A DNA stretch of 64,000 bases from Candidatus Amesbacteria bacterium (lineage in GTDB: Bacteria; Patescibacteriota; Microgenomatia; CAZETR01; Amesbacteraceae). The notes under the pieces were generated by a model. That model did not search any database. It worked only from the letters and a program-made list of their open reading frames with translations, and was not told the origin of the DNA. The stretch lies in contig DAHXMV010000001.1 in NCBI GenBank assembly GCA_027371535.1, positions 253,259 through 317,258 on the forward strand, in the 5' to 3' direction. Shown piece by piece: positions 1-64,000 of this stretch (positions within the stretch are counted from its first letter, which is position 1; each line of letters begins with the position of its first letter). The translations under genes were made by a program, and so were the position numbers.

Positions 1-2117
1 TCAGCGGAAGAAAAGACCGGCCTGACCAACAAAGCGTTACCGTACATATATTCGTCATGAGGAGATATCATGTCTGTTCCAGAACCGGGGTAACCATATT
101 GGGAATAAGATTTTTCATCATCCGGATAATTGATATACAAAGGCTGCATCAGATAAGGGATCCCGGTGGCATACCAGTGCTTAGCCTGATCATAAGTATA
201 TTGGTGCAGACGCTCTTTAAGTTGGGAAAACCAGATGACAGAGTTTTGGTAAACAGAGTTGGCTGTCAGATGCCAAAAACCCAGGGAATGATTCATTTGG
301 GGAGTAAAGGTCAAAAGCTGCAGACTCCGGGTTAATTCTTTCTGCTGACTGTCGGTCATTGTTAGGGACGCATTAACAGGAGTTGCCGGCTCGGATCTGA
401 TGTTAAATTCCAAATTCGGATGCGGATAGCCGGAAGCTATCTGTGTTAACCCGGAATCCAACCAATATTTAATATAATATGCTTTATTGTCCCAAGGGAT
501 GGTGGCTTTGGTTGCATTATTACAAGTTCCATCAGATGAATTTATACAACTGTCACCCAGCCAACCCTGGGATTCCTGCAAATCGGTTCCTACCGACAGC
601 CAGTCCATCCGGCCGAAATTCAGGAAATCACCACTGAATGAATCCGAATAATTTTTGTAAGTCTGGCTGATAAAGTTATCCGGCAAATTATAAACCGGTG
701 AACTATGAGGAAAATGCCGGTTGTCAGTAAACACACAGTCGTCATTTTTTATACCCCTGAACGGACCGTAAGAACTTTTCAGCAGGTTTATCCAATCTGA
801 CACGACAGCCGGGGAAGACAAATTCAGATAATAATAAGGCGGGTAATCCCAGAAAGCATATTTGGTATTATCCGGGCTGTAGATGACGCCGGTACCGGCA
901 GGAAAGGCACTGATAACACGAGACGGGTTGTCCAAAACCGGAGTATTACTGTCAATTGGAAAACACCCAGATTCCGTTTCAATCCGGTGGCGAATTCCGA
1001 TAAGCGGATAAATACCCAATCTGTTTAAATTATTAAACAGATTGGCTAAACCCGAAGTGGTTTGGCCATTAATAGTTACGTCCGGATACATTATTTTATC
1101 GGTAGTAAAAGCGTCCATAGCCGGACAGGACTTATACGCACCGCCAAAACCAACACGACTTTTAGGGTAGGTGTAATTATTATAAGTGACCTTTCCCCAA
1201 AAGCCCGACCCGATAGTCAAACTGGACAACGGAATATGATTACTTATGAAATTATTGGCGACATTATTAATGCTCGCTGACGTGGATTGATCTCCGAATT
1301 CATTAGCGGATTCCCAGCCCACTCCGAAGGCATTGTATTGGGGGTTTTTAAAATAAAAGCCTTTGGAACTCAGGTACTGATAATATTTTTGGTACATATC
1401 AGCCACCGTATCACCTTTGATAATTGCCAGGGGCGCGGGGGCACCTTCCACATACTGGTCATGTTTCTTCAATACCATGCAGGTTTCCCCTATCGGACAG
1501 CCCGACTGGCCGTTTCTGGAGAGACGCAGCTTTTTGGTGTACGGCTGGAGATAAACAATTATCATCTTCTCCGACGGCAAAACAAAAATCGGGGTTCTCA
1601 GGCGACAAATATCAGATTCATAAAAATCTATGGAGGGAAGATTAAGCCCCATCTTGTTGGTCGGAGTAAAACAATGGCCGTACCCAAAGTCGGAATCAAG
1701 AAAATCTTCCAATTCCACCTGGTTGGCAGCTTCTACCATTCCCAGACCATAAATATGACCAACAATTTTCGTCAGCCGGATTTCGTACTTATCCGGTTCG
1801 CAACCTGAGGTACCCGGCTGACAAATAAAGGAGGGCGAGGTTGAACTCAGCAGTTCGTAAACCCCGGATGAAACCCCCGTATTCCCGATAACTTTTCTGG
1901 CGGTGACTCCATTTATATCCGCAGGTTTGGCACCGTAAAGCAGATTTATGTTCAACATGGAATCAATTGTAGAAACAGAAATAGCCGTACCGGCGGCTGC
2001 CTCTGAACTGGTATTTATCGGGGTCCGGAGATGGGTAACGGCAATTCCGATAACAAATAAACCAGCCAAAACCGGGAGGAGAAAAAGAAATGATTTCTGA
2101 AAAAACGGTGATGACAT
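1..2117 (-). CDS. Partial (continues past window start) secreted glycoside hydrolase, GH31-like and divergent
   Basis: Not in the ORF track because it runs off the window edge. Reading the reverse strand from ATG at 2117 gives an open frame to position 3. N-terminal hydrophobic segment (MSSPFFQKSFLFLLPVLAGLFVIGIA). A C-terminal YEYMYGNALLVRPVF segment resembles the GH31 C-terminal signature, and an FTDNRHFP segment resembles the GH31 FTxDxxxFP region. The catalytic WxDMNE motif is not evident. Plus-strand ORFs 1287..1808 and 1424..1645 are probably shadows of this gene. Confidence 0.35.
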   Translation of the reverse strand, partial: MSSPFFQKSFLFLLPVLAGLFVIGIAVTHLRTPINTSSEAAAGTAISVSTIDSMLNINLLYGAKPADINGVTARKVIGNTGVSSGVYELLSSTSPSFICQPGTSGCEPDKYEIRLTKIVGHIYGLGMVEAANQVELEDFLDSDFGYGHCFTPTNKMGLNLPSIDFYESDICRLRTPIFVLPSEKMIIVYLQPYTKKLRLSRNGQSGCPIGETCMVLKKHDQYVEGAPAPLAIIKGDTVADMYQKYYQYLSSKGFYFKNPQYNAFGVGWESANEFGDQSTSASINNVANNFISNHIPLSSLTIGSGFWGKVTYNNYTYPKSRVGFGGAYKSCPAMDAFTTDKIMYPDVTINGQTTSGLANLFNNLNRLGIYPLIGIRHRIETESGCFPIDSNTPVLDNPSRVISAFPAGTGVIYSPDNTKYAFWDYPPYYYLNLSSPAVVSDWINLLKSSYGPFRGIKNDDCVFTDNRHFPHSSPVYNLPDNFISQTYKNYSDSFSGDFLNFGRMDWLSVGTDLQESQGWLGDSCINSSDGTCNNATKATIPWDNKAYYIKYWLDSGLTQIASGYPHPNLEFNIRSEPATPVNASLTMTDSQQKELTRSLQLLTFTPQMNHSLGFWHLTANSVYQNSVIWFSQLKERLHQYTYDQAKHWYATGIPYLMQPLYINYPDDEKSYSQYGYPGSGTDMISPHDEYMYGNALLVRPVFSSA

Positions 2118-2275
2118 CCGGGGGCCAGGAAGGGGTGAATAACCGGACGACTGCGGATCGGATACACGAGCGGGTTTATCCAAGTCTATTTGATCCATAA
2201 AATCTGTATTGTCCTGAGTTTTATTTATGGTAACAGTTCCCGTCAGGAGAGTCAAATCGGTTTTTCAGGTAAATT

Positions 2276-3559
2276 TCAGGAAATACGGCGATTCTTAATC
2301 AAACTGCTGACTGAACTGAAAAGTGAACCAGGATCGGACTGTTGGCGTTTTGCTTCTTCCCAGTCAAAAGGGCCGCGGACGTATTCGCGCATATCGGCCG
2401 GTTTTTCGGGCAATGATTGATTCATCATGCCGATTTCGTTGCCGTAATAAATTATAGGCACTCCGGGCTGATCTAATAATAATTTTGTGGCCCAGATGAT
2501 GTCGTCTTTGTTTCCCCGGCAGATTTCCCCCAGGCGCGCGCCGAAACTATTACCGTCCATACCGGAAAATTCATGACGGGAATTACCCTGGTCAATCAAC
2601 TGCTGCCGCTCCCGGGAGTCGGAAAGGAAAAACAAATCCACGGAATCATGATTGGTTAAAAATACAGTCCAGGAACACCCGGCAGGGGCCTGGCCGGTCC
2701 AGCGCCACATATCGGAAACCCCGGCGGTATTTTTAGAGGCGATAGCTGAAAGCATTTTGACTGCCAGGGGAAAATGCATCACTAGCTGGCATTCCCCCCC
2801 TTCACCGAAAAAAGCCCGGGCTTCGTCCGGCCAACCCCCGGCTTCGGCCAGCAGAACAGTTCCCGGGTATTTTTGATCGATATGCCGGCGCAAATCTTTC
2901 AAGATTTGGTGGGTTTCGGGCAGTCCGAAACAGTAGGTGCCGTCACGTTTGACCAACCGGGAAACCGCGTCCAGACGGAAACCGTCCACTCCCCTGTCCA
3001 GCCAAAAATCCATGACGCTTTGCAAGGCATTTTTAACTTCGGGATTGTCCCAGTTCAGATCGGGCTGTCCGGGATAAAAAGTGGCGTAGTAATAATCGCC
3101 GGTTGCCTGATTGAAAATCCAGTTTTTACCGTTTTTTTCGGGATGGTCGGCAAAATGGACAAAAGCCTGGGGAAAGCGGTCACGGTTGTCACTCCATAAA
3201 TACCAATTGCGTTTGGGGTTATTTTTTGACGAACGGGCTTCTTTAAACCAAGAGTACTGGTCCGATGTATGGTTTAAGACCATATCGATAATGATTTTCA
3301 GGCCATCGGTATGAGCGGTAGCCACAAACTGGTCAAAGTCGGAGAGAGTGCCCAGGGTCGGGCGGATATTCTGATAATCCGAGATGTCATAACCGCCATC
3401 TATTAAAGGAGAAGGGTAATGCGGTAATAACCAGAGGGTGTTGACGCCCAGGTTTTTAAAATAATCAAGTTTGGATGTCAGGGCGGAGAAATTACCGGCA
3501 AATTTATCGACATAAAGCTCATAAATAATTGCTTTTTCGAACCAGTTGGGAGAAAGCAT
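2276..3559 (-). CDS. GH13 alpha-amylase family glycoside hydrolase
   Basis: All four GH13 conserved regions are visible: DMVLNH, GFRLDAVSRL (nucleophile Asp), LLAEAGGW and FLTNHDS. The N-terminal YELYVDKFAGN...LGVNTLWLLP is typical of the family. Confidence 0.85.
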   Translation of the reverse strand: MLSPNWFEKAIIYELYVDKFAGNFSALTSKLDYFKNLGVNTLWLLPHYPSPLIDGGYDISDYQNIRPTLGTLSDFDQFVATAHTDGLKIIIDMVLNHTSDQYSWFKEARSSKNNPKRNWYLWSDNRDRFPQAFVHFADHPEKNGKNWIFNQATGDYYYATFYPGQPDLNWDNPEVKNALQSVMDFWLDRGVDGFRLDAVSRLVKRDGTYCFGLPETHQILKDLRRHIDQKYPGTVLLAEAGGWPDEARAFFGEGGECQLVMHFPLAVKMLSAIASKNTAGVSDMWRWTGQAPAGCSWTVFLTNHDSVDLFFLSDSRERQQLIDQGNSRHEFSGMDGNSFGARLGEICRGNKDDIIWATKLLLDQPGVPIIYYGNEIGMMNQSLPEKPADMREYVRGPFDWEEAKRQQSDPGSLFSSVSSLIKNRRIS

Positions 3560-3614
3560 CTTAAAATAAGTTTAGCAGATTTGATAGCCGAGGAATAAGT
3601 ATGTTATAGCCTAA

Positions 3615-3950
3615 TTGAAAATATGGATCAGGTTATGTGGTCTTAGACCCGATACCGAGTGGTCAGCAACCAATCCGGCAGACCAGGGTGATGCAAGGTG
3701 GAACATTACCAAAGGCTTAAATTACCAAGAGTATTCAGATCACAGAAACCTAACACCGTCGGGCCATGGGGAATTAACCTTCTTAGGCCAGGGTGTTAGG
3801 GTAATGTTTATCCCTGATTATCAAAATAATGTTTGGGGTGTAAGTGTAGACAGGGATCAGGAATTACATTCGGAAGAAATTCAAGGACGGTTTAGCAAAT
3901 TGAAAACTGCTTTTACTGAAGCAGGTTTCCCGGTTATTGAGTCGAAGTAA
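3615..3950 (+). CDS. Hypothetical small protein (111 aa), orphan plus-strand ORF between two minus-strand genes
   Basis: Open frame with ordinary amino-acid composition and no recognisable domain. The locus could instead be the 5' leader region of the GH13 gene. Confidence 0.2.
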   Translation: MKIWIRLCGLRPDTEWSATNPADQGDARWNITKGLNYQEYSDHRNLTPSGHGELTFLGQGVRVMFIPDYQNNVWGVSVDRDQELHSEEIQGRFSKLKTAFTEAGFPVIESK

Positions 3951-5178
3951 TTATTTTTTTTGGCGTAATCTTCTTTGATTTACTGACTGCTTCCAGGCGC
4001 ATGCGGATATCCTGGAGGACATTCATGAAGGCGATAAAGGCTTCGTATGGCGATTCATAAGGATTAAAATACTTGTGCACATCACCGTCGGCAAACCATT
4101 TAGTACACATGTAGTAAAAATGGTCGGATGTCTGCAACTTTCGCCAGTCAGATATAAGCTGATTGTCTCTGGTCTTTAAAATAGCTGATTCCAGGGCAAA
4201 CAATTTGCCGGCAGCATCATCCTGCATGGGATTACCCAACCAAGCGGAGACGTCCCTTTCGATATCCGCCCAGGACACAAAAAACGGAAAATCGAGTTCG
4301 CCCACAGCGGGGAGTTTCTTAACCGCCTCGGACGGGGTGACAAAGTAATTGTCCGGATGCTTTAACAACTCGCCCGGCAGATATCGCATAAATTCAAATA
4401 TCCCGGTATCTTCCCACTGATGTTCGCCAAAAGTTTCATAATCCATGAAAAGGTTGACGATATCCCCGGAACCGTTGACAGCCGAAACCCACCGGGCAAA
4501 TTTCGGAGCCGTCAAGGGATACTCGCTCCAACCCCGGGTGGAGAAACGAAAAGCAATATCATCGGAAAGTTTGAAATTTTTAAGCAACATCTTTATTTTT
4601 TGAGTACCCACCGGGCGGTAAAGGAAATTGGGGCTGCGCCAACCTAAAATATGCTCCGCACCTTCAGCAATAATACCCGTGTAACCCATTTTTTCCATAT
4701 ACCGACCCAGCTCGTTGTTGTAGATTAATTCTGTATTTCTGAAGACTTTAGGTATCTGATGAAAGAGAGTTTTGACCTTCTGATCGTGAAGCCTGACCTG
4801 GTGGGCAAATTCGTCTTTGGAATAGAGAAAGGACAGAGAGTGATAGTAGGTTTCGCTTAAAATTTCCACCCGGCCGGTGGCCGCCAGCTCCCGGAAAGAA
4901 TCTAAAGTTTCGGGAGCATATTCTGCCAGCTGGTCCATAACCACTCCAGACAGTGAGTATGCCAATTTCAACCGGGGGTGGCGGTGTAAAAGTTCCAAAA
5001 AAAGACGATTGGCTGGCAAATAAGACTTTCGGGCAACTTTTTGAAGAATTTCAAGATTATTCAGACGGTCACCGGGAGGGCTGTCGAAATATTCATGGCT
5101 GTTGCCAATATCAAAGACCCGGTATTTTCTAATCCGGTATGGTTGATGAACCTGGAAGTAAAAACAGATAGCGCTCAT
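3934..5178 (-). CDS. GH57 family glycoside hydrolase (alpha-amylase/alpha-glucanotransferase-like)
   Basis: N-terminal FYFQVHQPYR matches the GH57 'HQP' region, and MDYETFGEHQWED matches the GH57 D-x-E-x-FGHH region. Confidence 0.65.
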   Translation of the reverse strand: MSAICFYFQVHQPYRIRKYRVFDIGNSHEYFDSPPGDRLNNLEILQKVARKSYLPANRLFLELLHRHPRLKLAYSLSGVVMDQLAEYAPETLDSFRELAATGRVEILSETYYHSLSFLYSKDEFAHQVRLHDQKVKTLFHQIPKVFRNTELIYNNELGRYMEKMGYTGIIAEGAEHILGWRSPNFLYRPVGTQKIKMLLKNFKLSDDIAFRFSTRGWSEYPLTAPKFARWVSAVNGSGDIVNLFMDYETFGEHQWEDTGIFEFMRYLPGELLKHPDNYFVTPSEAVKKLPAVGELDFPFFVSWADIERDVSAWLGNPMQDDAAGKLFALESAILKTRDNQLISDWRKLQTSDHFYYMCTKWFADGDVHKYFNPYESPYEAFIAFMNVLQDIRMRLEAVSKSKKITPKKIITSTQ

Positions 5179-5222
5179 CTAAACCCTGAAACAACTAAAC
5201 TAACAAAGTACCAAGTATTATA

Positions 5223-6428
5223 TTACTTTTTACGGGAAAGCACTTTTTTGTAGACGTCGATGGTTTTGGAGGCCGCGGCAGACCAGGAAATCTTTTTAAC
5301 TTCAGCCTTACCATTAACTTTTAAGGCGGTGTGCAATGAAGGATAGTTGAGGACGGAGATAATCTGATTGGCCATTTCTTCCACGTCCCAAAAATCCACT
5401 TTTAGGACATGACCCAGGGCTTCGGAAGCGCCGGATTGTTTGGAAATAATGGCCGGAGTACCGGCAGCTACGGATTCCAGGGCCGTAATACCGAATGGTT
5501 CTGACACCGAAGGCATAATGAACAAATCAGCCGAACGAAAAGTCTGGGTGAGCAACTTTCCCCGTAAAAAGCCGGCGAACATTACCCGGTCTGAAAGACC
5601 CATCTGGATGGTCTGGTTGATAAGCTGACTTTCCATGTCCCCGGAACCGACAAACAGAAAAACGGCGTTGGGGAAATACTCCAGAGTGCGTTTGGCGGCT
5701 TTTAATAAATAATCCGGTCCCTTCTGCAGCGTCAACCGGCCGACGAATAAAACCACTTTAAAACCTGCGTCTTTTAAAGTCTGCAGAGGGTTGGCGTCAT
5801 CGACAGGAATGTCAAAATCCGCGGTGTTAACACCGTTATGGACAACATCAACTTTTTCCGGATGAATCTGATAATAGGTATTTAGTAAGTTCTTGGTAAA
5901 TTGAGAAACTGCAATTACGGCGCTGGATTTATCCATGCCGTGTTTTTCCACAGCATAGACTACAGGATTTGTGCCATTGCCGCCGGAACGGTCAAGTTCA
6001 GTGGCATGAACGTGGGTTATAAGCGGCCGGTCGGAGACATCACTGGCTACCACACCGGCCGGAAAACAGAGCCAGTCATGAGAATGAATCAGATCAAACT
6101 TACCTTTTTTAGCAATAGCTGCCGCCCGTTTGGCGTACAGATGGACAGCTGCAACCAGATCACGGGCCAGTTCGGGGTTGACACCCGGTGGCAGGAGTTT
6201 TAGTGTGTCATAGGGGTTTAACTGAAAATCCGGCCAACTGAAACCTTCGAGATCCGCAAAAACCAGTTTCATAAAATCGGCTTTGACATTAACTCTTTGG
6301 GGCAAAACGAAGGTGATTTCCACATTCTGATTTGCCAGTGCTTCAGTTAAACCGTAGCAGGCGGTTCCCAAACCTCCGCTATTATACGGAGGTAATTCCC
6401 AACCAAACATCAGCACCTTGAGGGGCAT
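5223..6428 (-). CDS. GT4 glycosyltransferase, glycogen-synthase-like
   Basis: Retaining GT-B/GT4 EX7E motif (SVSEPFGITALESVAAGTPAI). Archaeal-type glycogen synthase-like N-terminus (KVLMFGWELPPYNSGGLGT). Sits next to the GH57 and GH13 genes. Confidence 0.65.
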   Translation of the reverse strand: MPLKVLMFGWELPPYNSGGLGTACYGLTEALANQNVEITFVLPQRVNVKADFMKLVFADLEGFSWPDFQLNPYDTLKLLPPGVNPELARDLVAAVHLYAKRAAAIAKKGKFDLIHSHDWLCFPAGVVASDVSDRPLITHVHATELDRSGGNGTNPVVYAVEKHGMDKSSAVIAVSQFTKNLLNTYYQIHPEKVDVVHNGVNTADFDIPVDDANPLQTLKDAGFKVVLFVGRLTLQKGPDYLLKAAKRTLEYFPNAVFLFVGSGDMESQLINQTIQMGLSDRVMFAGFLRGKLLTQTFRSADLFIMPSVSEPFGITALESVAAGTPAIISKQSGASEALGHVLKVDFWDVEEMANQIISVLNYPSLHTALKVNGKAEVKKISWSAAASKTIDVYKKVLSRKK

Positions 6429-6470
6429 TATAAATATAATATATACTTATTGGCATAAGAGTAAAGTAGT

Positions 6471-7286
6471 ATGAAACTGATATTTGACATCGGCGGGACC
6501 AAGACCAGACTGGGTTTATCACCCGACGGATCGACAATTTCCACGGTGGTTGAAATGGACACTTTACCCGATCCCCAAAAGAACCTGGCGGCCATGTCCG
6601 GAGAGATAAAAAAAATGGCAGGCAGGGATAAAATCAGTGTCGGGTGCGGGGGGGTTGCCGGGGTACTGGATGCCAATAAAAGCGGGTTATTAAAATCTCC
6701 GAATCTGACCGGTTGGGAAAATTTCCCCCTGAAAAAAAATATCGAAAAAATTACCGGAGTGAGAGTATATCTCGTTAATGACGCGGCCATGGAAGGACTG
6801 GGTGAAGCTACCATGGGTGCGGGACGGCGGAAACAAACGGTGGCTTACTTAAGCATAGGAACCGGAATAGGCGGGGTCAAAATTCACGACGGAAAAATCT
6901 GCCCCGCAGCAGCGGGGTTTGAACCCGGACACCAGATAATCGACTGGGGCGGAAAAGCAGGCTATCTGGAACACTTTGCCAGCGGCCGGGCGATGGAGAA
7001 AATTTTTAACAGAAAACCTGAGGAAATTGACGAACCGGAAATTTGGGAAAAGGAAACCCGATTACTGGCCATCGGGATCCACAACGCTATCGTTTTTTGG
7101 TCACCTGAGATGGTGATTTTAGGCGGGGGTCTGATGCAAAAGATAGACCTGGAATATCTCAAAAATCTGATCCGGGAAGAACTGATTATTTTCCCAGTGC
7201 TACCGGAGATTGTCAGATCTGAGTTGGGAGAGAAGAGTGGCTTGTACGGAGCTCTGGCATACCTGAAGACGGTTTCCGATTTTTAG
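6471..7286 (+). CDS. ROK-family sugar kinase (glucokinase-like)
   Basis: N-terminal ATPase motif [26 protein letters not shown], and a GTGIGGV glycine loop. Divergent from the glycogen synthase gene. Confidence 0.7.
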
Positions 7287-9681
7287 CGGCAGTCTTTTTT
7301 CCGTTAACCAAAGCCCAGTCCAAAACTTCATCCAGCTGGGTGGCAAAATGAAACGCCAGATCCTTTTTAACCGTGGCCGGAATATCTTCCAAATCCTTTT
7401 TATTATCCTTAGGAAGGATGATCTGCCTGATGCCGGCCCGATGAGCGGCAATGACTTTTTCCTTTAAGCCGCCAATTTCCAAAACCCGGCCCCTCAGAGT
7501 AATCTCACCGGTCATGGCGGTATCCCGGCGGGTAGGCCGGTTGGTTAGGGCAGAGACAATGGCGGTGGCAATAGCAATCCCGGCCGAGGGACCGTCTTTG
7601 GGCACGGCGCCTTCGGGAACGTGGATATGGATGTCGGTTTTTTTGTAAAAATCGCGGGTTAATCCCAGTTTTTGCCAACGGCTTCTGATGAAGGAATAGG
7701 CGGCTTTGGCAGATTCTTTCATCACGTCACCTAACTGACCGGTAAGCTGTAAATCTCCCTTACCCGGCATGAGAGCGACTTCGATAAACAAAATATCTCC
7801 TCCCGCCTCTGTCCAGGCCAGGCCGGTACTCATACCGACTTCGTCCTGTTTCTCAGCCAGAGTTTCGGGAATTTTCTGAGGACCCAGGTATTTATGAACA
7901 TCGGTTAAACTGATGGTTGCGGTGACTTTCTTTTTTTCGGCAATATGTCTGGCAATTTTACGGCAGATATTGGCAAGCTGTCTTTCCAGGTCACGAACTC
8001 CCGCTTCACGGGTGTAGCGCTGGATGATTTCTTTTAAGGCAGCGTCTTCCAAAACATAAGTTTTCGCCAAACCGTTGGATTCCAACTGCTTGGGCCACAA
8101 ATATTTCCTGGCAATTTCAGCTTTTTCATCCAGAGTATAGCCGGCGAAATTGATGACCTCCAGCCGGTCTCTTAAGGCGGGGGGGATAGTGTCTAAAATA
8201 TTTGCCGTGGTAATAAACATCACTTCAGATAAATCAAATGGGACTTCCAGATAGTGGTCTGAGAACTCACGATTTTGCTCGGGATCCAAAGCTTCCAATA
8301 ATGCCGAGGAAGGATCGCCGCGATAATCACTGGCTAATTTGTCGATCTCGTCCAGCATAAAAACGGGATTTTTAGTACCGGCATTTTTAACCCCCTGAAT
8401 AATCCGGCCGGGCATGCTGCCGACGTATGTCCGCCGATGCCCGCGGATTTCCGCTTCATCACGTATACCGCCCAGTGAAACCCGGATGAATTTACGACCT
8501 AAAGCCCGGGCGATGGATTTTCCAATTGAGGTTTTGCCGACCCCGGGAGGACCGACAAAACACAAGATAGTCGGGTGGGTGCCGCTCTCGGTTTTGTGGC
8601 CTTCTGCCTGGCCTTTCAGTTTCATAACAGCAAGATATTCCAGGATCCTTTCTTTGGCCTTTTTAAGCCCGAAGTGATCTTCCTCCAGGACTTTAGCGGC
8701 TTTATCCAATGAGACATGACTGCCGGTAGTCCTGTACCAGGGCATATCCACCAGCCAGTCCAAATAACCCCTGATATAACTGGACTCGGGATTATGGATA
8801 CTCATCTGATCCAGACGGGACAGCTCTTTTTCGGCTTTTTTCCGGACATCAGGGGACATCTTGGCCAAACGGATCTGTTTTCTCAAAGCGCCGATCTCGT
8901 CATCTTCATCCACTTCATCAGAACCCAGTTTTTCCAATTCTTCCTGAATAGTTTTTTTACGCTCTCTTAATACCTGTTCCCGCATGCCTTTTTCAAACTT
9001 GGCATGGGTTTTGCTGGAAATAGATTTTTCCAGCTCCAAAACTTTGATTTCGTGAACCAAATTTTGTAAGACCAAATCCAATCTGGCCTGGATATTCAGA
9101 GTCTCCAATACCTGCTGCTTGATTTCAGTTCTGACCTCCAAAGAGTTGGCTACCTGATCTGCCAGTTCGGGAGACGCCACCCCGGCCATCAGCCGCATAA
9201 ATACCGGAAATTCAACTGATTTACCGAGATTAAAGGCATTTTTAAATTCGGCGACCAATTGTCTGGCCAAGGCGATCACCTGATCGCTTTCGGTCACATC
9301 CTCGGCAATTTCCTGAACCTGGGCAGTGAAATGCGGGTCGGTACCGATAAAATGGAGAATTTTAACCCGGGATATACCTTTGACCAGAGCCAATAATTCA
9401 TTACCATACGGGGCGACCTGTTCAATAGTGCAAAGGGTACCGATATCATATAAATCTTCCGGCTGGGGATTAGCGGTGGAATTTTTTTGAGCCACCAGGA
9501 CAATTTTTTTATCAGCTTTAATTGCGGCTTCAATCGCCGAATTGCTTTTGGGCCGGCCGAAAGTCAAATGAGCCTCAGTATGGGGAAAAACCACACCCTC
9601 CCTGAGGGCAACCAAAGGCAGAGTCTGAGACTCATCAGTCAAGTGGGGTTTGGCAGATATTTTGGATAAAGTAAAAGCCAT
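7213..9681 (-). CDS. lon: ATP-dependent Lon protease
   Basis: Lon N-domain, AAA+ Walker A (GPPGVGKTS) and protease catalytic Ser in [10 protein letters not shown]. 822 aa. The 3' end overlaps the convergent ROK gene by 74 nt. Confidence 0.9.
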
Positions 9682-9708
9682 AGTTCTTGAATATTTAGCA
9701 GTCTAGCA

Positions 9709-10209
9709 TTAAGAGTGACAAGAGTCAATCCGGGAAAAAAGCGAGATAAGAAGAGATATTACAAAACCTCCTAAAACATCTGTCAATGTATGCACACCGG
9801 CGATAATCCGGCTAAAAGCCGTCAGAAGACTTAAAAATACTAATATAAAGCCAAATTTCCTCTCCCTGAGAAATACCGGGAGCGACAGGCCAAAGGCAAT
9901 GGCCGTATGCAGGCTGGGAAAAGAGCCGTCGAGCAAATAGGGAATCAGGGGGGTGGTCCCGGAAACAATATAGGGGCGGGGAACATAGAACAGATTTTTT
10001 ATCACCATGCCAAGGACCAAGGCAACACCCGCACAAACCAAGGAGGTCAACAGTAACCGGGTGCGGCGGTATTTCAGCCAGTTTGAGAGAACCAGAAACA
10101 CGAGTGCAATCAGGAGATAATTTCCCGAATTTGCCACCAGTTCGTCTATAGTCAGCATATACATTAATGTATGATCAGCCGGGTTGGGGAGTCTCGGGTA
10201 TCCGTCCAA
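9709..10209 (-). CDS. PAP2-family phosphatase (undecaprenyl-diphosphatase-like)
   Basis: PAP2 motifs: KxxxxxxRP-like (VPRPY), PSLH (FPSLHT) and SRxxxxxHxxxD (SRIIAGVHTLTD). Multiple TM segments. Confidence 0.6.
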   Translation of the reverse strand: MDGYPRLPNPADHTLMYMLTIDELVANSGNYLLIALVFLVLSNWLKYRRTRLLLTSLVCAGVALVLGMVIKNLFYVPRPYIVSGTTPLIPYLLDGSFPSLHTAIAFGLSLPVFLRERKFGFILVFLSLLTAFSRIIAGVHTLTDVLGGFVISLLISLFSRIDSCHS

Positions 10210-10805
10210 TAGTAAAGCTGCCGGGCGGCTTCGATAGGCATATCAATACATCCGAAACCCACCCGATAGCCAAAGTCCTGGTGCCAATAACTGCCACGGA
10301 AGCTGAATTTATCAGTAAAGTATTGGGAATACGGAACATTGGGCAAGTAATAATAGGTTTGGTTTAAATGACTGCCACCCTCCAGAGTGACTGAAGGATA
10401 TTTATTCAGGATATGAAAATTTCCCACGGGAGTCCGGTTGTATAAACCCGTAGATACCGGGGTCTGTAAAAAAATATTACTCCCCTGGCGGGCAATCAAA
10501 ATCTGTTTGGTCAAATCAATTTCTATCCATTTTTGGCCGGAGGCTGCTCCCAGAACAGTTTTCGGACTGTCAGAGAAATTTCCGGCAATTACCTGCGTCG
10601 GAGTGAGGCTTTTATCCATCCAAAAAGCGACAGTCTGATTAATATTATGAGTATAGTTAACCGGGACACAACCTAAATATTTTTGCGGGTCGGTGATGGT
10701 TTCCAACCCCAATTGCAAACCGACTATCAGGGAAATACCAATAATTATAAACAAGAGAAAAAAACCCAAAGTGTGCCTCGTGGACCGGTTAATCATGACT
10801 AACAA
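10164..10805 (-). CDS. L,D-transpeptidase-like (YkuD domain) membrane-anchored protein
   Basis: N-terminal TM segment. C-terminal H...GFGCID resembles the YkuD His/Cys catalytic region (canonical motif is SHGCIR). Confidence 0.5.
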   Translation of the reverse strand: MLVMINRSTRHTLGFFLLFIIIGISLIVGLQLGLETITDPQKYLGCVPVNYTHNINQTVAFWMDKSLTPTQVIAGNFSDSPKTVLGAASGQKWIEIDLTKQILIARQGSNIFLQTPVSTGLYNRTPVGNFHILNKYPSVTLEGGSHLNQTYYYLPNVPYSQYFTDKFSFRGSYWHQDFGYRVGFGCIDMPIEAARQLYYWTDTRDSPTRLIIH

Positions 10806-10856
10806 CTATCAATTTAAAGTGAAAATTACAGCCAAAGCAAGGACCAAAAATCTGGC

Positions 10857-11351
10857 TTATCTGGTGACTTCAATAACATCTCCCAATTCAGCATGAGGAG
10901 CCTGAACCATGACCCGGCTGCTACCTGTCGCCACTGCAATCTCATAACCGGTGTTGTAACCCCCGGCTGCGGCACAATCGGTAACCGGAGAGCCGGTATT
11001 GTTTGAGCCAAACTGGGGATCGGTAGGAATTGCCGAGACGTAAGTAGGCATGATGAAGGAGCAGATATCTACACCTGTACTGGCAACCTCAGTGAAGGTA
11101 TTAGTGATTCCCGTCGGAAGCCGACCTTTGTTATCAGCAGAGTATTGGCCAACAGCATTAAGAATTGTCAAAATGTCACTGCGCCTCTTGGTATTGTTGC
11201 TCTGGGCAAACTGCCTGGCCGGATTGATAGCAATCAGAGTAATGGTTAATAAGACTGCCAAAATGCCGATAACTACAAGAAGCTCTATAAGGGTAAAACC
11301 ACGGGCGGTTCTAGGAAATTTGGGCATTAAAGATAATTTAGTGCATTGCAT
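10857..11351 (-). CDS. pilA: Type IV major pilin (prepilin)
   Basis: Class III signal peptide ...TARG|FTLIELLVVIGILAVL with Glu at +5, followed by a hydrophobic helix. The real start is probably an internal Met (MPKFPRTARG). Confidence 0.75.
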   Translation of the reverse strand: MQCTKLSLMPKFPRTARGFTLIELLVVIGILAVLLTITLIAINPARQFAQSNNTKRRSDILTILNAVGQYSADNKGRLPTGITNTFTEVASTGVDICSFIMPTYVSAIPTDPQFGSNNTGSPVTDCAAAGGYNTGYEIAVATGSSRVMVQAPHAELGDVIEVTR

Positions 11352-11360
11352 AAATGCTTG

Positions 11361-12419
11361 TCAAGGGGTAGATGCCCCCAAAATGACAGTAATATCAAAT
11401 TTGGCCTGTGGATCGGTCTGAATTTGAATATCAGGAAAGATATTTTTCACCTCATTCTCCACAAATCTGGCGGTGTCTGTGGCCACCTGTGAAGCAAAAA
11501 TCAAAGAAGAGCTTTGAACAGTCCTGGTATTATTGCCGGTCTGAATTTTGGTAAACCCCAGGGATTTAAATTTTTCGGAAACGGTAGCTGCCAGGCCGGC
11601 TCTACCGGAGGCATTTAGAATCTGCACGGTGGCGGATTCCAGAATTTGGGCTGTCGGCTGGGCAATTTCCGGGGTGGGAGTAATTTCCGGGGTGCTTGTC
11701 GGCAAAACCGGAATTTCCCTGATCACCTGGGCAGTTTTTCTGACAGGCTGGGGACGGCCAAAAGTCATATATAATGCCAAACCGCAGGTTAAAAGTATCA
11801 GAATGATCAGCACAATTACCAAAAGTTTATGGCTTTCCAGCATCACCTGTTCTTTTTCATGCAGCGAAGCCTGTGACATATCCTTGGCCCCAATAATACT
11901 GTTAACGATAATCTGATCCAGCTTGTGATAGATGTTTTTACAGGATTCGGCGGTAAATCCGGCTGCGGCATTCTGTCCCAAGGCAAAACCGGGAACCACG
12001 GCAATCAGAGAAAACCCCATATCTTCAAAGGAATTTTTCAGACCTTCATAAGAATCACGGTTTAAAACTACCTGTTTGAAGCCGCTGATGACATGAAATA
12101 ATTTGGAGCTGGTGGCAGAAAAAGGCACCGTGTCTTTAAAATTATCCTGATCTTCGGAAGTCGGAGGATTTTGGCCGGTATAGTTTTTTTCAAAATAAAC
12201 CGACTGGGAAAGAAACATTACCAGAGGTCCGGGTTTAATACGGTTCTGTTCTATAAAACTGCGCAGACCGACTACCAATTCCTGAGGATTGATGATCTCC
12301 AGATCAGAGAAAGCAGTCGGAGGGAAGGCATATACATAAGGGTCAAGATGCAGATTGGTACTCAGGCTGAGTTTGTTTCTCTCCACATAGACGATAGTCG
12401 GGGGGGCAGTTTTTTTCAT
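11361..12419 (-). CDS. Bitopic membrane protein with C-terminal LytR_C-like domain, within the pilus operon
   Basis: Cytoplasmic domain of about 200 aa, a single TM segment (LLVIVLIILILLTCGLALYMTF), a Pro/Thr linker, and a C-terminal VQILNASGRAGLAATVSEKFKSLGF...T.IQ...A pattern typical of LytR_C. Confidence 0.4.
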   Translation of the reverse strand: MKKTAPPTIVYVERNKLSLSTNLHLDPYVYAFPPTAFSDLEIINPQELVVGLRSFIEQNRIKPGPLVMFLSQSVYFEKNYTGQNPPTSEDQDNFKDTVPFSATSSKLFHVISGFKQVVLNRDSYEGLKNSFEDMGFSLIAVVPGFALGQNAAAGFTAESCKNIYHKLDQIIVNSIIGAKDMSQASLHEKEQVMLESHKLLVIVLIILILLTCGLALYMTFGRPQPVRKTAQVIREIPVLPTSTPEITPTPEIAQPTAQILESATVQILNASGRAGLAATVSEKFKSLGFTKIQTGNNTRTVQSSSLIFASQVATDTARFVENEVKNIFPDIQIQTDPQAKFDITVILGASTP

Positions 12420-12421
12420 AA

Positions 12422-12790
12422 TCAGGGATAAATTTCCTGCCAGGAATAAATAGTCAGCATATTTCCCACAAACCCGGCGGTAACTTTAATCGACCGAATA
12501 TAGTTGCCGACGCGAGCGGTGGAAATAATTGACGCACCCTGGCCCGTTGCAGATATTGTGGCAATTCCATCGCCGACTGTCAACGTCTCACCTGAATAAT
12601 AGGGGTCGCGAAGCAAACGCATAAGGGCATTTTCGATACCGCTCTCGGCCACCATATAGGCGTTTGTGGAAACTTCCAGACTGGTGGTAGACTTTTGAAT
12701 ACCTACAAAAATCATGGCTGCAGAAGTGGCTACCGTGATGGCGATCGCCATAAAAACCAATAAAATGACTAAAGCCTGGCCTTTTTTCAT
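12422..12790 (-). CDS. PilX-like / minor pilin-like protein
   Basis: N-terminal MKKGQALVILLVFMAIAITV hydrophobic anchor resembling PilX_N. Located inside the pilus operon. Confidence 0.4.
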   Translation of the reverse strand: MKKGQALVILLVFMAIAITVATSAAMIFVGIQKSTTSLEVSTNAYMVAESGIENALMRLLRDPYYSGETLTVGDGIATISATGQGASIISTARVGNYIRSIKVTAGFVGNMLTIYSWQEIYP

Positions 12791-13272
12791 CGGACGTCGA
12801 CTGTGGTGAGATAACTGCGGACGGCATTTTGACCGGTGGTGTCTTTGGCAAGGCTGGTGACAGTAAAACCGATTTGGACGCTGTTTTTACCTGAAATATT
12901 TCCCAGCCGGGTGACAGAAAAACCTGAAAATACAACGTCAAACGGAGACAAGTTGTAGGTCTTGACTCCCGTAGCCAGAGTCAGCACGCCGGCAGAAACT
13001 GCATAAGTGTAGCTGCTGCCGCCGATAGTTAATACCAGACTGGAGGCAGTATCACCAAGATTCACCGGTGTAGTTATACCTGTGGCCCGGCGGATATCGT
13101 ACTGCAACCTGCTGATTAAGTACTGACTGCTCTGGTCGACGCTGGTAGCGGCTTCAGATTTCAACTGGGAATCCAATACGGCCACTAAAATTCCGGCTAA
13201 AATTACCAGGAAGACTGAAATGATACCCATATAGATGAGCAATTCAATAATGGAAAAACCGCGCCGTTTCAT
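12787..13272 (-). CDS. Prepilin-type minor pilin (PilW/GspJ-like)
   Basis: MKRRG|FSIIELLIYMGII prepilin cleavage/methylation motif with Glu at +5. Confidence 0.6.
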   Translation of the reverse strand: MKRRGFSIIELLIYMGIISVFLVILAGILVAVLDSQLKSEAATSVDQSSQYLISRLQYDIRRATGITTPVNLGDTASSLVLTIGGSSYTYAVSAGVLTLATGVKTYNLSPFDVVFSGFSVTRLGNISGKNSVQIGFTVTSLAKDTTGQNAVRSYLTTVDVR

Positions 13273-15281
13273 GGTGAATAGTTAGCAGTCATATCATAAA
13301 AAATCGGGCTCTGGCTTTGGTCGGAAGAACTGAAAAAGACTTTATATCTGAAACACTGACCGGGATTGGTGTAAGTAGGAGCATAAGTGCCAAAAGGGAT
13401 GACCCCTGATATTGAAGCCTCAACGGGGGTAAAGTAAGCGGCGGGATCACCTCCCGGACCGACATAGGTAAAGGCAATATTATTGCAGGCGCCACCGATC
13501 GAAGCGGCCACACCGACCTGCATTTTGATACCGGTCTGCTTGGGTTGGGAAACTGAAGCGATAAAGCGATTAAAAGCGGTGGAATAACCGGCATTAAAAG
13601 CGAAAGATTCAAAACTGCCATTCAAAGATACACTGCCTCCCGGTCCTCCCTGGATTATCTGCAGTTCCTGACTGGCGGTATTAGTCAGAATATAGGCATA
13701 GGCACTGCCGTCATTTCGTAAAATACCGGCCACAGCATTTACGCTGGTGGCTCCATTGGGGTTGGTAAGGCCGCCGCACAAAGCCGGAGTGGCCTCGTTG
13801 ACAATGTTTAGGACCTGATATTGCTCCCCGCCGGAACCAACAATGATGGCATGATTACCGGATACCGTGATGACCCCCTTGGGATTCATTGCTCCGGAAT
13901 TGTAAGCACCCAGAGGTACCGGCAACGTGGCAATTTTACTCTCGGTATTGATAATGAAAAAGTCGTTTCTTTGAGGAGAGCCCTGGGAAGTGATCAAATA
14001 AGTGCGGGAGCCATCCGAGCTGACTGTCAAATCCACACCGTTTTGGGAATTACCCACATTAATCTGGGAAACCTTAGACATATTGGCGGGGTCGGTAATA
14101 TTGATAATATCCATCTGCTCGGTAGCGCTAGATACGGCAACATAGGCATAATTTCCATTTATAAATACCCTCTGACCCGTTCCGCCCAGCTGCACCTGTC
14201 CTAACTGAGGACGGGCACCGTTTTTGGAAGACAAATCAATAGCGTATAAATAGCTTCCCGCTGTGACGTAACCGACTTCATAGTTCTGATGGGCATTAAA
14301 GGCAGTGATGACCGTATTACCCTGTCCGCCTCCTGATGCACTAAATGTACCCACTTCGGAGTATGGCTGGGAAGAAACCTGAACGATATCGACTGTCATA
14401 CCGGGGTGATCCGAGGTCAGATAAACATATTTATTGGCAACATCGACATAAATACCGTAAGTTTTAAAATAATTGTACATTCCGGAATAACTGGCAATGG
14501 GCGGATTGTCGTGAGAAATCATCATGGCATCCATGGAATCACCGGAGGAGTTGCCGCCGGTTGTGGTATAGGCATAGTCCATGGCGGCCGAAGTCGTAGC
14601 TGAAATAGCCGTGGTAATCCCCTGTCCCGGCAGATCCAGCGGGGCAATAGTTAAATTGGGAGCACACCAATCCGATAAACCTCCTGCTCCCAACTGGACC
14701 TGTCCGTCATCGGGAACACCGGTTCCCGTGGTCGCGACTACGGCAGTGCCGCTTTGGGTACCGGCCTTAAAATCCGTCTGGGTAGTCTGTAAATATGCGT
14801 CATTATCCAGATAACGGGTCATATATGTGGTGACCGAGACATTGCCCGAATATGGAACCGACCAGGAGACTGTATGGGTGACTTTTTTGGTCGAGGGATC
14901 GATTTGGCCTCCGGAGCTGACAATTTTTCCGGTACTGTCACGGGACACATCAGAAATAGTCAGTGACCGGGTAAAATCTCCGATAGTCTGGGTACCTGCC
15001 ATCAGCACCCAACCGCCGGCCTGGGTAGCCGGATAATAGGTACCGTCCACAGCAAATGTAGTCCATTTTTTTTCCCGGACCACGCGGACCGCTTCTAACG
15101 ATTCATTTAATAAAGTCAAGGCATTCTGACGCTGGTTTAACTGAACCTGCCCCTGGCGGGAAGCTAAAAGACCTAAATAAATAGCCGGAATAATCAGGGC
15201 GGAGATGCCTAAAGCCACTAAAATTTCCACCAAGGACTGGCCGGCACTAAACCTATTAATCAACTGCTTGCACCACTCCAT
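13269..15281 (-). CDS. Large (670 aa) prepilin-type protein, putative minor pilin/tip-associated adhesin
   Basis: N-terminal ...FSAG|QSLVEILVALGISALII (Glu at +5; +1 is Gln instead of Phe). Long Ser/Thr/Gly-rich body with repeated Y-x-Y-V/L beta-strand-like segments. Confidence 0.55.
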   Translation of the reverse strand: MEWCKQLINRFSAGQSLVEILVALGISALIIPAIYLGLLASRQGQVQLNQRQNALTLLNESLEAVRVVREKKWTTFAVDGTYYPATQAGGWVLMAGTQTIGDFTRSLTISDVSRDSTGKIVSSGGQIDPSTKKVTHTVSWSVPYSGNVSVTTYMTRYLDNDAYLQTTQTDFKAGTQSGTAVVATTGTGVPDDGQVQLGAGGLSDWCAPNLTIAPLDLPGQGITTAISATTSAAMDYAYTTTGGNSSGDSMDAMMISHDNPPIASYSGMYNYFKTYGIYVDVANKYVYLTSDHPGMTVDIVQVSSQPYSEVGTFSASGGGQGNTVITAFNAHQNYEVGYVTAGSYLYAIDLSSKNGARPQLGQVQLGGTGQRVFINGNYAYVAVSSATEQMDIINITDPANMSKVSQINVGNSQNGVDLTVSSDGSRTYLITSQGSPQRNDFFIINTESKIATLPVPLGAYNSGAMNPKGVITVSGNHAIIVGSGGEQYQVLNIVNEATPALCGGLTNPNGATSVNAVAGILRNDGSAYAYILTNTASQELQIIQGGPGGSVSLNGSFESFAFNAGYSTAFNRFIASVSQPKQTGIKMQVGVAASIGGACNNIAFTYVGPGGDPAAYFTPVEASISGVIPFGTYAPTYTNPGQCFRYKVFFSSSDQSQSPIFYDMTANYSP

Positions 15282-15729
15282 ATTTATTAACGGTAATAAC
15301 CCGGGAAACCTGGGACTGGATATCAGTTAAGGTAAGAGAGTATGAGTCAGAGGTAAAATTGCCGGCTTCACCCGAACCGCGGGCAAATACGATCTGGGAA
15401 GAGGGAAAATTGGTGGCCGTAAACTCAAACTGCGGATCCAATATGACCACCACATTACCGGAATCCTGTGCAGAGTAGGTCTGCCCCCGAAAAAGAGTGT
15501 AACGATCGGTCTGAAAATAAATACCGGCGGAAGTGGCAGTTGCCGCTGTTTCAGTGTCCCCCAGCATAGATTTTATTTGCTGATTCCGAAGATCCGAAAT
15601 AAGCAATGATCCGGCAGAGTCAATCTCTGTCTGGCGCTGATTTTGGGTCAGGCTGGGAACCGAAAAAGCCAGTAAGGAAAACAAAATTCCCAAGACGACG
15701 ATTAATTCCACCAGAGTGAAACCACGCAT
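15256..15729 (-). CDS. Prepilin-type minor pilin (GspH/FimT-like)
   Basis: MRG|FTLVELIVVLGILFSLLAF canonical class III signal peptide. Confidence 0.65.
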   Translation of the reverse strand: MRGFTLVELIVVLGILFSLLAFSVPSLTQNQRQTEIDSAGSLLISDLRNQQIKSMLGDTETAATATSAGIYFQTDRYTLFRGQTYSAQDSGNVVVILDPQFEFTATNFPSSQIVFARGSGEAGNFTSDSYSLTLTDIQSQVSRVITVNKYGVVQAVD

Positions 15730-15731
15730 GA

Positions 15732-16790
15732 TCAGTGCCCCCCGATTTGACTAATAAGCCCATAAATAGGAGCAATAATTGAAACCATCATGCCGCCGAC
15801 ACCGACCGCGACGAAAAGCAAAAGTACGGGTTCCAGCAAGGCAGTGAGATTTTTTAATGCCAGGGAAACCTGATAATCCAGGAATTCGGAGATATCCAAC
15901 AGAGATTTGTCCAAAGTGCCGCTTTTTTCACCGGCTTCGATCAGTCTCACCATAATGGAAGGGATAACTCCCGGGGTGGACTTCAAACCATCCGAGAAAC
16001 GTTTACCGGACATAATCATTTCCTTGCATTTTTTAATTAACAGGGCCGTTTTACGGCGGACTACCACATCCTGGGATAACTCCAGGGCGGTGGTAATCGG
16101 CAGACCGGTAGACAACAGCAGGTACAAATTCCGGGAGAAACGGGTAAGGTCTATCTGACGAACCAATTCGGAGACTACCGGTAAAGAAGTCACCAGATTA
16201 ACCAGCAGCTGGCGCTGGCGTTTGATCAGGTAAAAGGCGATGCTTAATGTCATCAACACACCGCTGACCACATACCAGGTTTTTTTGATAATCAGATCCG
16301 AAACAGTAATCATGATCTGAGTCGGCAAAGGCAAGGAAACATGCAGGCTTTTAAAAACCACCGAAATTTTGGGGATAACGAAGATAAGGATGATGAGCAT
16401 TACGCCGGCAAAAACCACCATGATAACGACCGGATAAATCAGGGCACCTTTAATTTTGTCTGAAAATTCCATATCTTTTTGGATATGAACCCGCAGATCC
16501 GCCAGGGTGGTTTCCAAATTACCGGATTCCTCGGAAGCTTTAATTAAGCTTACTGTTACGGGATCAAAAGCGTCCGGAAAATTTGACAGGCTCTGGTAAA
16601 TCCGCTTACCCTGCATAAGGTCGGTACGCAAGTTTTCCAGGATTTTGCGCTGGCTGCCCTTGGCGTCTTCCAGTAAAGAATCGACCACTTCAATGATCGG
16701 AATACCGGATTTGAGCATGGTGGAAAGATTGGTGATCAGGCTGATCTTATCGTTGCCGCTTAGGGTGATATGGGAAACTTTTCCGGCCAT
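15732..16790 (-). CDS. pilC: Type IV pilus inner-membrane platform protein PilC (GspF family)
   Basis: GspF-family repeats and TM segments. Positioned between pilB and the pseudopilin genes. Confidence 0.8.
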   Translation of the reverse strand: MAGKVSHITLSGNDKISLITNLSTMLKSGIPIIEVVDSLLEDAKGSQRKILENLRTDLMQGKRIYQSLSNFPDAFDPVTVSLIKASEESGNLETTLADLRVHIQKDMEFSDKIKGALIYPVVIMVVFAGVMLIILIFVIPKISVVFKSLHVSLPLPTQIMITVSDLIIKKTWYVVSGVLMTLSIAFYLIKRQRQLLVNLVTSLPVVSELVRQIDLTRFSRNLYLLLSTGLPITTALELSQDVVVRRKTALLIKKCKEMIMSGKRFSDGLKSTPGVIPSIMVRLIEAGEKSGTLDKSLLDISEFLDYQVSLALKNLTALLEPVLLLFVAVGVGGMMVSIIAPIYGLISQIGGH

Positions 16791-16796
16791 AATTTT

Positions 16797-18482
16797 TCAG
16801 GATACAAATTCGGACTTAGCAACGCGCAAAACTTCCTCGATGCTGGTAACCCCGTCCCTGACTTTAATCAGGCCGTCCTCAAACATGCTGCGCATACCTT
16901 CGTTCATGGCAGCCTTGGCAATTATTTCCGAATCAGCCCTTTCGGTAATCAGCTTCCGGATATTTTTAGAAACCTCCAAAACCTCAAACAGACCTACCCG
17001 GCCCATATAGCCGGTATTCCTGCAAATTTTGCAGCCCTGACCTTTCTGGATGATGAATTCCTTGCCGCTGCCAAAAACCCGCTTGACCAGTTCTGCAGGA
17101 AAATTTCTTATCAATTCGTCGTGAGTCAGGGTAGTTTTGACTTTGCACTGAGAACAGGTCTGGCGCACCAGACGCTGGGCGATAATAATATTCAAGGTCG
17201 AAGCTACCAAAAACGGTTCAACGCCCATATCCGATAACCTGGGGATGGCTGTAGCGGCATCATTTGTGTGCAGGGTGGATAAAACCAAATGACCGGTCAG
17301 GGCGGCATTGACAGCAATTCCTGCCGTTTCGTCATCACGGATTTCACCCACAAAAATGATATTCGGGTCCTGACGGAGAATGGATCTTAAGCCATTGGCA
17401 AAAGTGAGATTGGTTTTGACGTTGACCTGGATCTGATTGGCGCCTTTGATCCGGTATTCGACCGGATCCTCTACAGTAGTGATATTTTTTTCGCGGGTAT
17501 TCAAAACCTTGAGAATGGAGTAAATGGAAGTCGTCTTACCGCTGCCGGTCGGACCGGTCGACAAAATCATACCGTAGGATTTGGAATAGGCGGACTCCAC
17601 TTTCTGCAGATCCGCCTCGTTCATACCCAGGGTTTGGAAGTTATAAGACCTGGACTGGGTAGATAAAAGCCGGAGCACGGCTTTTTCCCCCTGAACCACC
17701 GGGACTATGGAAACCCGGATGTCCAGCCTTTCCTCTTCCAGATCAACCCGCATTTTACCGTCCTGGGCACTCAGGTGTTCATCGGTTCTTAAACTGGACA
17801 GGACTTTCAAGCGGGTGATAATCCGGTCATGGAGAATTTTGGGCGCCGAAAGCGCATCGCGGAGAATACCGTCGACCCGAAAACGGGTGAGGGTCGAATT
17901 TTCCTGGGGTTCGATGTGGATATCCGAAGCTCTTTCCTGGTAGGCCGTATCGATTAACAAATCGACAATTTTGGCGACGGGAGGATCTTCAAGGGCATTA
18001 TTACTGGCCCAGATATCCTGCTTTAAAAGATCATCGATGGCTTTCTGCAAATCTTTTTCATAAGCTCTTAAGGCGTTGGTAATTTCGGTGGACAGGGCAA
18101 AATAGACTTCTATTTTTGACCCGGTTTTTTTGGCCAGAGCAGTCAACAAATCAGTACGATCAGGGCTTAACATGGCTACTTTTATGGCTTCCGGTCCCCT
18201 TTCAAAAGGAATGATTTTGTGTTTCCTGGCAAATCTTTCCGGAATGATGTTGATGACTTCCTGGGGAATATTTAACTGGGAAAGAAAAACCACCGGCACT
18301 TTGTAGTATTCTCCGATCAGCCCGGCCAATTTATCCTGCGGAATAGCTTCTTTCTGGAGCAGGGCCTTATCCAAAGTGAGTTCGGAATTGACGGCAAAAC
18401 GGGAGATATCGTTTAATTTGGCTTCATCAATGAGATTGGCATTAAGAAGCAGAGCACGCAGCTGGTCATCGGGCAGGGCCAT
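16797..18482 (-). CDS. pilB: Type IV pilus assembly ATPase PilB (GspE family)
   Basis: N-terminal GspE-N-like domain, Walker A LSTGPTGSGKTTS, Asp box, His box, and a CxxC...CxxC tetracysteine motif (CSQC...CKIC). Confidence 0.9.
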   Translation of the reverse strand: MALPDDQLRALLLNANLIDEAKLNDISRFAVNSELTLDKALLQKEAIPQDKLAGLIGEYYKVPVVFLSQLNIPQEVINIIPERFARKHKIIPFERGPEAIKVAMLSPDRTDLLTALAKKTGSKIEVYFALSTEITNALRAYEKDLQKAIDDLLKQDIWASNNALEDPPVAKIVDLLIDTAYQERASDIHIEPQENSTLTRFRVDGILRDALSAPKILHDRIITRLKVLSSLRTDEHLSAQDGKMRVDLEEERLDIRVSIVPVVQGEKAVLRLLSTQSRSYNFQTLGMNEADLQKVESAYSKSYGMILSTGPTGSGKTTSIYSILKVLNTREKNITTVEDPVEYRIKGANQIQVNVKTNLTFANGLRSILRQDPNIIFVGEIRDDETAGIAVNAALTGHLVLSTLHTNDAATAIPRLSDMGVEPFLVASTLNIIIAQRLVRQTCSQCKVKTTLTHDELIRNFPAELVKRVFGSGKEFIIQKGQGCKICRNTGYMGRVGLFEVLEVSKNIRKLITERADSEIIAKAAMNEGMRSMFEDGLIKVRDGVTSIEEVLRVAKSEFVS

Positions 18483-18580
18483 ACAACAATATTAAGAGTA
18501 TAAATCTCAAATTACAAATCCCAATAACCAAATAAATTCCCATCCCATATCCAAGCCAAAGAGAAAGCAGTAAAAAGCTT

Positions 18581-19042
18581 TCAGGTGCCGATCTTGACCA
18601 GTTTGGCAGTATAGATGATCTGGCGGACAGTGCCGTCGGGGGTCTCAAATGAAGTGGTACCGGATTCCCTGGCGTAATCCTGAAGATAACCGGAAAGCTC
18701 TTCGTTCAAATCCTTAACGTGCCCCCGTAAATCCTGAATTTTGCCGGAAAGATCAGCCGCCTGGGGCATTTTTAAAATCTGTTTTTTGGTGTTGGCCCGG
18801 ACTTTGGAAGCTTCCCTGACGGCTTTATCATGCTCCTGGTAAGTAGAGTCGTTGGTGAAAATGTCATCCAGCATTTCCTTGAGCTTATTCAGTTCGATTT
18901 TAAGATTCTCGATAGTGGTGAGGTGTGAGTTAATCAAACCGGTAAGATCAACTACGGCCGTGGGGTTGGCGGAAGCTGAAGGTGTGGCCGGGACTATCTC
19001 ACCTTCGATAATATTATCCCGGCTTTTATCCTCAATGATCAT
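18581..19042 (-). CDS. Hypothetical coiled-coil protein upstream of pilB
   Basis: 153 aa with heptad-like charged/hydrophobic periodicity (LKIELNKLKEMLDD...). No recognisable domain. Confidence 0.35.
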   Translation of the reverse strand: MIIEDKSRDNIIEGEIVPATPSASANPTAVVDLTGLINSHLTTIENLKIELNKLKEMLDDIFTNDSTYQEHDKAVREASKVRANTKKQILKMPQAADLSGKIQDLRGHVKDLNEELSGYLQDYARESGTTSFETPDGTVRQIIYTAKLVKIGT

Positions 19043-19086
19043 GCCCTGTTAATCTAATATAAAGAAGCTAAAATCACAAGAGAGAA

Positions 19087-19926
19087 ATGGACACCAATAA
19101 CCAAGTTGTAAAATATTACCAAAATCCGGAATCCAGACTTGGATATACAATTTTTACCTGGGATACCAAACATTTCGGATATTATCCCGACCGGAAGCCT
19201 AATATAACCGAAAAAACAGCCCAAAGACTGATGATGGATCTGGTAGCCGAAAAACTGGAAATGAAAGCAGGTGAACGGGTCCTGGATGCAGGTTGCGGCC
19301 GGGGAACCACGAGCTGTTTTCTGGCGGAAAAATACGGAGCGGAAATAACCGGAATCGACATCGTACCTTTTGAGCTAGAAATAGCTAAGAAAAAAGCCGC
19401 TAAATTAATAAATTCAGGGAAAATCAGGTTTATGAGGCAGGATTATTCACATACAGATTTTGCGAATTCGATGTTTGATAAAATTTTCACTTTGGAAACT
19501 CTGGTACATTCTGAAAATGCGGCGAAAACCCTTCGGGAATTTCACAGACTGCTTAAACCGGAAGGCAAATTGGCTTTATTTGAATATTCAGTTTCCCCGC
19601 CTGATGAATTTCTGCATGAAGAAAGAAAATTATTTAAATTGATTTGTAAAGGATCAGCTATGAACAGTTTACCGGTAATGGAACACGACCATCTTGCCCG
19701 TCTGGTTACCATTTCCGGTTTTAGAGTTATATCTGATACAGATATAACCGGTAATATGCTACCTTCCCTGGAACGTTTTTATAAATACGCCTATTTACCA
19801 TATCAAATAATTAAACGGTTGGGACTGAGAGAGAAATTTGTGAATACGACTGCCGGAGTAGAATTTTATAAAATGGGTAAAAAAGGATTGATAAGATACC
19901 GGATAATTATTGCCGGGAAAAAATAG
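19087..19926 (+). CDS. Class I SAM-dependent methyltransferase
   Basis: Motif I VLDAGCGRGTTS, motif II-like D(I)V, and motif post-I/III. Sterol/cyclopropane-fatty-acid-synthase-like architecture. Confidence 0.75.
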   Translation: MDTNNQVVKYYQNPESRLGYTIFTWDTKHFGYYPDRKPNITEKTAQRLMMDLVAEKLEMKAGERVLDAGCGRGTTSCFLAEKYGAEITGIDIVPFELEIAKKKAAKLINSGKIRFMRQDYSHTDFANSMFDKIFTLETLVHSENAAKTLREFHRLLKPEGKLALFEYSVSPPDEFLHEERKLFKLICKGSAMNSLPVMEHDHLARLVTISGFRVISDTDITGNMLPSLERFYKYAYLPYQIIKRLGLREKFVNTTAGVEFYKMGKKGLIRYRIIIAGKK

Positions 19927-19927
19927 T

Positions 19928-20893
19928 CTACTTATTGGCAAAAATGACGGCATTGGGGAGGTTGCGGCCGGGACCATACAGGTACCTACCATTGTATATA
20001 AGGGCGGTGGAACCGCCGGTGTCCAGGTTAAGAGCCCCCCGGGCCCCGAGGGCCTTAAATACGTAAGCAAACTGCTGCATGTTCACAGCCTGGGCGACGA
20101 CCACGATTACATGCTGGGGATCAATGACACCGATTCCCACTTTGGTATTGACACCTTTTTGCTTATCCGACAAGCCGGACTGATTATCGTCAATTTGGAC
20201 GTTACCACCGTCCAATAACCCGGGGTAATTGACAATCCCCGCAATTAATCCCCCGCTAAAACCGGCTGAACTATTCAAATAGTGAGCTCCCGAGCCGTCA
20301 ACATAAAAAATGGCCCGGCGTTCGTTCCAGAATAATTTGTCCTGATTAATCCATTTACCCAGACGGGTGTTGTAAACCGGAAAGTCATATGAATTGGTCT
20401 TTCCGGAACAGTCGGGATAGGTATCGGGGCAGAAATAGCTGCCATTGACCCCGGCGTAACCGCCGTTTTTAGATACATAATTTGCCAGAGGATAGACGTT
20501 GCAGGCGTTGCCGCAATTATCATCATTACCGGTATCCGTAATCACCCTGGTGCCGGCCAAATTAAAAGCCATGACCGTAACTGAAAAAGTCCCTTTGGGT
20601 GTATTCACTGTAGATCTGGTAAGACCGGTGCCCGGCGGTCCGGATATGGGAATCGGGGTCGGCTTCGGGAAAGGAGTAGGAGTCGGCCTTGGGGTAGGAC
20701 TGGGAATCGGGGTAGGAATTAAAGTGGGCAGGGGCTCGAAAGTCGGAAAAACCCGGGAGGCAGCCGATGGCGGTACAGAAACAGCAGCAGACTCATGGTT
20801 TAAGGTTAAGACTACTAACCCGGAAACGGTGATTAACAAACCAAAAGTTAAGGGTACTATTAAAACCGATCCCCGGTGAGGTACAACGGGCAT
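19928..20893 (-). CDS. Phosphodiester glycosidase-family (NAGPA/DUF2233-like) surface protein
   Basis: N-terminal TM segment, a Pro/Thr-rich linker, and a C-terminal ALNLDTGGST resembling the (L)NLDGGGS motif of phosphodiester glycosidases. Confidence 0.5.
   Translation of the reverse strand: MPVVPHRGSVLIVPLTFGLLITVSGLVVLTLNHESAAVSVPPSAASRVFPTFEPLPTLIPTPIPSPTPRPTPTPFPKPTPIPISGPPGTGLTRSTVNTPKGTFSVTVMAFNLAGTRVITDTGNDDNCGNACNVYPLANYVSKNGGYAGVNGSYFCPDTYPDCSGKTNSYDFPVYNTRLGKWINQDKLFWNERRAIFYVDGSGAHYLNSSAGFSGGLIAGIVNYPGLLDGGNVQIDDNQSGLSDKQKGVNTKVGIGVIDPQHVIVVVAQAVNMQQFAYVFKALGARGALNLDTGGSTALIYNGRYLYGPGRNLPNAVIFANK
20608..20758 (-). repeat. Low-complexity Pro/Thr-rich linker coding repeat (PTPIPSPTPRPTPTPFPKPTPIP)
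   Basis: Direct reading of the ORF translation. Coordinates are approximate. Confidence 0.5.
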
Positions 20894-20934
20894 TAATTAT
20901 TATTAAACACGATTTTTAAGATATAGTATAGATA

Positions 20935-22080
20935 ATGAAGCAAAAGTCCAAAAAAGAGCCGGTGGTGATATCCGAGGATAAAGATCTGACCCAGATAACC
21001 AGAGAAGGTGAGGATACCCAGAGTGAGAATAAAAGGGCGGTACCGACGGTCCTCCTAATTACCATTTTAGTGGTAGTTTTTTCGGCAATTCTTGGTATAT
21101 TTATTAGGGCTTCTAAGGTACAAAATAAAAAATACGTATATACTTTATTACCCACCCCGACTCCGGCTCAATTATCGGGGATATTATTGTACTCAGAAGG
21201 AGAAATTAAACTTGTCAGATACGGTTTAACCATTAGTCCGAACGCCAATGATCCGATAAAAGAGAGTGATCTGATAATGAGTAATAAAAACTCGAGGCTT
21301 GTAATTAATTTTGCCGATAAAGCGGAAGTCAGGTTGGGTGAAAATTCAACTTTGCAGGTGAACAAATTAAGACCCGGGAATATTGATTTAAATCTTATAA
21401 ACGGGGATATATTTTTCCGTGTAAACTCAAGTGAAAATCAGCATTTCAGCCTCACTATCAACCAGGTGAACATTAAAACAGTAACAGGAATTTTTATGGC
21501 GGAGAACCTGAAAAATATTTCGGTGAAAGTAATGTCAGGGTCTGTTACCCTGACGGCACCCGGCATTTCTCAAATGGTAATATCAGAAAATCAGATCTGG
21601 AATGACAAAAATCAGTTAAGACAGCTGACTTCAGACGATATTAACAAAGATAAATTCCTGGTCTGGTGCCTGGCAGAAATGGCAACCCCCACTCCCCGGC
21701 CCCAGCCTTTGACCAGTCCGACAACAATACCCACCATTATAGTTCCCACAGCCACACCTACTCCGACTCCCGCCCCCACATCAATTCCCAGCCATGTAAA
21801 TCAAATCTCCCTATCGGTTCAGCAAAGCGGTCTGAAAGCCCTTTTAGACTGGAGCGTGGACGGAACAGCCGTCTATGGATACGAAATTCTCTGGTCAAAC
21901 TCACCGGATCCGACGTATCCGCCAAGAACCGGTGACAATTTTATCTATGAAGCCAATACCGTGGCCAGGCATGAGGAGATTAATATTTACCAGACCGGCC
22001 TGCCATATTATTTCCGGATCTGCGAATATTTAAACGACCAGTGCGGAACGATCTCAAACGAAATAATGGTGCAATACTGA
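20935..22080 (+). CDS. Membrane-anchored protein with FecR-like beta-sandwich region and Pro/Thr linker
   Basis: TM segment (LLITILVVVFSAILGIFI). The central region resembles FecR/DUF4974, and a PT-rich linker is followed by a C-terminal beta-rich domain. Confidence 0.35.
   Translation: MKQKSKKEPVVISEDKDLTQITREGEDTQSENKRAVPTVLLITILVVVFSAILGIFIRASKVQNKKYVYTLLPTPTPAQLSGILLYSEGEIKLVRYGLTISPNANDPIKESDLIMSNKNSRLVINFADKAEVRLGENSTLQVNKLRPGNIDLNLINGDIFFRVNSSENQHFSLTINQVNIKTVTGIFMAENLKNISVKVMSGSVTLTAPGISQMVISENQIWNDKNQLRQLTSDDINKDKFLVWCLAEMATPTPRPQPLTSPTTIPTIIVPTATPTPTPAPTSIPSHVNQISLSVQQSGLKALLDWSVDGTAVYGYEILWSNSPDPTYPPRTGDNFIYEANTVARHEEINIYQTGLPYYFRICEYLNDQCGTISNEIMVQY
21681..21795 (+). repeat. Low-complexity Pro/Thr-rich linker (ATPTPRPQPLTSPTTIPTIIVPTATPTPTPAPTSIP)
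   Basis: Direct reading. Coordinates are approximate. Confidence 0.5.
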
Positions 22081-22160
22081 TAACAAAAATTGTAAGAAAA
22101 CCGGTGGTCCGGCAAAGTTTGGAAAATATAAGATACGGTTATTATTTACGGACAAAGTAA

Positions 22161-22433
22161 ATGATCGGATACCTGGCCAATATTGAAGAAGTAACGCTGG
22201 AAAACTCAAATTATCGGAAAATGCTGTTTTCAGGGAGAAATTGCCAGCTGATCGCCATGTGCCTGAAACCGGGAGAAGAAATGGGCAGGGAGGTCCACGC
22301 CAAATCGGATCAAATATTCTATTTCGAAGACGGTAAGGGCAAAGTGGTGGTAGAGGATGAGGAATATCAGGTCAGGCCGGGAGTGGTAATCCTTATCCCC
22401 CAGCACCGACTTTATAGAAACTTCTTGATATAA
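22161..22433 (+). CDS. Cupin-domain protein (small)
   Basis: Cupin-like core (GEEMGREVHAKSDQIFYFEDGKGKV...PGVVILIPQHRLY), 90 aa. Confidence 0.45.
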   Translation: MIGYLANIEEVTLENSNYRKMLFSGRNCQLIAMCLKPGEEMGREVHAKSDQIFYFEDGKGKVVVEDEEYQVRPGVVILIPQHRLYRNFLI

Positions 22434-22440
22434 TTTGTTT

Positions 22441-23040
22441 ATGGAAAATAATGTTACACCGATTGATTCGAGATATATTCCTTTTACCCAACAACCCGCA
22501 TGTTGTGTACCAACCTGTTTCCAGATGGTTATGTACCGTCATAATATTCCACTAATACCTGCGGAAAAAATTGGTTATTATTTAGGTTTAACTGTTCATC
22601 CAGATAGGGCATATTTATTTTACAGTGTAAGAACTTCAATTAATAAACCACCAGCTGGTTATGTTACTAGGATTTATGACCCCGAATATGAACCTAATAT
22701 ATTTTTTAAGAAATTTAATATTCCACTCAACTTTAATAAAATTCCGATAACCAAAGTTAAGTCACCTGAAGATATATTAGGTTACTTAAAAAAAGTTGAA
22801 ACAGTAGATAAAGATGTATTGCTTTGTTTTCACCATGGAACTCTTATTAATGATCCAGATAAAGATTGGGGTCACGTATGCGTTTTTGACAGAATAATTG
22901 ACGGAAAAATAAGAATTATTGATCCAAGTCCAGACTACCCTAAATGGAGGTTGGTTGAAATAAACAAAATGTTTGAAGCTATGGTAAAACATGGTGAACA
23001 AAGGTCTGCAGGATTTTGGGAATTGGAATTAAATCGCTAA
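22441..23040 (+). CDS. Papain-like cysteine peptidase (C39-like) domain protein
   Basis: Gln...Cys...His order: TQQPACCVPTC (candidate oxyanion-hole Gln and nucleophile Cys), then a downstream GHVCVFD (His) and an Asp. The ORF track starts at a TTG at 22435, but ATG at 22441 is the more likely start. Markedly AT-rich coding sequence. Confidence 0.35.
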   Translation: MENNVTPIDSRYIPFTQQPACCVPTCFQMVMYRHNIPLIPAEKIGYYLGLTVHPDRAYLFYSVRTSINKPPAGYVTRIYDPEYEPNIFFKKFNIPLNFNKIPITKVKSPEDILGYLKKVETVDKDVLLCFHHGTLINDPDKDWGHVCVFDRIIDGKIRIIDPSPDYPKWRLVEINKMFEAMVKHGEQRSAGFWELELNR

Positions 23041-23042
23041 GT

Positions 23043-23073
23043 AATAAGTTCTAACAGCGTCCCAAACACGCAG
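23043..23073. repeat. 31-bp direct repeat, copy 1 (aataagttctaacagcgtcccaaacacgcag)
   Basis: Exact 31/31 identity with 23647..23677. It begins 2 nt after the stop codon of the upstream gene. Confidence 0.85.
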
Positions 23074-23081
23074 CACGATTT

Positions 23082-23651
23082 TTGTTCTATAATCAATTTA
23101 TGAATTTACCCATAAATACAATTAAAGTTGATAATGATTTATATCTTAAAATCTGGGATATCAATTACTCTTCCGAGCTATTTAAATTAACAGACCAAAA
23201 CCGAAAATACTTACAGCCTTGGTTGCCATGGGTACCGAGTGTTAAGTACGAAAATGATTCAATTAAATTTATAACCCGCGTTATCAAAGAGATGAAAAAT
23301 GGCGAAGGTTTGGAATTGGGAATCTGGTATCAAAATAAACTTGTCGGATGTATCGGTTTGCACGGGTTAAGTAAATCAAACCGCAGGGCAAGTATAGGTT
23401 ATTGGCTTAGCAAAGAATATCAAAAAATGGGAATAATTACTCGTTCTGTAAAAGCATTGGTAGATTATTCTTTTAACATTTTAAATCTTAATCGTATTGC
23501 GATAGAGGCTAGTACTGAGAATCTTTCAAGTTGTGCAGTTGCGGAGAGACTAGGTTTTGTTAAAGAAGGTATCGTTCGACAATTTGAATATGTTGATGGA
23601 AAATTTTTGGACTATCAGGTTTATAGTGTACTTAAATTTGATTGGAAATAA
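23082..23651 (+). CDS. GNAT N-acetyltransferase, RimL/RimJ-like
   Basis: GNAT motif A region (IGYWLSKEYQKMGIITRSVKALVDY) with RimL-like N-terminal extension. AT-rich. Flanked by the 31-bp repeat. Confidence 0.7.
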   Translation: MFYNQFMNLPINTIKVDNDLYLKIWDINYSSELFKLTDQNRKYLQPWLPWVPSVKYENDSIKFITRVIKEMKNGEGLELGIWYQNKLVGCIGLHGLSKSNRRASIGYWLSKEYQKMGIITRSVKALVDYSFNILNLNRIAIEASTENLSSCAVAERLGFVKEGIVRQFEYVDGKFLDYQVYSVLKFDWK

Positions 23652-23677
23652 GTTCTAACAGCGTCCCAAACACGCAG
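23647..23677. repeat. 31-bp direct repeat, copy 2
   Basis: Identical to 23043..23073. It overlaps the GNAT stop codon. Confidence 0.85.
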
Positions 23678-23838
23678 GGGGCGGAACATAATTTATTAAA
23701 TACCTCAAAAAGCCGGGATCTGAAGTTATTTACCTTATTCGCACCGCCGTTTCACCCGGCCGGGACGGAACAGAAAAATAAAACGGATAAGGCTTAACCA
23801 GTGACGGGATATGGCAAATCTGATAAAATTTCCAGGTT

Positions 23839-24537
23839 ATGGAAGATAATTTGAACCCGTTTTATGAAATCAGCGTAAACGGCAATGAACCTGCCTGGTG
23901 TATCGACGGCAGGAAAGAGTCAGGCCGGACAAAAAAAGGCGCCCAAATGCCCGGAGGATCAATATTCCCGATTCTGCTGGCGATTATTGAACAAAACGAA
24001 GATTTCTCCGCGGAGAACATAAACAGATATGCCCAAAAATTATCAAAGAAATTCAAACTGGGGGTTCACAGGGGAGAACACGGCGGTTGCGGATTTGCCA
24101 ATAATCTGATCAGAATCCTGCTAAAAATAACGGAAAAAGAAGAAGAAATAAAAGAGAGATTGAAAGATTTTGAAACAAATTCAGTTTATGAATCGCTGAA
24201 AGGTTATTCTTTATTAAAGGTAAAGGTGACCGGAGAAGAATTGATCAGCGATTTGGAAAAACAAAACGCGGTTGTTATGAATCTGGTCGGTGAACATGAA
24301 GAAAGGGCGGCCTTTGTAAACCTGAAAGACGGGACTACCTTGGACGTTCTGAAAGCCAATGAATCCGGGTCTCCGGCATTCAACCTGGATCTGTGGATGA
24401 TTGTAAAACAAGCCAAAGAATTGGGAGTAAATGAAGATTTTGCCCGAATCGCGTCTTTAATTATATATTTAGCCACGGAAATGGTACTGGTAGAAGATAA
24501 AGGAAAACCGGCATTAGATATAATTGTTCATAAATAA
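23839..24537 (+). CDS. Hypothetical protein in the atpI position of the ATP synthase operon
   Basis: Ends 3 nt before atpB. Soluble, 232 aa. Contains CIDGR and, about 60 residues later, HGGCG, a Cys-Asp-Arg...His-x-x-Cys spacing reminiscent of the beta-carbonic-anhydrase zinc site. It lacks the intervening RNAGN motif, so this may be coincidental. Confidence 0.3.
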   Translation: MEDNLNPFYEISVNGNEPAWCIDGRKESGRTKKGAQMPGGSIFPILLAIIEQNEDFSAENINRYAQKLSKKFKLGVHRGEHGGCGFANNLIRILLKITEKEEEIKERLKDFETNSVYESLKGYSLLKVKVTGEELISDLEKQNAVVMNLVGEHEERAAFVNLKDGTTLDVLKANESGSPAFNLDLWMIVKQAKELGVNEDFARIASLIIYLATEMVLVEDKGKPALDIIVHK

Positions 24538-24540
24538 GAT

Positions 24541-25523
<983 letters not shown>

Positions 25524-25556
25524 TCCCCTTTTAAAGGTACAGACCATCATTATTGT

Positions 25557-26060
25557 ATGGAAACACTAGGAATTAACCCTATACTGCTGATTGCTCAAAT
25601 CATCAGTTTTTTGATATTACTCTTCGTGATGAAGAGATTTCTTTACGGATACATTCAAAAAGCACTTGAAGAAAGAAAAAACAGCATTAAAAAAACATTT
25701 ACCGACCGGGAGGAACTGGAAAAACGACTGACCAATCTGGAAAAAGAGCAGGATATCAAAAGAAAAGAGATGGCTGCCCTGAATAAAAAACTGGAAGCCG
25801 AAGCCAGAAAGGCAGCAGATGAAGTTAAGAAAGAAATTGTGAATAAGGCCGCTTTAGAAGGTGAAAGGGAATTGATAAAAGCCAGGGAACGAATCAACCA
25901 GGAAGTGGATAATGCCAAAAAGGATTTGGCAGGCCAGGCCAAGACCCTGGCTAAAACTATCGTGGAAAGAGTGATCCAGGAACAAATCAGCAACCCCGAC
26001 TGGCAAAAAGCTCAGTTAAATAAAAGTGTAAAAGATTTAGAAAATAATGAAACCGAATAA
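25557..26060 (+). CDS. atpF: F0F1 ATP synthase subunit b
   Basis: N-terminal TM segment followed by a long charged coiled coil. Operon position. Confidence 0.8.
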   Translation: METLGINPILLIAQIISFLILLFVMKRFLYGYIQKALEERKNSIKKTFTDREELEKRLTNLEKEQDIKRKEMAALNKKLEAEARKAADEVKKEIVNKAALEGERELIKARERINQEVDNAKKDLAGQAKTLAKTIVERVIQEQISNPDWQKAQLNKSVKDLENNETE

Positions 26061-26388
26061 AGACCAGACGGTAAAAGATATCGCCCAGGGCATCATGGAT
26101 TATTTAAAAAGCCATAAGGCCAGCGGTTTGGTTTTTGAAATAATTAAACAGCTCAAAGTATTAAGTGCCGAATCCGCCAGGACAGCCCGGGTAGAAACAG
26201 CAATCAATTTAAACGGCATGGAAAAAGAACGGATAGCCGGAATGTTAGCCAAAAAATATCACTGGAAAGAAGAGATTGAATACCTGGTTAACCCGCAGTT
26301 ATTGGGCGGAATCAAAATAACCATCGGCGACAAAGTCCTGGATCTTTCAGTGAAAACGAAATTGGAGGATATATATGAGCAAATCTGA
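26047..26388 (+). CDS. atpH: F0F1 ATP synthase subunit delta (short, 113 aa)
   Basis: Operon position. C-terminal [17 protein letters not shown] matches the OSCP/delta C-terminal domain. The N-terminal domain appears to be absent. Confidence 0.7.
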
Positions 26389-27931
26389 TTTGACAATTAA
26401 TCCCGAAGAGCTGGTCCAGGCAATCAAGTCAAGAGTGGAAAAATCGCAAATATCCTCCAGTCTAACCAGTACCGGAAAAGTTCTGTCTGCCGGAGACGGG
26501 GTGGCGGTATTATCAGGTCTGTCAGAAGCATTGATGGGAGAGCTGGTAGAGTTTTCAAAAAATACATTTGGAATGGTTTTAAATTTAAAAGCTGATGAGG
26601 TAAATGCAGTTATATTCGGGGATTATACAAACGTAAAAGAGAGTGACGAGGTTAGGTCTACCGGAAAAATTCTGACAGTGCCTGCCGGTTTTGGACTATT
26701 AGGCCGGGTGGTGGATCCGTTGATGAATCCCATAGACGGTAAGGGGGAAATTAAAAAGTCTATAAACGACCAGGAAATGAATTTGGAAAGTATTGCACCC
26801 GGGGTGATTAAAAGGCAGGATGTGAGAACACCGATGCAAACGGGGATAAAAATAATTGATGCCCTCCTGCCTATCGGCCGTGGCCAACGGGAACTGATTA
26901 TCGGTGACCGGGGAACCGGGAAAACCGCTATCGCAGTGGATGCAATTATCAACCAAGCTAAAATCAACAAGAGTCTTATTAAAGGGGAAAAACGGGTGAT
27001 CTGTATTTATGTGGCCATCGGCCAGAAACAAGCCAAAGTGGCCCAGGTGGTAGGACGGCTGGAGGAATTTGAATCCATGGAAAATACTTTAGTCATATCG
27101 GCAGGTGCTGCCGATTCGGCCAGCCTGCAATATTTAGCTCCCTTTGCAGCGACCGCTGTAGGAGAGTATTTTATGAATCAGGGCGAAGACGTGCTGATAA
27201 TTTACGATGATCTGACAAAACATGCCTGGGCATACAGACAATTATCCTTATTACTGCGCAGACCTTCGGGAAGAGAAGCATATCCGGGGGATATATTTTA
27301 TCTGCATTCAAGGCTGTTGGAAAGATCAGCCAGATTGAACGATAAATTGGGGGGCGGATCGATGACGGCACTACCCATAATCGAAACCCAGGCAGGCGAT
27401 ATTTCGGCTTATATTCCCACAAATGTGATTTCCATTACCGACGGACAAATATACCTGGAACCGGATATTTTTTATTCGGGCATCCGACCGGCAGTGTCAG
27501 TGGGGTTATCCGTTTCCCGGGTCGGGGGTGATGCCCAAATAAAAGCCATGAAACAGGTAGCCGGTAAACTGAAACTGGATCTGGCGCAATACCGGGAACT
27601 GGCAGCATTTGCCCAGTTCGGTCAGGATCTGGATGAATCAACCCAAAAAAGACTGGAACGGGGAAAGGTACTCACGGAACTTTTAAAACAACCACAATAC
27701 TCTCCCCTTCAGGTAGAAGAACAAATCGCTGCCATCTGGCTGGGAATGAACGGTTACCTTGATAACCTGCCCTTATCCGAGATAGACCAGGTAACGAAAA
27801 ATTTTGTCAGGAATTTAGGCAAACTGAAAACCCAACCGCTGGCAAGTATCAGAACGGATAAAAGGATAGAACCAAAAACGGAAGAAATTCTGAAAGCAGA
27901 AGCAGATAAAATTAAACAACTGAACACTTAA
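26375..27931 (+). CDS. atpA: F0F1 ATP synthase subunit alpha
   Basis: Walker A GDRGTGKT and the alpha-subunit signature. Confidence 0.95.
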
Positions 27932-27935
27932 CCAT

Positions 27936-30250
<2,315 letters not shown>

Positions 30251-30251
30251 T

Positions 30252-30659
30252 ATGGCTTTTAAACTGGTGGTTATTTCTCCGGTAAAAAATGTTCTTGAAA
30301 CCGAAATTGACAGTGTGACCATACCGACAGTTGACGGGGAGATCACAGTTTTACCAAAACACATGCCGATTTTTTCGATGGTCAAGTCCGGGGAGGTGAC
30401 GGTCAGGACAAAAAACGGGGTCGATTATTTGGCTTGCGGGGGCGGGTTTGTAAATGTCACCGGGGATAAAGTCACATTGCTTTTGGAATACGGAGTCAAT
30501 AGTGAGGAAATCGATGAAGAAAAAGTCCGGGAGGCCAAACGGCGGGCAGAAGAAATTTTGAAAACCCAGGCGGATGAAAAAAGTTCGGCTATGGCTCAGA
30601 CCTCCCTGGCCAGATCGCTGCTGGAACTGAAAGTAGCCCGGAAACGAAAACGGGGTTAG
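30252..30659 (+). CDS. atpC: F0F1 ATP synthase subunit epsilon
   Basis: Operon position. N-terminal beta-sandwich followed by a C-terminal helical hairpin. Confidence 0.85.
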   Translation: MAFKLVVISPVKNVLETEIDSVTIPTVDGEITVLPKHMPIFSMVKSGEVTVRTKNGVDYLACGGGFVNVTGDKVTLLLEYGVNSEEIDEEKVREAKRRAEEILKTQADEKSSAMAQTSLARSLLELKVARKRKRG

Positions 30660-31288
30660 ATTATAAACTGAAAGGTAGCGACTAAAACCAGGCTGGTGAC
30701 TGAAGTAGTTACCCAGCCCAAAAAGGCGATCAGAGTCAGGCTGTCAATTATTTTCTCAGCTTCAGCCAAAGACCTGCCCACAGCCACATAACCGGCACTT
30801 TTCGGCCCTGAATACCGTACAACCACCAAAGCCTGTCTGATCCCCTTTTCCGGCTGCCAGGTAACCCGATTTTCACCGTAGGTGAAAGCATAATCCAAAA
30901 TACCCTGGGGCGGATGGGGCTGTTGCCCATGCAAGGTGGCAGAGGAGGTCACTAATTTGCCTGAATTGTCAAACAACAGCACGTAAGGTGCCAGACCGGT
31001 GGAAATTTCCACCGGATTCCGGGAGCGGAAAATTGCAGATGAACCGTTTTCACCCATCTGGAAAGCGATATCGTCTGCCAACTGAACCTGAGGCATATTT
31101 GCAGATAAACGGACATCCTGCTGAACCAACAGGTAGACCAGACCCGAGAGCAATGTGACTGCCGCAGCCAGGGGGATCCAAATTTTAAGGATGTTGAGGA
31201 CTTTTTCGTGGGTGATTCTTTCTTTCAGGCTGGGAGTCACGTTATTTACGCTCGACGGTAATGGAGCATTCGGTGACCAGGGCGGCAA
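30656..31288 (-). CDS. Hypothetical membrane protein
   Basis: TM segments at both ends. No recognisable domain. Convergent with atpC, overlapping it by 4 nt. Confidence 0.35.
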   Translation of the reverse strand: MPPWSPNAPLPSSVNNVTPSLKERITHEKVLNILKIWIPLAAAVTLLSGLVYLLVQQDVRLSANMPQVQLADDIAFQMGENGSSAIFRSRNPVEISTGLAPYVLLFDNSGKLVTSSATLHGQQPHPPQGILDYAFTYGENRVTWQPEKGIRQALVVVRYSGPKSAGYVAVGRSLAEAEKIIDSLTLIAFLGWVTTSVTSLVLVATFQFII

Positions 31289-31496
31289 TCGCTCCGACGG
31301 CGGCTAAAACCGGAACTAAAACGGTACCGACCACGCCCAATGTCAGGGGAAACTCTACCAGGGACTTACCTTCCTTATCTTTAATGATGATTCTTCTGAT
31401 ATTGCCTTCGTGAACCAGCTCCTTAAACTTTTTAACCAGTTCGTCCCCTTTGACAGTAAAGGTTTCCTGCTTGGCTTGGGATTTGGTTCTCGCCAT
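31242..31496 (-). CDS. DUF4342-family small protein
   Basis: Pattern VKGDELVKKFKELVHEGNIRRIIIKDKEGKSLVEFPLTLGVVGTVLVPVLAAVGAIAALVTEC is characteristic of DUF4342. Confidence 0.55.
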   Translation of the reverse strand: MARTKSQAKQETFTVKGDELVKKFKELVHEGNIRRIIIKDKEGKSLVEFPLTLGVVGTVLVPVLAAVGAIAALVTECSITVERK

Positions 31497-31505
31497 AGGG
31501 GCATT

Positions 31506-32057
31506 TTAGCGTATTTTAATCGTCCAGTCACGCAAAGCGGTTAACAGCTCGCGGATTTTGTCCCGGGTTTTGGTATCCACCAGATTTCCCTGATCGTCAA
31601 TTTTGTCTTTTACCTGAGGAATAATCACCTCCGGACGATTTAAAAAATGAAGGTTTAAAGATACTCCCACCTGGCGCAGGTGATAAAGGGCCCGGCTGCC
31701 GCCAAGCATCCCGGGAGAGTAACTGATGATGGCGGCAGGCTTATTATCCCAGGAATTATCGCCAAATGGCCGGGATGCCCAATCAATCGCATTTTTCAAT
31801 ACCCCCGGAACAGAATAATTGTATTCCGGAGTGACAAACAAAATGCCGTCTGACCGGGAAATCGCGGATTTGAAATTTTTGGCCGCCCCCGGCAGGGAAA
31901 GCTCCATATCCTGATTAAAAACCGGCAGATCTTTAAGATCATATATTTCCAAAAGCAGGTCCGGGGATGTTAAATTATTGGCCGCACGCAAAACGGCACC
32001 TCCATAAGAAGCGGTTCTTAGACTGCCGGCGATGCCTAAAATGCGAATCTGGTCCAT
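31506..32057 (-). CDS. NADPH-dependent FMN reductase family protein
   Basis: N-terminal ILGIAGSLRTASY flavodoxin-like phosphate loop. SsuE/ArsH-family length. Confidence 0.75.
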   Translation of the reverse strand: MDQIRILGIAGSLRTASYGGAVLRAANNLTSPDLLLEIYDLKDLPVFNQDMELSLPGAAKNFKSAISRSDGILFVTPEYNYSVPGVLKNAIDWASRPFGDNSWDNKPAAIISYSPGMLGGSRALYHLRQVGVSLNLHFLNRPEVIIPQVKDKIDDQGNLVDTKTRDKIRELLTALRDWTIKIR

Positions 32058-32127
32058 TATTACTTATATTATGTCATAAATTAATTTGTCAAGATCTCTT
32101 AATTTTGAGGAACTGTGCCTTTAAAAT

Positions 32128-32484
32128 TTAACCCGTGGTCGTAAATCCGGACTTGGGTAATATGTATGGCGGATTATTAGGTAAAAGTTTAATTAATTTG
32201 ACGGCGGTATAAATGTCGCTGGCGAAAAAATCTGGGTTACCTGCAGCTTTGACAAAACCGTCCATCCTGTCCATACGTAAAATACCTGGAAATTCCTTCC
32301 TGTCGGTGCCGTTGAATTTGACCTGAAAGTTACTCAGAGGTATATATTTCCAAACGGAAAAATTTATGCGGACAGATGCCTGGGAATCGGAAAAAATCGT
32401 ATTCTGCTCACGGATACCTGAAAATCTCAGACCGGCTCCGCCGGTAGAAGGACACGGATTTTCGGTGATTTTGGTACCGGCCAC
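32128..32484 (-). CDS. Hypothetical protein; locus may be a frameshifted or degraded gene
   Basis: 118-aa ORF. Two further overlapping minus-strand ORFs in other frames (32408..32638 and 32427..32648) lie upstream. No domain recognised. Confidence 0.25.
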   Translation of the reverse strand: MAGTKITENPCPSTGGAGLRFSGIREQNTIFSDSQASVRINFSVWKYIPLSNFQVKFNGTDRKEFPGILRMDRMDGFVKAAGNPDFFASDIYTAVKLIKLLPNNPPYILPKSGFTTTG

Positions 32485-32681
32485 CCGGACAAAGATGAGA
32501 TAATCCCGGAAAAAGGCCGAAATATCCTAACCCGGCACAAACCACCAGGATAAAAATCAGGGGAAATATCGTAAATTGAAGATAAAAACGATCTACCGGA
32601 AATAATTTTGGCCCAATGCAGTCGAAAGGCAATTCCAAATGTATGCACTAAAAGAAAGTTCTGGTATATTAAAATCGATTT

Positions 32682-33824
32682 ATGAATAATAGAAAATCCC
32701 CAAGGGGCTGGTTTCGGAAGCTCAAAATAGTTTTAGCAGCCGGAGTATTAGTCATAACCGGATTAGTGTTATTTATTAAATTTGATACGGCAGGAGCGGC
32801 GCAGTTTACAGATAACGTCCTCAGGCCACTTTTGGGTACCGATGCAGTTATAACCCTGGAAAGGTGGTATTACAACACGGCCGATAAACTAAAGCAGCTA
32901 ACCTATAATTCAAAATCGGATACCGGCTTAAATTTTCTGGACCAGTCCTTTGCAAAGGACGGACCAATCAGCAGCCAGGTCAGTCTGGAACTGACTCGTT
33001 TGACAGTTAACCCGAAATTTAAACCGGAACAAAACGAAGGAGTATGGAATGACCGGCCTCTGAAAATTTTTCCCGGACAGGAAGTGATGGCTTTTACTTA
33101 CATCCGTCCCGATCCGGACCGGCCTTACGCTTATGTAACCATAATCCAGGCGGATATGAAAGTACTGCATTTATCTGCTGTGGCCGGAACCAAACAGCCG
33201 GGCGGCCCGGTGGGCATGTCCGGTCCGGGCGTAGTACCGGAACAGATTAAAAACAGCGGCCGGCTGGTTGCGGCTTTTGACGGCGGATTTCAATACCGGG
33301 ACGGTGAATACGGAATGATCGTGGGTAACACGACCTACCTGCCGCTCAAACCGGATATCGGGACCCTGATCGGATACACAAACGGAGATCTGAAGATTAT
33401 CAAATATAAGGGCCAGAACCTTGGCCCGGGGGTGGAGTTTGTGAGACAAAATTGCCCAATTCTGATTGAAGACGGATTGTCGGCCGTGACTGATGAAAAA
33501 AATAAGAAGCTATGGGGTAGAACACCAAGCTTTGATATTAAAACCTGGCGGTCCGGAATCGGACTGAATAAGAACGGGAATGTCCTTTACGCCGTCGGTA
33601 ACAACCTGACACCCCAAACCTTGGCGGATGCATTGCTGTCGGCCGGAGCGGTAGAGGCGATTCAACTGGATATCAACCCTTACTGGGTGAGATTTAATAT
33701 TTTTGATGATACCGGCAACGGCACCTACCACACTTCGACTTTGATAAATAAAATCCAGGACGGTTCAAAAGAATATCTGAACGGCTATACCAAAGATTTT
33801 TTTTACTTATATAAAAACCCCTAA
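32682..33824 (+). CDS. Phosphodiester glycosidase-family (NAGPA/DUF2233-like) protein, paralog 2
   Basis: N-terminal TM segment. C-terminal region ...LLSAGAVEAIQLDINPYW resembles the family's C-terminal conserved region, although the canonical LDGGGS motif is altered. Confidence 0.45.
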   Translation: MNNRKSPRGWFRKLKIVLAAGVLVITGLVLFIKFDTAGAAQFTDNVLRPLLGTDAVITLERWYYNTADKLKQLTYNSKSDTGLNFLDQSFAKDGPISSQVSLELTRLTVNPKFKPEQNEGVWNDRPLKIFPGQEVMAFTYIRPDPDRPYAYVTIIQADMKVLHLSAVAGTKQPGGPVGMSGPGVVPEQIKNSGRLVAAFDGGFQYRDGEYGMIVGNTTYLPLKPDIGTLIGYTNGDLKIIKYKGQNLGPGVEFVRQNCPILIEDGLSAVTDEKNKKLWGRTPSFDIKTWRSGIGLNKNGNVLYAVGNNLTPQTLADALLSAGAVEAIQLDINPYWVRFNIFDDTGNGTYHTSTLINKIQDGSKEYLNGYTKDFFYLYKNP

Positions 33825-34067
33825 TGTAGTTGTGGCTGGCCTTTGGCCCGGGATTAACCGCTTTGCCGGGCAGTCTGTATTTCGGCCGGATAACCGGATT
33901 GTTACCGCCGGTAATTTCGGGTAAAAGTTATTTCCAAAACCGGCTTTCCGGGTCAGACGGGCAGGAACCAAATGCTGAAGGGTGATAAATACTCCGCTAA
34001 CCGCGGCGGCCAGTAGAAAAAACTGACAAGAATTCCGGACATTTTTATAATAATATAAAAATTAACG

Positions 34068-35117
34068 ATGCAGACTGTCAGGCCCGGCAACTACGACCCG
34101 GTGATAGATATTTTACGGGCAATTTCAATTTTGGCCGTGATTTGTATTCATACCACCACCAGAACGATGGAAACGGTAAATCTGTATCTGCCAAAGGTAC
34201 CTGTGGCTATTTTTTTAAACCAGATTTCCCGGTTTGCCGTACCGATGTTTTTTCTGATTTCCGGATTTGTACTGGAATTATCACACAAAGACGGTTTGGG
34301 ATACTTTGGCTATCTTAAAAAAAGACTGGGAAAAATTCTGATACCATATGTATTTTGGAGCGCTATTTACTACTTTTTCATCTACACCCGGCACGGGGTC
34401 AGTTTCTGGCAGGCTTTGGCCGGGGGGAACTCTTCATACCAATTGTATTTTATTCCATCGCTGTTTCTCTTATATTTGGTATTTCCGCTTTTACATGCCG
34501 TATACCGGTGGATCAGCCGGTGGTGGGTTATCATCCCTATCCTGGCAATCCAAATCTGGCTTTTATATCTGGATTATTATCCCCGGGAGATTAATTTGTG
34601 GGATCCGTTAAGAATAGTGGTGTTAAATTCCGGCTGCTTTCTGGCCGGGATGATAGCCTCGCAAAATACGGATAAAATTAAGGAATTAACGGTAAAATTT
34701 AAATTTATCCTGGCGCCGGCAGCCGGACTGCTGGGAATTTTTATTTTCCGGGAAGGCGGATCCAGATACCTGACATCCTGGAATTATATTGATTTTTATT
34801 CCCAGTGGAGGCCAAGTATTTTTATCTATACGTTAGGGTTATTCGGTTTAGGATATACCTGGTTAAGCCGGCCGGGGCAAATATTTCTGAAATTGGCCGG
34901 GTGGGCCAATGAGTCTTTTTTGGTTTTTTTTATTCATGTAATAATTTTAGAAAAAGTCTGGGAGTTATTTAATAAAGTGATTTTCGGAAGGCAGACAGAG
35001 TTTTTTATCCGGCAATGGTGGTGGGATCCGGTGTTTTTTTTAGTCGTGGCCGGGGGATCGTTTTTGGCTGCCAGATTGATTCATAAAATTCCCTATATTC
35101 AAAAAGTCACCGGCTGA
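34068..35117 (+). CDS. Acyltransferase family 3 (OatA/OpgC-like) membrane protein
   Basis: N-terminal DILRAISILAVICIHTT, about 10 TM segments, 349 aa. Confidence 0.7.
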   Translation: MQTVRPGNYDPVIDILRAISILAVICIHTTTRTMETVNLYLPKVPVAIFLNQISRFAVPMFFLISGFVLELSHKDGLGYFGYLKKRLGKILIPYVFWSAIYYFFIYTRHGVSFWQALAGGNSSYQLYFIPSLFLLYLVFPLLHAVYRWISRWWVIIPILAIQIWLLYLDYYPREINLWDPLRIVVLNSGCFLAGMIASQNTDKIKELTVKFKFILAPAAGLLGIFIFREGGSRYLTSWNYIDFYSQWRPSIFIYTLGLFGLGYTWLSRPGQIFLKLAGWANESFLVFFIHVIILEKVWELFNKVIFGRQTEFFIRQWWWDPVFFLVVAGGSFLAARLIHKIPYIQKVTG

Positions 35118-35118
35118 G

Positions 35119-35427
35119 ATGGCAAAACAGATTAAAGCCAGACAGCTGACAGGTTTCTGGGAATTAACCCGGGGTCTGATCGGTTATCAAAAACCACTGC
35201 CGATGTATTTTAAAACCAGATGGGGGATACACACTTTCGGGGTCAGGTTTCCACTGGATATCCTGATTCTGGATAAAAATCAGCGGGTGGTGAGAATGGA
35301 AAAAGGCTTAAATCCCTGCAGGATTTATGTCTGGCCTCCGGTTAATGACGGGGTACTGGAGTTACCGGCCGGGACGATTGAAAAAAAACGAATTAAAACC
35401 GGAGATATAATCAATATCTCATGGTAA
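35119..35427 (+). CDS. DUF192-family protein
   Basis: WGIHTFGVRFPLDILILD...VWPPVNDGVLELPAG fits the DUF192/COG1430 pattern. Confidence 0.55.
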   Translation: MAKQIKARQLTGFWELTRGLIGYQKPLPMYFKTRWGIHTFGVRFPLDILILDKNQRVVRMEKGLNPCRIYVWPPVNDGVLELPAGTIEKKRIKTGDIINISW

Positions 35428-36386
35428 AAAATGACCGGCTGGTATGGGCTGATGTGACCAGAGGGCTGGCGATTTTTTTGGTACTTTTCGTACACACTGC
35501 GGTTTTTCCCGCCAAGGCGGGGATTGCCAATCCGATAACCCTGACTTTATTATCCATATCCAGATTGGGGGTGCCCCTGTTTGTGCTGTTATCGGGCAGC
35601 CTGCTCCTGGTTAAATCCGAAAGTTACGGGGTGTTTGTTAAAAAAAGGATCAGCCGGCTGGTAAAACCCTGGTTTTTCTGGTCGGTCATAATTACCCTGG
35701 ACCAAATGATTATTTTTCACCGACCCGTGAATAATTTAGCAGGTTTATTGGCTTTATTCAGATCAATTTTCGTACCGGTGTGGTTTGTGCCGATGCTTTT
35801 GGGTTTATATCTCTTAACCCCGGCTTTGAGGATTTTAGTAAAAAATGCCGGACAAATTGACGTTTTTTTAATCTGTCTTTGGTGGTTTGGCGGATTATCA
35901 ATCTTACCGTTTTTGAGAAATACGGCAGCTTTTCCCATGGTTTCCGACAACGGTATAGTCCGTCAGGTGGTTCAGTTCAGCGGTTATTTTCTGGGCGGGT
36001 GGTGGCTATCCAAAGCCAGCCGGAAAGTACATAAATTTTTTTGGGCCGCGGGAATTGCAGGCTGGATTTTAACATTATATAAAAGCAATGCAGATCTGAA
36101 TTTTTTAAACTACCTGGCTCCCGGGGTGGTACTGATGGCCGGGGGAGGTTTTAGCGGATTACTGACTCTCGGCCCATATCTTTCGGGCAAAATAAATTCC
36201 GGGATTAAAAATGTTTTGGCCTTGATTAGCCAAACCACTCTGGGAATTTACTTTGTCCACCCGCTGATTCTGCAAACCCGCCTGATACCGGAAGGGTTAT
36301 TTGGTACCGGACTGTTATTCTTAATTTCATTCGGGGTAATTTATGGATTACAAAAAATTGCCCCGATTAGATCCTGGGTGGCTTAA
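35421..36386 (+). CDS. Acyltransferase family 3 membrane protein (paralog)
   Basis: WADVTRGLAIFLVLFVHTA N-terminal motif and multiple TM segments. Confidence 0.7.
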   Translation: MVKNDRLVWADVTRGLAIFLVLFVHTAVFPAKAGIANPITLTLLSISRLGVPLFVLLSGSLLLVKSESYGVFVKKRISRLVKPWFFWSVIITLDQMIIFHRPVNNLAGLLALFRSIFVPVWFVPMLLGLYLLTPALRILVKNAGQIDVFLICLWWFGGLSILPFLRNTAAFPMVSDNGIVRQVVQFSGYFLGGWWLSKASRKVHKFFWAAGIAGWILTLYKSNADLNFLNYLAPGVVLMAGGGFSGLLTLGPYLSGKINSGIKNVLALISQTTLGIYFVHPLILQTRLIPEGLFGTGLLFLISFGVIYGLQKIAPIRSWVA

Positions 36387-36892
36387 CGCGACCGCCTGAT
36401 ATGCCGGATGATTTTCTCGGAATAAGCCCTGGGGTTGAAATTGATAAGATACATAGCGATAAACAAGCCTAATAAAATATAGAACAGGTCCGGCAGGGAG
36501 TGCCTGACGGTCAAATTAAAGAGCTGAAACGGCAGTAGTAACAGGGTGACTCCGATCAATAAATCCACCCCCCAATTTTTGCGATAAATCAGACCGATGG
36601 CTCCGGCGATTTTGGCCAGTCCCAGAAGAATCAAAAAGACGGATAAGGAATAATGCCGGGACAAGACATATGGGACAATTCTTTGGGAAACGATAACCAA
36701 CAGATCCCGGGGGGATTCCAGTAATTCCTGCGACACCAGCCGCCGATAGGCCTGCAGGGCCTGCGGACCGACAATTAAAATACCCAACCCGAAAAGCAGT
36801 TCCAGAAATCCTGTGACTAATTTGTAGGCCACAATATACCAGGAAACATGCAGTTCCTGTTCCAAACCGGCTTCGAGTCGGGCGGGATTCAT
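36383..36892 (-). CDS. Hypothetical polytopic membrane protein (DUF2127-like)
   Basis: Four predicted TM helices and no catalytic motifs. Confidence 0.35.
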   Translation of the reverse strand: MNPARLEAGLEQELHVSWYIVAYKLVTGFLELLFGLGILIVGPQALQAYRRLVSQELLESPRDLLVIVSQRIVPYVLSRHYSLSVFLILLGLAKIAGAIGLIYRKNWGVDLLIGVTLLLLPFQLFNLTVRHSLPDLFYILLGLFIAMYLINFNPRAYSEKIIRHIRRSR

Positions 36893-36911
36893 TTCTTAAT
36901 TATGGCATTTT

Positions 36912-37652
36912 TTACATCCAATCATGCACGGACATTTCGGGGGCTTCGCTGTTTACTAATTCGGCGATTTTGGCGGCCACCAATTCCGGAGGATCGGGCG
37001 GGCGGATACTGCGCCCGGAAGCGGCCGGATCCCAAATCCGTTCATGCTCGGTGAGGGTATTTTTGGCAAAATCAGTAGCGGTCATATAGGGATAAATGAC
37101 GGAAACTTTGATATGGTCTTTTTCCAGTTCTTTTGCGGCCGTCAAAGAAATAGCATTTAAAGTCCGTTTTAAACCGGAGTAACCGCTCATATACGGCAAA
37201 TACATGAGAGAAGTGCCGGAAGATACATTAATAATGAGACCACTCCCCTGCCGACGCATAATGGGAATCACGGTTTGCATGGCCACCAGCGGTGCCAGCA
37301 CATTAACTTCAAATACCTGACGCAATTTTTCCGGATCGGTTTTTTCAACCGAGGCATCATAACCGATACCGGCGTTATTAATTAATATATCTATCCGACC
37401 GAAGTGTTTTTCGGCAGTGGTAATCAGCTTTTTAATGGCTCTGTGATCGGTGACATCGGCAGGTATGACCAGACTGCCCGGCAGAGTGTCCGCAATTTTT
37501 CTAAGTTTATCCACCGATCTGGCGGCCAGAACCAGACGGGCGCCTTTTTGGAATAGAAGCCTGGCTGTGGCTTCGCCGATACCTGCCGAAGCACCGGTAA
37601 CAACAATCACCCGATTTTTTATTTCCATAACATATAAGTATACCCAACCCAT
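36912..37652 (-). CDS. Short-chain dehydrogenase/reductase (SDR)
   Basis: Rossmann motif VIVVTGASAGIGEA, NNAG, and a YxxxK catalytic pair (YSGLK). The start is probably an internal Met (MEIKNRVIVV). Confidence 0.8.
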   Translation of the reverse strand: MGWVYLYVMEIKNRVIVVTGASAGIGEATARLLFQKGARLVLAARSVDKLRKIADTLPGSLVIPADVTDHRAIKKLITTAEKHFGRIDILINNAGIGYDASVEKTDPEKLRQVFEVNVLAPLVAMQTVIPIMRRQGSGLIINVSSGTSLMYLPYMSGYSGLKRTLNAISLTAAKELEKDHIKVSVIYPYMTATDFAKNTLTEHERIWDPAASGRSIRPPDPPELVAAKIAELVNSEAPEMSVHDWM

Positions 37653-37675
37653 GCAAACGGGGGGATAATTAGGGA

Positions 37676-40063
37676 GTGAAAAAGGGGTTAATCATCGGCC
37701 TGATATTATTTTCGGGTTGGCTTCTGTGGTGGACTATTCCCGATATAAAAAGCGGCGGGACGATAAAAATCCGAGACAGAAACGGGGAATTGCTATACGA
37801 AACAGCCGGAAACGTGGGGCGAAAGCAACCCGTAAGCTATAACCAATTTCCAAAATATCTGATAGACGGGGCTGTGGCTGCCGAGGATAAGACCTATTTT
37901 ACCAATCCGGGAATAGACCCTGTGGCCATGCTTAGGGCAGCCTTTCAAAATCTGAAATACGGGCAAATTGTCAGCGGCGGAAGTACCATCACCCAACAAT
38001 TAGCAAGAATTGCGGTTATCGCCGACAAATCGATCTACTCGCACAACTGGCTTCGAAAAATCAGAGAAAGCCTGATAGCCATAAGATTAACTCTGGTATA
38101 CAGCAAACAGGACATTCTGACCCAATATTTAAACAATGTTTACTTCGGACACCTGGCTTACGGCGCCCAGGCGGCTGCCCGGACATATTTTCATAAGGAC
38201 GTCAGCCAGCTGTCATTGGCTCAGAGCGCATATCTGGTGAGCCTGATTTCGACTCCGGAAAATGATCCTTCAATAATCCGGAGACGACAAACGGAAATAT
38301 TAAACCAGTTAGAGTCGCAAAAATTCATCAGCCGGGAACAGGCAACCAATGCCAAAACCGAGGAAATGACTTTATATCCTCCCGAGGCCTCAGCCTCTGC
38401 CCCGCACTTTGTGGACTACGTCAGACAGCAACTGGCAGATACGGGCATAAATTATTCCGGCGGCATAAATGTGATCACGACCCTGGACGGCCCCGACTTT
38501 ATGCTGGCCCAGGATATTGCCCGGGAATGGGTGAAAAAACTGTCCGGGGAGCACGATTTATCCAATGCTTCCCTGGTAATGCTGGATAACCGGACCGGGG
38601 CCATCAGAGTAATGCTCGGGGGGATTGATTACGCCGATGCAACCCACGCCGGACAGGTGAATCTGACCACAGCCAGCAGACAACCGGGGTCTGCCCTAAA
38701 GCCCATTACCTACGCGGCCGCCTTTGACATGGGATATACACCGGCAACATTGATATATGACGTACAAACGGTGTACCAAACTCATACCGGCGAGGGATTC
38801 ACCCCGAATAATTACGACGGCCGGTATCACGGACTGGTCCTGGTTCGGGAAGCCCTGGCGTCATCTTTAAACCAGCCGGCGGTAGAAATGTTAAACCGGA
38901 TCGGCATCGGAAACTTTTTACAAACTGCCGCCGACCTGGGGATCAGGACATTAAAACCCGACCCCAAATATGACCTGGCACTGACATTGGGCGGGGGGGA
39001 AGTCACGCTTTTAGATCTGACCAATGTATATGCCAGCCTGGCCAGGGGAGGAAGTTATTTACCGCCGTATGCCATCGAAAAAATTACCGATGATTCCGGC
39101 CGGGTGATCTATCAACACCACCCCCAACAATCCAAACAGGTTTGGGGAAATAAAAGTCCGCAGATAGCCTACCTGATTACCGATATTCTGGCAGATCCGC
39201 TGGCCCGGATTCCGGGTTTCGGGGAAAAAAATCCGCTGGTGCTGTCTTTTCCCGCGGCGGTGAAAACCGGAACCACGACTGACTGGCACGACAACTGGAC
39301 GGTGGGTTATACGCCGCAAACAACGGTGGGGGTATGGGTGGGAAATAATGACAACCATCCGATGATCCGGCTGACGGGAATTACGGGCGCGGCGCCGATC
39401 TGGAACCAGTTTTTTGAGGAAATCCATAAAGGCCAGCCTGCGGTGACGTTTACAAAACCTGCGGGGATCGTCCAAACCACCATTTGTAAAACAGACGGCT
39501 TACTACCCGGTGATTTATGCCGGGAACAAATGGAGGAAAAATTTATAGCCGGAACAGAACCCAAACAGGAGTCGCAAATTTACAAACAGGTTTTAATCGA
39601 TACCAGAAATAACCTCCCGGCAGGGATGGATTGTCCCAAAAAATATTTGGTCACCAAAGTGTTGATTGATTATCCGCCACAGGTCTACGGTTGGGCGGTG
39701 GACAACGGGCTGACGGTCATTCCGAGAGATTCTTCACCGCTTTGCAGCCAGCAAGCCAATACCAATTCCGCATCAACATATGTGAATATAATATTTCCCA
39801 AAAATAATTCCGTGTTTCAGTCAGCTGCAGGGGTGGTAAAAAATCAGCTGATAGATTTATCGGTGAACACTTCCGGGGATGTAACCGGTGTCAACTGGTA
39901 TATTGACGGAAAATTATATAAATACACGAACACTTACCCGTTTTTATCAGCCTGGCCGCCCACACCCGGTGATCATGTGATTATGGCAGAAGGGATAACC
40001 CCGACCGGTGAAACAGCCCGGAGTCAGCAGATTCTCATAAAAGTCACAGAATACGGATTGTAA
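37676..40063 (+). CDS. pbpC: Class A penicillin-binding protein, PbpC-like (transglycosylase plus transpeptidase plus C-terminal domain)
   Basis: GT51 motifs (EDKTYFTNPGID, GGSTITQQLAR). Transpeptidase motifs SxxK (SALKP), SxN (SSLN) and KTGT. The C-terminal beta-rich domain resembles the PbpC C-terminal domain. The pairing with a downstream alpha-2-macroglobulin gene is a known conserved linkage. Confidence 0.8.
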   Translation: MKKGLIIGLILFSGWLLWWTIPDIKSGGTIKIRDRNGELLYETAGNVGRKQPVSYNQFPKYLIDGAVAAEDKTYFTNPGIDPVAMLRAAFQNLKYGQIVSGGSTITQQLARIAVIADKSIYSHNWLRKIRESLIAIRLTLVYSKQDILTQYLNNVYFGHLAYGAQAAARTYFHKDVSQLSLAQSAYLVSLISTPENDPSIIRRRQTEILNQLESQKFISREQATNAKTEEMTLYPPEASASAPHFVDYVRQQLADTGINYSGGINVITTLDGPDFMLAQDIAREWVKKLSGEHDLSNASLVMLDNRTGAIRVMLGGIDYADATHAGQVNLTTASRQPGSALKPITYAAAFDMGYTPATLIYDVQTVYQTHTGEGFTPNNYDGRYHGLVLVREALASSLNQPAVEMLNRIGIGNFLQTAADLGIRTLKPDPKYDLALTLGGGEVTLLDLTNVYASLARGGSYLPPYAIEKITDDSGRVIYQHHPQQSKQVWGNKSPQIAYLITDILADPLARIPGFGEKNPLVLSFPAAVKTGTTTDWHDNWTVGYTPQTTVGVWVGNNDNHPMIRLTGITGAAPIWNQFFEEIHKGQPAVTFTKPAGIVQTTICKTDGLLPGDLCREQMEEKFIAGTEPKQESQIYKQVLIDTRNNLPAGMDCPKKYLVTKVLIDYPPQVYGWAVDNGLTVIPRDSSPLCSQQANTNSASTYVNIIFPKNNSVFQSAAGVVKNQLIDLSVNTSGDVTGVNWYIDGKLYKYTNTYPFLSAWPPTPGDHVIMAEGITPTGETARSQQILIKVTEYGL

Positions 40064-40084
40064 TGAAACCCGGAATCTGATTAA

Positions 40085-43000
40085 ATGATTTCAAGGTGCG
40101 GACATATGTTTTTGGATAAGCTAAAGGGGCTAGCCATAAAAGGTGTGGGGAAAATCATCTCGTGGGGATGGGGTTTTGTTCATTTGCCACTGAAGGAGAA
40201 ATGGGCAAGAATCAAAATCCCGGTGATGGTGGCAATAATTGTCGGGGTGGTAATTCTGATCGGACCTTATTTTGCACAGCCGAAAATCAGCGTCAGCTTT
40301 CCGGGAAACAACTCCCGGGAAAATCCTTTAGACAGCGATGTGGAAATCATTTTTGACCGGGGGATGAATAAAGCGAGCGTGGAAAAAAGTTTTTCAATAA
40401 CTCCAAAGGTGGACGGAGCCCTGACGTGGGAAAGCAACCGGAAACTGGTGTTTACACCAAAAATTCCCCTGCAGAGAGGGGTAAACTACAAAGTGAAATT
40501 TAACGGACTGGCAGTTTCCAGTTTCCTGTCGCCAATGCCCGGCGGGGTATCGGTGACTTTTACGACGGTCGGGAATCCAATCGTATCGGTCTTTTCGCCC
40601 CAGTCCGAGGCAGTAGAGGACCTGGCACCGGTAATGGTAATTTTTGACCGGCCGATGATTCCTTTGACTACGGCCACAAACAGCGCGGAGAAAAAATCTC
40701 CGTTTGAAATATCGCCTCCACTAACCGGAACGGGAAAATGGCTGGGGACTACCGCTTACCAGTTTACCCCGTTGAAACCATTTAAAAAAGCCACCACCTA
40801 CACGGTATCCGTGGTCCCGAATCTGAAATCGGCGGACGGAGGAATAATTAGCCAGTCCTTTTCCTGGCAGTTTTCCAGCCTCAGACCGCATGTTTTATCG
40901 GTAGTTCCGCGGGAGGGGGAGTTTTACGCGTCACCGACAGCCTCTGTCTCTGCAGTTTTCAATCAAAATATCGACGGAGCATCAGCTGCCACCCACTTCA
41001 AGTTGGTAGACACTAACGGGAATCAGATTCCCGGGCGGGTAACAGTTAACGGAAAGCGATTGGGATTTTACCCGGCGGCGGCTCTGGTACGGGAAAAAAT
41101 TTATAAAGCGGTAATTATGGCCGGTCTGGCCGGAAAAGAAGGGCCCAACGGAACGGAATCCGATTATGCCTGGAGCTTTACCATGGCTGCCAAACCGGCA
41201 GTCCTGAGATCAGCGCCGGCTGACGGGGATAAAAATGTAGAAAATCAGGGAATATCGGTATTTTTCAAAACCCCCATGGATGAAGATTCCTTTAAGGACA
41301 ATATCAGTATCAACCCCGTACCGGAAAACAAACCGAATTTCAATTTTTCGGACTGGAACAGTCAAAACGAGCTGAATATTTACAGCTACCTCTTTAGGTC
41401 GACGAAATATACGGTGACCATCGGACCAAAAGTAACCGACCAGTACGGAGTGCCCCTGGGATCGGCATATACATTCAGTTTCACTACCGCCGACTATAAA
41501 CCCAGCGTGTCGTTTGTGCCTTTCGGTACTTATTTTGCCAGTTTCAATCAGCAGATAGTCCCGCGGATTGTGGCCCAGGTAAACAATGCCGGGGAAGTAA
41601 ATTACAATTTATATAAACTCGACCGGAACAGCTTTTTGGATTTGTACAAGCGCTACTATACGGATTTCTGTTCGTGGAACAATGAAGGCTGCCGGAACTG
41701 GCAAAATTATGACGTTTCCAAACTGGAAAAAGTCCGGTCATGGAAAGAAACCATAGATATAAACCCCAGCGTACCGGTAAATGTGGTGACCAAAGTGACG
41801 GCGGCAGACGGGACGAATCTGTTGTCGGGATTTTATTTTCTGACGGCCAACGTGAATACCGGACAGCATGACAATATGGTGATGATTGTGTCGGACGCCA
41901 CCATGGCGGTCAAAAAGAGCAGCCAGCAGATTTTTACCTGGACGGTGGACCAGACCAGCAATGAAGTCATCGGGGGGATGAATATGGAACTGACCGATGC
42001 CTACGGCAACAAGCTGGCATCCGGACAGACAAACGGGGACGGAGTCTGGCAGCAGGACGTCAACATCGGCAATACCTATAACCTGCTGATTTTCGGACAA
42101 AAAGACAGCGATGTGGTAGTGGCTTCTTCAAACTGGGGAAGCGGGATAAACCGGTATGATTTCGGTTTGCCGAGTTATTACAGCTACAACGCCTCCGAGG
42201 ATAACCAAAACAGCAATAACCGGTATAAATTATTTCTAACCACAGACAGGCCGATTTACCGGCCCGGGCAAAAAATTTATTTTAAAGGCCTGATCCGTAA
42301 AGATAACGACGCGGCATATGCCAATATTCCGCCGGGAACACCGGTTTCAGTCAATATTGCCGATGGCCGGGGGAGATCCATTTACAGCAAATCACTACCG
42401 ACAAATTCTTCAGGAACTTTTGCCGACACCTGCGACATCAGTGCCGACGGAGAACTGGGATATTATGATCTGACTGCTACATACGGGGATAACAGCGTAT
42501 CGCAGCAGGTGCAGGTGGAAGAGTTCCGCCGGCCGGATATGCTTTTGACCATTATCCCGGATAAGGGTTATTACCTGGCCGGACAGACCCCGGGGGCGAC
42601 GATTAACACGGCTTATTATTTCGGGGCACCAATGGCCAATGCCCAAGTCAACTGGTCTTTAAATACCCAGGATTATTTCTTTAACTGGAGCCGTGACTGG
42701 CGGTTTGAATTCGGGGATGTGGAAGATATCTGGTACAGATGGTGGGGTTACCACTCCTCTTCGGGAGCTCAGGTTACCAGCGGCACCGGGGTAACGGATG
42801 ACCAGGGTAACCTGAACCTGAAAATTCCTTTCAACATGGGGAAATATACTACCAGCCAACAATTGGAACTGGTGGCCCAGGTGACCGATAAGAGTAATCA
42901 GGCGGTAGGGTCATCACAGACTTTTGTAGTCCACCAAGGAGGAATTTATGCGGGCTTGCACCCGGAAAGCTACGGCAGCAGCGCCGGCTCCGAAACCAAG

Positions 43001-46000
43001 GTGGAGGTGGTGACGGTGGCCCCTGATGAAAATGAAGTCCCGAATACTGCCGTCACCATCCAGTTTTTCAAAAGAACATGGAATACCGTCCGGCAACTGG
43101 ATCCCGAATCGGGGCAATTTACCTATGTCAGCCAGCCGCACGACACCCAGGTAGCCAATGCCAATATCATCACCGACAACTTCGGCCATGCAACCACCTC
43201 TTTTACCCCGGGTGAGGGCGGCACATACCGGGTGCTGGCCAGTGTAACGGATGCCCTGGGGAACACGACAAAAACCAGCAGTTATGTCTGGGTGTCGGGC
43301 AGCGGATACATGACCCAGAGGGAGAATAACGACCGGATTCTGGTAGTACCGGATAAACGGGAATATTTTGTCGGGGATAATGCCTCCGTATTTGTGGATA
43401 CACCGTTTGCCACCGGTTCCGCCAAGACCCTCTTAACAGTCGAAAGATCCAAGGTGATCAGTTATAAAATCGTTGACACCAGCGATGTTTCCAATAATTT
43501 TCAAATGCCGATAAACCCCAACTACTCGCCCAATATCTATATCGGGGCGGTACTGGTCAAGGGCGGCAACCTGGTAAGCGCACCGCCGGAAATGAAAGTC
43601 GGATATGCCGAAGTAAAAGTGACAGACAAAAAACAGCAGCTGACGGTGGATATCCAGACTGATAAACCAAAATATAAGCCGGGGGAGACGATGCATGCTG
43701 TCATCACTGCCAAAGATTTGCTGGGGCATCCGGTAAATGCGGAATTGGCTGTCGGCCTGGTAGATAAATCGGTCTGGGACCTGTCGGAAATCCAGCTGCC
43801 GGATATTTATCAGTACTTTTATGTACCCAGGAATCTGGAAGTGGATACATCGCATTTGTTATCCATTTCCATGGACAGGATCAATACCAACACCAACCTG
43901 GGGGCCAAAGGCGGCAGCGGCGGATGTTTTACCGCGGAAACTCCGATTCTCTTGCCCGGCGGATTAACCAAACCCATCGGGGAGATCAAACCCGGAGACC
44001 GGGTGTTAACCAAAAGCAGCCCCGAATCGGCTGATCTGATCCCCGGAAAAGTGACGGCCGTATTAAAGCACAGTGTGGACAGATACCTGATCATAAACGG
44101 CAGTATTCATGTCACACCAGTACATTTATTATTTGTTAACGGGAATTGGAAAGCGGCTGGGGAAATTCAGACGGGTGACTGGCTGTTAAATACCAAAAAC
44201 GAACCGGTCAGAGTAAATTCTGTAGAGCAAGTATTCGGAAAAGACTTGATAGTTTATAACCTGGAAGTTGATCAGTACCACACTTTTTTTGCAGACGGGA
44301 TTTTTGTGCACAACCAGAAAGGCGGCGGTACGGATACCGCCCGGAATAATTTTCCCGAAACCGCTTATTGGAATCCGTCGATATTGACCGGCGATGACGG
44401 AAAAGCAGATATCACTGTCAAGCTGCCCGACAATCTGACCACGTGGAGATTGTCGGCGATTGCGGATTCCCGGGAGTCGGCATTCGGGTCGGCAACAGAT
44501 GAATTTGTAGTCAACCGAGAGGTGATGATCAGACCGGTGATACCCAGATTTTTGTTATACGGCGATCAGGCCAGTCTGGGAGCAATTATTGTAAATACCA
44601 GCGGTAAATCAGCCGTCTTCTCCACCACTCTGTCAGGCAAAGGTCTGACAGTAAATGCCAATTCCGTCCAGACGGCCACGATAGCCGACGGCGACCAGGC
44701 GAAATTTTTGTGGCCGACAACCACTGCCGGGAGCACCGATTCAGCCACCATTAATATCTCGGTAACGGACCAGAGCGGAACCCTGCATGACAGTTTAGTG
44801 CAAACCCTGCCGGTGAAAAGCTTTTCGACCGGAGAAACCGTGGCCACAGCCGGACAGGCGGCGGACACGGCGGTAGAAAACGTCAAATTACCGTCCGTGG
44901 TGGAATCCCAAAACGGGCGGGTGGATATTACTTTGTCCCCTTCACTGGGGACGGGCAGTATAGAAGCCGCCAATTATATGTATGATTACTCCTATTTCTG
45001 TACCGAGCAGACAACCAGTAAATTACTTACGGCAGTCAGCGCCCTTAAGGTATTAAGACAGGCAAAAACGGAAACTCTGGGATCCGTATCCCAGATGGAA
45101 ATGAACTGGATGGCAAATGATGCCATCCAAAGGCTGAATAATACCCAGCGGCCCGACGGCGGATGGGGCTGGTGGACGGAAGAAAGCTCCAGTGATCCGA
45201 TGATGTCTGCATATGCTTATTTAGGTCTTTGGGAAGCCAAAAACGCAGGCTTCACAGTCGCGGATAAAACCCTGAATCCGGCCAGACAATTTCTGCTGAC
45301 CAGTCTTTCGGGAAATTATCCGACCATAGGCCTGGACGGGAAAACTTTCCTGTTATATGCCTTAAAAGACAGCGGAGCTAATCTGTCGGCGTATGCGACA
45401 AATCTGTATGACCGGAGATTTGAAATGGGGGTAGCTTCGAGAGCATATCTGGCCATGGTCCTGAGGGCCAGTAAATTATCCGACGCAGCCAACAAGCAAT
45501 ATCAGGAGGTGCTGAGCCTGGCGAAAAAAACTTCTACCACCAGCCACTGGGAAGAATCCGGCAGAAATTATTATTACTGGTATTACGGAGCTAATCCGAC
45601 CACGGCAGCAGTCCTGGAGATGATGACGGATTTTGCCCCGAATAATCCCATGACCGGTGAAGCGGTGAGATATCTGATGGCCAACAGGGGGGATTATAAC
45701 TGGGGTTCCACCCAACAGACAGCCCTGATTATGAGAGCCATTACGAAGCAGATGCTGGCCGGCCAGAATGCCAACCTGAAAGAAAATTACAAACTGGAAA
45801 TCAACAACCGGGAGGTGCTTTCCGGACAATTAACCGCCGCTGATTTGCTTAGACTGGTGAAATTCAGCGTGCCGATTTCCAGCCTGGCTATCGGGCAGAA
45901 TAACACATTTAAAATTTCCAAAAGCGGCAGCGGAAATCTTTATTACAACTTTAACATGCATTACTTCCTGCCGTTTTCACAAATCGCGGCGCTTGATCAG

Positions 46001-46444
46001 GGATTGGTCATCATCCGGGAATTCACCGATGACCAGGGTAACAGCCTGCCCTTGGAAACCATCAGGGAAGGAACGCAAGCCTCGGTGAAGCTGACTGTCG
46101 TCGCTCCGGCAACCAGACAATTTGTCATCATCGAGGATATGCTCCCGGCCGGGCTGGAGGCGGTCAATGAAAGCCTGAAAAATGTGGTCAACCTGAATAA
46201 ATCAAATCCCATTTTAGACGAACCGGACAATTGGTGGTATTTTTACCACAGAGAATACCGGGACGACCGGACGACGATGTTTGCCAGATACCTGCCGGCC
46301 GGAATTTACACAGTCACCTACCAGGTGCGGGCGACCACTCCCGGCAAGTACCATTACCCGCCGGCCCAGGCTCATGAGATGTACTTTCCCGATGTGTCAG
46401 GACATTCCGACGGCGGATGGCTGACCGTGATTCCCAACAAGTAA
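40085..46444 (+). CDS. Alpha-2-macroglobulin family protein (2119 aa), N-terminally membrane-anchored, with an inserted Hint domain
   Basis: N-terminal TM/signal anchor (IPVMVAIIVGVVILIGPYF). Repeated MG-like beta domains. A post-bait motif RNNFPETAYWNP...TTWRLSAIA matches the FPETW(L)W...TTWEI region that follows the bait in A2M/C3 proteins. Thioester motif FCTEQT. Located directly downstream of pbpC. Confidence 0.8.
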   Translation: MISRCGHMFLDKLKGLAIKGVGKIISWGWGFVHLPLKEKWARIKIPVMVAIIVGVVILIGPYFAQPKISVSFPGNNSRENPLDSDVEIIFDRGMNKASVEKSFSITPKVDGALTWESNRKLVFTPKIPLQRGVNYKVKFNGLAVSSFLSPMPGGVSVTFTTVGNPIVSVFSPQSEAVEDLAPVMVIFDRPMIPLTTATNSAEKKSPFEISPPLTGTGKWLGTTAYQFTPLKPFKKATTYTVSVVPNLKSADGGIISQSFSWQFSSLRPHVLSVVPREGEFYASPTASVSAVFNQNIDGASAATHFKLVDTNGNQIPGRVTVNGKRLGFYPAAALVREKIYKAVIMAGLAGKEGPNGTESDYAWSFTMAAKPAVLRSAPADGDKNVENQGISVFFKTPMDEDSFKDNISINPVPENKPNFNFSDWNSQNELNIYSYLFRSTKYTVTIGPKVTDQYGVPLGSAYTFSFTTADYKPSVSFVPFGTYFASFNQQIVPRIVAQVNNAGEVNYNLYKLDRNSFLDLYKRYYTDFCSWNNEGCRNWQNYDVSKLEKVRSWKETIDINPSVPVNVVTKVTAADGTNLLSGFYFLTANVNTGQHDNMVMIVSDATMAVKKSSQQIFTWTVDQTSNEVIGGMNMELTDAYGNKLASGQTNGDGVWQQDVNIGNTYNLLIFGQKDSDVVVASSNWGSGINRYDFGLPSYYSYNASEDNQNSNNRYKLFLTTDRPIYRPGQKIYFKGLIRKDNDAAYANIPPGTPVSVNIADGRGRSIYSKSLPTNSSGTFADTCDISADGELGYYDLTATYGDNSVSQQVQVEEFRRPDMLLTIIPDKGYYLAGQTPGATINTAYYFGAPMANAQVNWSLNTQDYFFNWSRDWRFEFGDVEDIWYRWWGYHSSSGAQVTSGTGVTDDQGNLNLKIPFNMGKYTTSQQLELVAQVTDKSNQAVGSSQTFVVHQGGIYAGLHPESYGSSAGSETKVEVVTVAPDENEVPNTAVTIQFFKRTWNTVRQLDPESGQFTYVSQPHDTQVANANIITDNFGHATTSFTPGEGGTYRVLASVTDALGNTTKTSSYVWVSGSGYMTQRENNDRILVVPDKREYFVGDNASVFVDTPFATGSAKTLLTVERSKVISYKIVDTSDVSNNFQMPINPNYSPNIYIGAVLVKGGNLVSAPPEMKVGYAEVKVTDKKQQLTVDIQTDKPKYKPGETMHAVITAKDLLGHPVNAELAVGLVDKSVWDLSEIQLPDIYQYFYVPRNLEVDTSHLLSISMDRINTNTNLGAKGGSGGCFTAETPILLPGGLTKPIGEIKPGDRVLTKSSPESADLIPGKVTAVLKHSVDRYLIINGSIHVTPVHLLFVNGNWKAAGEIQTGDWLLNTKNEPVRVNSVEQVFGKDLIVYNLEVDQYHTFFADGIFVHNQKGGGTDTARNNFPETAYWNPSILTGDDGKADITVKLPDNLTTWRLSAIADSRESAFGSATDEFVVNREVMIRPVIPRFLLYGDQASLGAIIVNTSGKSAVFSTTLSGKGLTVNANSVQTATIADGDQAKFLWPTTTAGSTDSATINISVTDQSGTLHDSLVQTLPVKSFSTGETVATAGQAADTAVENVKLPSVVESQNGRVDITLSPSLGTGSIEAANYMYDYSYFCTEQTTSKLLTAVSALKVLRQAKTETLGSVSQMEMNWMANDAIQRLNNTQRPDGGWGWWTEESSSDPMMSAYAYLGLWEAKNAGFTVADKTLNPARQFLLTSLSGNYPTIGLDGKTFLLYALKDSGANLSAYATNLYDRRFEMGVASRAYLAMVLRASKLSDAANKQYQEVLSLAKKTSTTSHWEESGRNYYYWYYGANPTTAAVLEMMTDFAPNNPMTGEAVRYLMANRGDYNWGSTQQTALIMRAITKQMLAGQNANLKENYKLEINNREVLSGQLTAADLLRLVKFSVPISSLAIGQNNTFKISKSGSGNLYYNFNMHYFLPFSQIAALDQGLVIIREFTDDQGNSLPLETIREGTQASVKLTVVAPATRQFVIIEDMLPAGLEAVNESLKNVVNLNKSNPILDEPDNWWYFYHREYRDDRTTMFARYLPAGIYTVTYQVRATTPGKYHYPPAQAHEMYFPDVSGHSDGGWLTVIPNK
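43925..44314 (+). other. Hint / mini-intein-like (bacterial intein-like) domain of 130 aa embedded in the A2M ORF (residues 1281-1410)
   Basis: Block A CFTAETPILLPGG (Cys1), block B IHVTPVH (TxxH), block F/G VYNLEVDQYHTFFADGIFVHN ending in His-Asn. Too short to contain a homing-endonuclease domain. The +1 residue is Gln (not Cys/Ser/Thr). It is flanked by Gly-rich GGSGG and QKGGG. Confidence 0.7.
44999..45010 (+). other. Putative thioester motif CTEQ of the A2M protein
   Basis: CxEQ in the context YSYFCTEQTT (codon 1639). The canonical A2M thioester motif is CGEQ/CLEQ. Confidence 0.55.
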
Positions 46445-47340
46445 ACTCCTATAATCAGGGCATGCGGATCACCGGTGATGAAGATTTACAAAAACAACTG
46501 ATCCGGACCCAGGAAAACGAGGCCACGGAGGCAATTATTTATTCCAGATTGGCAGGCCGGGTCAGAGACAAAAAGAGTAAACAGATTCTCCTGGCAATTG
46601 CCCGGGACGAGAAAAGACACGCCGGATACTGGAAAAAACGAACCCAAATAGCAGTTTCTGAAAATACTTTGAAGGTGGTCTTTTTTACAGTGACGGCTAA
46701 ATTATTGGGACTGACATTTGCCATAAAACTGATGGAAAAAGGCGAGGAACTGGCCCAGATAAACTACCGCAAAATATCTGAACTGATACCGGATGCCCTC
46801 AATATTGAGAAAGAAGAAAAGTCCCATGAGATGAAACTGGTAAACATGCTGGATGATGAAACCCTCAAATACGCCGTGTCAATAATTCTGGGTATTAACG
46901 ATGCTTTGGTGGAATTAACCGGAGCGTTGGCCGGTTTTACCCTGGCCCTCTCCAATACCAAACTGATCGGCATGACCGGCCTCATATCCGGAGTTGCGGC
47001 TTCACTGTCCATGGGGACCTCGGAGTATTTGTCCACCCAGGCAGAGAAACAGGACCGGGATCCGAAAAAAGCCGCCATTTATACGGGGCTGACTTATCTG
47101 TTGACGGTGATATTATTAATAATCCCCTATTTTACTTTGAATAATGTCTATACGGCACTGATAATTACACTGGTATTGGCAATAGGGGTAATCCTGTTTT
47201 TCACTTTTTACGTCTCAGTTGCCAACGACGTATCATTTTCCAAACGGTTCTGGCAGATGACCGGAATATCCCTGGGAGTATCGGCGCTGACGTTTATGCT
47301 GGGATATCTGGTAAAAAAAATCCTGGGGGTGAATATTTAA
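46417..47340 (+). CDS. Er-VIT1 protein: N-terminal ferritin-like (erythrin) domain fused to a VIT1/CCC1-family iron transporter
   Basis: N-terminal ENEATEAIIYSRLA...DEKRHAGYW (rubrerythrin-like ExxH). C-terminal ILGINDALVELTGALAGF VIT1 signature with TM helices. The start is probably an internal Met (MRITGDE...). Confidence 0.6.
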   Translation: MADRDSQQVNSYNQGMRITGDEDLQKQLIRTQENEATEAIIYSRLAGRVRDKKSKQILLAIARDEKRHAGYWKKRTQIAVSENTLKVVFFTVTAKLLGLTFAIKLMEKGEELAQINYRKISELIPDALNIEKEEKSHEMKLVNMLDDETLKYAVSIILGINDALVELTGALAGFTLALSNTKLIGMTGLISGVAASLSMGTSEYLSTQAEKQDRDPKKAAIYTGLTYLLTVILLIIPYFTLNNVYTALIITLVLAIGVILFFTFYVSVANDVSFSKRFWQMTGISLGVSALTFMLGYLVKKILGVNI

Positions 47341-47348
47341 TCTGACAT

Positions 47349-47915
47349 TTACGAGTCGGACAATCTGAACCAGCCGGTGAGGATGACGATTACCGATAAG
47401 AAAAACAACACCGCAAATTCCACAAATGACAATGTGTCAGCCCGGGCAGTTCCGTTGACTGCAGAGCCCAGTGATGCCAGGTTAATTAATAATCTGGTCA
47501 GGATGGCTGTTAAAACTCCGGAAAGCAGCAGCCCGGTAGCCACCAGGCGGGATTTTTTGATAAAAGCTATCCCCAGAATCGCAAAACCCGCGCCGATGGT
47601 AATCCCCAGAAACACGGCTGTCCGGGTATAACCGGCGTCGGCATTCCGGTATTTTTCCATTTTCTGGTTGAAATCAGCCTGTTTCTGTTCATCCTGCAAA
47701 GCATTGGCTTTTTGCCGGTCCAGCAGGTTTTGGCATTCGGGAGACACCTGGGCTTTCGGGGTGGAATTGCAGCTCTCCGGAATGGGGGTGGTGAAAGTCG
47801 GGTTGGGGTAAACCGGTATCTCGGGCTGGGGATAAAAGGCGGCTACGCCAAATCCGGTAGTAATAGTCAAAATTATGCCCAGAAAAAAGATATACAAACG
47901 GTTAATCCACTTCAT
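47349..47915 (-). CDS. Hypothetical membrane protein
   Basis: N-terminal TM segment, a Pro-rich segment, a Gln/Lys-rich coiled segment, and three C-terminal TM helices. Confidence 0.35.
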   Translation of the reverse strand: MKWINRLYIFFLGIILTITTGFGVAAFYPQPEIPVYPNPTFTTPIPESCNSTPKAQVSPECQNLLDRQKANALQDEQKQADFNQKMEKYRNADAGYTRTAVFLGITIGAGFAILGIAFIKKSRLVATGLLLSGVLTAILTRLLINLASLGSAVNGTARADTLSFVEFAVLFFLSVIVILTGWFRLSDS

Positions 47916-47964
47916 CTCCCCTAATTAGACTAGCTCTAAACATGTTTGTCAATATTCCTGCCGT

Positions 47965-49773
47965 TTAAATTACGACTACCTCGTCAAACAGAGGATTACC
48001 GGCTAAGAGCTCCTTCAGACTTATTTCTGAATAGGGGTTGAGTCCCCTGACGATTATCCGGACCTGGAAACCGTTTTCCGTTTCCGTGAAGACGCTTTTG
48101 ATGTTCCCGCCCCCGGCATTGATCTGGGCTGTCAGTTTTTCCAAAATCCCGGGCTGGTCTTTTTTGCCGGTTACCCTGACCGTAGATAACCCCAGATCCT
48201 GTTTACTGACGCCGCATTCGTTTAAAACTGCAGTTACCTTTTCTGGATTCAGATAACCACCGCCTATCAGGTGATAAAGCTGATCGGGGCTTTTTACCCG
48301 GTTCTCTTTTCTGTCGAGACCCCGGATGACTTTATTTAAGATACCTGTGCCGGCATCTTCTAAAAATAACAGTCCCCTGGGCATCAACAGCTCTCTCATT
48401 GTTATCCGGCCTTTTTCTTTTAATTCCTCTTCCCGGGCTGCCAGCTGCATTTCCCGGAGTTTCTTTTCACTGATACCCGAACAATAGTCGAACCAGCTGC
48501 TGTTAATCCGGCTTTTGGAGTCTTCTAAGGTAACTATTTCCGCAGTTGCCCCCACCGGGATTACCGTGGTTAAGGGCATTTCCGTTCCGTCTATGATTAA
48601 TTTCGGGTTCTTTCCCACCTGCTGCGGATCCTGGTGACACATCAAATCCACCCCGGTGCTGCCGGGGGGCATGAATAGGGCTCTTCCGGATGGTAAAAAT
48701 ACCGGTTTAAGGAGTGACTTCCTGGGGCTGCCGTCCCGGCTTAACATGGAGGCAAACCCCAAGTCGTTAAAGGCTTTCATATCCTCCGTCATAATGGCAA
48801 TTTCAACCGGCCCGGCCGGGGTCAAAATCGCCGTTTGCAGCGCCTGAAATCCGTTGTCCGCCGGCTGGCTGATGCGGTCTTTCAGCTTGTCCGGGATAAT
48901 CTTTCCGTCCCATTCGTTGTGCATTTTATCCAGGGCCAGATAACATTCCTGCCTGGTTTTAACGATGATCCCAATGCTGACCAGATCGTCGATGCCGGTC
49001 AGATCATCCGGACTGCATTCATTGGCAAACACTTTCTTTTCTCTTTTCAGGTAAGTGGAATATTTTCCCTTAAAACGGACACTGACGTCACATTCGGGTC
49101 CTCTCTCGGCAAACAGGGCCGTAATCTTTGATTTATAGTGCAGGTAGCATTCCGGTTCGGTCCGCGGATCTTTTTTCATCTCTTCACTGATTTGGATATA
49201 TTCCTCGGGATACAGATATTTAAAAGCCAGGTCGCTTAACTCCTCTTTGGCGATCCAGATTCCCAGGCTTTCTGCCAGTTCCCGGTAAACCATGTCCGTT
49301 TCCAGGGCGATTTTAATTTGTTTTTCCGGCGGCATGACGTCCAATGTCCGCATATTGTGCAACCGGTCGGCTAATTTCTGGACTCCGCTTTCCACATTAA
49401 TATATGACCGGCTGGACACCTCTTTCATGGTTTTCAGGTCCGAGTCGAATTTGGTTACATCCCGGACCCGCATGGCTACCCGCTCTCCCCATCTTTGTTT
49501 GATTTCATCAAAGGAGGTCGGACTGTCCTCTATAGTGTCGTGTAATAATGCCTCTGCCTGGATTTCGTTTTGGTTTAATCCCCATTCCCGGCTGAGGATA
49601 TTGGCGACTGCTATCGGGTGCTCAATATATGGTTCCCCGGAACGTCTTTTTTGTCCCCGGTGGGCAATGATGGCCCACCCCAGCGCCCGGCTGACAAATT
49701 CGTTTTTAGGCTGAAACGCGAGCAGTCTCTCCATTTCCTCGCCGGATAACCCTTCACATACCTTTTCCACCAT
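47965..49773 (-). CDS. rel: RelA/SpoT-family (p)ppGpp synthetase/hydrolase (compact, 602 aa)
   Basis: HD hydrolase motif (HDTIEDS), synthetase motif region (GFQALQTAILTPAGPVEIAIMTEDM, compare GYQSLHT...VEIQIRT), a TGS-like segment and a C-terminal ACT-like domain. Confidence 0.8.
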   Translation of the reverse strand: MVEKVCEGLSGEEMERLLAFQPKNEFVSRALGWAIIAHRGQKRRSGEPYIEHPIAVANILSREWGLNQNEIQAEALLHDTIEDSPTSFDEIKQRWGERVAMRVRDVTKFDSDLKTMKEVSSRSYINVESGVQKLADRLHNMRTLDVMPPEKQIKIALETDMVYRELAESLGIWIAKEELSDLAFKYLYPEEYIQISEEMKKDPRTEPECYLHYKSKITALFAERGPECDVSVRFKGKYSTYLKREKKVFANECSPDDLTGIDDLVSIGIIVKTRQECYLALDKMHNEWDGKIIPDKLKDRISQPADNGFQALQTAILTPAGPVEIAIMTEDMKAFNDLGFASMLSRDGSPRKSLLKPVFLPSGRALFMPPGSTGVDLMCHQDPQQVGKNPKLIIDGTEMPLTTVIPVGATAEIVTLEDSKSRINSSWFDYCSGISEKKLREMQLAAREEELKEKGRITMRELLMPRGLLFLEDAGTGILNKVIRGLDRKENRVKSPDQLYHLIGGGYLNPEKVTAVLNECGVSKQDLGLSTVRVTGKKDQPGILEKLTAQINAGGGNIKSVFTETENGFQVRIIVRGLNPYSEISLKELLAGNPLFDEVVVI

Positions 49774-49852
49774 CTTGACAATTCATTATACAGCTAAATA
49801 TTGCCTAATCAACTACATAAATAGCCCAGACGTATTATAATATATTTGTATT

Positions 49853-50095
49853 ATGCCGGAAACTCTGTTACATACAGACCTCTTGGAAAAACAATTCGGA
49901 CCGACCCATATTTTAGTAAATTGTCATGACAACCGGCACCGGATAGTGGACATCGTTAACAGTGAAGGGGTTTGCCTGACACATGCTGTCACCTGGCTTA
50001 CCCCAATTGATTACCGATCCGGGTCCAAGTTCAGCCGGGCTGCATTGGAAATCCGGGCCGGCGGTTCGTTGGGTAAGACTTTCAGAAATCATTGA
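49853..50095 (+). CDS. Hypothetical small protein (80 aa)
   Basis: ORF with plausible composition and no domain. First of two tandem small plus-strand ORFs in a 600-bp gap that has no minus-strand ORF. Confidence 0.2.
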   Translation: MPETLLHTDLLEKQFGPTHILVNCHDNRHRIVDIVNSEGVCLTHAVTWLTPIDYRSGSKFSRAALEIRAGGSLGKTFRNH

Positions 50096-50149
50096 TTTAC
50101 AATCAAAAAAGAGGGAATCGCCCGGGGTGAAGTTGTTATCCCTCCCTGG

Positions 50150-50380
50150 TTGAGAAAATTATTCAGAGTTGAAGAAGACAAGTCGCGTTATCGAATTTAT
50201 AAATTCATCGCCGTGGATTTTGATCACCATCCTTACCCGTACGGTGTTGTTTGCGAAATTGACACTCCCCTGTTTGATTCCAAAGAAGAACCCCAAAAAA
50301 GTACAGATACTAATTTATCCAAGCAGTATCGTAAATTAATGATGGAATATTTAAGCGTTGGAGAAATTAATAACAGTTAA
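50150..50380 (+). CDS. Hypothetical small protein (76 aa)
   Basis: ORF only. No domain recognised. Confidence 0.2.
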   Translation: MRKLFRVEEDKSRYRIYKFIAVDFDHHPYPYGVVCEIDTPLFDSKEEPQKSTDTNLSKQYRKLMMEYLSVGEINNS

Positions 50381-50384
50381 CTGG

Positions 50385-51518
50385 TTAGGATTGGAAACAA
50401 AATTTATATTGAGTATATTTATTTATTCTTTTATTATCCAGATTGTATCCTAATCCTGGTTTGTCAGGTACTTTTATAAAACCTTCCTGGTCAACCTCAT
50501 ATGACGGCTCTATTAAATCTTCTTTGTAAAAGATCGAGTATGGAGACATATCCGCTGGATATACAAATCCGGGTAACGAGGCCAGGGCAATATTGAACGC
50601 TCTCCCTATACCGCTCTCCAGTAGTCCTCCACACCACACACCTACATTATTTTGTTTACAGTAGTCATGTATCTTCTTTCCTTCAGTAATTCCTCCAACC
50701 CGTCCGGTTTTTATATTAATAATTTTGCATGCTCCATTTTCTACTGCCCTTCTGGCATCCTCTGCTGATAGAATGCTTTCATCGAGACAAATCGGGGTTT
50801 TGATTTGCTTCTGTAATGTTGCGTGGTCAATTAAATCCGTGTCGCCCAGAGGTTGCTCGATCATCAACAGGTGAAATTTGTCTAATATTTTTAATACCTC
50901 CAGATCCCTAAGGGTATAAGACGAATTTCCATCGACTATCAATTTTATATTTCCAAATTTATTTCGGATAAACTCTATTAATTTTATATCCCATCCGGGT
51001 TTTATTTTTATTTTAATTCGCTGATAACCCTGTTCTAATCTTAAGTTAATCTCATTAGCTGTTTCTTCGAACGATTTCTTTATACCTACGCTTTCACCAA
51101 TACCAACCTTCTCCCAGACACCTCCGAGGCTTCTGCTTATAGACGTTTGATTTATAGTCGAAAACATCATCCAGAATGCACAATCTACAGCAGCTTTGGC
51201 AAAATTAAATCCCTTGATACAGGAAAGTGTATTGTAAACCTCCTCAGGATTCATAAAACTCTTATTTAAAAGTAAAGGCAAGATATATTCTTTTAATCCT
51301 AATAAAGTAGTCTGCGTTGTTTCAGGAGAATAGTTTGGAAAAGGCAACGCTGCACCTTCCCCCCATCCGCATACTCCATTACCACCAACCAACTTCAAAA
51401 GAATAGTCTCTTTATAACTAATGGACCCGAAACCCGTCGTAAATGTTGAAATGAGAGGCAATCGTAAGAGTCTAATTTCAGAACTTTTAATATTCAGACT
51501 TTTACTAGAGAGTGACAT
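50385..51518 (-). CDS. Enolase-superfamily enzyme (MR/MLE subgroup: dipeptide epimerase / o-succinylbenzoate synthase / N-acyl-amino-acid racemase-like)
   Basis: KIKI, a KxK-like catalytic dyad region (IKIKIKPGWD), metal-ligand Asp/Glu pattern (LIVDGNSSY, MIEQP, LDES) and barrel Lys/Asp positions. Confidence 0.65.
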   Translation of the reverse strand: MSLSSKSLNIKSSEIRLLRLPLISTFTTGFGSISYKETILLKLVGGNGVCGWGEGAALPFPNYSPETTQTTLLGLKEYILPLLLNKSFMNPEEVYNTLSCIKGFNFAKAAVDCAFWMMFSTINQTSISRSLGGVWEKVGIGESVGIKKSFEETANEINLRLEQGYQRIKIKIKPGWDIKLIEFIRNKFGNIKLIVDGNSSYTLRDLEVLKILDKFHLLMIEQPLGDTDLIDHATLQKQIKTPICLDESILSAEDARRAVENGACKIINIKTGRVGGITEGKKIHDYCKQNNVGVWCGGLLESGIGRAFNIALASLPGFVYPADMSPYSIFYKEDLIEPSYEVDQEGFIKVPDKPGLGYNLDNKRINKYTQYKFCFQS

Positions 51519-52959
51519 TCCTAGATTTTACAATATCTTGGATGGATAAACCCTTTTCAATATAGTCATATAAAGCTCTGTCAGCACCGTTTTGTTCCGT
51601 CCGTAATACATGTTCCGGATAAACCAACATCCGGCCATCTTCATTAGACAAACCCCTCGAAGCTATGTTAAGTATGTTTTTGGCAAAATCATAAACACTT
51701 ACCCCGCAAGCTTCACCCTGTAGACCACTTTTTATTGCTGCCATGCGTAACAAGCCCAAATGCTGCCATTTAAATGAACCGATGTAGGCGGATGATTCAT
51801 CAAGATTGTGAAGCAACCCGGCTTGTAATGCACTAGGACCCATTACGGTAGACCAGGAGAGATCGTTCCCCAGAGATTTAAGATATGTATCGGGAAAGTT
51901 TGCACCCGGATCCCTGCCTTCAATATAAACATTACTTACTGCACCGTTTCTAAACAATTCTTCAAGAGAATCTTGCTTGAGAGCATCTAAAAAACCTTCT
52001 TTATCAATATTATCATGATTGAAGGTCCATCTTATTCTTGCGCTGGTGAATTGGGCAAATTGGAGAGCCTCCAGATGCCTGAGATGGGGTTTGACTAAAA
52101 CATTATCACCGCTGTTTAAAAGATTCCCGTTAGCACTATCTAAAGCCAGGTATTCTAAGACAGATGGATTATTTTCAATCAGAATTGCCCCGTCACCGAA
52201 TGTTTTATAGTTGCTTCCGGAGGCCATAACAAAATGAATATTAGTTCCATAACCGAACATCCATGTAAAGTAATCTCTTAGAGAATTAAAAGGTTTTTCC
52301 GGAAAATTTGCTGTTACCCGGTCTCCTTGTGAAATAGAATCTTTCATGAACCTTTCCCACATGGTTAACCTAGTTTCTTTAAACTCGCTTAATTTACCTT
52401 CTGCAAAAGGACTATTTGCGAAAATACCTATAAAAGCTGCAGAGGCTCCGATAATGGTAGAAACGGATTTAGCGGCATTTTCAGGTTCTATTCCTGTACA
52501 TGGGCTATTTTGGGCTTTAGCATCAATCCCCGCTGCATGATCCCAACCTCTTAGAGCTATATACTTGTAAACACCTTTGGGAGCTACAAATAACCTGTGT
52601 GTCTGTCTGTCCGTTTTACCCATGGGGTGTATGGACATATTTATAACAGTTGCTCCCTCTCGGGCCAGGACCTCCTGAATTGTAGCTAAATCAATTTTTA
52701 TTAAATCTTCCAGCTCGCCTAAACTCTGAGTTACACGGGTAGAAGTTTCCTGGAGGTTAAAACCATTATCTAAACCAATATGTCCCATCTCCGGAGTACT
52801 AATACCAATGATAGTATCGGGTCTGGTGTCGCTGTAATCAATATTAACTTTACTGTATTTCTCTGCTAATCCGTTAAAAGACTTCTGGGAAAGGCCTTTT
52901 GGATTTCCGGTTGCAATATCTGAGATTGGTTTTTCTATTTCTGCCCCGAATGTAGTCAT
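51505..52959 (-). CDS. Putative carboxylate-amine ligase, GCS2 (glutamate-cysteine ligase family 2)-like
   Basis: N-terminal FGAEIEKP fits the GCS2 G-x-E-x-E signature. The 484-aa size fits GshA/GCS2-like ligases. The assignment is tentative. Confidence 0.4.
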   Translation of the reverse strand: MTTFGAEIEKPISDIATGNPKGLSQKSFNGLAEKYSKVNIDYSDTRPDTIIGISTPEMGHIGLDNGFNLQETSTRVTQSLGELEDLIKIDLATIQEVLAREGATVINMSIHPMGKTDRQTHRLFVAPKGVYKYIALRGWDHAAGIDAKAQNSPCTGIEPENAAKSVSTIIGASAAFIGIFANSPFAEGKLSEFKETRLTMWERFMKDSISQGDRVTANFPEKPFNSLRDYFTWMFGYGTNIHFVMASGSNYKTFGDGAILIENNPSVLEYLALDSANGNLLNSGDNVLVKPHLRHLEALQFAQFTSARIRWTFNHDNIDKEGFLDALKQDSLEELFRNGAVSNVYIEGRDPGANFPDTYLKSLGNDLSWSTVMGPSALQAGLLHNLDESSAYIGSFKWQHLGLLRMAAIKSGLQGEACGVSVYDFAKNILNIASRGLSNEDGRMLVYPEHVLRTEQNGADRALYDYIEKGLSIQDIVKSRNVTL

Positions 52960-53032
52960 ATTTTATTATCCTGTAGTTTACGGCTGAATCAGGCCTTTGT
53001 CAAATATTAATCCCTAATTTATGGGCAAATAC

Positions 53033-53061
53033 TTGACAAGCTTGTATTTATAGGGTACTAT
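53033..53061 (+). promoter_or_regulatory. Sigma70-like promoter (TTGACA, 17-nt spacer, TACTAT)
   Basis: Exact -35 hexamer at 53033-53038, a 17-nt spacer, and a -10 TACTAT (4 of 6 matches to consensus) at 53056-53061. Lies in the divergent intergenic region. Confidence 0.4.
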
Positions 53062-53085
53062 CCATGCTTAACCGGAAGGGTTATT

Positions 53086-53139
53086 ATGATAAAAATTTCG
53101 ACTCTCTTTATACGTGTATCTTTATTCAGGCGCCTTTAG
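53086..53139 (+). CDS. Candidate 17-codon leader peptide (MIKISTLFIRVSLFRRL)
   Basis: Good Shine-Dalgarno GGAAGGG 5 nt upstream of the ATG. The stop codon TAG lies inside the downstream terminator hairpin. Confidence 0.3.
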   Translation: MIKISTLFIRVSLFRRL

Positions 53140-53152
53140 GCGCTTTTTTTTT
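53128..53152 (+). terminator. Intrinsic terminator-like hairpin in the 5' leader of the decarboxylase gene
   Basis: GC stem GCGCC/GGCGC (53130-53134 pairing with 53139-53143), loop TTTA, then nine consecutive T (53144-53152). Confidence 0.5.
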
Positions 53153-53161
53153 ACACAAAAC

Positions 53162-54658
53162 ATGCAGATAGAAACAAAAGATCACACTTATAATAGAAAA
53201 CAATTAGCCTTGCAGTTGGCTACAAGGGAAGGCTCTCACGACCCGCGGCTTGTGGATAAGGTACTTTCAATGTACCCCGATCCGGATAATCCCCGTATGT
53301 CCCTTAATGGGTTTATCTCAAATCTGGAACAAATAGCCATTGATGGCAGAAATACGGATAAAAACGATCGGACATTATTGGCCGGATTAAACTCTGTTCT
53401 GAAAGATATCGATTCTGCCCGTTTGTTCAATGAAACATATATAGGTCACATGCTGACCGAAGCCTCAATTCCTGGATTATTGGGTTATATTATGGGTCTA
53501 AAAACCGGGTCAAATACCGTTGCCAGGGAGGTATCACTGGCCGAATCAAAATTGGAGCCGGAAGCCATCAGGGGTCTAGCGAAGATCATAGGCTATGATC
53601 CAGAAAAAGCCGACGGCACTTTTACTTCAGGAGGAAGCATGGCAATGCAAACCGCACTTATGGCGGCCAGGAGAAAAGCAATGTCCGAAGGTAAACATCC
53701 TACTCCCGATCACCCCCTGGTTGTTTTTGGCAACTGTTACTCCCATTACTCAGTATCTAAAATGTGTGACATAATAGGTGGCCCCACCGAACTGGTGGTA
53801 AAAAGAGATATCAAAGTAAAAAACTTTAAAACCGATTTAAATGACTTGGAGTATAAGTTGGAAGAGGCAAAAAGCAATAATGACCCTGTGATGGCAGTAA
53901 TATCTATCGTTGCTGAAACAGAAACTGGGAAAGTTGATAATAGCAAAAATATCGTTTCTATTGCTGGTAAATACGGTGTTCCTGTCATTGTTGATGGGGC
54001 TTTCGGTGCTCCAATGCGCTTATCCCGGAATGGTCACCTTATGGCTGGCATGGAATCATCGTATGCTATTACTGTCGATGGCCATAAATCCTTGGGAACA
54101 CCATACAGTAATGGTGCCGTAATATTCAAAACCGGTACTGATAAATATTTAGGTTACGGTGACAGAGTTGAATATTTGGGTGATAAAGCTAACCTTGGAC
54201 AAAAAAGGATAGAGGGTTCAATGGGGGCCGGTCCGATTTTGTCTACGGTTGCGGTCTTGAGGACACTGGGTCTGGATGGATTGGCTACTCTTTACAACCT
54301 TAATTTAGACCGCGTGGAATATTTGTGGAAAGTTGTCGAAAAATCACCTGTTTTATTAAATCTGTTTTATCCTGAAATGAATCTTTTATGTTTCGGGATT
54401 AAAACAGAAATTATTTCCAAACTGGGGATTAATTCAGTTAAAGGAGTAAAAGAATTTATAGACACAACCAGAGAAGAACTAGATAATGGTGTCCAGAGGT
54501 ATGGCGGTCACTTTTTTTCAGCAACTGAATTGCCGCTGGAAGATGGCACGAAGGCACCCGTTTACCGGGCCTGTATTATGCACCCCCGCACCACCAACGA
54601 AACCATAGACAATGCTATTACCGGTTTGGAGCGTGTAATTTATTCTCATCTTAAATAG
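53162..54658 (+). CDS. Group II PLP-dependent amino-acid decarboxylase
   Basis: TSGGSMAMQTALMAARRKA and the PLP-Lys region ITVDGHKSLGTPYSNG. The ORF track starts at an alternative GTG at 53114 that would read through the terminator hairpin, so ATG at 53162 (MQIETKD...) is the more likely start. Confidence 0.75.
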   Translation: MQIETKDHTYNRKQLALQLATREGSHDPRLVDKVLSMYPDPDNPRMSLNGFISNLEQIAIDGRNTDKNDRTLLAGLNSVLKDIDSARLFNETYIGHMLTEASIPGLLGYIMGLKTGSNTVAREVSLAESKLEPEAIRGLAKIIGYDPEKADGTFTSGGSMAMQTALMAARRKAMSEGKHPTPDHPLVVFGNCYSHYSVSKMCDIIGGPTELVVKRDIKVKNFKTDLNDLEYKLEEAKSNNDPVMAVISIVAETETGKVDNSKNIVSIAGKYGVPVIVDGAFGAPMRLSRNGHLMAGMESSYAITVDGHKSLGTPYSNGAVIFKTGTDKYLGYGDRVEYLGDKANLGQKRIEGSMGAGPILSTVAVLRTLGLDGLATLYNLNLDRVEYLWKVVEKSPVLLNLFYPEMNLLCFGIKTEIISKLGINSVKGVKEFIDTTREELDNGVQRYGGHFFSATELPLEDGTKAPVYRACIMHPRTTNETIDNAITGLERVIYSHLK

Positions 54659-54659
54659 T

Positions 54660-55835
54660 ATGTCAGAAAAACTCGCACAATATAATATTATCTATAAATT
54701 TAAACGGGCAGATGATTATGCGTCGGATAAAAAGGTGCAGCCTGACGAAAGCCTTAGAAATATTGACTGTGGTTTAGGTTCTTCACCATTCGGTTACCCA
54801 CCGGAGGTTGATACTGCTCTCCAAAATATCACCCCGAGCCTTTTGAACGAATATCCGAATGATCCTTATTCTGAAAGCCTGTCCCATCTGGTAAAAGATA
54901 GATTTCATCTTAAAAAATCTACCTCGGTTTTTTTTGGCGGAGCCGGCAGTTATGGTTTACTAGCTTCATTATTAAGCGACATGGTTAAAGTGGGGGCAAT
55001 AGTAAATGGTATAGAAGTTGTGGGTGCGGGTCCTCAATTTACGAATATAAAAATACTTTCGCAAAGAGCACAGATTCCATATCACCCCTTGACACCCGAT
55101 ATAGGCCTACCTTACGAAGAAAAAATTGATATGTTAATAAAAAATCGGGAAAGAGCCTACAACCCTGCAATAGTTTATATCGATAATCCCAATAATCCCA
55201 CTGGGGCGACTGTATGTTTTAATACCCTGTGTGAATTATCTGAAGCCACTGCTAAAAAGGATTTATTGATTATTGATGAAGCTTACGGAGATGCTGTTCC
55301 CGATGAAAGTTCAGCATTTCGCCTGGCTGATATCTATCCCCATGTCGTCGCTCTTCGTTCCATTTCTAAAACGGTAGGTCTGGCTTCTCCCCGGCTCGGT
55401 TACATGGCCATGTCGGGTTACACTGCCAAGGCATATGAAAATTTACAACTGGTATTTTCACTTGATTCTCTGACCCAATTAATTGGTCATGCAGTTTTAC
55501 AACCTGAAGTGTTGGCCAGTTTTTTACCCAAAGTCAGAGAAATGACAACTCAGGCCAAGTGTAGTTTTACACAAATGCTTAACACTCATGGGGTGGAAAC
55601 GTTTAGTACTCAGCCGTCGGTCAGTATTTTGTTGGCTAGGGCCAACCAAAACTTTTTTGAAAATTTAAAACAGATTAATATATGTACTGAAAGTGGCGCC
55701 ACTTTTAAGCCCACTCATCCAGCAATGGATTGTAGTTATGTTCGTTTTCGGATTCCCGCTGATCAAAAAGATATAACTGAAATCGGAGACAGACTGGAAA
55801 TGATTAGCCAACATAACTCCGTTAATAATGGTTAG
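54660..55835 (+). CDS. Class I/II PLP-dependent aminotransferase (HisC/CobD-like)
   Basis: NPNNPTGA, DEAYGD, and the PLP-Lys in SISKTVGLASPRLGY. Confidence 0.75.
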   Translation: MSEKLAQYNIIYKFKRADDYASDKKVQPDESLRNIDCGLGSSPFGYPPEVDTALQNITPSLLNEYPNDPYSESLSHLVKDRFHLKKSTSVFFGGAGSYGLLASLLSDMVKVGAIVNGIEVVGAGPQFTNIKILSQRAQIPYHPLTPDIGLPYEEKIDMLIKNRERAYNPAIVYIDNPNNPTGATVCFNTLCELSEATAKKDLLIIDEAYGDAVPDESSAFRLADIYPHVVALRSISKTVGLASPRLGYMAMSGYTAKAYENLQLVFSLDSLTQLIGHAVLQPEVLASFLPKVREMTTQAKCSFTQMLNTHGVETFSTQPSVSILLARANQNFFENLKQINICTESGATFKPTHPAMDCSYVRFRIPADQKDITEIGDRLEMISQHNSVNNG

Positions 55836-56919
55836 AGAGAAATTTATCGACCAGCTTGGAAAATTAGTTGAAATTTCCACCATCTCTTCGGACTCCGCTG
55901 CCAATTCCATGGCCCTGGATATAGTAGAAAGTTGGGTAAACGACAAATCTCATAAACTCCGTGTAAAAAACGGTAATGCTGAGATTTTATTATTGGGAAG
56001 CGGTGATCTAATAAACCCAAAAGTGGGTTACCTGGTACACATGGATGTGGTTGAAGGCCAGCCCAGTCAATTTAGACTGACCCATTCCGGTAATAAACTC
56101 TTAGGCCGGGGGGTCAGTGATATGAAATTTTCCATCCCGATTGGGGTGGAACTACTCAATCAGACCATTACCGGTAAATCAGATAATGACTTCACCCTGG
56201 CAATTACTACGGATGAAGAAGTTGGCGGCGGTGAAGGCGGTAAACACTTGGCTGATGTTTTGCAATTCCGGCCTGGAGTATTAGTTGTCCCTGATGGCGG
56301 TGATGGATTCGTCTTAGTCAATAAATCCAAGGGTGTAGCCCATGTTTGGGTGGAATCCACAGGAAAACCTGCCCATGCTTCCACTCCCTGGTTGGGGAAA
56401 AATGCCCTAACCCCGTTATGCCGCCTTGCAGCTAATTTATTAAATAAATATGATCAAAACTCCAGACAGGAGAATTGGGAAACCACTATGAATATCGGTT
56501 CCTTTTCGGGAGGAAAATCGGTCAACCAAGTTTGCCCTGAAGCAGTCTTAAGGTTGGATTTCCGCTTTCCAGAAACCCGGACTGTAGATGAAATTTTAGC
56601 CGAAATCAAACAGTTAGCAGCAGGCGTAGATCCGACATTGAAAGCTAAAATAACTGCTTCCGGAGATCCTACCTTTACAGATGTTAAATCCGAACCTGTC
56701 CGCAAATTACAACAAGCTTCCCAGGAAATTCTGGGTCATGCCATTGCTGTAATTGGTGAATGTGGTGCTTCCGATGCCAGATATTGGGCCAGATATCATA
56801 CCCCTATAATTATGACCAAACCTGAAGGTGGAGGGATACACAGTGATGACGAATGGATAAATTCTGACTCATGTCTGACTTTTTACTCTTTAATTTCAAG
56901 ATATCTTGCAATATTATAA
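55828..56919 (+). CDS. M20-family metallo-deacylase (ArgE/DapE-like)
   Basis: Metal ligands GYLVHMDVV (HxD) and GRGVSDMKFS (D), plus a dimerisation-domain pattern. Confidence 0.75.
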   Translation: MVREKFIDQLGKLVEISTISSDSAANSMALDIVESWVNDKSHKLRVKNGNAEILLLGSGDLINPKVGYLVHMDVVEGQPSQFRLTHSGNKLLGRGVSDMKFSIPIGVELLNQTITGKSDNDFTLAITTDEEVGGGEGGKHLADVLQFRPGVLVVPDGGDGFVLVNKSKGVAHVWVESTGKPAHASTPWLGKNALTPLCRLAANLLNKYDQNSRQENWETTMNIGSFSGGKSVNQVCPEAVLRLDFRFPETRTVDEILAEIKQLAAGVDPTLKAKITASGDPTFTDVKSEPVRKLQQASQEILGHAIAVIGECGASDARYWARYHTPIIMTKPEGGGIHSDDEWINSDSCLTFYSLISRYLAIL

Positions 56920-57035
56920 AAGAATGCTATAATAATCTTTGTATGAAATTGGCAGTTAGCTTCTTTAGCTTTTTCTTTACTCTCTCAAAGGGGAGGGTCT
57001 AAGGCTGTAAACAATAAAGAAAAAGCCTAGAGACA

Positions 57036-57059
57036 CTCCCCGAAAGGGGAGTTTTTTTT
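57036..57059 (+). terminator. Intrinsic terminator (CTCCCC-GAAA-GGGGAG followed by T8)
   Basis: Perfect 6-bp GC-rich stem, GNRA-like loop and eight T. Ends the decarboxylase/aminotransferase/M20 unit. Confidence 0.6.
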
Positions 57060-57221
57060 ATGAAAAAAGAAATCCAAATACCAAAAGAATTACCACCTAA
57101 ACCTCAACCGCCAGCCGAAGAAGCCCCGCGCTGGTTGATATATAAAATGGAGTTGGAGAAAATAGGCATTATTCTTGAACCCATAGACCCCAAAAATACA
57201 GCTGAAAATCAAGTGATTTAA
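57060..57221 (+). CDS. Hypothetical small protein (53 aa, Pro/Lys-rich N-terminus)
   Basis: ATG lies 8 nt after GGGGAG, which is also the 3' arm of the terminator. Translation: MKKEIQIPKELPPKPQPPAEEAPRWLIYKMELEKIGIILEPIDPKNTAENQVI. Below the ORF-track size cutoff. Confidence 0.25.
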   Translation: MKKEIQIPKELPPKPQPPAEEAPRWLIYKMELEKIGIILEPIDPKNTAENQVI

Positions 57222-57264
57222 AATCAAGAACGTATCTATCACTGTAGATTTAATAAAGTGTCAA

Positions 57265-58011
57265 TCAAAGCCCGAAGCAATATTCATTAATTAACCCTTT
57301 TATTTCCTCTTCAGTCAGATCATCATCGTTTAAATTCAGCTCGCGGTTCCACTGGTGCCAGAAATCAGCGTCGGTTTCGGTTACCAGATCCGCCAAACCC
57401 AAATCAGAGAGCACTTTATTTAAATCCGTCTCCTTATTTTTCGCCTCCACTTCAAAATTGTATCTGTCTGTCTTTCCGGTCTGGCGGGTGAGTTTCAGTT
57501 CAAACTCCGGCTTTTGGAAGATGAAATTTTCATACTGGGCAATGTAACAGGCTTTTTCTCCGGGAATCAGTACCCGTAGTATTTGGTAGGCATTAAATAT
57601 TTCTTCTGTATTGGCAGTTAAACTGACTTTCTGTTCGCTCCGGCTCCATTTGCGGTTCTTTTCCCAGCTGCCGACTTTTTGCATAATTTCAGCTTTTCCA
57701 TCTGTAATCCTGATTCTGGTGTCGACATCGTTTCGGCTATGGTCCCAAAAAGAAAACGCCAGTCTCCGGGATTTGACGGGTGCCCCGAACCGGTCCGTAA
57801 ATCTAGTCAAGAAGTCTTCAAACTGCCCGGGGGTCAGCCTGCCCCAAGATTCTTCCTCATTCATAAACTGATTATAAGTCCGGGTAAATAAAGTGGTAAA
57901 TTGGTGAAATTTAATCCGGGGTTGTAGAATGATTAAAGAATATGGAAAACTTTCAATCAGTCGGCAGGCAATCACTGTATTACCGGCTGTTACCCAGAAT
58001 CCTGGCGGCAT
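57265..58011 (-). CDS. CYTH-like domain protein (tentative)
   Basis: Alternating charged/hydrophobic beta-strand motifs typical of the triphosphate tunnel fold (TRIRIT, KAEIMQKV, FELKLT, YNFEVEAK). The real start is probably an internal Met (MNEEESW...), because the 5' end overlaps the divergent 57942 gene. Confidence 0.35.
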   Translation of the reverse strand: MPPGFWVTAGNTVIACRLIESFPYSLIILQPRIKFHQFTTLFTRTYNQFMNEEESWGRLTPGQFEDFLTRFTDRFGAPVKSRRLAFSFWDHSRNDVDTRIRITDGKAEIMQKVGSWEKNRKWSRSEQKVSLTANTEEIFNAYQILRVLIPGEKACYIAQYENFIFQKPEFELKLTRQTGKTDRYNFEVEAKNKETDLNKVLSDLGLADLVTETDADFWHQWNRELNLNDDDLTEEEIKGLINEYCFGL

Positions 58012-58475
58012 CCCTGCTGGCTTTAATGATTATCGTGGTCTTATCCATGGCGGCGTCTTTTTTGCATCTGGGAGCCTATATCCTGTGGATAATGCTGATT
58101 GGTTTTGTGTTTTTGGCTATTGTGGCAGTAGTCACCTATATCACGGCCTATCTGGAGTTCTCGAACCTAAAATATCTGATCGAGGACCATGCATTGTTTC
58201 TGAAAGAAGGGGTGTTTGAAGTGGATACGGAAACCATCCCGTTTCAGAAAATCCGCAACGCGTCTTTTTACCAGTCGCTCGTACAGAGACTGTACAAAGT
58301 CGGAGATATTGTGATTGACCAGGATCCGGAAACTTACACCTGGGTGGGAATCGATGTGCAGACTGCCCAAACGATAATGGATGCGGTGTCTGCCAGAAGC
58401 AATATTCAGCCGATTATGGTGGAAGGTTCCAGTCCCAATCCTTTTTCCACCCCCAAGCCTACCGGCCAGAATTAG
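57942..58475 (+). CDS. Bacterial PH-domain (bPH_2/DUF304, YdbS/YdbT-like) membrane protein
   Basis: Two N-terminal TM helices followed by a PH-like region (FEVDTETIPFQKIRNASFYQSLVQRLYKVGDIVID). Confidence 0.55.
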   Translation: MENFQSVGRQSLYYRLLPRILAASLLALMIIVVLSMAASFLHLGAYILWIMLIGFVFLAIVAVVTYITAYLEFSNLKYLIEDHALFLKEGVFEVDTETIPFQKIRNASFYQSLVQRLYKVGDIVIDQDPETYTWVGIDVQTAQTIMDAVSARSNIQPIMVEGSSPNPFSTPKPTGQN

Positions 58476-58523
58476 ATGATATATACGGTATAAAGGAAAA
58501 ATCTGAGGGCAACCGGATGAGCG

Positions 58524-59198
58524 TTATGCAGCGGAGCGGGAGATGAAATCTTCTATCTGATTCCAAACCAGTTCGCATTGTCTTAAGTCACGGCGAAAAT
58601 CGTGACCGATATTCGGTTGTCTGACGACATAGGATTGAGGGGCATTTTTAACTATCAGTTCTGACTGTTGAGGTGATACGGCATTGTCTTTTTGGGCGAT
58701 AAAAATCATAAAAGGTTTATTTATTCGGCCGGCTTCTTCGACAGCACTATACTGCAGCCCATCTTTAATAAAGTCGTCCGGGACTGCAAAGGATCGGCTT
58801 TTTTGGGGACTGTCCGGCAAATCACGGACGGAAGTTTTATATTTTTGGCCCTGCCATTTGGCTGCCAAGAGTCTGAGGTCCGGCGGAGGGCAGAGAGCCA
58901 CTATCCGGGTGACTTCGGGAATCCTGTTTCCGGCAATAATGGCTACCATGGCTCCCAGACTATGGCCGATTAAGATGATATCCCCGGGTTTTTCATGAAG
59001 GTGATGATTGACTCTGTCTTTGACCAGGCTAAGGTAATTGGTGACTGAATAGTCAGAAATATTTCCGCCGTTCCACAAGTTTGCCGGATCCAACTTTTCG
59101 GTTTGATATCCCAATTTCCGCAGCCGGCTATCAAAAGTCCGCAAATGCAAATAATCGGGCGAATCCAAAAAACCGGGTAAAAGAAGGGCAATTTTCAT
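58524..59198 (-). CDS. Alpha/beta-hydrolase (esterase/lipase-like)
   Basis: GxSxG nucleophile elbow in LIGHSLGAMVAI. Confidence 0.7.
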   Translation of the reverse strand: MKIALLLPGFLDSPDYLHLRTFDSRLRKLGYQTEKLDPANLWNGGNISDYSVTNYLSLVKDRVNHHLHEKPGDIILIGHSLGAMVAIIAGNRIPEVTRIVALCPPPDLRLLAAKWQGQKYKTSVRDLPDSPQKSRSFAVPDDFIKDGLQYSAVEEAGRINKPFMIFIAQKDNAVSPQQSELIVKNAPQSYVVRQPNIGHDFRRDLRQCELVWNQIEDFISRSAA

Positions 59199-59371
59199 AC
59201 ACCGATTATAGCGCAGAATTATTCAATTCCCTTTCCAAAAGCCGGGTGACCGCGTCTTCAAAATCGATGACGTCGCCGTTCATCCTTTTGGGGTGGTTTA
59301 AATCCAGATCCTGCCATTCCAAATAGACGAGCTTTTCGTTTTGGCGGCTTTCAGACTGATTCCGGCGGCTT

Positions 59372-59839
59372 TCATGATTTTTGCGGCTGATACCTTAAAA
59401 ACAGACGATCAACTCCGGGGCCGAAATAGTCCTTTTTGAAGTTATAAATCACAAAACCGTTGGTCAGATAGAGAATAATAATCGGGGAATTGGCCGGATA
59501 GCAGGTAGCGGAAATACTTTTGGCTCCGGGTTTTTTTAACAGGTCATCCAATCTGAGCTGGAACAGTTTCAAGCCGATCCCCCGACGGCGAAACCCGGGA
59601 TGGACGATCATGCCGCACATTTCGTATTCGCCTTTTTTTCTTAAACTGTAGCCGGCCCAGCCAACCAGAGTCTCCCCATCAAAAGCGCCATATGCCCGGC
59701 CGTCTTTATTTTTAAAAATATAACTATTCAGAGAATCCGGACTGTGACGGTAATAAACCGGCAGTCCGGGAGCATATTGAGATTCAAATTCCAGAATATC
59801 GGTTTTATGTTCCGGAGTCAGGATCTGATAGCAAATCAC
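59372..59839 (-). CDS. GNAT family N-acetyltransferase
   Basis: Motif A MIVHPGFRRRGIGLKLFQ. Confidence 0.7.
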   Translation of the reverse strand: MICYQILTPEHKTDILEFESQYAPGLPVYYRHSPDSLNSYIFKNKDGRAYGAFDGETLVGWAGYSLRKKGEYEMCGMIVHPGFRRRGIGLKLFQLRLDDLLKKPGAKSISATCYPANSPIIILYLTNGFVIYNFKKDYFGPGVDRLFLRYQPQKS

Positions 59840-60004
59840 CGGCTAATTATACGACAGGGACGGTGTTCGGATAAGAGGTTTTTAATAATGCAGCGTTTAA
59901 CCGGCCGGATTTATCCACGGCACATTAAACGCCTAGCATGGGCGTATGGACATTGTTTTTTCCCGACGGTTAATGGTGCGATCCAGATCGGATATAATTG
60001 ATGA

Positions 60005-60706
60005 ATGGCCAGGGAAAGAGAAATAAAAATCAGATTAAAAGACATCAGCCTGGATGAATTTGTAAACCGGGTGGAAAAATCAGGTTTTAAATTGGAAAGC
60101 ATAATTACCCAAACGGATATATATTTTGATAGAAGGGACTGGTACCTGTATGATAATTTGGCCGCACTGAGACTTCGAAAGGTTAATGATAAAGATGATT
60201 CAGTTTCTTTTAAGAAGTTGTTTTATTTACCAAATCGAACGGATAAACATTTTATTGAGGAAATAGAAACCAGGTTCCCGCCGGAGAAAGAAAAGATGGA
60301 TGAAATAATTCAGAGGTTACGATTAAAAGGCAAGGTTGATTTAAGAAACGGCGATACCATATCAGAATATTTCAGAATGAACGGTTATTTTGACGAACAA
60401 AAAATGAGTAAAATAAGAAAAGTATATATAAACGGATATGATGAAATAGTCATTGACGATGTGGACCGGGTCGGTTTGATTATAGAAATTGAATGCCGGG
60501 AGGGCGAACCGATTGATATTGCCAATAAATTATTGACAGACAGGGAATGGGTGCGGGATCTGGAAGGTACCAGCTATATCTGGCTAAGAAACGTCAAAGG
60601 ATTAAACAGGCATCTGAAACACCTGAAGTGTTTTGAAACAGATCCAACCTGGAATGTCTGGGATAATGAAAGGGATTTTTACCAAAGCATCCAATCATCA
60701 TCTTAA
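60005..60706 (+). CDS. CYTH-domain protein (class IV adenylate cyclase / triphosphatase fold)
   Basis: N-terminal REIKIRL (ExExK), LRLRK, and IIEIECRE motifs of the triphosphate tunnel. Confidence 0.6.
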   Translation: MAREREIKIRLKDISLDEFVNRVEKSGFKLESIITQTDIYFDRRDWYLYDNLAALRLRKVNDKDDSVSFKKLFYLPNRTDKHFIEEIETRFPPEKEKMDEIIQRLRLKGKVDLRNGDTISEYFRMNGYFDEQKMSKIRKVYINGYDEIVIDDVDRVGLIIEIECREGEPIDIANKLLTDREWVRDLEGTSYIWLRNVKGLNRHLKHLKCFETDPTWNVWDNERDFYQSIQSSS

Positions 60707-60781
60707 AACAAAGCTTGTATTTAAAACATTAAAAACCGGCCAGTGGTGAAATGACCGGCTTTTTTCAAATTCAAATACAGA

Positions 60782-61135
60782 CTAATTGAATCTGCGATTG
60801 CGGTTTCCGCTATGGAATCCGTCGCGGCTGCCGCCGGATCTGGGACCTGAACGATTGGATCTGTCAAAACCCGGTCCGGAGGATTCAGTTTTCGGCCTGG
60901 CTTCGTTGACGATCAGTTTTCTGCCGTCCATTTCAGCACCGTTTAGCTTTTTTACAGCTTCCGCAGCTTCGGCGTCCGTGGACATTTCCACAAACCCGAA
61001 ACCCTTGGACTTTCCGGTAAACCTATCGATGATGACGTTGGCGGAGATGACCGTGCCGGCCTGGGCAAAAAACGTTTTTAATACGTCTTCAGTCGCCGAC
61101 CATGGTAACCCACCCACGAATAATTTATTTGCCAT
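60782..61135 (-). CDS. RNA-binding protein with RRM domain and Arg/Gly-rich tail
   Basis: RNP2 LFVGGL and RNP1 KGFGFVEM, with a C-terminal RSGGSRDGFHSGNRNRR tail. Confidence 0.8.
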   Translation of the reverse strand: MANKLFVGGLPWSATEDVLKTFFAQAGTVISANVIIDRFTGKSKGFGFVEMSTDAEAAEAVKKLNGAEMDGRKLIVNEARPKTESSGPGFDRSNRSGPRSGGSRDGFHSGNRNRRFN

Positions 61136-61565
61136 TAAACTTGTTCACCTCGATTCCTGTAAGCAATCTCTTTACAAACTGTTTTTCCTCGAACGTTCTT
61201 ATGTGAACAAGAATAGGCTCTGCGGTTATCTAAATGTAGCTGTAAAAAAGAATACTGGTAATGATTATACACTATCAGGGGGATAAAGATCAGTGCAGGA
61301 GGGCTTTGTTTATGGCTTCACGGATGTTTTTGCCGCTAAACCAACCGCCGAGGTGAACCAGGACCGGTTTATTTTTATACCAATCATCCAGGTAGCATTT
61401 ATTAATATGTCCGCCTTTTTGCAGAAATTTCGCAACGAGCTGGTCAATTTCAGTAGTCGTAATTATCTATCAGTATATCACTAATATCCAGTCTCCAAAT
61501 CCCAATAATTTTTAATGAGACCGGAAACGATGGTTTGGGTCAGGATTTGATGATATACTCTGGGA

Positions 61566-61895
61566 ATGGGAAATTTTCAGGGCGGCGGTTTTAACCGGGA
61601 CAGGAGATCGTTCGGCGGCAGAAGAAACACGGGGGACAGGCAGATGTTTAAGGCCGTGTGCAGCAATTGCGGTAAAGATTGCGAAGTGCCTTTTAAACCG
61701 ACAGGCGAAAAACCCGTCTATTGCAGCGACTGCTTTGCAAAAATGGGCGGAAGCGACAGGAGAGCTTTTGACAGACCAAGAAGAGATGAGCGGGGCCCCG
61801 GAGATGACAAGTATAAAGTTTTATTGGAATCGGTGGATGCCAAACTGGATAAGATTCTAAATCTTCTTCAACCCGGTCCGGAACAAACTTCCTGA
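61566..61895 (+). CDS. Small zinc-ribbon protein with Arg/Gly-rich N-terminus
   Basis: CSNCGKDC...YCSDCF (CxxC-x18-CxxC). N-terminal GGGFNRDRRSFGGRR. Confidence 0.4.
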   Translation: MGNFQGGGFNRDRRSFGGRRNTGDRQMFKAVCSNCGKDCEVPFKPTGEKPVYCSDCFAKMGGSDRRAFDRPRRDERGPGDDKYKVLLESVDAKLDKILNLLQPGPEQTS

Positions 61896-61908
61896 GTCCG
61901 GATTGAAA

Positions 61909-62346
61909 CTACTTCTCTATGGCCAGATTTTCTGCTAACCAGGCGTTATATCCCCCGTCCATATCAGAAACATTTTTAAACCCCTTATTTTGCATAATGG
62001 TGAGAGCCAACCCGGAGCGGTGGCCGGTCCGGCAGTAGATCAGATATTTTCCGTTTTTATCCAGTGTGTCCAGATAATCCGAAAACTGCTGGGTTTGATA
62101 ATAGTCAATTTGTTTTGCGTTTTTCAGATGACCGGCCTGATGTTCTTCCGCCGTCCTGATATCCAGCAACGTGTATTCCCCGGAAGCGAGCGCCGAATTA
62201 AACAGTTGGGGAGCAATATGCGAATAGGCCGGCAGACCGCCGGTCACTTTCTGTGGTGTTTTTACCGGACCAGTCCCGGATGTAATCATCGCCCCGGCTG
62301 CAAACGAGGCAACTATCAGCAGGCAAAAAATGACTATCTTTTTCAT
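61909..62346 (-). CDS. Rhodanese-domain sulfurtransferase (secreted or lipoprotein-like)
   Basis: Signal peptide, LLDIRTAEE, and the active-site Cys loop YCRTGHRSG. Confidence 0.75.
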   Translation of the reverse strand: MKKIVIFCLLIVASFAAGAMITSGTGPVKTPQKVTGGLPAYSHIAPQLFNSALASGEYTLLDIRTAEEHQAGHLKNAKQIDYYQTQQFSDYLDTLDKNGKYLIYCRTGHRSGLALTIMQNKGFKNVSDMDGGYNAWLAENLAIEK

Positions 62347-62765
62347 ACCGTGGGATAACCTTTCACTCTCCAGGCCAATAATCCATTGGCCATATCATAA
62401 ACTTGTTTATAACCCAATTTAATCATTGTATCTACAGCGTAAATACTTCTGGAGCCGCTTAAACAGTAGACATATATGACTGCGTTTTTATCCGGAATAA
62501 CCGATCCGATTTTGGAGGCTACTTCATCGACCGGCAGGTTAATACTGGCGGCAATTTTTCCCCGGGAATATTCTCCCACGGTCCGGACGTCAAGCAAAAT
62601 AAAGTTTTTGCCGGTGTCAACTGCCGACTTTACGTCATCAGCTGAAACCCGGGGCACGGTCGGACCGGTATTGTCAAACATTTTCCTTATCTTTGGTTTT
62701 CCGGGTAGATATTCCCAAAACAGCGTAAAGGCCGCAAAAACCAATAATTCCGGTAACCAATGCAA
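62343..62765 (-). CDS. Rhodanese-domain protein
   Basis: LLDVRTVGEY and the active-site loop YCLSGSRS. The start is probably an internal Met (MFDNTG...). Confidence 0.7.
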   Translation of the reverse strand: MHWLPELLVFAAFTLFWEYLPGKPKIRKMFDNTGPTVPRVSADDVKSAVDTGKNFILLDVRTVGEYSRGKIAASINLPVDEVASKIGSVIPDKNAVIYVYCLSGSRSIYAVDTMIKLGYKQVYDMANGLLAWRVKGYPTV

Positions 62766-62904
62766 TGGCTCCGATTACATACAGGACAGTTGATAGGGTG
62801 CCCGTAAACACAAAGCGGGCTGCTGCAAAAGCCATGATACCCATGATCACTCTGATTGTCCGGTCAATGGTGCTTTCATTTTGTTTCATAAGTGGACAAG
62901 ACAT
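62674..62904 (-). CDS. DUF2892 (YgaP-like) small membrane protein
   Basis: 76 aa, two TM helices, ...DRTIRVIMGI... pattern. Commonly rhodanese-associated. Confidence 0.5.
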   Translation of the reverse strand: MSCPLMKQNESTIDRTIRVIMGIMAFAAARFVFTGTLSTVLYVIGAIALVTGIIGFCGLYAVLGISTRKTKDKENV

Positions 62905-63035
62905 AGTTTAACTCACCTCCAGTATTTGCAAAAGTTGGGGTTTAAGCCATGAAGATATATTAGCATATGCTAATATTATGTCAAGATATCCAGTCTGCTG
63001 ACCGGATATGGTAAAAAATTATATAATGGGGGGTG

Positions 63036-64000
63036 ATGGCAAGTCCGGGGGCTAAGCTAAACATCGATCCTGAAGCGCTTAAAAACCTGAAACTGGTGGC
63101 TGTGGCATATTCATTTGTCCAGCGGGAGCTCTTCCCGACCCAGCAGGCATATGTAGCGGAAGCCGAAGTGGAGGAGCGGGCCCGCCAGGTGTTGGACGAA
63201 GTTAAAAAATTGGGCCTGGTGGCCAAAGGCTATCCGGCCGACCAGTATTTTCTGACCAATATCATTATCGACCGGCCGGATGTAATCATTAATCTGGTAG
63301 ACACTGTCCGGGGCCGGGATAAACTGTCATCCGCGGTTCCTGCTTTTCTGGAATATGCCAATATCCAGTACACCGGCTGCGGCATTACCGGCCTGGTTGT
63401 CGGGGGAAACCGGCACCTGTTTAAACAATTGCTGGAAATAAATCACATTCCCACCCCGGAATATAAATTTATCAAAGACCTCCGTTCAAATACCCCGCCC
63501 GATTTTGATCCCCCGTATATTGTCAAACTGAACGAAAGCGGCGGCAGTGTGGGGATTGATAACCATGCGGTCAAGGAAACCAAAGAGGGCATACTGCACA
63601 AGGTGGAAGAAATAATCGGCAAATATAAAATTCCGGTATTAATTGAGAAATTCATCGACGGCGAGGAAATAACCGCCGTGGTTTTTGATGACGGGACAAA
63701 AAGACATGTCTTTCTGGCAAAGAAAAAGTTCGGTATCAAACCCGACGGCCGTCATGAATTTACCAGCCAGGAAAGTTATGAGGAAGTAAATGCCTACAAG
63801 TATGAACCTGTTGATGAGGAAACCGAATCCAAAGTGGCTGAATTCTGCGTGAAAGCCTTTGAATCACTGAGATTCATTGACTATGCCAAATTTGACATCA
63901 GACTGTCCGCGGACGAACATATCCCCTATATCATAGATTGCAACCCCAATACAGCCTTCGGACCGGATTTGGGCCTGCCGATGACTGACGTGATGCGCCT
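63036..64000 (+). CDS. Partial (continues past window end) ATP-grasp ligase, D-Ala-D-Ala-ligase-like
   Basis: Not in the ORF track because it runs off the window edge. ATG at 63036 preceded by GGGGGTG. ATP-grasp motifs PYIVKLNESGGSVGI and IDCNPNTAFGP. Confidence 0.55.
   Translation, partial: MASPGAKLNIDPEALKNLKLVAVAYSFVQRELFPTQQAYVAEAEVEERARQVLDEVKKLGLVAKGYPADQYFLTNIIIDRPDVIINLVDTVRGRDKLSSAVPAFLEYANIQYTGCGITGLVVGGNRHLFKQLLEINHIPTPEYKFIKDLRSNTPPDFDPPYIVKLNESGGSVGIDNHAVKETKEGILHKVEEIIGKYKIPVLIEKFIDGEEITAVVFDDGTKRHVFLAKKKFGIKPDGRHEFTSQESYEEVNAYKYEPVDEETESKVAEFCVKAFESLRFIDYAKFDIRLSADEHIPYIIDCNPNTAFGPDLGLPMTDVMR

Follow-up and report, generated by a model that had tools for sequence, protein, structure and literature searches.

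Integrons collect gene cassettes at attC sites, imperfect palindromes of about 57-141 nt that contain an inverse-core (RYYYAAC) and a core (GTTRRRY) and fold as a hairpin. Exchange takes place between the G and the TT of the core, the array is headed by intI, attI and Pc, and the cassettes themselves are mostly promoterless. Gene modules may also be delimited by pdif sites, which measure 28 bp, have an 11-6-11 structure and occur in alternating orientation. On a larger scale, tRNA-targeting genomic islands, tandem arrays and tycheposons span several to tens of kb and carry their own integrase (PMC4383910; 10.1101/2020.12.28.424599). Finally, the canonical attachment sites of large serine integrases consist of two half-sites arranged in imperfect dyad symmetry about a central dinucleotide. 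In attB, the motif bound by the zinc-ribbon domain is 5 bp nearer to the centre than it is in attP (PMC3783163).

The 64-kb stretch of DNA analysed here (the window) contains an islet of 1,274 bp (22404-23677), composed of two tandem units, that interrupts a Cupin_2 gene. Specifically, the present cupin reading frame continues into the first unit and stops at 22433, 9 codons into the insert, while deletion of 22404-23677 rejoins the cupin in frame as an ORF of 363 nt. The truncated ORF matches positions 3-52 of 70 of the Pfam Cupin_2 profile; joining it to 23678-23797 extends the match to positions 3-68 of 70 (E 3.9e-15), and the joined sequence aligns without gaps with intact homologues and PDB 2oa2. 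A complete Cupin_2 domain with the PxGxxHxxxN motif is thus present only once the insert is removed, and the annotated 90-aa 'cupin' and 51-aa ORF at this place are two halves of one disrupted gene. To the left of the insert the cupin ends in ...ATCCCCCAG and to the right it begins with GGGGCGG, and the three junctions of the locus, with the exchange point marked here and below by a slash, read CCCCCAG/CACCGAC, ACACGCAG/CACGATT and ACACGCAG/GGGGCGG. The preliminary description, which began the islet at 22435, was right in its placement of the repeat copies discussed below, but the foreign segment starts at 22404. The features of the locus are as follows.

22161-22403, + strand: N-terminal 81 codons of the Cupin_2 gene (ending ...VVILIPQ), from Pfam and homologue alignment
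22383-22403, + strand: cupin half-site that would have served as the target (GTGGTAATCCTTATCCCCCAG), read here as a pseudo-attB similar to the tRNA-Gln 3' end
22401-22403, + strand: CAG, found both in the target and where each unit ends; the resolution of the exchange point is limited to these 3 nt
22404-23073, + strand: cassette unit 1 (670 bp, GC 0.330), consisting of CAC..., putative -10 box, ORF1 and repeat copy 1
22429-22434, + strand: TATAAT box (TTGA before it), 6 nt 5' of the ORF1 ATG, read from the sequence
22441-23040, + strand: ORF1, 199 aa, papain-fold (clan CA) cysteine hydrolase-like
23043-23073, + strand: repeat copy 1, putative attachment half-site of unit 1 (nhmmer, 25.1 bits)
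23074-23677, + strand: cassette unit 2 (604 bp, GC 0.334), consisting of CAC..., putative -10 box, GNAT gene and repeat copy 2
23088-23093, + strand: TATAAT box, 6 nt 5' of the GNAT ATG, read from the sequence
23100-23651, + strand: GNAT acetyltransferase, 183 aa, RimJ/RimL-like (Pfam)
23647-23677, + strand: repeat copy 2, putative attachment half-site of unit 2, joined to the cupin (nhmmer, 26.0 bits)
23678-23797, + strand: C-terminal 39 codons of the Cupin_2 gene and stop (GAEHNLLNTSKSRDLKLFTLFAPPFHPAGTEQKNKTDKA, then the stop codon), from Pfam and homologue alignment

Each unit ends in the same 31-mer, AATAAGTTCTAACAGCGTCCCAAACACGCAG, which occurs exactly twice in the 64-kb window (23043-23073 and 23647-23677) and of which no copies are expected by chance (100 shuffles of the window). 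No third copy exists in the 64 kb when up to 3 mismatches are allowed, and the terminal 19-mer of the repeat likewise has only two copies there. The copies lie in direct orientation, 604 bp apart, and the bases flanking them differ, so that the identity extends over exactly 31 nt; copy 1 begins 2 nt after the ORF1 stop (TAA, 23038-23040), and the GNAT stop (TAA, 23649-23651) falls within copy 2. Both the 31/31 repeat and the AT-richness of the two genes had been reported in the preliminary description, and both hold. The GC content of the insert is 0.332, as compared with an average of 0.456 for the window (sd 0.035, z = -3.5), and no other stretch of the islet's size in the window has a lower value, the lowest non-overlapping one being 0.361; at third codon positions GC is 0.22 in ORF1 and 0.28 in the GNAT gene versus 0.42-0.58 in neighbouring genes. 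RNA folding of the repeat, which had been suggested alongside this compositional analysis, yields a weak hairpin (-2.8 kcal/mol) with no T-run, and this small hairpin is not kept across the motif family described below. The two units have the repeat and CAC in common and nothing more. Neither inverted arms nor terminal inverted repeats were found at the repeat or the islet units, a terminator scan of 22100-23900 returned no terminator-like site, and the window contains no Rfam family and no tRNA gene.

The two units encode only ORF1 and the GNAT protein. ORF1 belongs to a conserved protein family occurring in Patescibacteria and has the papain-like fold and the conserved catalytic Cys and His of C39-like clan CA proteins; its start is most likely the ATG at 22441, the TTG at 22435 being merely a mechanical ORF start. 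By its domains (Pfam Acetyltransf_3, 4.9e-20; Acetyltransf_1, 1.9e-12) the GNAT protein is predicted to be RimJ/RimL-like, and its nearest relatives, at 66-77% identity, come from Patescibacteria or Woesebacteria where a source is named. Neither ATG is preceded by a Shine-Dalgarno sequence, and the TATAAT boxes are interpreted as putative promoters of leaderless mRNAs; promoter-like sites show no statistical excess in a consensus scan, and the TATAAT layout of the window's units recurs in units of loci L135, L055 and L030.

The window's 31-mer belongs to a widespread motif family, the profile consensus of which is AAGTTCTAACAKCGTCC, then nine variable bases, then AGCnA, and the 17-nt core of which is found in at least 120 metagenome contigs. 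There the motif closes single-gene units within same-strand arrays of up to 12 units. Every motif copy lies on one strand in 32/32 multi-copy loci, these loci have a median unit size of 832 bp, and in 39 of 46 units the main ORF runs in the direction of the motif. The L135 array comprises 12 units with unrelated cargo, a toxin-antitoxin pair among them. In many units the motif follows the stop codon and precedes a terminator hairpin. An intact target gene was not found at the far end of the arrays, many of which reach a contig edge. The motif loci probably belong to Patescibacteria, as judged from the source names of cargo-protein homologues, the loci themselves being unlabelled. A search for the exact 19-mer in 185,579 species genomes gave two single matches, neither longer than the 19-mer and both due to chance, while among viral contigs (IMG/VR) one uninformative match was obtained, and the motif is not a phage feature there. 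Rfam returned nothing relevant for 20 motif loci, and our literature search found no paper with the motif sequence or describing cassette arrays in Patescibacteria.

In two groups of loci, A and B, about 125 nt of conserved sequence adjoin the motif. A structured RNA was considered for this module (about 155 nt; 160 nt with the motif) and rejected, RNAalifold giving -4.7 kcal/mol with almost no covariation. The reverse strand of the module has a tail that reads ...WLPGQDDVRTFF...RVRAR before a stop. The notion that the motif is the start or inside of an opposite-strand gene was likewise discarded: the long ORFs concerned (AlaRS, ArgC, PheT) are chance matches, and elsewhere the opposite-strand frame through the motif breaks within a few codons.

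The position at which units are exchanged can be read from a natural unit-replacement polymorphism between L045/L076 and L120, in which flanks that are 98.5-99.7% identical on both sides enclose different units between two motif copies. On the left, divergence sets in directly after ...GGAGC, and on the right, identity resumes just past each unit's own 9 variable nt. Consistent with this pattern, between-locus alignment ends cluster at motif positions 28-32. Unit replacement and the cupin junctions together put the exchange at one motif position, AG/C, equivalent to G73/C74 of a tRNA. To the right of the motif only a C at +1 (74%) and an A at +3 (59%) are conserved, the left ends of units share nothing beyond C-A/C-A, and an inverted GTTCTAAC block, sought as a right half-site, is not enriched on the right side. 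At the locus studied here, repeat copy 1 plus the following CAC is the sole complete motif, and repeat copy 2 plus the cupin is interpreted as an attR-like hybrid. A search for presence/absence pairs at 85% identity or above returned only an unrelated 148-bp indel; similarly, searches for an empty cupin site in a sister genome and for a free circular unit found neither.

A tRNA-Gln gene is present in 11 motif loci and always lies upstream of the array on the same strand (11/11). Motif positions 13-29 align with tRNA-Gln positions of about 58-74, an alignment suggesting that the motif mimics the 3' end of tRNA-Gln, namely the 3' strand of the T-stem, the acceptor strand and the discriminator G73, followed by C(CA). 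Agreement between the 9 variable nt and the local tRNA-Gln is only partial (2-10 of 12 positions). The distance from GTTC to G73 is 21 nt in 6/6 tRNA-Gln genes versus 26 nt in the motif, and in the independent L009 family it is 22 nt in tRNA-Glu versus 27 nt in 6/6 repeats. Given this 5-nt offset, the repeat is not a faithful tRNA fragment; the 5-bp displacement of the GTTC block, seen in both families, corresponds to the attP-versus-attB geometry of large serine integrases. The cupin target, in turn, is identical to tRNA-Gln 3' ends (L045, L030, L024) at 14/21 positions and to the cassette motif at 9/21. Although it ranks in the top 0.9% of the 2,463 CAG-ending 21-mers of the window, such a resemblance is only a roughly 1-in-100 event.

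We propose that the islet represents two small mobile cassettes lacking an integrase, which would have been put in tandem into the cupin gene by site-specific recombination. Each cassette would consist of its own promoter, one gene and a 3' attachment half-site of about 31 nt, the repeat, and recombination would occur at ...CAG/C..., corresponding to G73/C74. The normal target would be the 3' end of the tRNA-Gln gene, where one insertion after another would build up arrays on a single strand, with the motif closing every unit. Here, the target would be a cupin codon stretch that resembles the tRNA end by chance (a pseudo-attB), and since this tRNA-like stretch lies inside the cupin, the gene was split. 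The split gene, the anatomy of the units, the motif family with its arrays, the common position of exchange, the association with tRNA-Gln and the 5-bp offset are direct observations; a circular intermediate, the identity of the enzyme, the order in which the two units entered and the function of the promoters are inferred. The enzyme would act in trans and would most likely be a large serine integrase of the clade found beside the motif or tRNA-Gln in related loci; such an enzyme is favoured because the GTTC-AA block of the cassette lies 5 bp further from the exchange point than it does in the tRNA. In L101 and L035, genes for large serine recombinases of a single clade (34-36% identity) terminate at the exchange side of the motif, and the same clade is found in L004 on a tRNA-Gln-integrated element carrying an ORF1 homologue. 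Among the 120 matches listed, serine recombinases occur near the motif in 4 and tyrosine integrases in 3; no recurrent recombinase family was found near the motif, the commonest family accounting for 6 of the 120 matches listed, and a limited query set detected no recombinase-like ORF in the 64-kb window. In our judgement the cassette and attachment-site part of this explanation is very probably correct, and the explanation as a whole, tandem insertion of two cassettes at a tRNA-like attachment site by a trans-acting large serine integrase, is fairly probable. The serine-integrase part, taken by itself, is offered tentatively, as a serious candidate that we would stop short of calling probable. 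The earlier suggestion of cassette-wise acquisition of the GNAT gene, through recombination at a short repeated site, is thereby supported, and it is extended to both genes and to the interruption of the cupin.

The arrays resemble those of integrons in several ways. Their units are numerous, co-oriented, about 0.5-1.2 kb in size and mostly built around one gene, and a recombination site closes each of them; the cargo is an unrelated mix including toxin-antitoxin pairs; past the exchange point, the small number of conserved bases forms part of the following unit; and ectopic insertion occurs at secondary sites. The arrays differ in that the site is about 31 nt long, one-sided and apparently a tRNA mimic rather than an attC palindrome, and in that exchange takes place at AG/C (junctions CAG/CAC and CAG/GGG; GGAGC/ in L045/L120) and not at G/TT. 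The units, moreover, have their own TATAAT boxes and the arrays are anchored at tRNA-Gln. The repeat contains TTCTAAC, but a GTTRRRY partner is missing downstream of it, both in the window and in the L055 and L135 units; no IntI, attI or Pc platform was found, and the 3 kb preceding the L135 array hold no recombinase. The preliminary description had judged the repeat to be neither an attC nor a typical target-site duplication, which agrees with its length of 31 nt, the exchange at CAG/ and the 3 nt at most that are common at the junctions.

With tRNA islands and tycheposons, the units would share a target in the 3' part of a tRNA gene, adaptive cargo, a tRNA-like fragment on the element that yields direct repeats of tRNA 3' sequence at the boundaries, and successive integrations that push older ones further into the island. 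Unlike those elements, they measure about 0.8 kb, hold a single gene and no integrase, form arrays of up to 12 units, and bear a repeat made of a conserved 17-mer plus an apparent acceptor-end mimic with a 5-bp offset. The sites of large serine integrases, as modelled for A118/LI (PMC3783163), offer the parallel of a distal motif that is displaced by 5 bp and lies further out in attP; they also have a shorter attB-type half-site, 2-3 nt of identity at the crossover and no target duplication; integrase genes adjoin the motif in L035 and L101, the window and most arrays lacking them, and a pseudo-attB would have been used in the cupin. On the other side, neither a second half-site nor dyad symmetry is conserved around the motif, the 'attP' is carried by integrase-less units and would need to be used in trans, and the junctions after insertion again look usable (motif plus new flank), whereas canonical attL and attR are not usable without a directionality factor. 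Acinetobacter pdif modules and IMEX are likewise small recombinase-less gene modules with short sites and a recombinase encoded elsewhere; all sites described here, however, are direct and one-sided, and an Xer-like register misplaces the crossover.

That cassettes are involved, but are moved by another enzyme, either a tyrosine recombinase (a tRNA integrase or an Xer-type or integron-like enzyme) or one recognising one side of the site, we consider unlikely. In its favour, the enzymes that commonly act at tRNA genes are tyrosine integrases (PMC4383910). Genes for such integrases are found 3 kb away from motif copies of groups A/B (L050, L089) and, in L070, in the vicinity of the motif; the one-sided conservation of the site is atypical for serine integrases, and the about 125 nt conserved in groups A/B have the size of a tyrosine-integrase P arm. 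Yet the exchange occurs where the tRNA-like sequence reaches its 3' end, only 3 nt being common to the cupin target, and involves no overlap of 6-8 identical bp in a T-loop or anticodon loop; the motif has no inverted core-type arms, and a tyrosine recombinase offers no reason for the 5-bp offset in two families. An Xer/dif-like 11-6-11 reading, suggested by the resemblance of ATGTTAGAA in the reverse complement to a XerD arm, was rejected: its crossover would fall at position 20/21 of the motif, in a portion that moves together with each unit, which contradicts the unit-replacement breakpoints. It is less likely again that the motif is a transcript 3'-end element, a tRNA-like processing or stability signal, which spread by homologous exchange and entered the cupin by illegitimate, microhomology-mediated insertion. 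Its location between stop codon and terminator hairpin in many units and its strong conservation across at least 120 contigs would fit such a role, and homologous exchange between 30-nt repeats could yield unit replacement. But the breakpoints fall at one position (28/29) and not anywhere in the common 17-mer, each unit retains its own 9 variable nt, and the join to the cupin is exact and at the same position even though only CAG is common to target and motif end; furthermore, the arrays are anchored at tRNA-Gln, the repeat folds weakly (-2.8 kcal/mol), the 160-nt group A/B region lacks covariation, and the 64 kb hold just two copies. The preliminary description had reasoned that a repeat common after unrelated genes would be a generic terminator. 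Such recurrence is indeed found at the family level, in other genomes, but it marks mobile units rather than terminators, because the arrays run on one strand downstream of tRNA-Gln, the breakpoints share a single position and a gene is split.

Assembly mis-threading, by which the ORF1 unit alone would sit in the cupin and the GNAT unit would derive from another locus, another strain or a free circle, appears highly improbable. The left cupin junction is also present in the independent Logan contig L003 and the right one at the start of Logan contig L137, while the tandem order ORF1 unit-repeat-GNAT unit-repeat occurs in the NCBI assembly only: both independent k=31 contigs stop or start exactly at the repeat, implying a branch of the graph there, and the GNAT protein is recorded in NCBI and ENA and not in Logan. 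However, a 31-nt repeat is far below read length and is resolved by larger k or paired reads, the 320-kb NCBI contig passes through it, and both units have the same unusual composition. Even if mis-threaded, the GNAT unit would have to be flanked by the repeat at both of its ends somewhere within the sample, and the cassette reading therefore stands. A tandem-duplication remnant, or the duplicated terminator of two resident genes, both raised as alternatives in the preliminary description, can scarcely be credited. Two identical direct copies 604 bp apart are what they would predict, but the repeat and CAC are the only duplicated sequence, no terminator-like structure exists, the segment splits a gene and is foreign in composition, and the repeat family occurs in at least 120 unrelated contigs. 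Several further candidates were rejected: an intrinsic terminator or REP-like element (22100-23900 free of terminator-like sites; just two copies within the 64 kb), a DDE transposon or MITE (no terminal inverted repeats; at most 3 nt, CAG, common at the junctions), an IS200/IS605-type element or PATE, which would have subterminal hairpins at either end and insert 3' of a fixed short target (left ends not conserved beyond C-A/C-A; hairpin not conserved in the family), a self-splicing intron or intein (no Rfam family in the window; the cupin frame stops 9 codons into the insert), and RNA-mediated spread via a tRNA-like 3' end, which was dismissed because the units carry what appear to be their own promoters.

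Insertion of mobile cassettes at a tRNA-like site, if true, would mean that reduced, host-dependent bacteria without known integrons have a compact system for capturing and shuffling single genes, in which the mimic of a tRNA end serves as the cassette tag and a serine integrase probably acts in trans. It would extend the targets of serine integrases to tRNA 3' ends, and it would supply short natural attP/attB-like pairs of predictable geometry for genome engineering. The 17-mer would provide a sequence tag with which to harvest a mobile gene pool from metagenomes. In its broadest form, the suggestion is that Patescibacteria possess their own integron-like capture system, with serine-attP-like, tRNA-mimic cassettes that bear a promoter and a single gene but no integrase and are mobilised in trans, arrays at tRNA-Gln, a sister family at tRNA-Glu and occasional insertions at look-alike sites within genes, this cupin being an example; we advance this as an almost evenly balanced proposition, falling slightly on the side of doubt. 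Such a system would explain part of the strain-level variation in gene content of these genomes.

The window contains two exact copies of the repeat AATAAGTTCTAACAGCGTCCCAAACACGCAG, at 23043-23073 and 23647-23677, and no third copy was found within the 64 kb even when three mismatches were allowed, with none expected by chance. These exact and three-mismatch searches confirm the preliminary description, which had reported two fully identical 31-bp copies at or next to the stop codons of the preceding genes: the stop codon of ORF1 (papain-fold Cys hydrolase-like) lies 2 nt ahead of copy 1, and that of the GNAT gene lies within copy 2. Identity is confined to the 31 nt, the flanks of the two copies differing on either side. 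The segment is compositionally foreign. With a GC of 0.332, where the window averages 0.456 (sd 0.035), it is the lowest of any same-size stretch in the 64 kb, and GC3 is 0.22 and 0.28 in its genes vs 0.42-0.58 in neighbouring genes, bearing out the earlier remark that both genes are AT-richer than their neighbours.

Upstream of the islet, a 90-aa ORF (22161-22433) encodes a Cupin_2 domain truncated at profile position 52/70, while a small ORF downstream of copy 2 reads ...GAEHNLLNTSKSRDLKLFTLFAPPFHPAGTEQKNKTDKA to its stop codon. Joining 22161-22403 to 23678-23797 yields a 120-aa protein that covers Cupin_2 positions 3-68 of 70 (E 3.9e-15), regains the PxGxxHxxxN motif, and aligns gap-free across the join with two intact homologues and with PDB 2oa2. 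The islet is therefore a 1,274-bp insertion (22404-23677) inside a Cupin_2 gene, a point that the preliminary description had missed. Further upstream lie NAGPA-domain (19928-20893) and FecR-domain (20935-22080) ORFs, both with long proline/threonine-rich low-complexity stretches and a local GC of 0.50-0.55 (19928-22080). Directly downstream of the split gene, just before the ATP synthase operon, the gene at 23839-24537 has a hit (4.4e-10) to PF18484, the cadmium carbonic anhydrase repeat family, which is unusual here. In contig L012 (3250-4251), an ORF1 homologue (69% identity) adjoins an uninterrupted Cupin_2 gene of opposite orientation; the target in the window being a cupin gene, this may be no more than coincidence.

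The three junctions, CCCCCAG|CACCGAC, ACACGCAG|CACGATT and ACACGCAG|GGGGCGG, resolve the insert into two tandem units:

22404-23073, unit 1, 670 bp, from junction sequences
23074-23677, unit 2, 604 bp, from junction sequences

Each unit opens with CAC, carries one gene, and closes with the 31-mer; since CAG is common to the target and both unit ends, the exchange point is resolvable only to 3 nt. In both units a perfect TATAAT lies 6 nt upstream of the ATG and a Shine-Dalgarno sequence is absent, from which we infer leaderless mRNAs, although a promoter consensus scan of the islet lends them no statistical support. TATAAT or TAGAAT boxes 6-7 nt before cassette genes, again without a Shine-Dalgarno sequence, are seen at 22429-22443 and 23088-23102 of the window and in units of contigs L135, L055 and L030, which suggests that leaderless mRNAs are typical of cassette units.

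Run SRR13170412 has also been assembled independently at k=31, and two contigs of that assembly confirmed both outer junctions: L003 comprises cupin-N, unit 1 and the repeat, stopping one base before the repeat end, while L137 opens with the repeat's final 30 nt, followed by GGGGCGGAAC..., cupin-C and the ATP synthase genes. Because both break at the repeat, the tandem order is that of the 320-kb NCBI contig alone; mis-threading of the GNAT unit in assembly is an unlikely possibility and would leave the nature of the repeat unchanged.

A metagenome scan with AAGTTCTAACAKCGTCC matched at least 120 contigs, and several unrelated genes of L011 and L012 have a related sequence (AAGTTCTAACATCGTCCAGTAG...) on their 3' side. 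The flanks outside the search query proved patterned, giving an A-run, a 17-mer, nine variable GC-rich bases and A27 G28 C29 n A31 (~63% each); the window repeat conforms, its junction falling between G28 and C29. The majority of motif copies are non-coding or just 3' of a stop codon. Among the matches listed, an nhmmer profile found two or more copies in 44 loci, or in 32 at >=14 bits; in this stricter set all copies lie on a single strand in 32/32 loci, copies are spaced at a median of 832 bp, and in 39/46 units the motif and the main ORF have the same orientation. L135 packs 12 units into 10.5 kb, with unrelated cargo (inositol monophosphatase, methyltransferase, VIT1, NUDIX, Maf, a HigB/HigA-like pair, glycosyl hydrolase). 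ORF1 homologues themselves occur in mobile settings, beside large serine recombinases, directly 3' of tRNA genes, or in prophage-like regions.

The exchange point is seen where L045 and L076, compared with L120, show 98.5-99.7% identity on both flanks and different content, two units vs one, between two motif copies. On the left, identity runs through ...CCAGTCCCCGGAGC and diverges from the very next base; on the right, differences span each unit's own nine variable bases and identity resumes from AAAACCAATTCC. These breakpoints indicate that a unit moves with its own complete motif and that exchange occurs at position 28/29, which coincides with the three window junctions; in other locus pairs, similarity ends cluster at motif positions 28-32. 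L050 (104-134) and L058 (996-1026) are near-identical on both motif flanks and differ at 4 of the nine variable bases (TGCCCCCGG vs AGTCCGGGG), which suggests that the site is a local hot spot of change.

Among the matches listed, 11 motif loci have a tRNA-Gln gene with a CTG or TTG anticodon, always upstream and on the motif strand, mostly 0.4-1.6 kb from the first copy, whereas other tRNA types are scattered. These genes end in ...GTCCCGCAGC or ...GGGCAGC(CA), and the motif in ...CCCGCAGC|AAA (L135) or ...CACGCAG|CAC (window). In an alignment of the two, motif positions ~13-29 fall opposite tRNA positions ~58-74, so that A27-G28-C29-n-A31 corresponds to A72-G73-C74-C75-A76 and exchange therefore falls at the extreme 3' end of the tRNA-like sequence. 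To the left of the junction, the cupin gene reads GTGGTAATCCTTATCCCCCAG, which shares 14/21 positions with genuine tRNA-Gln 3' ends and only 9/21 with the cassette motif, and which is among the top 0.9% of all CAG-ending sites of the window; it is read as a probable pseudo-target. Partial tRNA sequences also occur. L045 has, after its tRNA-Gln gene and ahead of the first motif copy, a partial tRNA 3' half (GTAGGTTCGAATCCTACCCGCGGAGC, 4860-4892) that resembles what an earlier, classical-type integration would leave behind. In L035 (2150-2260) a large serine recombinase gene overlaps, through its final eight codons, a partial tRNA-Gln 3' end lying ~40 nt from a cassette motif; starting at GTTC, the 22 nt of this partial end match the tRNA-Gln 3' end of L067 exactly.

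Some 20 motif copies sit at the end of a conserved module of ~155 nt, in two groups of contigs:

Group A: L048, L050, L057, L058, L068, L085, L101, L115, L125
Group B: L022, L032, L051, L061, L072, L080, L088, L089, L102, L104, L113, L127

Read on the opposite strand, the module resembles the closing ~38 codons of a gene (...WLPGQDDVRTFFEEDIEIPIYDIPLQQRVRAR, then stop): it varies in a codon-like way, at third positions, and contains a 9-nt indel, yet its reading frame is interrupted at the exchange point. Neither RNA structure nor an Rfam match was found for the module, which may represent the tail of a gene extending across the site in a free element. A c-di-GMP-I-GGC riboswitch (L051:2641-2720; 59.9 bits, gathering score 59) lies ~600 nt downstream of one group B copy.

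As to how units move, the distance from GTTC-AA to G73 is 21 nt in 6/6 tRNA-Gln genes and 26 nt to the equivalent G in the motif. A second, unrelated array (L009:3285-8400; GCA_012974985.1, JABAOH010001081.1) follows a tRNA-Glu(TTC) gene with at least six single-gene units, one an ORF1 homologue, each closed by an 80-100-nt repeat that resembles the tRNA-Glu 3' end with its GTTCG block 5 nt further out; here the corresponding spacing measures 22 nt for the tRNA and 27 nt for 6/6 repeats. In large serine integrases, the zinc-ribbon-domain motif occupies attP half-site positions 16-24 and lies 5 bp nearer the centre in attB, attB sites being ~10 bp shorter (PMC3783163). Related serine recombinase genes, forming one clade at 34-36% identity, occur in three contigs: those of L101 and L035 terminate at the motif, on its exchange side, and that of L004 is on a tRNA-Gln-integrated element carrying an ORF1 homologue. 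Given the 5-bp offset and these genes, a serine integrase acting in trans is the leading candidate for moving the units. Against it count the right side of the exchange point, where conservation is limited to +1 C and +3 A and an inverted GTTCTAAC block was not found, the lack of a recurring recombinase family near arrays among the matches listed, and the absence from the 64-kb window of tRNA genes and, with a limited query set, of recombinase genes. A tyrosine recombinase is a possible alternative, favoured by tyrosine integrases near some motif copies and by the arm-sized conserved flank of groups A and B.

If the motif acted purely at the RNA level, with units shuffled homologously, neither the restriction of breakpoints to one position nor the split gene would be accounted for. 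The tandem-duplication remnant and shared terminator offered earlier as origins of the repeat are contradicted by the split gene, by a hairpin of only -2.8 kcal/mol, and by the lack of a terminator-like site in the islet, where terminal inverted repeats are likewise absent.

In the open-access literature, neither the motif sequence nor such cassette arrays were found in any paper. The layout is integron-like, but the window repeat and the arrays lack each of the defining features of attC/IntI that were tested, in agreement with the earlier view that the repeat is not an integron attC. The logic resembles that of tRNA-targeting islands and tycheposons, each of which, unlike these units, has its own integrase and a faithful tRNA fragment. 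By its pattern, the window repeat is one member of a large family.

Follow-up and report, generated by a model that had tools for sequence, protein, structure and literature searches.

In the complement proteins C3, C4 and C5, an anaphylatoxin domain and a furin site lie at the position equivalent to the bait region, and in C3 cutting at this insert governs whether the thioester protein becomes active. Type A bacterial intein-like (BIL) domains, among them that of C. thermocellum, were reportedly described by Amitai in 2003 and by Dassa in 2004. They end in His-Asn and have no nucleophile at the +1 position, and they give mainly cleavage products, splicing also being possible (PMC4031507, PMC7664689). 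The BIL2 domain of the Tetrahymena BUBL locus uses its thioester to conjugate its N-terminal flank to Lys residues (PMC8616854). Among bacterial alpha-2-macroglobulins (A2Ms), linkage of the gene to pbpC has been described for Gram-negative bacteria (PMC5764988), and the hypothesis that the two form a defence-and-repair pair was framed for the Gram-negative periplasm.

A pair of this kind lies on the forward strand of the window, by which we mean the whole 64,000-nucleotide stretch of DNA that was analysed; all coordinates below refer to that strand. The ORF list gives a GTG-start ORF of 795 aa at 37676..40063, encoding a class A penicillin-binding protein (PBP), and an ATG-start ORF of 2119 aa at 40085..46444, encoding the A2M. 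The initial annotation placed the A2M 21 nt after the PBP gene, which is correct for the ATG at 40085. However, a start at Met8 (nt 40106) is likelier, as it has AAGGTG 7 nt upstream and corresponds to the database gene call of 2112 aa, and the spacer (40064..40105) then measures 42 nt. No terminator-like site was found on the + strand of this spacer by a scan that performed at chance level. Over the window, the promoter and terminator scans gave what shuffled sequence gives (13 versus 14.3 expected and 16 versus 13.0 expected, respectively) and therefore carry no information on operon structure. The window contains no detectable tRNA and no detectable Rfam family. The two genes form a co-directional pair and probably share a transcript.

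The PBP is a bifunctional, PBP1C-like enzyme with an N-terminal membrane helix (aa 3-22), a transglycosylase domain (aa 38-212; Pfam Transgly, 166 bits), a transpeptidase domain (aa 299-579; Pfam Transpeptidase, 76 bits) and a C-terminal Ig-like domain (BiPBP_C/Big_7, aa 697-771), the last matching BiPBP_C (PF06832) with 30.1 bits against a cutoff of 26.8. All catalytic motifs (EDK..F, GGSTITQQ, RKIRE, SALK, SLN and KTGT) are intact in the translation. The best-scoring model is NCBIfam PBP_1c (TIGR02073), matched with 479.4 bits over model positions 14-713 of 728, a score just below the equivalog cutoff of 494.2 bits. The protein shares 29% identity with E. coli PbpC (E 1e-65), and near homologues in Shapirobacteria and other Microgenomates are annotated as PBP 1C by NCBI and JGI. 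Assignment to the PBP1C type is thus supported, and the profile matches bear out the initial annotation's class A PBP with a PbpC-like C-terminal domain.

Homologues of the PBP and of the A2M are found in Shapiro-, Roizman-, Gottesman-, Woese- and Levybacteria and in WWE3, which belong to the Microgenomates group of CPR; these named homologues of both proteins are the basis of the CPR assignment, in agreement with the earlier guess at a CPR genome. A same-strand PBP gene lies directly upstream of the A2M gene in the window and in L002, L003/L004, L006/L007, L008/L009, L010, L012, L013 and L016. Wherever a CPR locus of this long A2M family includes an upstream flank, the pair is present, and the remaining neighbours differ. 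A PBP gene lies within 4 kb of the A2M gene in 6 of the 7 CPR loci with both flanks and in 17 of 37 relatives, mostly from Chloroflexota, and at least 31 PBP homologues reside on contigs matching in size those of A2M homologues. The adjacency known from Gram-negative bacteria is therefore conserved in CPR loci, as the initial annotation proposed, but not the gene order: yfhM precedes pbpC in E. coli, whereas the window has pbpC and then a2m. CPR hosts are not expected to have an outer membrane, unlike the Gram-negative hosts of A2Ms, and in the small-genome lineages of CPR and of the Chloroflexota relatives a classical periplasm is not expected. The tight conservation of the pair in both groups speaks for an ancient coupling that has to do with the wall itself and not with the outer membrane. 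It could be argued that the adjacency has no functional meaning, being due to chance, or that the A2M serves as an adhesin for attachment to a host and has nothing to do with wall repair. CPR proteins with A2M domains have been discussed as epibiont surface proteins (PMC8080830), and members of a second, shorter CPR A2M family have no adjoining PBP gene in L071, L089 and L090. However, retention of the pair through full turnover of its neighbours, and its occurrence also in Chloroflexota relatives and E. coli, make such a reading highly improbable.

The A2M is of type I, the thioester type. From the N terminus, Pfam finds four Big_5 Ig-like domains (40292..41488; four stretches, 132 bits), the macroglobulin domains bMG3, MG2, bMG5 and bMG6 and the bait-region domain A2M_BRD (aa 1087-1233; together 41888..43783), followed by PT-HINT, A2M (aa 1426-1510) and bMG10 (46001..46393; 116 bits). 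These matches settle its identity as a macroglobulin, and the C-terminal 700 aa align in phmmer searches to the solved bacterial A2Ms 4u48, 4ziq and 5a42. The MG chain, the bait-region domain, the YxYxCxEQ thioester context and MG10 are shared with ECAM and Salmonella A2M, as are a membrane tether and an adjoining gene for a PBP1C-type synthase. Identity to E. coli YfhM is 21-25%, and the four extra N-terminal Big_5 domains, absent from YfhM, explain why the protein is about 2000 aa long even without its Hint domain, a size noted earlier, compared with the 1653 aa of YfhM. The mode of tethering is also different, as a transmembrane helix takes the place of the lipoprotein anchor. The A2M has a single N-terminal hydrophobic segment (aa 39-68; 40199..40288; Kyte-Doolittle peak 2.55), preceded by KEKWARIK and followed by a conserved PKISxSFPGN motif, which we read as a signal anchor that would leave the protein outside the membrane; no lipobox occurs in the window A2M or in any of the 77 homologues scanned, and the membrane anchor of the initial annotation is upheld.

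The thioester motif CTEQ (Cys1639-Gln1642; 44999..45010), within YSYFCTEQTTSKLL, is aligned on the CLEQ of Salmonella A2M (4u48), and about 69 of the 76 clade members retain CxEQ there, so that the motif reported by the initial annotation is well founded. Its supposed unusualness is not: the x position varies freely among T, I, V, A, S, N and G, with T the commonest, and we reject CTEQ as an aberrant form. In C3, C4 and TEPs, the residue that modulates the thioester is His versus Asp/Asn, and it is not needed for thioester formation. The Gln that the initial annotation sought about 100 residues downstream of CTEQ, as an aid to thioester activation, appears to be a mistaken criterion.

The clearest departure from ECAM and Salmonella A2M is in the bait: the window A2M has a short poly-Gly loop there, interrupted by a Hint domain of 130 aa (aa 1281-1410; 43925..44314). 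The domain is inserted exactly within the loop, GGSGG/C...VHN/QKGGG (slashes mark its borders). By alignment, the N-terminal side of the loop is NLGAKGGSGG (43895..43924) and the C-terminal side is QKGGGTDTARNNFPETAYWNP (44315..44377), whose first residue, the +1 position, is the non-nucleophile Gln1411. Cys1281 opens the motif CFTAETP, TPVH forms block B, and VHN (residues 1408-1410) closes the domain. Pfam PT-HINT matches aa 1296-1410 with 40.9 bits, and NCBIfam intein_Cterm matches with 28.6 bits. In 43 of 43 Hint sequences compared, Cys1, the T..H of block B and the terminal HN are invariant; the +1 residue in these is Q in 34, D in 4, E in 3, K in 1 and C in 1, the Cys being found in the P0027 homologue, as in a true intein. 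Among a wider set of 66 A2M-embedded Hints, Gly occupies the -1 position without exception (66/66), and +1 is Q, D or E in 60 (Q 24, D 23, E 13; S in 4). The best PDB match by sequence is 2lwy, a 'bacterial intein-like domain' (E 1.5e-8). AF2 predicts the Hint with pLDDT above 90, between disordered flanks, and the five best Foldseek matches to this model are all BIL domains, the closest being BIL2 of the BUBL1 locus (6y75 and 6tmm, E 3e-12).

By its sequence, the domain is of type A BIL character. With the C. thermocellum BIL (PDB 2lwy) it shares a length of about 130 aa, the lack of an endonuclease, Cys1, TxxH, the final His-Asn and the missing +1 nucleophile, as well as residence in a predicted exported surface protein; the host protein differs, being here a thioester protein with the domain in its trigger loop, whereas type A BILs otherwise reside in variable surface or toxin proteins. 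A canonical class 1 intein is rejected, since +1 is Gln and a nucleophile at that position is confined to 1 of 43 relatives in the first set and 4 of 66 in the wider one. Canonical mini-inteins have the HINT fold and the A, B, F and G blocks in common with the domain; in contrast to these, trans-esterification would be impossible with Gln at +1 (Q/D/E in about 95% of relatives), there is no homing endonuclease, and the host is predicted to be extracytoplasmic. A Hedgehog/Hog Hint is also rejected: the G/CF junction is present, but the domain ends in HN and has no extra C-terminal region such as the one by which Hedgehog/Hog proteins recognise a sterol or other adduct, the Pfam Hint score of 24 bits is below the 29.7-bit cutoff, and Hedgehog ranks under BILs and inteins in Foldseek. 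The initial annotation mentioned the insert only in passing and thereby underrated what is the unusual feature of the locus. A Hint domain within an A2M bait loop seems previously undescribed, as the literature searched yielded no paper in which macroglobulins are connected with inteins, BIL domains or Hint domains.

Could the domain be catalytically silent, and serve just as a bulky, protease-accessible extension of the bait? The loop is otherwise very short and Gly-rich, and added surface might widen the range of proteases able to cut it. However, the positions that are invariant across more than 100 diverged sequences are the catalytic Cys1, T..H and HN, which a passive spacer would not retain, and we give this reading very little credence.

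The interpretation that we favour, and hold to be moderately probable, is that the two proteins form a cell-envelope defence and repair pair in which the A2M trap would open its own bait loop by Hint autoprocessing, a chemistry that we infer from sequence motifs. The PBP and the A2M would each be tethered by one N-terminal membrane helix at the outer face of the cytoplasmic membrane, a placement suggested by the two helices together with the biology of the CPR envelope. On the model of ECAM and Salmonella A2M, opening of the bait loop may let the A2M capture proteases that attack the envelope, binding them covalently through its buried CTEQ thioester, while the PBP would repair the wall. After export, an N-to-S acyl shift at Gly1280-Cys1281 and cyclisation of Asn1410 would cut the loop, or less often lead to its re-ligation, without an external protease. 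Alleles with the Hint would then be self-processing traps, and those without it, which have poly-Gly and usually a dibasic site, would depend on a protease. If the bait cut itself without regulation, the thioester would presumably be fired and wasted, so a pure self-cutting model needs a trigger or a stable two-chain state like that of C3.

The distribution of the domain bears on whether it serves its host. A word-index search with the Hint alone yielded one match from four candidates, and an exhaustive search of representatives was used instead; 231 cluster representatives match the query at E<=1e-30 and, among the matches listed, most are A2Ms. The A2M-embedded Hints form a group apart from other Hints, and the second, shorter CPR A2M family also carries one. 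Pairwise identities of Hint and host are strongly correlated (Spearman 0.93; means 58% and 56%), and this divergence in step leads us to reject repeated lateral transfer as the main pattern; the Hint appears to have been inherited largely vertically with its A2M host for a long time. However, at least 14 events of loss or replacement are counted, and alleles with and without it are interleaved on the tree, also in near-identical backgrounds, including a pair with 2000 of 2012 host residues identical. The domain is therefore dispensable.

This interleaving would also suit a tolerated selfish or neutral element, akin to a mini-intein, that removes itself after export by BIL-type splicing. C-terminal cleavage would be followed by aminolysis of the N-terminal thioester, leaving the loop GGSGG-QKGGG and an A2M that acts like its Hint-less relatives. 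The spliced loop would have about the length of the empty one (10 versus 11 residues), type A BILs can splice without a +1 nucleophile (PMC4031507), and the Cys at +1 in P0027 is intein-like. On the other hand, about 95% of relatives have no +1 nucleophile although one change is enough for efficient BIL splicing (PMC7664689); were clean splicing selected for, the nucleophile should have reappeared. The lack of a homing endonuclease, the predominance of cleavage products in type A BILs (PMC4031507) and the conservation of the Hint, as great as that of its host or greater (45% identity between the two A2M families, versus about 27% for the hosts by tblastn), also point away from such an element. 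We regard it as an unlikely explanation, if the most serious of the competing ones.

By analogy with the BUBL domains, the Hint might instead be a second covalent warhead, its Gly-Cys thioester being resolved by an external amine. Putative acceptors are Lys residues of a target protein and the amine of a peptidoglycan stem or bridge, and the N-terminal 1280 residues, anchored in the membrane, would become conjugated to them. The closest structures are those of BUBL1 BIL2, which forms Lys isopeptide bonds with substrates (PMC8616854), and in both cases the N-terminal flank ends in Gly; however, BIL2 is eukaryotic and cytosolic and has a ubiquitin-like N-terminal flank. The invariant Gly at -1 and the Hedgehog-like G/CF junction are in keeping with this chemistry. 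So would be a loss of the classical thioester if it were dispensable: an intact CxEQ is missing in 7 of 43 Hint-plus and 0 of 33 Hint-less alleles (p = 0.017, a weak statistic that ignores phylogeny), and in 24 of the 82 Hint-plus members of the short family. The conserved C-terminal HN suggests, against a warhead, that C-terminal cleavage matters too, and we consider the idea quite improbable.

Returning to the self-opening trap, we may speculate further, though doubtfully, that the Hint makes CPR A2Ms protease-independent, self-arming devices for covalent capture, possibly with a second, amine-transferable Gly-Cys thioester, by which an episymbiont would fix its A2M to host, wall or attacker on an environmental cue. 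As in C3, C4 and C5, the site equivalent to the bait holds an additional domain, but here the insert is a candidate autoprocessing Hint instead of an ANA domain removed by a convertase. Autoprocessing of the bait loop would then be the counterpart of what a convertase does in C3 by taking off the anaphylatoxin domain, and Hint and poly-Gly/dibasic cassettes would be swapped as trigger modes by recombination between strains. With the Hint placed precisely at the switch, nature has in effect run an experiment on the triggering of thioester proteins; the domain has persisted through deep divergence in two A2M families, across hundreds of sequence clusters, and has repeatedly been swapped for a poly-Gly/dibasic loop. 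If the Hint does fire the trap, the A2M/C3 superfamily would have its first case of activation without a protease, and BIL domains a new physiological role.

A dibasic R[RK] is present in the loop of 19 of 33 Hint-less but only 4 of 43 Hint-plus alleles (p = 8e-6), an enrichment that fits a protease site standing in for self-cleavage. The correlation could also reflect hitch-hiking on a Hint-less bait cassette spread by recombination. To the right of the Hint indel, 11 of 15 mismatches fall within about 150 bp of it, and by this sequence pattern recombinational exchange of the Hint between close strains does occur.

The region 37676-46444 of the window holds two open reading frames in the same direction. 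Our results indicate that the pair they form is by itself of a known kind, but its lineage is unexpected, and both its anchor and its gene order differ. What sets it apart as a variant among known pbpC-a2m systems is a bacterial intein-like (BIL) domain, the Hint domain, in the trigger loop of the alpha-2-macroglobulin (A2M). The first frame (37676-40063, + strand; 795 aa, GTG start) encodes a bifunctional class A PBP with Pfam matches to Transgly, Transpeptidase and BiPBP_C, the last at 30.1 bits against a cutoff of 26.8. It has an N-terminal helix of the usual kind, catalytic motifs readable in the translation for both the transglycosylase and the transpeptidase domain, and 29% identity to E. 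coli PbpC. The top NCBIfam model, PBP_1c, covers it nearly full-length at 479 bits, slightly below the equivalog cutoff of 494 bits. These matches bear out the class A PBP with a PbpC-like C-terminus that the initial annotation had proposed.

The second frame (40085-46444, + strand; 2119 aa) encodes a bacterial A2M, for which Pfam gives the domain order four Big_5, bMG3, MG2, bMG5, bMG6, A2M_BRD, Hint, A2M and bMG10; the A2M and MG profiles on which the initial reading depended (all of these except Big_5 and Hint) were thus found. The C-terminal 700 residues can be aligned to the known structures of type I A2Ms from Salmonella (4u48) and E. coli (4ziq, 5a42), which places YSYFCTEQTTSKLL of the thioester region on YPYGCLEQTTSGLF. 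The gap to the PBP gene is 21 nt from the first Met, and becomes 42 nt if the start is taken at the second Met (nt 40106), which has the stronger Shine-Dalgarno sequence and is also the start in the database gene call. A single strongly hydrophobic segment (aa 39-68) is preceded by a basic stretch, and a lipobox is absent from the window protein and from all 77 homologues checked, in agreement with the proposed N-terminal TM or signal anchor in place of a lipobox. Among the 76 aligned members of the window protein's own clade (the long family), about 69 keep CxEQ at the thioester site, so the cysteine is conserved as had been anticipated. The CTEQ motif is present as first read; however, since T, I, V, A, S, N and G all occur at x, it is the clade norm rather than an unusual substitute for CGEQ/CLEQ. 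The Cys or Gln is lost in seven members (P0010, P0011, P0015, P0019, P0023, P0030 and P0036), all with the Hint (7/43 vs 0/33 Hint-less, p = 0.017), and CxEQ is missing from 24 of the 82 Hint-plus members of a second, shorter A2M family of CPR (Patescibacteria-type) bacteria.

The linkage of the two genes is conserved. In every long-family CPR locus with upstream flank (window/L001, L002, L003/L004, L006/L007, L008/L009, L010, L012, L013 and L016) a PBP gene lies directly upstream on the same strand, while the other neighbours vary each time. Among loci with both flanks, a class A PBP lies within 4 kb of the A2M in 6 of 7 CPR loci and in 17 of 37 mostly Chloroflexota loci. Furthermore, at least 31 additional PBP homologues are on contigs equal in size to those of A2M homologues, many only ~10 kb long. 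The suggested likeness to the pbpC-a2m (yfhM) linkage therefore stands for adjacency but not for gene order, as in E. coli K-12 yfhM comes first and directly abuts pbpC, the reverse of the window. It has been hypothesized that such genes form a defence-and-repair pair (PMC5764988), and the conserved adjacency therefore extends this hypothesis to CPR and Chloroflexota lineages. CPR membrane proteins with A2M domains have been mentioned in passing (PMC8080830, PMC9793634), and we found nothing on a PBP linkage in this literature. Overall, we regard as solid what the two genes encode, their topology signals and the conservation of the pair.

The probable CPR origin proposed at the outset is likewise well supported, since homologues of both proteins are named as Shapiro-, Roizman-, Gottesman-, Woese- and Levy-bacteria and WWE3, with Peri- and Moran-bacteria more remote, and since the remaining gene content of the window resembles that of an ordinary small bacterial chromosome (F-type ATP synthase, Lon, glycogen enzymes, and the ATPase and platform protein of a type IV pilus). 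The closest non-CPR relatives are Chloroflexota, at about 30% identity. Three MAGs titled 'uncultured Gammaproteobacteria bacterium' (L010, L015 and L016) carry a CPR-type Hint-plus A2M 40-49% identical to that of the window, with the upstream PBP in L010 and L016 and too short a contig for that flank in L015; their title is probably a taxonomic mislabel.

In Hint-less homologues, the entire loop from the bait-region domain (BRD) to the conserved FP[DE]TAYWNP motif is LGAKGGSGGGGGGGG[NF]DTSRRDF. Its KGGGGG core is kept well outside CPR, in Chloroflexota relatives (P0079-P0095), some of which have Ala/Pro-rich baits of 40-60 aa instead. In the window protein (aa 1281-1410) and 43 of the 76 clade members, a domain of ~130 aa lies inside the poly-Gly, with the pattern GGSGG|CFT..T...VT..H...VYN..Y.TY.A...VHN|QKGG. 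None of these 43 departs from Cys1, the block B Thr and His, or the terminal His-Asn; at +1 they carry Q (34), D (4), E (3), K (1) or C (1). The one long-family protein with +1 Cys, P0027 (VHN|CKGGDGPC), has the canonical-intein arrangement and an extra loop Cys. By sequence, the domain agrees with the way type A BIL domains are defined in the literature, and its top sequence match in the PDB is 2lwy, the BIL of C. thermocellum. An AF2 model with 25-aa flanks (pLDDT >90 in the Hint, <50 in both flanks) is in keeping with a folded domain carried by a flexible loop. All five best Foldseek matches are BIL domains, led by Tetrahymena BUBL BIL2 (6y75/6tmm) and then 2lwy, with inteins and Hedgehog ranked lower. 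In the open-access literature we found nothing relevant joining macroglobulins or bait regions to inteins, Hint or intein-like domains or autoproteolysis, although it may still be reported elsewhere.

The role of the Hint in the A2M is something we infer. That it is a silent spacer is unlikely given its pattern of conservation. We propose instead that the Hint itself would open the bait loop, a reading to which we give about an even chance within an overall account that we hold to be somewhat more probable. Type A BIL domains cannot form a branched intermediate, and N- and C-terminal cleavage products dominate, although splicing by aminolysis is possible (PMC4031507, PMC7664689). Self-opening is preferred because cleavage is the main activity of such domains, because all residues for the N-S shift and Asn cyclisation are kept while the splicing-efficiency residue is almost always absent, and because Hint-less alleles tend to substitute a dibasic protease site for it: in the loop at 44315-44377 and its homologues, R[RK] before [DN]F occurs in 19/33 Hint-less vs 4/43 Hint-plus proteins (p = 8e-6, a statistic that ignores phylogeny). 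A rival view is that the Hint is a neutral passenger, cleanly self-removed by splicing. Alternatively, by analogy, the Gly-Cys thioester might conjugate the N-terminal fragment to amines, as BIL2, the closest structural relative, does with its ubiquitin-like N-flank (PMC8616854). The main caveat on self-opening is that unchecked self-cleavage would discharge a classical A2M, so that a stable two-chain form or a conditional reaction would be needed. In furin-processed C3/C4, the two-chain form is stable.

In a tree from host sequences with the Hint deleted, Hint-plus and Hint-less proteins are interleaved, and parsimony requires at least 14 changes of state, or a single gain and 16 losses. Nevertheless, divergence of the Hint runs parallel to that of its host (Spearman 0.93; equal mean identities, 58% and 56%). 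The insert is old, mostly vertically inherited and under purifying selection. Its mechanism of turnover is revealed by P0017 (Hint-plus) and P0034 (Hint-less), from sister samples, which share 2000 of 2012 host residues and come from near-identical contigs with and without the Hint (L008:7925-8316 vs L009:7925-7929). Left of the junction there are 8 mismatches in 7.9 kb; to the right, 11 of 15 lie within ~150 bp of the indel. This is a recombination tract in which C...HN-QK was exchanged for GG and the adjacent loop was swapped along with it, with RS to RR also switched.

An exhaustive search with the Hint and its flanks gave 231 cluster representatives (50% identity) at E<=1e-30, and the best 148 of these are mostly A2Ms of the short family with the Hint in the same loop, P0141 among them. 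This family (about 1.64-1.86 kaa; e.g., L071:3080-8359, a WWE3 MAG, and L078:3263-8236, a Moranbacteria MAG) has a signal-peptide-like N-terminus, CIEQ/CMEQ/CVEQ and a Gly-rich bait position. Across 66 scored junctions, -1 is always Gly, and 60 have Q, D or E at +1. The Hint was in none of ~65 Chloroflexota loci. A2M Hints cluster separately from their nearest relatives outside A2Ms (~35% identity), which are in large surface-type proteins (P0124, P0125, P0131 and P0184) with 2-12 tandem Hints and PKD, Big_9, cadherin-like and Tim44-like domains. No PBP linkage was seen in three short-family loci inspected. In two loci without a PBP neighbour, a 177-aa gene ends just 5' of the short-family A2M start (L089:5421-5954, with no Pfam match; L090:5463-5996, an ECF sigma-70 factor), with a Memo-like gene nearby in both.

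A ferritin-like/VIT1 (CCC1-type) membrane protein gene (46462-47340, + strand) begins 17 nt past the A2M stop codon, in the same direction, and is not conserved there in other loci. Just 5' of the pair, a DUF192 gene lies between two Acyl_transf_3 membrane acyltransferases, and the window also has two NAGPA-like phosphodiester glycosidases (the set is at 34068-36386, +; 19928-20893, -; 32682-33824, +); these genes suggest a cell-envelope neighbourhood. Immediately 5' of the ATP synthase A chain, a 232-aa frame (23839-24537, + strand) weakly matches CDCA, the cadmium carbonic anhydrase repeat (39.9 bits, cutoff 29.2), an odd location for such a domain.

Follow-up and report, generated by a model that had tools for sequence, protein, structure and literature searches.

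Introduction

The complement proteins C3, C4 and C5 carry a folded anaphylatoxin domain (ANA/C3a) at the position equivalent to the bait of the alpha-2-macroglobulins (A2Ms), just upstream of the motif R-x-x-F-P-E-[ST]-W, and its removal leads to a conformational change and exposure of the thioester. Bacterial A2Ms of the thioester type usually have a PBP1C gene as their partner. In the cleaved structure of one of these, ECAM (YfhM), about 20 bait residues (Arg923–Leu942) are disordered, with no inserted domain, and its RDDR and EXMY motifs serve both to hold the thioester domain and to bind the bait once it is cleaved (PMC4498604).

Bacterial intein-like (BIL) domains of type A are defined by a conserved C-terminal His-Asn and the absence of a nucleophile at position +1 (PMC4031507, PMC7765530), and occur in variable regions of non-housekeeping secreted or surface bacterial proteins (PMC7765530). 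Cleavage products dominate in this type (PMC4031507), and one review describes type-A BILs as unable to ligate at all (PMC7765530). For the BIL2 domain of Tetrahymena BUBL, ligation of the Gly C-terminus to the ε-amine of a lysine has been reported, as has an ATP-independent conjugation in which the ubiquitin-like domain before it is attached to lysines on several substrates (PMC8616854).

The window analysed here is a stretch of 64,000 nucleotides from a Candidatus Amesbacteria bacterium (contig DAHXMV010000001.1). With high confidence, it encodes a 130-aa type-A bacterial-intein-like Hint domain within the disordered bait loop of a thioester A2M that is probably anchored in the membrane and is one of a large conserved family. 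An initial annotation, made from the letters alone, had proposed such an insertion and was aware of no described A2M with a Hint domain in its bait; a search of the accessible literature likewise found no paper linking A2M with an intein, BIL or Hint.

The host protein and its locus

The host is encoded by a giant ORF (Table 1), which whole-ORF translation gives as a single unbroken frame of 2119 codons, so the insert needs no sequencing frameshift of the kind that had been raised as a possible explanation for it. Pfam models recognise four Big_5 domains, MG2 and bMG3/5/6, in addition to the A2M_BRD, A2M and bMG10 domains listed in the table, and the protein matches the SaA2M and ECAM structures by sequence (E about 3e-35). 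The CTEQ motif, the macroglobulin (MG) chain, the bait-region domain, an MG10 with RDDR and EMY, and linkage to pbpC identify it as a thioester-type bacterial A2M. The PBP1C-like gene lies directly upstream on the same strand, ending 21 nt from the A2M start, and this synteny recurs at genome loci L001, L002 and L006, and at L045, where the A2M is Hint-less. Read by eye, the N-terminus has one hydrophobic helix and no obvious lipobox; the helix is a probable membrane anchor, which would place the remainder of the protein outside the cytoplasm.

Table 1. Features of the A2M locus, in window coordinates.
Feature	Position	Strand	Basis
PBP1C-like penicillin-binding protein gene	37676..40063	+	Pfam Transgly, Transpeptidase, BiPBP_C
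Giant A2M ORF, 2119 aa, Hint host	40085..46444	+	ORF list and translation
N-terminal hydrophobic helix IPVMVAIIVGVVILIGPYFA, aa 45–64	40217..40276	+	Read from translation
Bait-region domain A2M_BRD, aa 1087–1233	43343..43783	+	Pfam PF07703, 72.9 bits
N-side bait linker, aa 1257–1280, Gly-rich end AKGGSGG	43853..43924	+	pLDDT < 50, model residues 231–252
Hint / BIL-A-type autoprocessing domain, aa 1281–1410 (Cys1 to Asn130)	43925..44314	+	Pfam, NCBIfam, 2LWY match, AF2, Foldseek, alignment
C-side junction and short linker QKGGGTDTAR, aa 1411–1420	44315..44344	+	pLDDT < 50, model residues 387–396
A2M (macroglobulin) domain immediately following the bait, aa 1426–1510, with LPDNLTTW	44360..44614	+	Pfam PF00207, 62.1 bits
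Thioester motif CTEQ, aa 1639–1642, thioester domain	44999..45010	+	Motif search
C-terminal bMG10, aa 1973–2103, with RDDR (aa 2059) and EMY (aa 2098)	46001..46393	+	Pfam PF17973, 116.2 bits; motif positions

The Hint domain

Retranslation of the ORF returned the domain at the same coordinates, and with the same sequence, as first described. With slashes marking its two ends, positions 43865–44434 read ...NLGAKGGSGG/CFTAETPILLPGG...IHVTPVH...VYNLEVDQYHTFFADGIFVHN/QKGGGTDTARNNFPETAYWNP...LPDNLTTWRL. Its motifs are Cys1, a block B of T64-x-x-H67 (Thr1344 and His1347), a block F of V110-Y-N112 and a block G of H129-N130 (His1409-Asn1410). The 130 residues leave no room for a homing-endonuclease domain, as the initial annotation had also judged, and base composition does not set the domain apart (G+C 0.48, against 0.49–0.52 in the flanks).

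The mini-intein-like fold suggested at the outset is borne out by the profile search that had been proposed as a check, and by structure prediction. Of the Pfam models PT-HINT scores best (46.6 bits, cut-off 27.7, E 5e-12), Vint (32.8 against 27) and NCBIfam TIGR01443 intein_Cterm (32.4 against 15.6) also exceed their cut-offs, and Intein_splicing falls slightly under its own (35.5 against 35.8). Among solved structures the best sequence match is 2LWY, a “bacterial intein-like domain”, which covers Hint residues 2–130 at E 1.5e-8, and the BIL2 domain of Tetrahymena BUBL also matches (E 5e-7). An AlphaFold2 model has block-mean pLDDT values of 93–98 across the domain. Foldseek searches with this model placed BIL2 first (6Y75, E 4.5e-12, TM 0.78), with 2LWY at TM 0.85 and rmsd 1.9; the top five matches are BIL2 and 2LWY, true inteins and Hedgehog domains rank lower, and the best 50 of 59 PDB matches at E <= 0.001 are all BIL, intein, Hedgehog or Vint structures. 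The profile matches, the fold, Cys1 and the block-B T-x-x-H together assign the segment to the Hint superfamily and, judged by its nearest neighbours, it is more closely related to BIL-A domains than to either inteins or Hog domains.

Its location is equally consistent with the earlier assignment to the bait. The Hint lies between the A2M_BRD and A2M/MG domains, and low-pLDDT linkers flank the high-pLDDT domain in the AF2 model. When SaA2M (4U48) is aligned, its residues 708–920 and 969–1641 pair with query residues 1039–1252 and 1432–2110, leaving between the blocks 49 residues in SaA2M and 180 in the query, that is, the 130-aa Hint plus about 50; the Hint thus falls within the uncovered stretch that matches SaA2M residues 920–969. 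With the Hint removed in silico, the protein aligns to residues 728–816 of human A2M (TETVRKYFPETWIWDL...), a segment located after the human bait. Gly-2 and Gly-1 directly precede Cys1. On the C-terminal side, a non-nucleophilic Gln at +1 is followed by Lys+2 and Gly+3, and then, 9 residues from the end of the Hint, by the invariant Arg with which the post-bait motif RNNFPETAYWNP begins.

A conserved family of Hint-bearing macroglobulins

The survey of orthologues that had been called for recovered both states of the site. A Hint of about 129 aa occurs at the same position in at least 120 full-length A2M representatives, clustered at 50% identity, and at 33 genome loci, whose labels are mostly Patescibacteria (CPR). 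Cys1, the terminal His-Asn and Gly-1 are present in all 120 representatives, each Hint has exactly one Cys, and its length is 127–130 aa in 113. In a 26-sequence alignment (A1), the block-B Thr and His and the block-F V-x-N are invariant, with the intervening Tyr nearly so. The junctions are similarly constrained: Gly-2, which completes a Gly-Gly before Cys1, is found in 115 of 120, Lys+2 in 115, a Lys somewhere in +1 to +5 in 120, and Gly+3 in 108, and the distance to the invariant post-bait Arg is 4–12 residues (mode 6). The +1 residue is variable (Q48, D35, E19, G7, S4, K3, N2, L1 and A1). It is never Cys or Thr (0/120), which excludes canonical class-1 splicing across the family and extends the earlier remark that, with Gln at +1, such splicing was not obviously possible. 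CxEQ is present in 104 of the 120; the remaining 16 have a complete Hint, so the role of the Hint in those proteins is not only that of arming a thioester warhead.

Hint-less relatives, 42–52% identical over a 434-aa query region, have an empty site with an uninterrupted oligo-Gly bait (KGGSGGG-GEDGGF-DTSR), equal in length to the predicted spliced bait of the Hint-bearing form. Gly-Gly occurs in these baits as well, and none of the Hint-less relatives inspected has a Lys at the position aligned to +2. Judged from these alignments, the Lys around +2 goes together with the Hint, being present in 120/120 proteins with it and absent from the Hint-less relatives inspected.

Both A2M size classes contain proteins with and without the Hint, at one single site, and the Hint may have been transferred between the two. 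Hint identity holds near 0.40–0.43 as identity of the host flanks drops to 0.23, and climbs from 0.41 to 0.52 as flank identity increases. In 39% of cases the protein closest by flank is within the top five Hint neighbours, against a chance expectation of about 4%, and co-divergence of Hint and host is weak at depth (r = 0.26). This pattern of conservation indicates that the Hint is shaped by selection, and not by decay. Non-A2M Hints of the same subfamily have the junction HN/KG(G).

Comparison with known systems

The Hint shares with the Clostridium thermocellum BIL (2LWY), a type-A member, a fold of about 130–140 aa, Cys1, TxxH, a V-Y-N block F, a terminal His-Asn with no +1 nucleophile, and a site within a variable part of a bacterial protein that is secreted or displayed at the surface. 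On these sequence features it would be classed as BIL-A, and the best sequence and fold matches, to BIL domains and not to true inteins, uphold the BIL-A pattern originally noted. It differs in having an A2M as host and a functional trigger loop as site, in its unusually fixed junctions (GG/C...HN/x-K-G), and in being kept through a whole lineage rather than scattered.

Class-1 mini-inteins (for example Mtu RecA and Npu/Ssp DnaB and DnaE) also have the Hint fold, Cys1, TxxH and His-Asn, and are small with no endonuclease, and their matches are significant, though weaker than those of BILs. Block F of inteins usually has Asp, whereas here it has Asn, the +1 residue is Gln in place of Cys, Ser or Thr, and the site is a low-pLDDT, length-variable loop, uninterrupted in Hint-less relatives, rather than a conserved active-site region. 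Assignment as a canonical class-1 intein was rejected: the terminal His-Asn is present, but there is no +1 nucleophile and no insertion point in a conserved part of a conserved and usually essential host. The PT-HINT domains (PF07591) of polymorphic toxins are placed immediately before a C-terminal toxin domain, which they release. A pretoxin HINT was likewise rejected, as Pfam finds A2M/MG, thioester-region and bMG10 sequence, and no toxin domain, in the 709 residues downstream. The likeness to the anaphylatoxin domain is one of analogy only, since its fold is unrelated and an external convertase, rather than any chemistry of its own, removes it.

ECAM (YfhM) of E. coli and SaA2M of Salmonella have in common with the present protein the MG chain, the bait-region domain, the CxEQ thioester domain, an MG10 with RDDR and E-x-M-Y, and an adjacent pbpC. 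The protein described here has in addition about 600 N-terminal residues, including the four Big_5 domains, and its oligo-Gly bait holds a folded 14-kDa autoprocessing domain that ECAM lacks. By their PDB molecule names ECAM and SaA2M are lipoproteins, whereas the anchor here appears to be a transmembrane helix.

The top fold match, BUBL1 BIL2 of Tetrahymena thermophila (6Y75, 6TMM), is eukaryotic and cytoplasmic with ubiquitin-like flanks; here the flanks are macroglobulin domains (A2M_BRD and A2M), probably outside a bacterial cell. BIL2 is reported to form an isopeptide between the C-terminus of the domain before it and a lysine ε-amine (PMC8616854), and here a Gly-Gly precedes the Hint and a Lys is fixed at +2; by analogy, isopeptide formation is hypothesised for the A2M Hint.

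Proposed mechanism and alternatives

We tentatively favour, at slightly less than an even chance, a BIL-A-type self-excision in which the bait would be re-joined. That the chemistry occurs, and that its product is ligated rather than merely cut, we infer from the conserved residues. After export of the A2M and folding outside the cytoplasm, the Gly(-1)–Cys1 peptide bond would be converted to a thioester by an N–S acyl shift, assisted by the block-B Thr64 and His67, and cyclisation of Asn130, helped by His129, would cut the C-terminal bond of the Hint. Since the +1 residue is not Cys, Ser or Thr, no branched ester would form; instead, an amine of the C-terminal flank would attack the thioester, either the α-amine freed at Gln+1, the route suggested for type-A BILs, or the ε-amine of Lys+2, as in BUBL BIL2. 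The Hint would be released, with the A2M halves joined via a short oligo-Gly bait resembling that of Hint-less relatives, and the match in length to their contiguous bait suggests that the predicted ligated product is a sensible one. Because the Hint would leave and the halves re-join, self-excision would mature the arming of the trap and probably set its timing. Excision that only restored a Hint-less-like bait would not obviously benefit the host, but the Hint is kept in a loop that should tolerate its loss, which argues for more than neutral splicing. A bolder reading, which we consider unlikely, is that a Gly-Gly thioester resolved by a lysine makes the bait chemically active, giving two warheads or a self-timed, protease-independent trigger. 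In cis, attack by Lys+2 would yield an isopeptide-branched “splice”, with the bait at no time open, and in trans the lysine would be on a captured protease or a host-cell surface.

The dominance of cleavage in type-A BILs (PMC4031507, PMC7765530) makes plain cleavage of the bait a serious alternative, albeit one with a clear minority share of our confidence: the Hint would cut without re-ligating, and the A2M would go to its closed, thioester-exposed state with no protease needed. Cyclisation of Asn130, whether or not the Gly–Cys thioester is also hydrolysed, would free the N-terminus QKGGGTDTAR..., untethering the bait as a protease would, either constitutively or in response to thiols, pH, redox state, metal ions or a similar cue, and the Hint would be topologically like the C3 anaphylatoxin domain, whose removal activates C3, with the difference that removal here would be autocatalytic. 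In ECAM, a bait cut untethers a disordered stretch, which drives the thioester domain off the C-terminal MG domain via RDDR/EXMY (PMC4498604); RDDR, EMY and CTEQ are all kept in the window A2M, the Hint ends close to the invariant post-bait Arg throughout the family, and its retention in an indel-tolerant loop suggests a host benefit. A constitutive self-trigger would, however, be wasteful of a short-lived thioester, and neither the invariant Cys1, if C-terminal cleavage alone were enough, nor the Hint-tied Lys near +2 would be explained, while Hint-less relatives with the same oligo-Gly bait show the trap of this lineage working with its bait intact.

It is improbable, in our view, that the Gly-Gly~Cys1 thioester is itself the functional product, attacked by a nearby lysine or other amine such that the anchored N-terminal fragment of 1280 residues joins a target (protease, host-cell surface or cell wall) via its C-terminal Gly-Gly. 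Such trans-conjugation has a model in the top fold match, BIL2, with its ATP-free conjugation to substrate lysines (PMC8616854). The N-extein ends in Gly in every representative and in Gly-Gly in nearly all, and the proteins without CxEQ retain a complete Hint, as if it supplied the covalent chemistry. Hedgehog Hint domains manage without a C-terminal His-Asn, and the invariant His-Asn of this family would be needless for mere transfer of an N-terminal fragment; moreover, Gly-Gly also occurs in Hint-less baits and is hence not Hint-specific, and the domain before the Hint is not ubiquitin-like. There is a similarly slim chance that the Hint is a selfish remnant, a degenerate mini-intein from the A2M of a Patescibacterial ancestor, kept only by the need for self-removal and of no benefit to the cell. 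Its intein-like fold and motifs and its presence/absence polymorphism at a single site in both size classes would fit this origin, and the need for self-removal also preserves the catalytic residues of true inteins, but there is no homing endonuclease, +1 is never Cys or Thr, a specific flanking Lys accompanies the Hint, and the Hint shows stronger conservation than its host and co-diverges with it. The site, too, is a loop that is disordered and varies in length, in a surface protein that is not essential, whereas inteins are reported from conserved parts of host proteins (PMC2814812). That the insert arose as an artefact of assembly or frameshift, or is a structural spacer devoid of catalytic activity, is given a negligible probability, and was rejected on the recurrence of the same architecture in 120 or more independent cluster representatives and 33 loci, the continuous frame, the retention of all catalytic residues and the unremarkable base composition.

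Conclusions

As its design is conserved across more than 100 related Patescibacteria proteins, the Hint is probably a functional and previously undescribed part of the trap, not a stray element. A2Ms and complement are triggered by a cut in one loop, and here that loop holds a domain known only to cut and re-join its own flanks. Were the Hint to cut, this would be the first A2M able to fire without a protease; were it to ligate, it would be a rare BIL or intein-like element selected in a non-essential surface protein, possibly acting via a lysine isopeptide. Either outcome informs how the trap is armed. The purpose of bacterial intein-like domains has been a question since their discovery, and in this case the host has a well-understood function that lends itself to assay. 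The regular junctions (GG/C...HN/xKG), 129-aa length and single Cys also make these domains candidate ligation tools for use outside the cytoplasm. For the Patescibacteria, A2Ms are among few large surface proteins, and have been proposed to shield the epibiont against host proteases (PMC8080830). If the chemically active bait proved true, these traps would have two independent thioester warheads, or a trigger comparable to a C3 that frees its own C3a, and epibiotic ultrasmall bacteria could thereby possess a covalent device for defence or attachment.

Position and identity of the Hint domain

The 130-aa intein-like Hint domain proposed by the initial annotation (aa 1281-1410 of the A2M ORF) was borne out at those coordinates by both translation and profile scores. 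Scanned as an isolated segment against Pfam, it exceeded the cut-offs of PT-HINT (46.6 bits, cut-off 27.7) and Vint (32.8 bits, cut-off 27) and fell just under that of Intein_splicing (35.5 bits, cut-off 35.8), and it scored 32.4 bits against TIGR01443 (cut-off 15.6); the HMM check proposed at that stage thus returned three profiles over cut-off and one marginal. A family HMM run against the six-frame translation of the window matched the A2M ORF alone, with this Hint as the sole full-length domain match. GGSGG comes before the segment and QKGGGTDTARNNFPETAYWNP after it. Its G+C is the same as that of its flanks, and recent horizontal acquisition was rejected on this ground.

Coordinates of features in the window and of Hint-less bait regions in related loci
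Feature	Position	Strand	Basis or remarks
PBP1C-type penicillin-binding protein gene	37676-40063		Pfam; directly upstream of A2M
A2M ORF	40085-46444	+	2119 aa, frame without interruption
Four Big_5 domains; MG2; bMG3/5/6	in A2M ORF	+	Pfam
A2M_BRD	aa 1087-1233	+	Pfam
Hint domain	aa 1281-1410, window 43925-44314	+	CFTAETPILL...IHVTPVH...VYNLEVDQYHTFFADGIFVHN
A2M domain	aa 1426-1510	+	Pfam
Thioester motif CTEQ	aa 1639	+	motif search
bMG10	aa 1973-2103	+	Pfam
RDDR	aa 2059	+	motif search
EMY	aa 2098	+	motif search
PilB-type ATPase (T2SSE + MshEN)	16797-18482	-	in ORF run 9709-18482
Hint-less bait region, L045	10001-10357		Patescibacteria-labelled bin
Hint-less bait region, L069	2789-2989		Patescibacteria-labelled bin

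Among PDB sequences, the top match is 2LWY, a bacterial intein-like (BIL) domain of Clostridium thermocellum (E 1.5e-8, whole length), followed by interleaved chains of Tetrahymena BUBL BIL2 (6TMM, 6Y75) and of the M. tuberculosis RecA mini-intein. Modelled with short flanks, the Hint reached block-mean pLDDT values of 93-98, and the top Foldseek matches of this model, BIL2 (6Y75, 6TMM; E 4.5e-12) and 2LWY (TM 0.85, rmsd 1.9), outrank true inteins and Hedgehog. Every testable type-A BIL feature is present, whereas the +1 nucleophile that defines canonical inteins, at the residue following the terminal Asn130, is absent, as is a downstream toxin, the context that defines PT-HINT. In reviews, BILs are defined by the absent +1 nucleophile, with type A retaining a C-terminal His-Asn (PMC4031507), and are said to occupy hypervariable regions of bacterial proteins that are not conserved (PMC7765530).

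The placement of the Hint within the bait was supported by alignment and by the structure prediction suggested for it. SaA2M residues 708-920 align to 1039-1252 of the window protein, and 969-1641 to 1432-2110, the unaligned stretch between these blocks being 49 residues in SaA2M versus 180 in the query, accounted for by the 130-aa Hint and ~50 further residues. AlphaFold2 modelling of aa 1027-1580 with 44 aligned homologues (mean pLDDT 85.6) rendered the Hint as a confident domain (blocks 91-97) between low-confidence linkers (model residues 231-252 and 387-396), and the flanking domains of the model have bacterial A2M as their best structural matches. In silico deletion of the Hint yields a sequence that aligns to human A2M 728-816 (TETVRKYFPETWIWDL...), a segment located after the human bait. 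The SaA2M gap, the linkers and the human alignment place the Hint in the C-terminal part of the bait loop, right at its end, with 9 residues separating it from an invariant Arg.

Host protein and neighbouring genes

A frameshift, raised initially as a possible source of the insert, does not account for it, the ORF being continuous over its 2119 aa. Among solved structures, Salmonella A2M and E. coli ECAM come closest to the host protein (E ~3e-35), and in ECAM RDDR and EMY hold the thioester domain and later bind the cleaved bait (PMC4498604). The N-terminus carries ~600 additional residues, with a single hydrophobic helix (aa 45-64) read off the translation. Domain content, the CTEQ, RDDR and EMY motifs, and the PBP1C-type gene upstream identify the host as a thioester-type, pbpC-linked bacterial A2M.

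A 307-aa ORF (46417-47340, +), with a rubrerythrin/ferritin-like N-terminal part and a VIT1 (vacuolar iron transporter) domain, shares 28 nt with the end of the A2M ORF and may therefore be co-transcribed with it. Further genes encode Lon, a PilB-type ATPase, F-type ATPase subunits, glycogen enzymes and RelA/SpoT, compatible with a Microgenomates-like bacterium without proving such an origin. The minus-strand ORF run 9709-18482, which also contains a LytR_C protein, possibly belongs to a type IV pilus cluster; within it sits a 669-aa ORF (13269-15281, -) lacking any Pfam match at E <= 1e-5. Scans of the 64-kb window for tRNA and Rfam families returned nothing relevant.

A family of Hint-bearing A2Ms

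The survey of A2M homologues that had been proposed revealed at least 120 Hint-bearing A2Ms, together with Hint-less relatives. A word-index search with the 434-aa region aa 1087-1520 gave 21 matches, with a Hint in none of its A2M matches, and the Hint alone gave 2; a word index lacks the sensitivity that this lineage requires. The family was exposed by an exhaustive HMMER search with the same region against 1.84 billion cluster representatives, which returned 23,932 matches; most of the best 150 of these align across the Hint, and a Hint scan of these identified at least 143 Hint-bearing proteins, a few of them from the other searches. Each of ten representatives looked up is a metagenomic singleton or pair.

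The set described here (A2Ms >1500 aa with a single Hint, window protein counted; a lower bound) is uniform at the junctions. Cys1, the C-terminal His-Asn, Gly-1, a Lys within +1 to +5 and exactly one Cys per Hint occur in 120/120, Gly-2 and Lys+2 each in 115, and Gly+3 in 108, with a Hint length of 127-130 aa in 113. The +1 residue is variable (Q48, D35, E19, G7, S4, K3, N2, L1, A1), and neither Cys nor Thr occurs there in any of the 120; with Gln at +1 in the window and BILs as best matches, the type-A BIL pattern suggested initially is upheld. In an alignment of 26 sequences, Cys1, Gly24, Thr64, His67, Val110, Asn112, His129 and Asn130 are invariant and Tyr111 nearly so; downstream, the Arg and the Trp of an AYWNP motif are likewise invariant. 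CxEQ has been lost in 16 of the 120 with the full Hint kept, so the role of the Hint is independent of the classical thioester; Cys1, His-Asn and Lys+2 are all retained in such proteins, e.g. P0120, P0146, P0155, P0160, P0064 and P0038.

Outside A2Ms, Hints belonging to this subfamily also occur: five in tandem in P0112 (1132 aa) and two Hint regions in P0016 (735 aa), with one ...HN/KG (slash at the junction) directly abutting the next CF..., a Tim44-like domain coming after them in both proteins, and three in P0156 (3399 aa, PKD domains).

Scanning one genome per species gave a full Hint-in-A2M match at 33 loci, with GG/C...HN/xK junctions in all 33, the closest to the window being just 57% identical, which puts the window's organism outside the genomes scanned. 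An exact-sequence look-up of the window's A2M likewise returned no entry. Most locus titles are Patescibacteria/CPR (Roizman-, Levy-, Davies-, Moran-, Uhr-, Nomura-, Sacchari- and Peri-bacteria, WWE3); nine bins are titled 'uncultured Gammaproteobacteria', three generic 'bacterium', and single bins Bathyarchaeia, Nevskiaceae and Bdellovibrionales. The proteobacterial and archaeal labels are suspected to be wrong. In L001, L003, L006, L008, L009, L022, L026 and L029 ('uncultured Gammaproteobacteria') and L002 ('Bathyarchaeia archaeon'), A2M and PBP1C are 45-57% identical to those of the window and group with those of Roizmanbacteria- and Woesebacteria-labelled bins, and the labels of these public MAGs look mistaken.

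Host classes, empty sites and conservation

Hosts fall into two size classes: class I (~2100-2280 aa, Big_5 domains, pbpC immediately upstream), including the window, L001, L002 and L006, and class II (~1650-1800 aa), the majority of the family, for which no PBP1C gene was found in the flanks retrieved, L023 excepted. Hint-less relatives occur in both. Nine class-I-like proteins (42-52% identity) and L045, a Woesebacteria locus with pbpC synteny as in the window, have the bait ...NLGSKGGSGGG-GEDGGF-DTSR..., and L069 (Saccharibacteria) has ...TGGGGAGGG-EPSR.... With these uninterrupted baits, the Hint is, from sequence comparison, a clean presence/absence insertion within an oligo-Gly bait, and the predicted excised product, KGGSGG-QKGGG, has the same length as the empty site. 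At the Lys+2 position, all inspected relatives without a Hint lack a Lys.

The Hint-less baits of L045, L069 and the nine metagenomic relatives (P0025, P0026, P0028, P0060 and others) are almost pure glycine (KGGSGGGGEDGG; TGGGGAGGG), and in A2Ms of Armatimonadota, Pyrinomonadaceae and a Spirochaetota bin the bait is of the ordinary mixed kind, not oligo-Gly. A bait of glycines might serve as a decoy for glycyl-glycine endopeptidases, or be what is left after loss of a Hint.

At depth, the Hint is more conserved than its host, with pairwise Hint and flank identities of 0.42 and 0.40 within class I, 0.40 and 0.23 between classes, and 0.43 and 0.30 within class II. Hint identity climbs steadily from 0.41 to 0.52 as flank identity grows, and the nearest flank neighbour is within the five nearest Hint neighbours in 39% of cases versus ~4% by chance, which indicates that the Hint has diverged together with its host and is under purifying selection over its full length. 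Mobility of the Hint between size classes, a single move included, is neither supported nor contradicted, pairwise identities being saturated at ~40% and co-divergence visible only among closer pairs.

The 9-mer AAAGGCGGC (Lys-Gly-Gly) brackets the Hint in frame (43906-43914 and 44317-44325, 411 bp apart), these being two of three copies in the 64-kb window. As a target-site-like direct repeat it was rejected: a 9-nt match occurs in only 2/33 related loci, with a different sequence, and the others have 0-8 nt. Because no comparable repeat is common to these loci, the 9-mer probably reflects chance similarity of Gly codons, though it could still mediate in-frame loss of the Hint.

Candidate mechanism

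The Hint carries a complete, conserved residue set for N-S acyl shift and Asn cyclisation. The route proposed for type-A BILs starts with a thioester at the N-junction, continues with scission of the C-junction through Asn cyclisation and ends with attack on that thioester by the liberated amine, cleavage products being dominant (PMC4031507). The favoured, still tentative, reading is that the Hint would excise itself following export and that an amine (the alpha-amine of +1 or else the epsilon-amine of Lys+2) would join the flanks again, to leave a short oligo-Gly bait. Alongside the residue set stand the absent +1 nucleophile, the Lys tied to the Hint, the trigger-loop position and the empty site matching the excised product.

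It is rather unlikely that the Hint cuts only, acting as a built-in trigger that would free the post-bait segment as a protease would, by analogy with complement, in which release of C3a activates C3. Transfer of the Gly-Gly thioester to an outside lysine is improbable, and would parallel BIL2, reported to link the C-terminus of the ubiquitin-like domain ahead of it to a lysine through an isopeptide bond (PMC8616854). Equally improbable is a selfish remnant useless to the cell. The Hint has been kept in a loop that can do without it, which argues for some benefit of its processing to the cell. An artefact or dead domain is effectively excluded.

Two papers see A2Ms of CPR bacteria as a likely protection from host proteases, and neither mentions a Hint or intein (PMC8080830; PMC9793634). 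Full-text literature searches for macroglobulin with intein, BIL or Hint, or for inteins with CPR, gave nothing relevant; as most subscription journals and InterPro architectures lay outside their scope, the initial impression that no A2M with a bait Hint had been described stands as 'not found' rather than 'never described'. BIL-A domains are themselves known; what appears to be new here is their occurrence at a new and mechanistically meaningful host site, the A2M bait.
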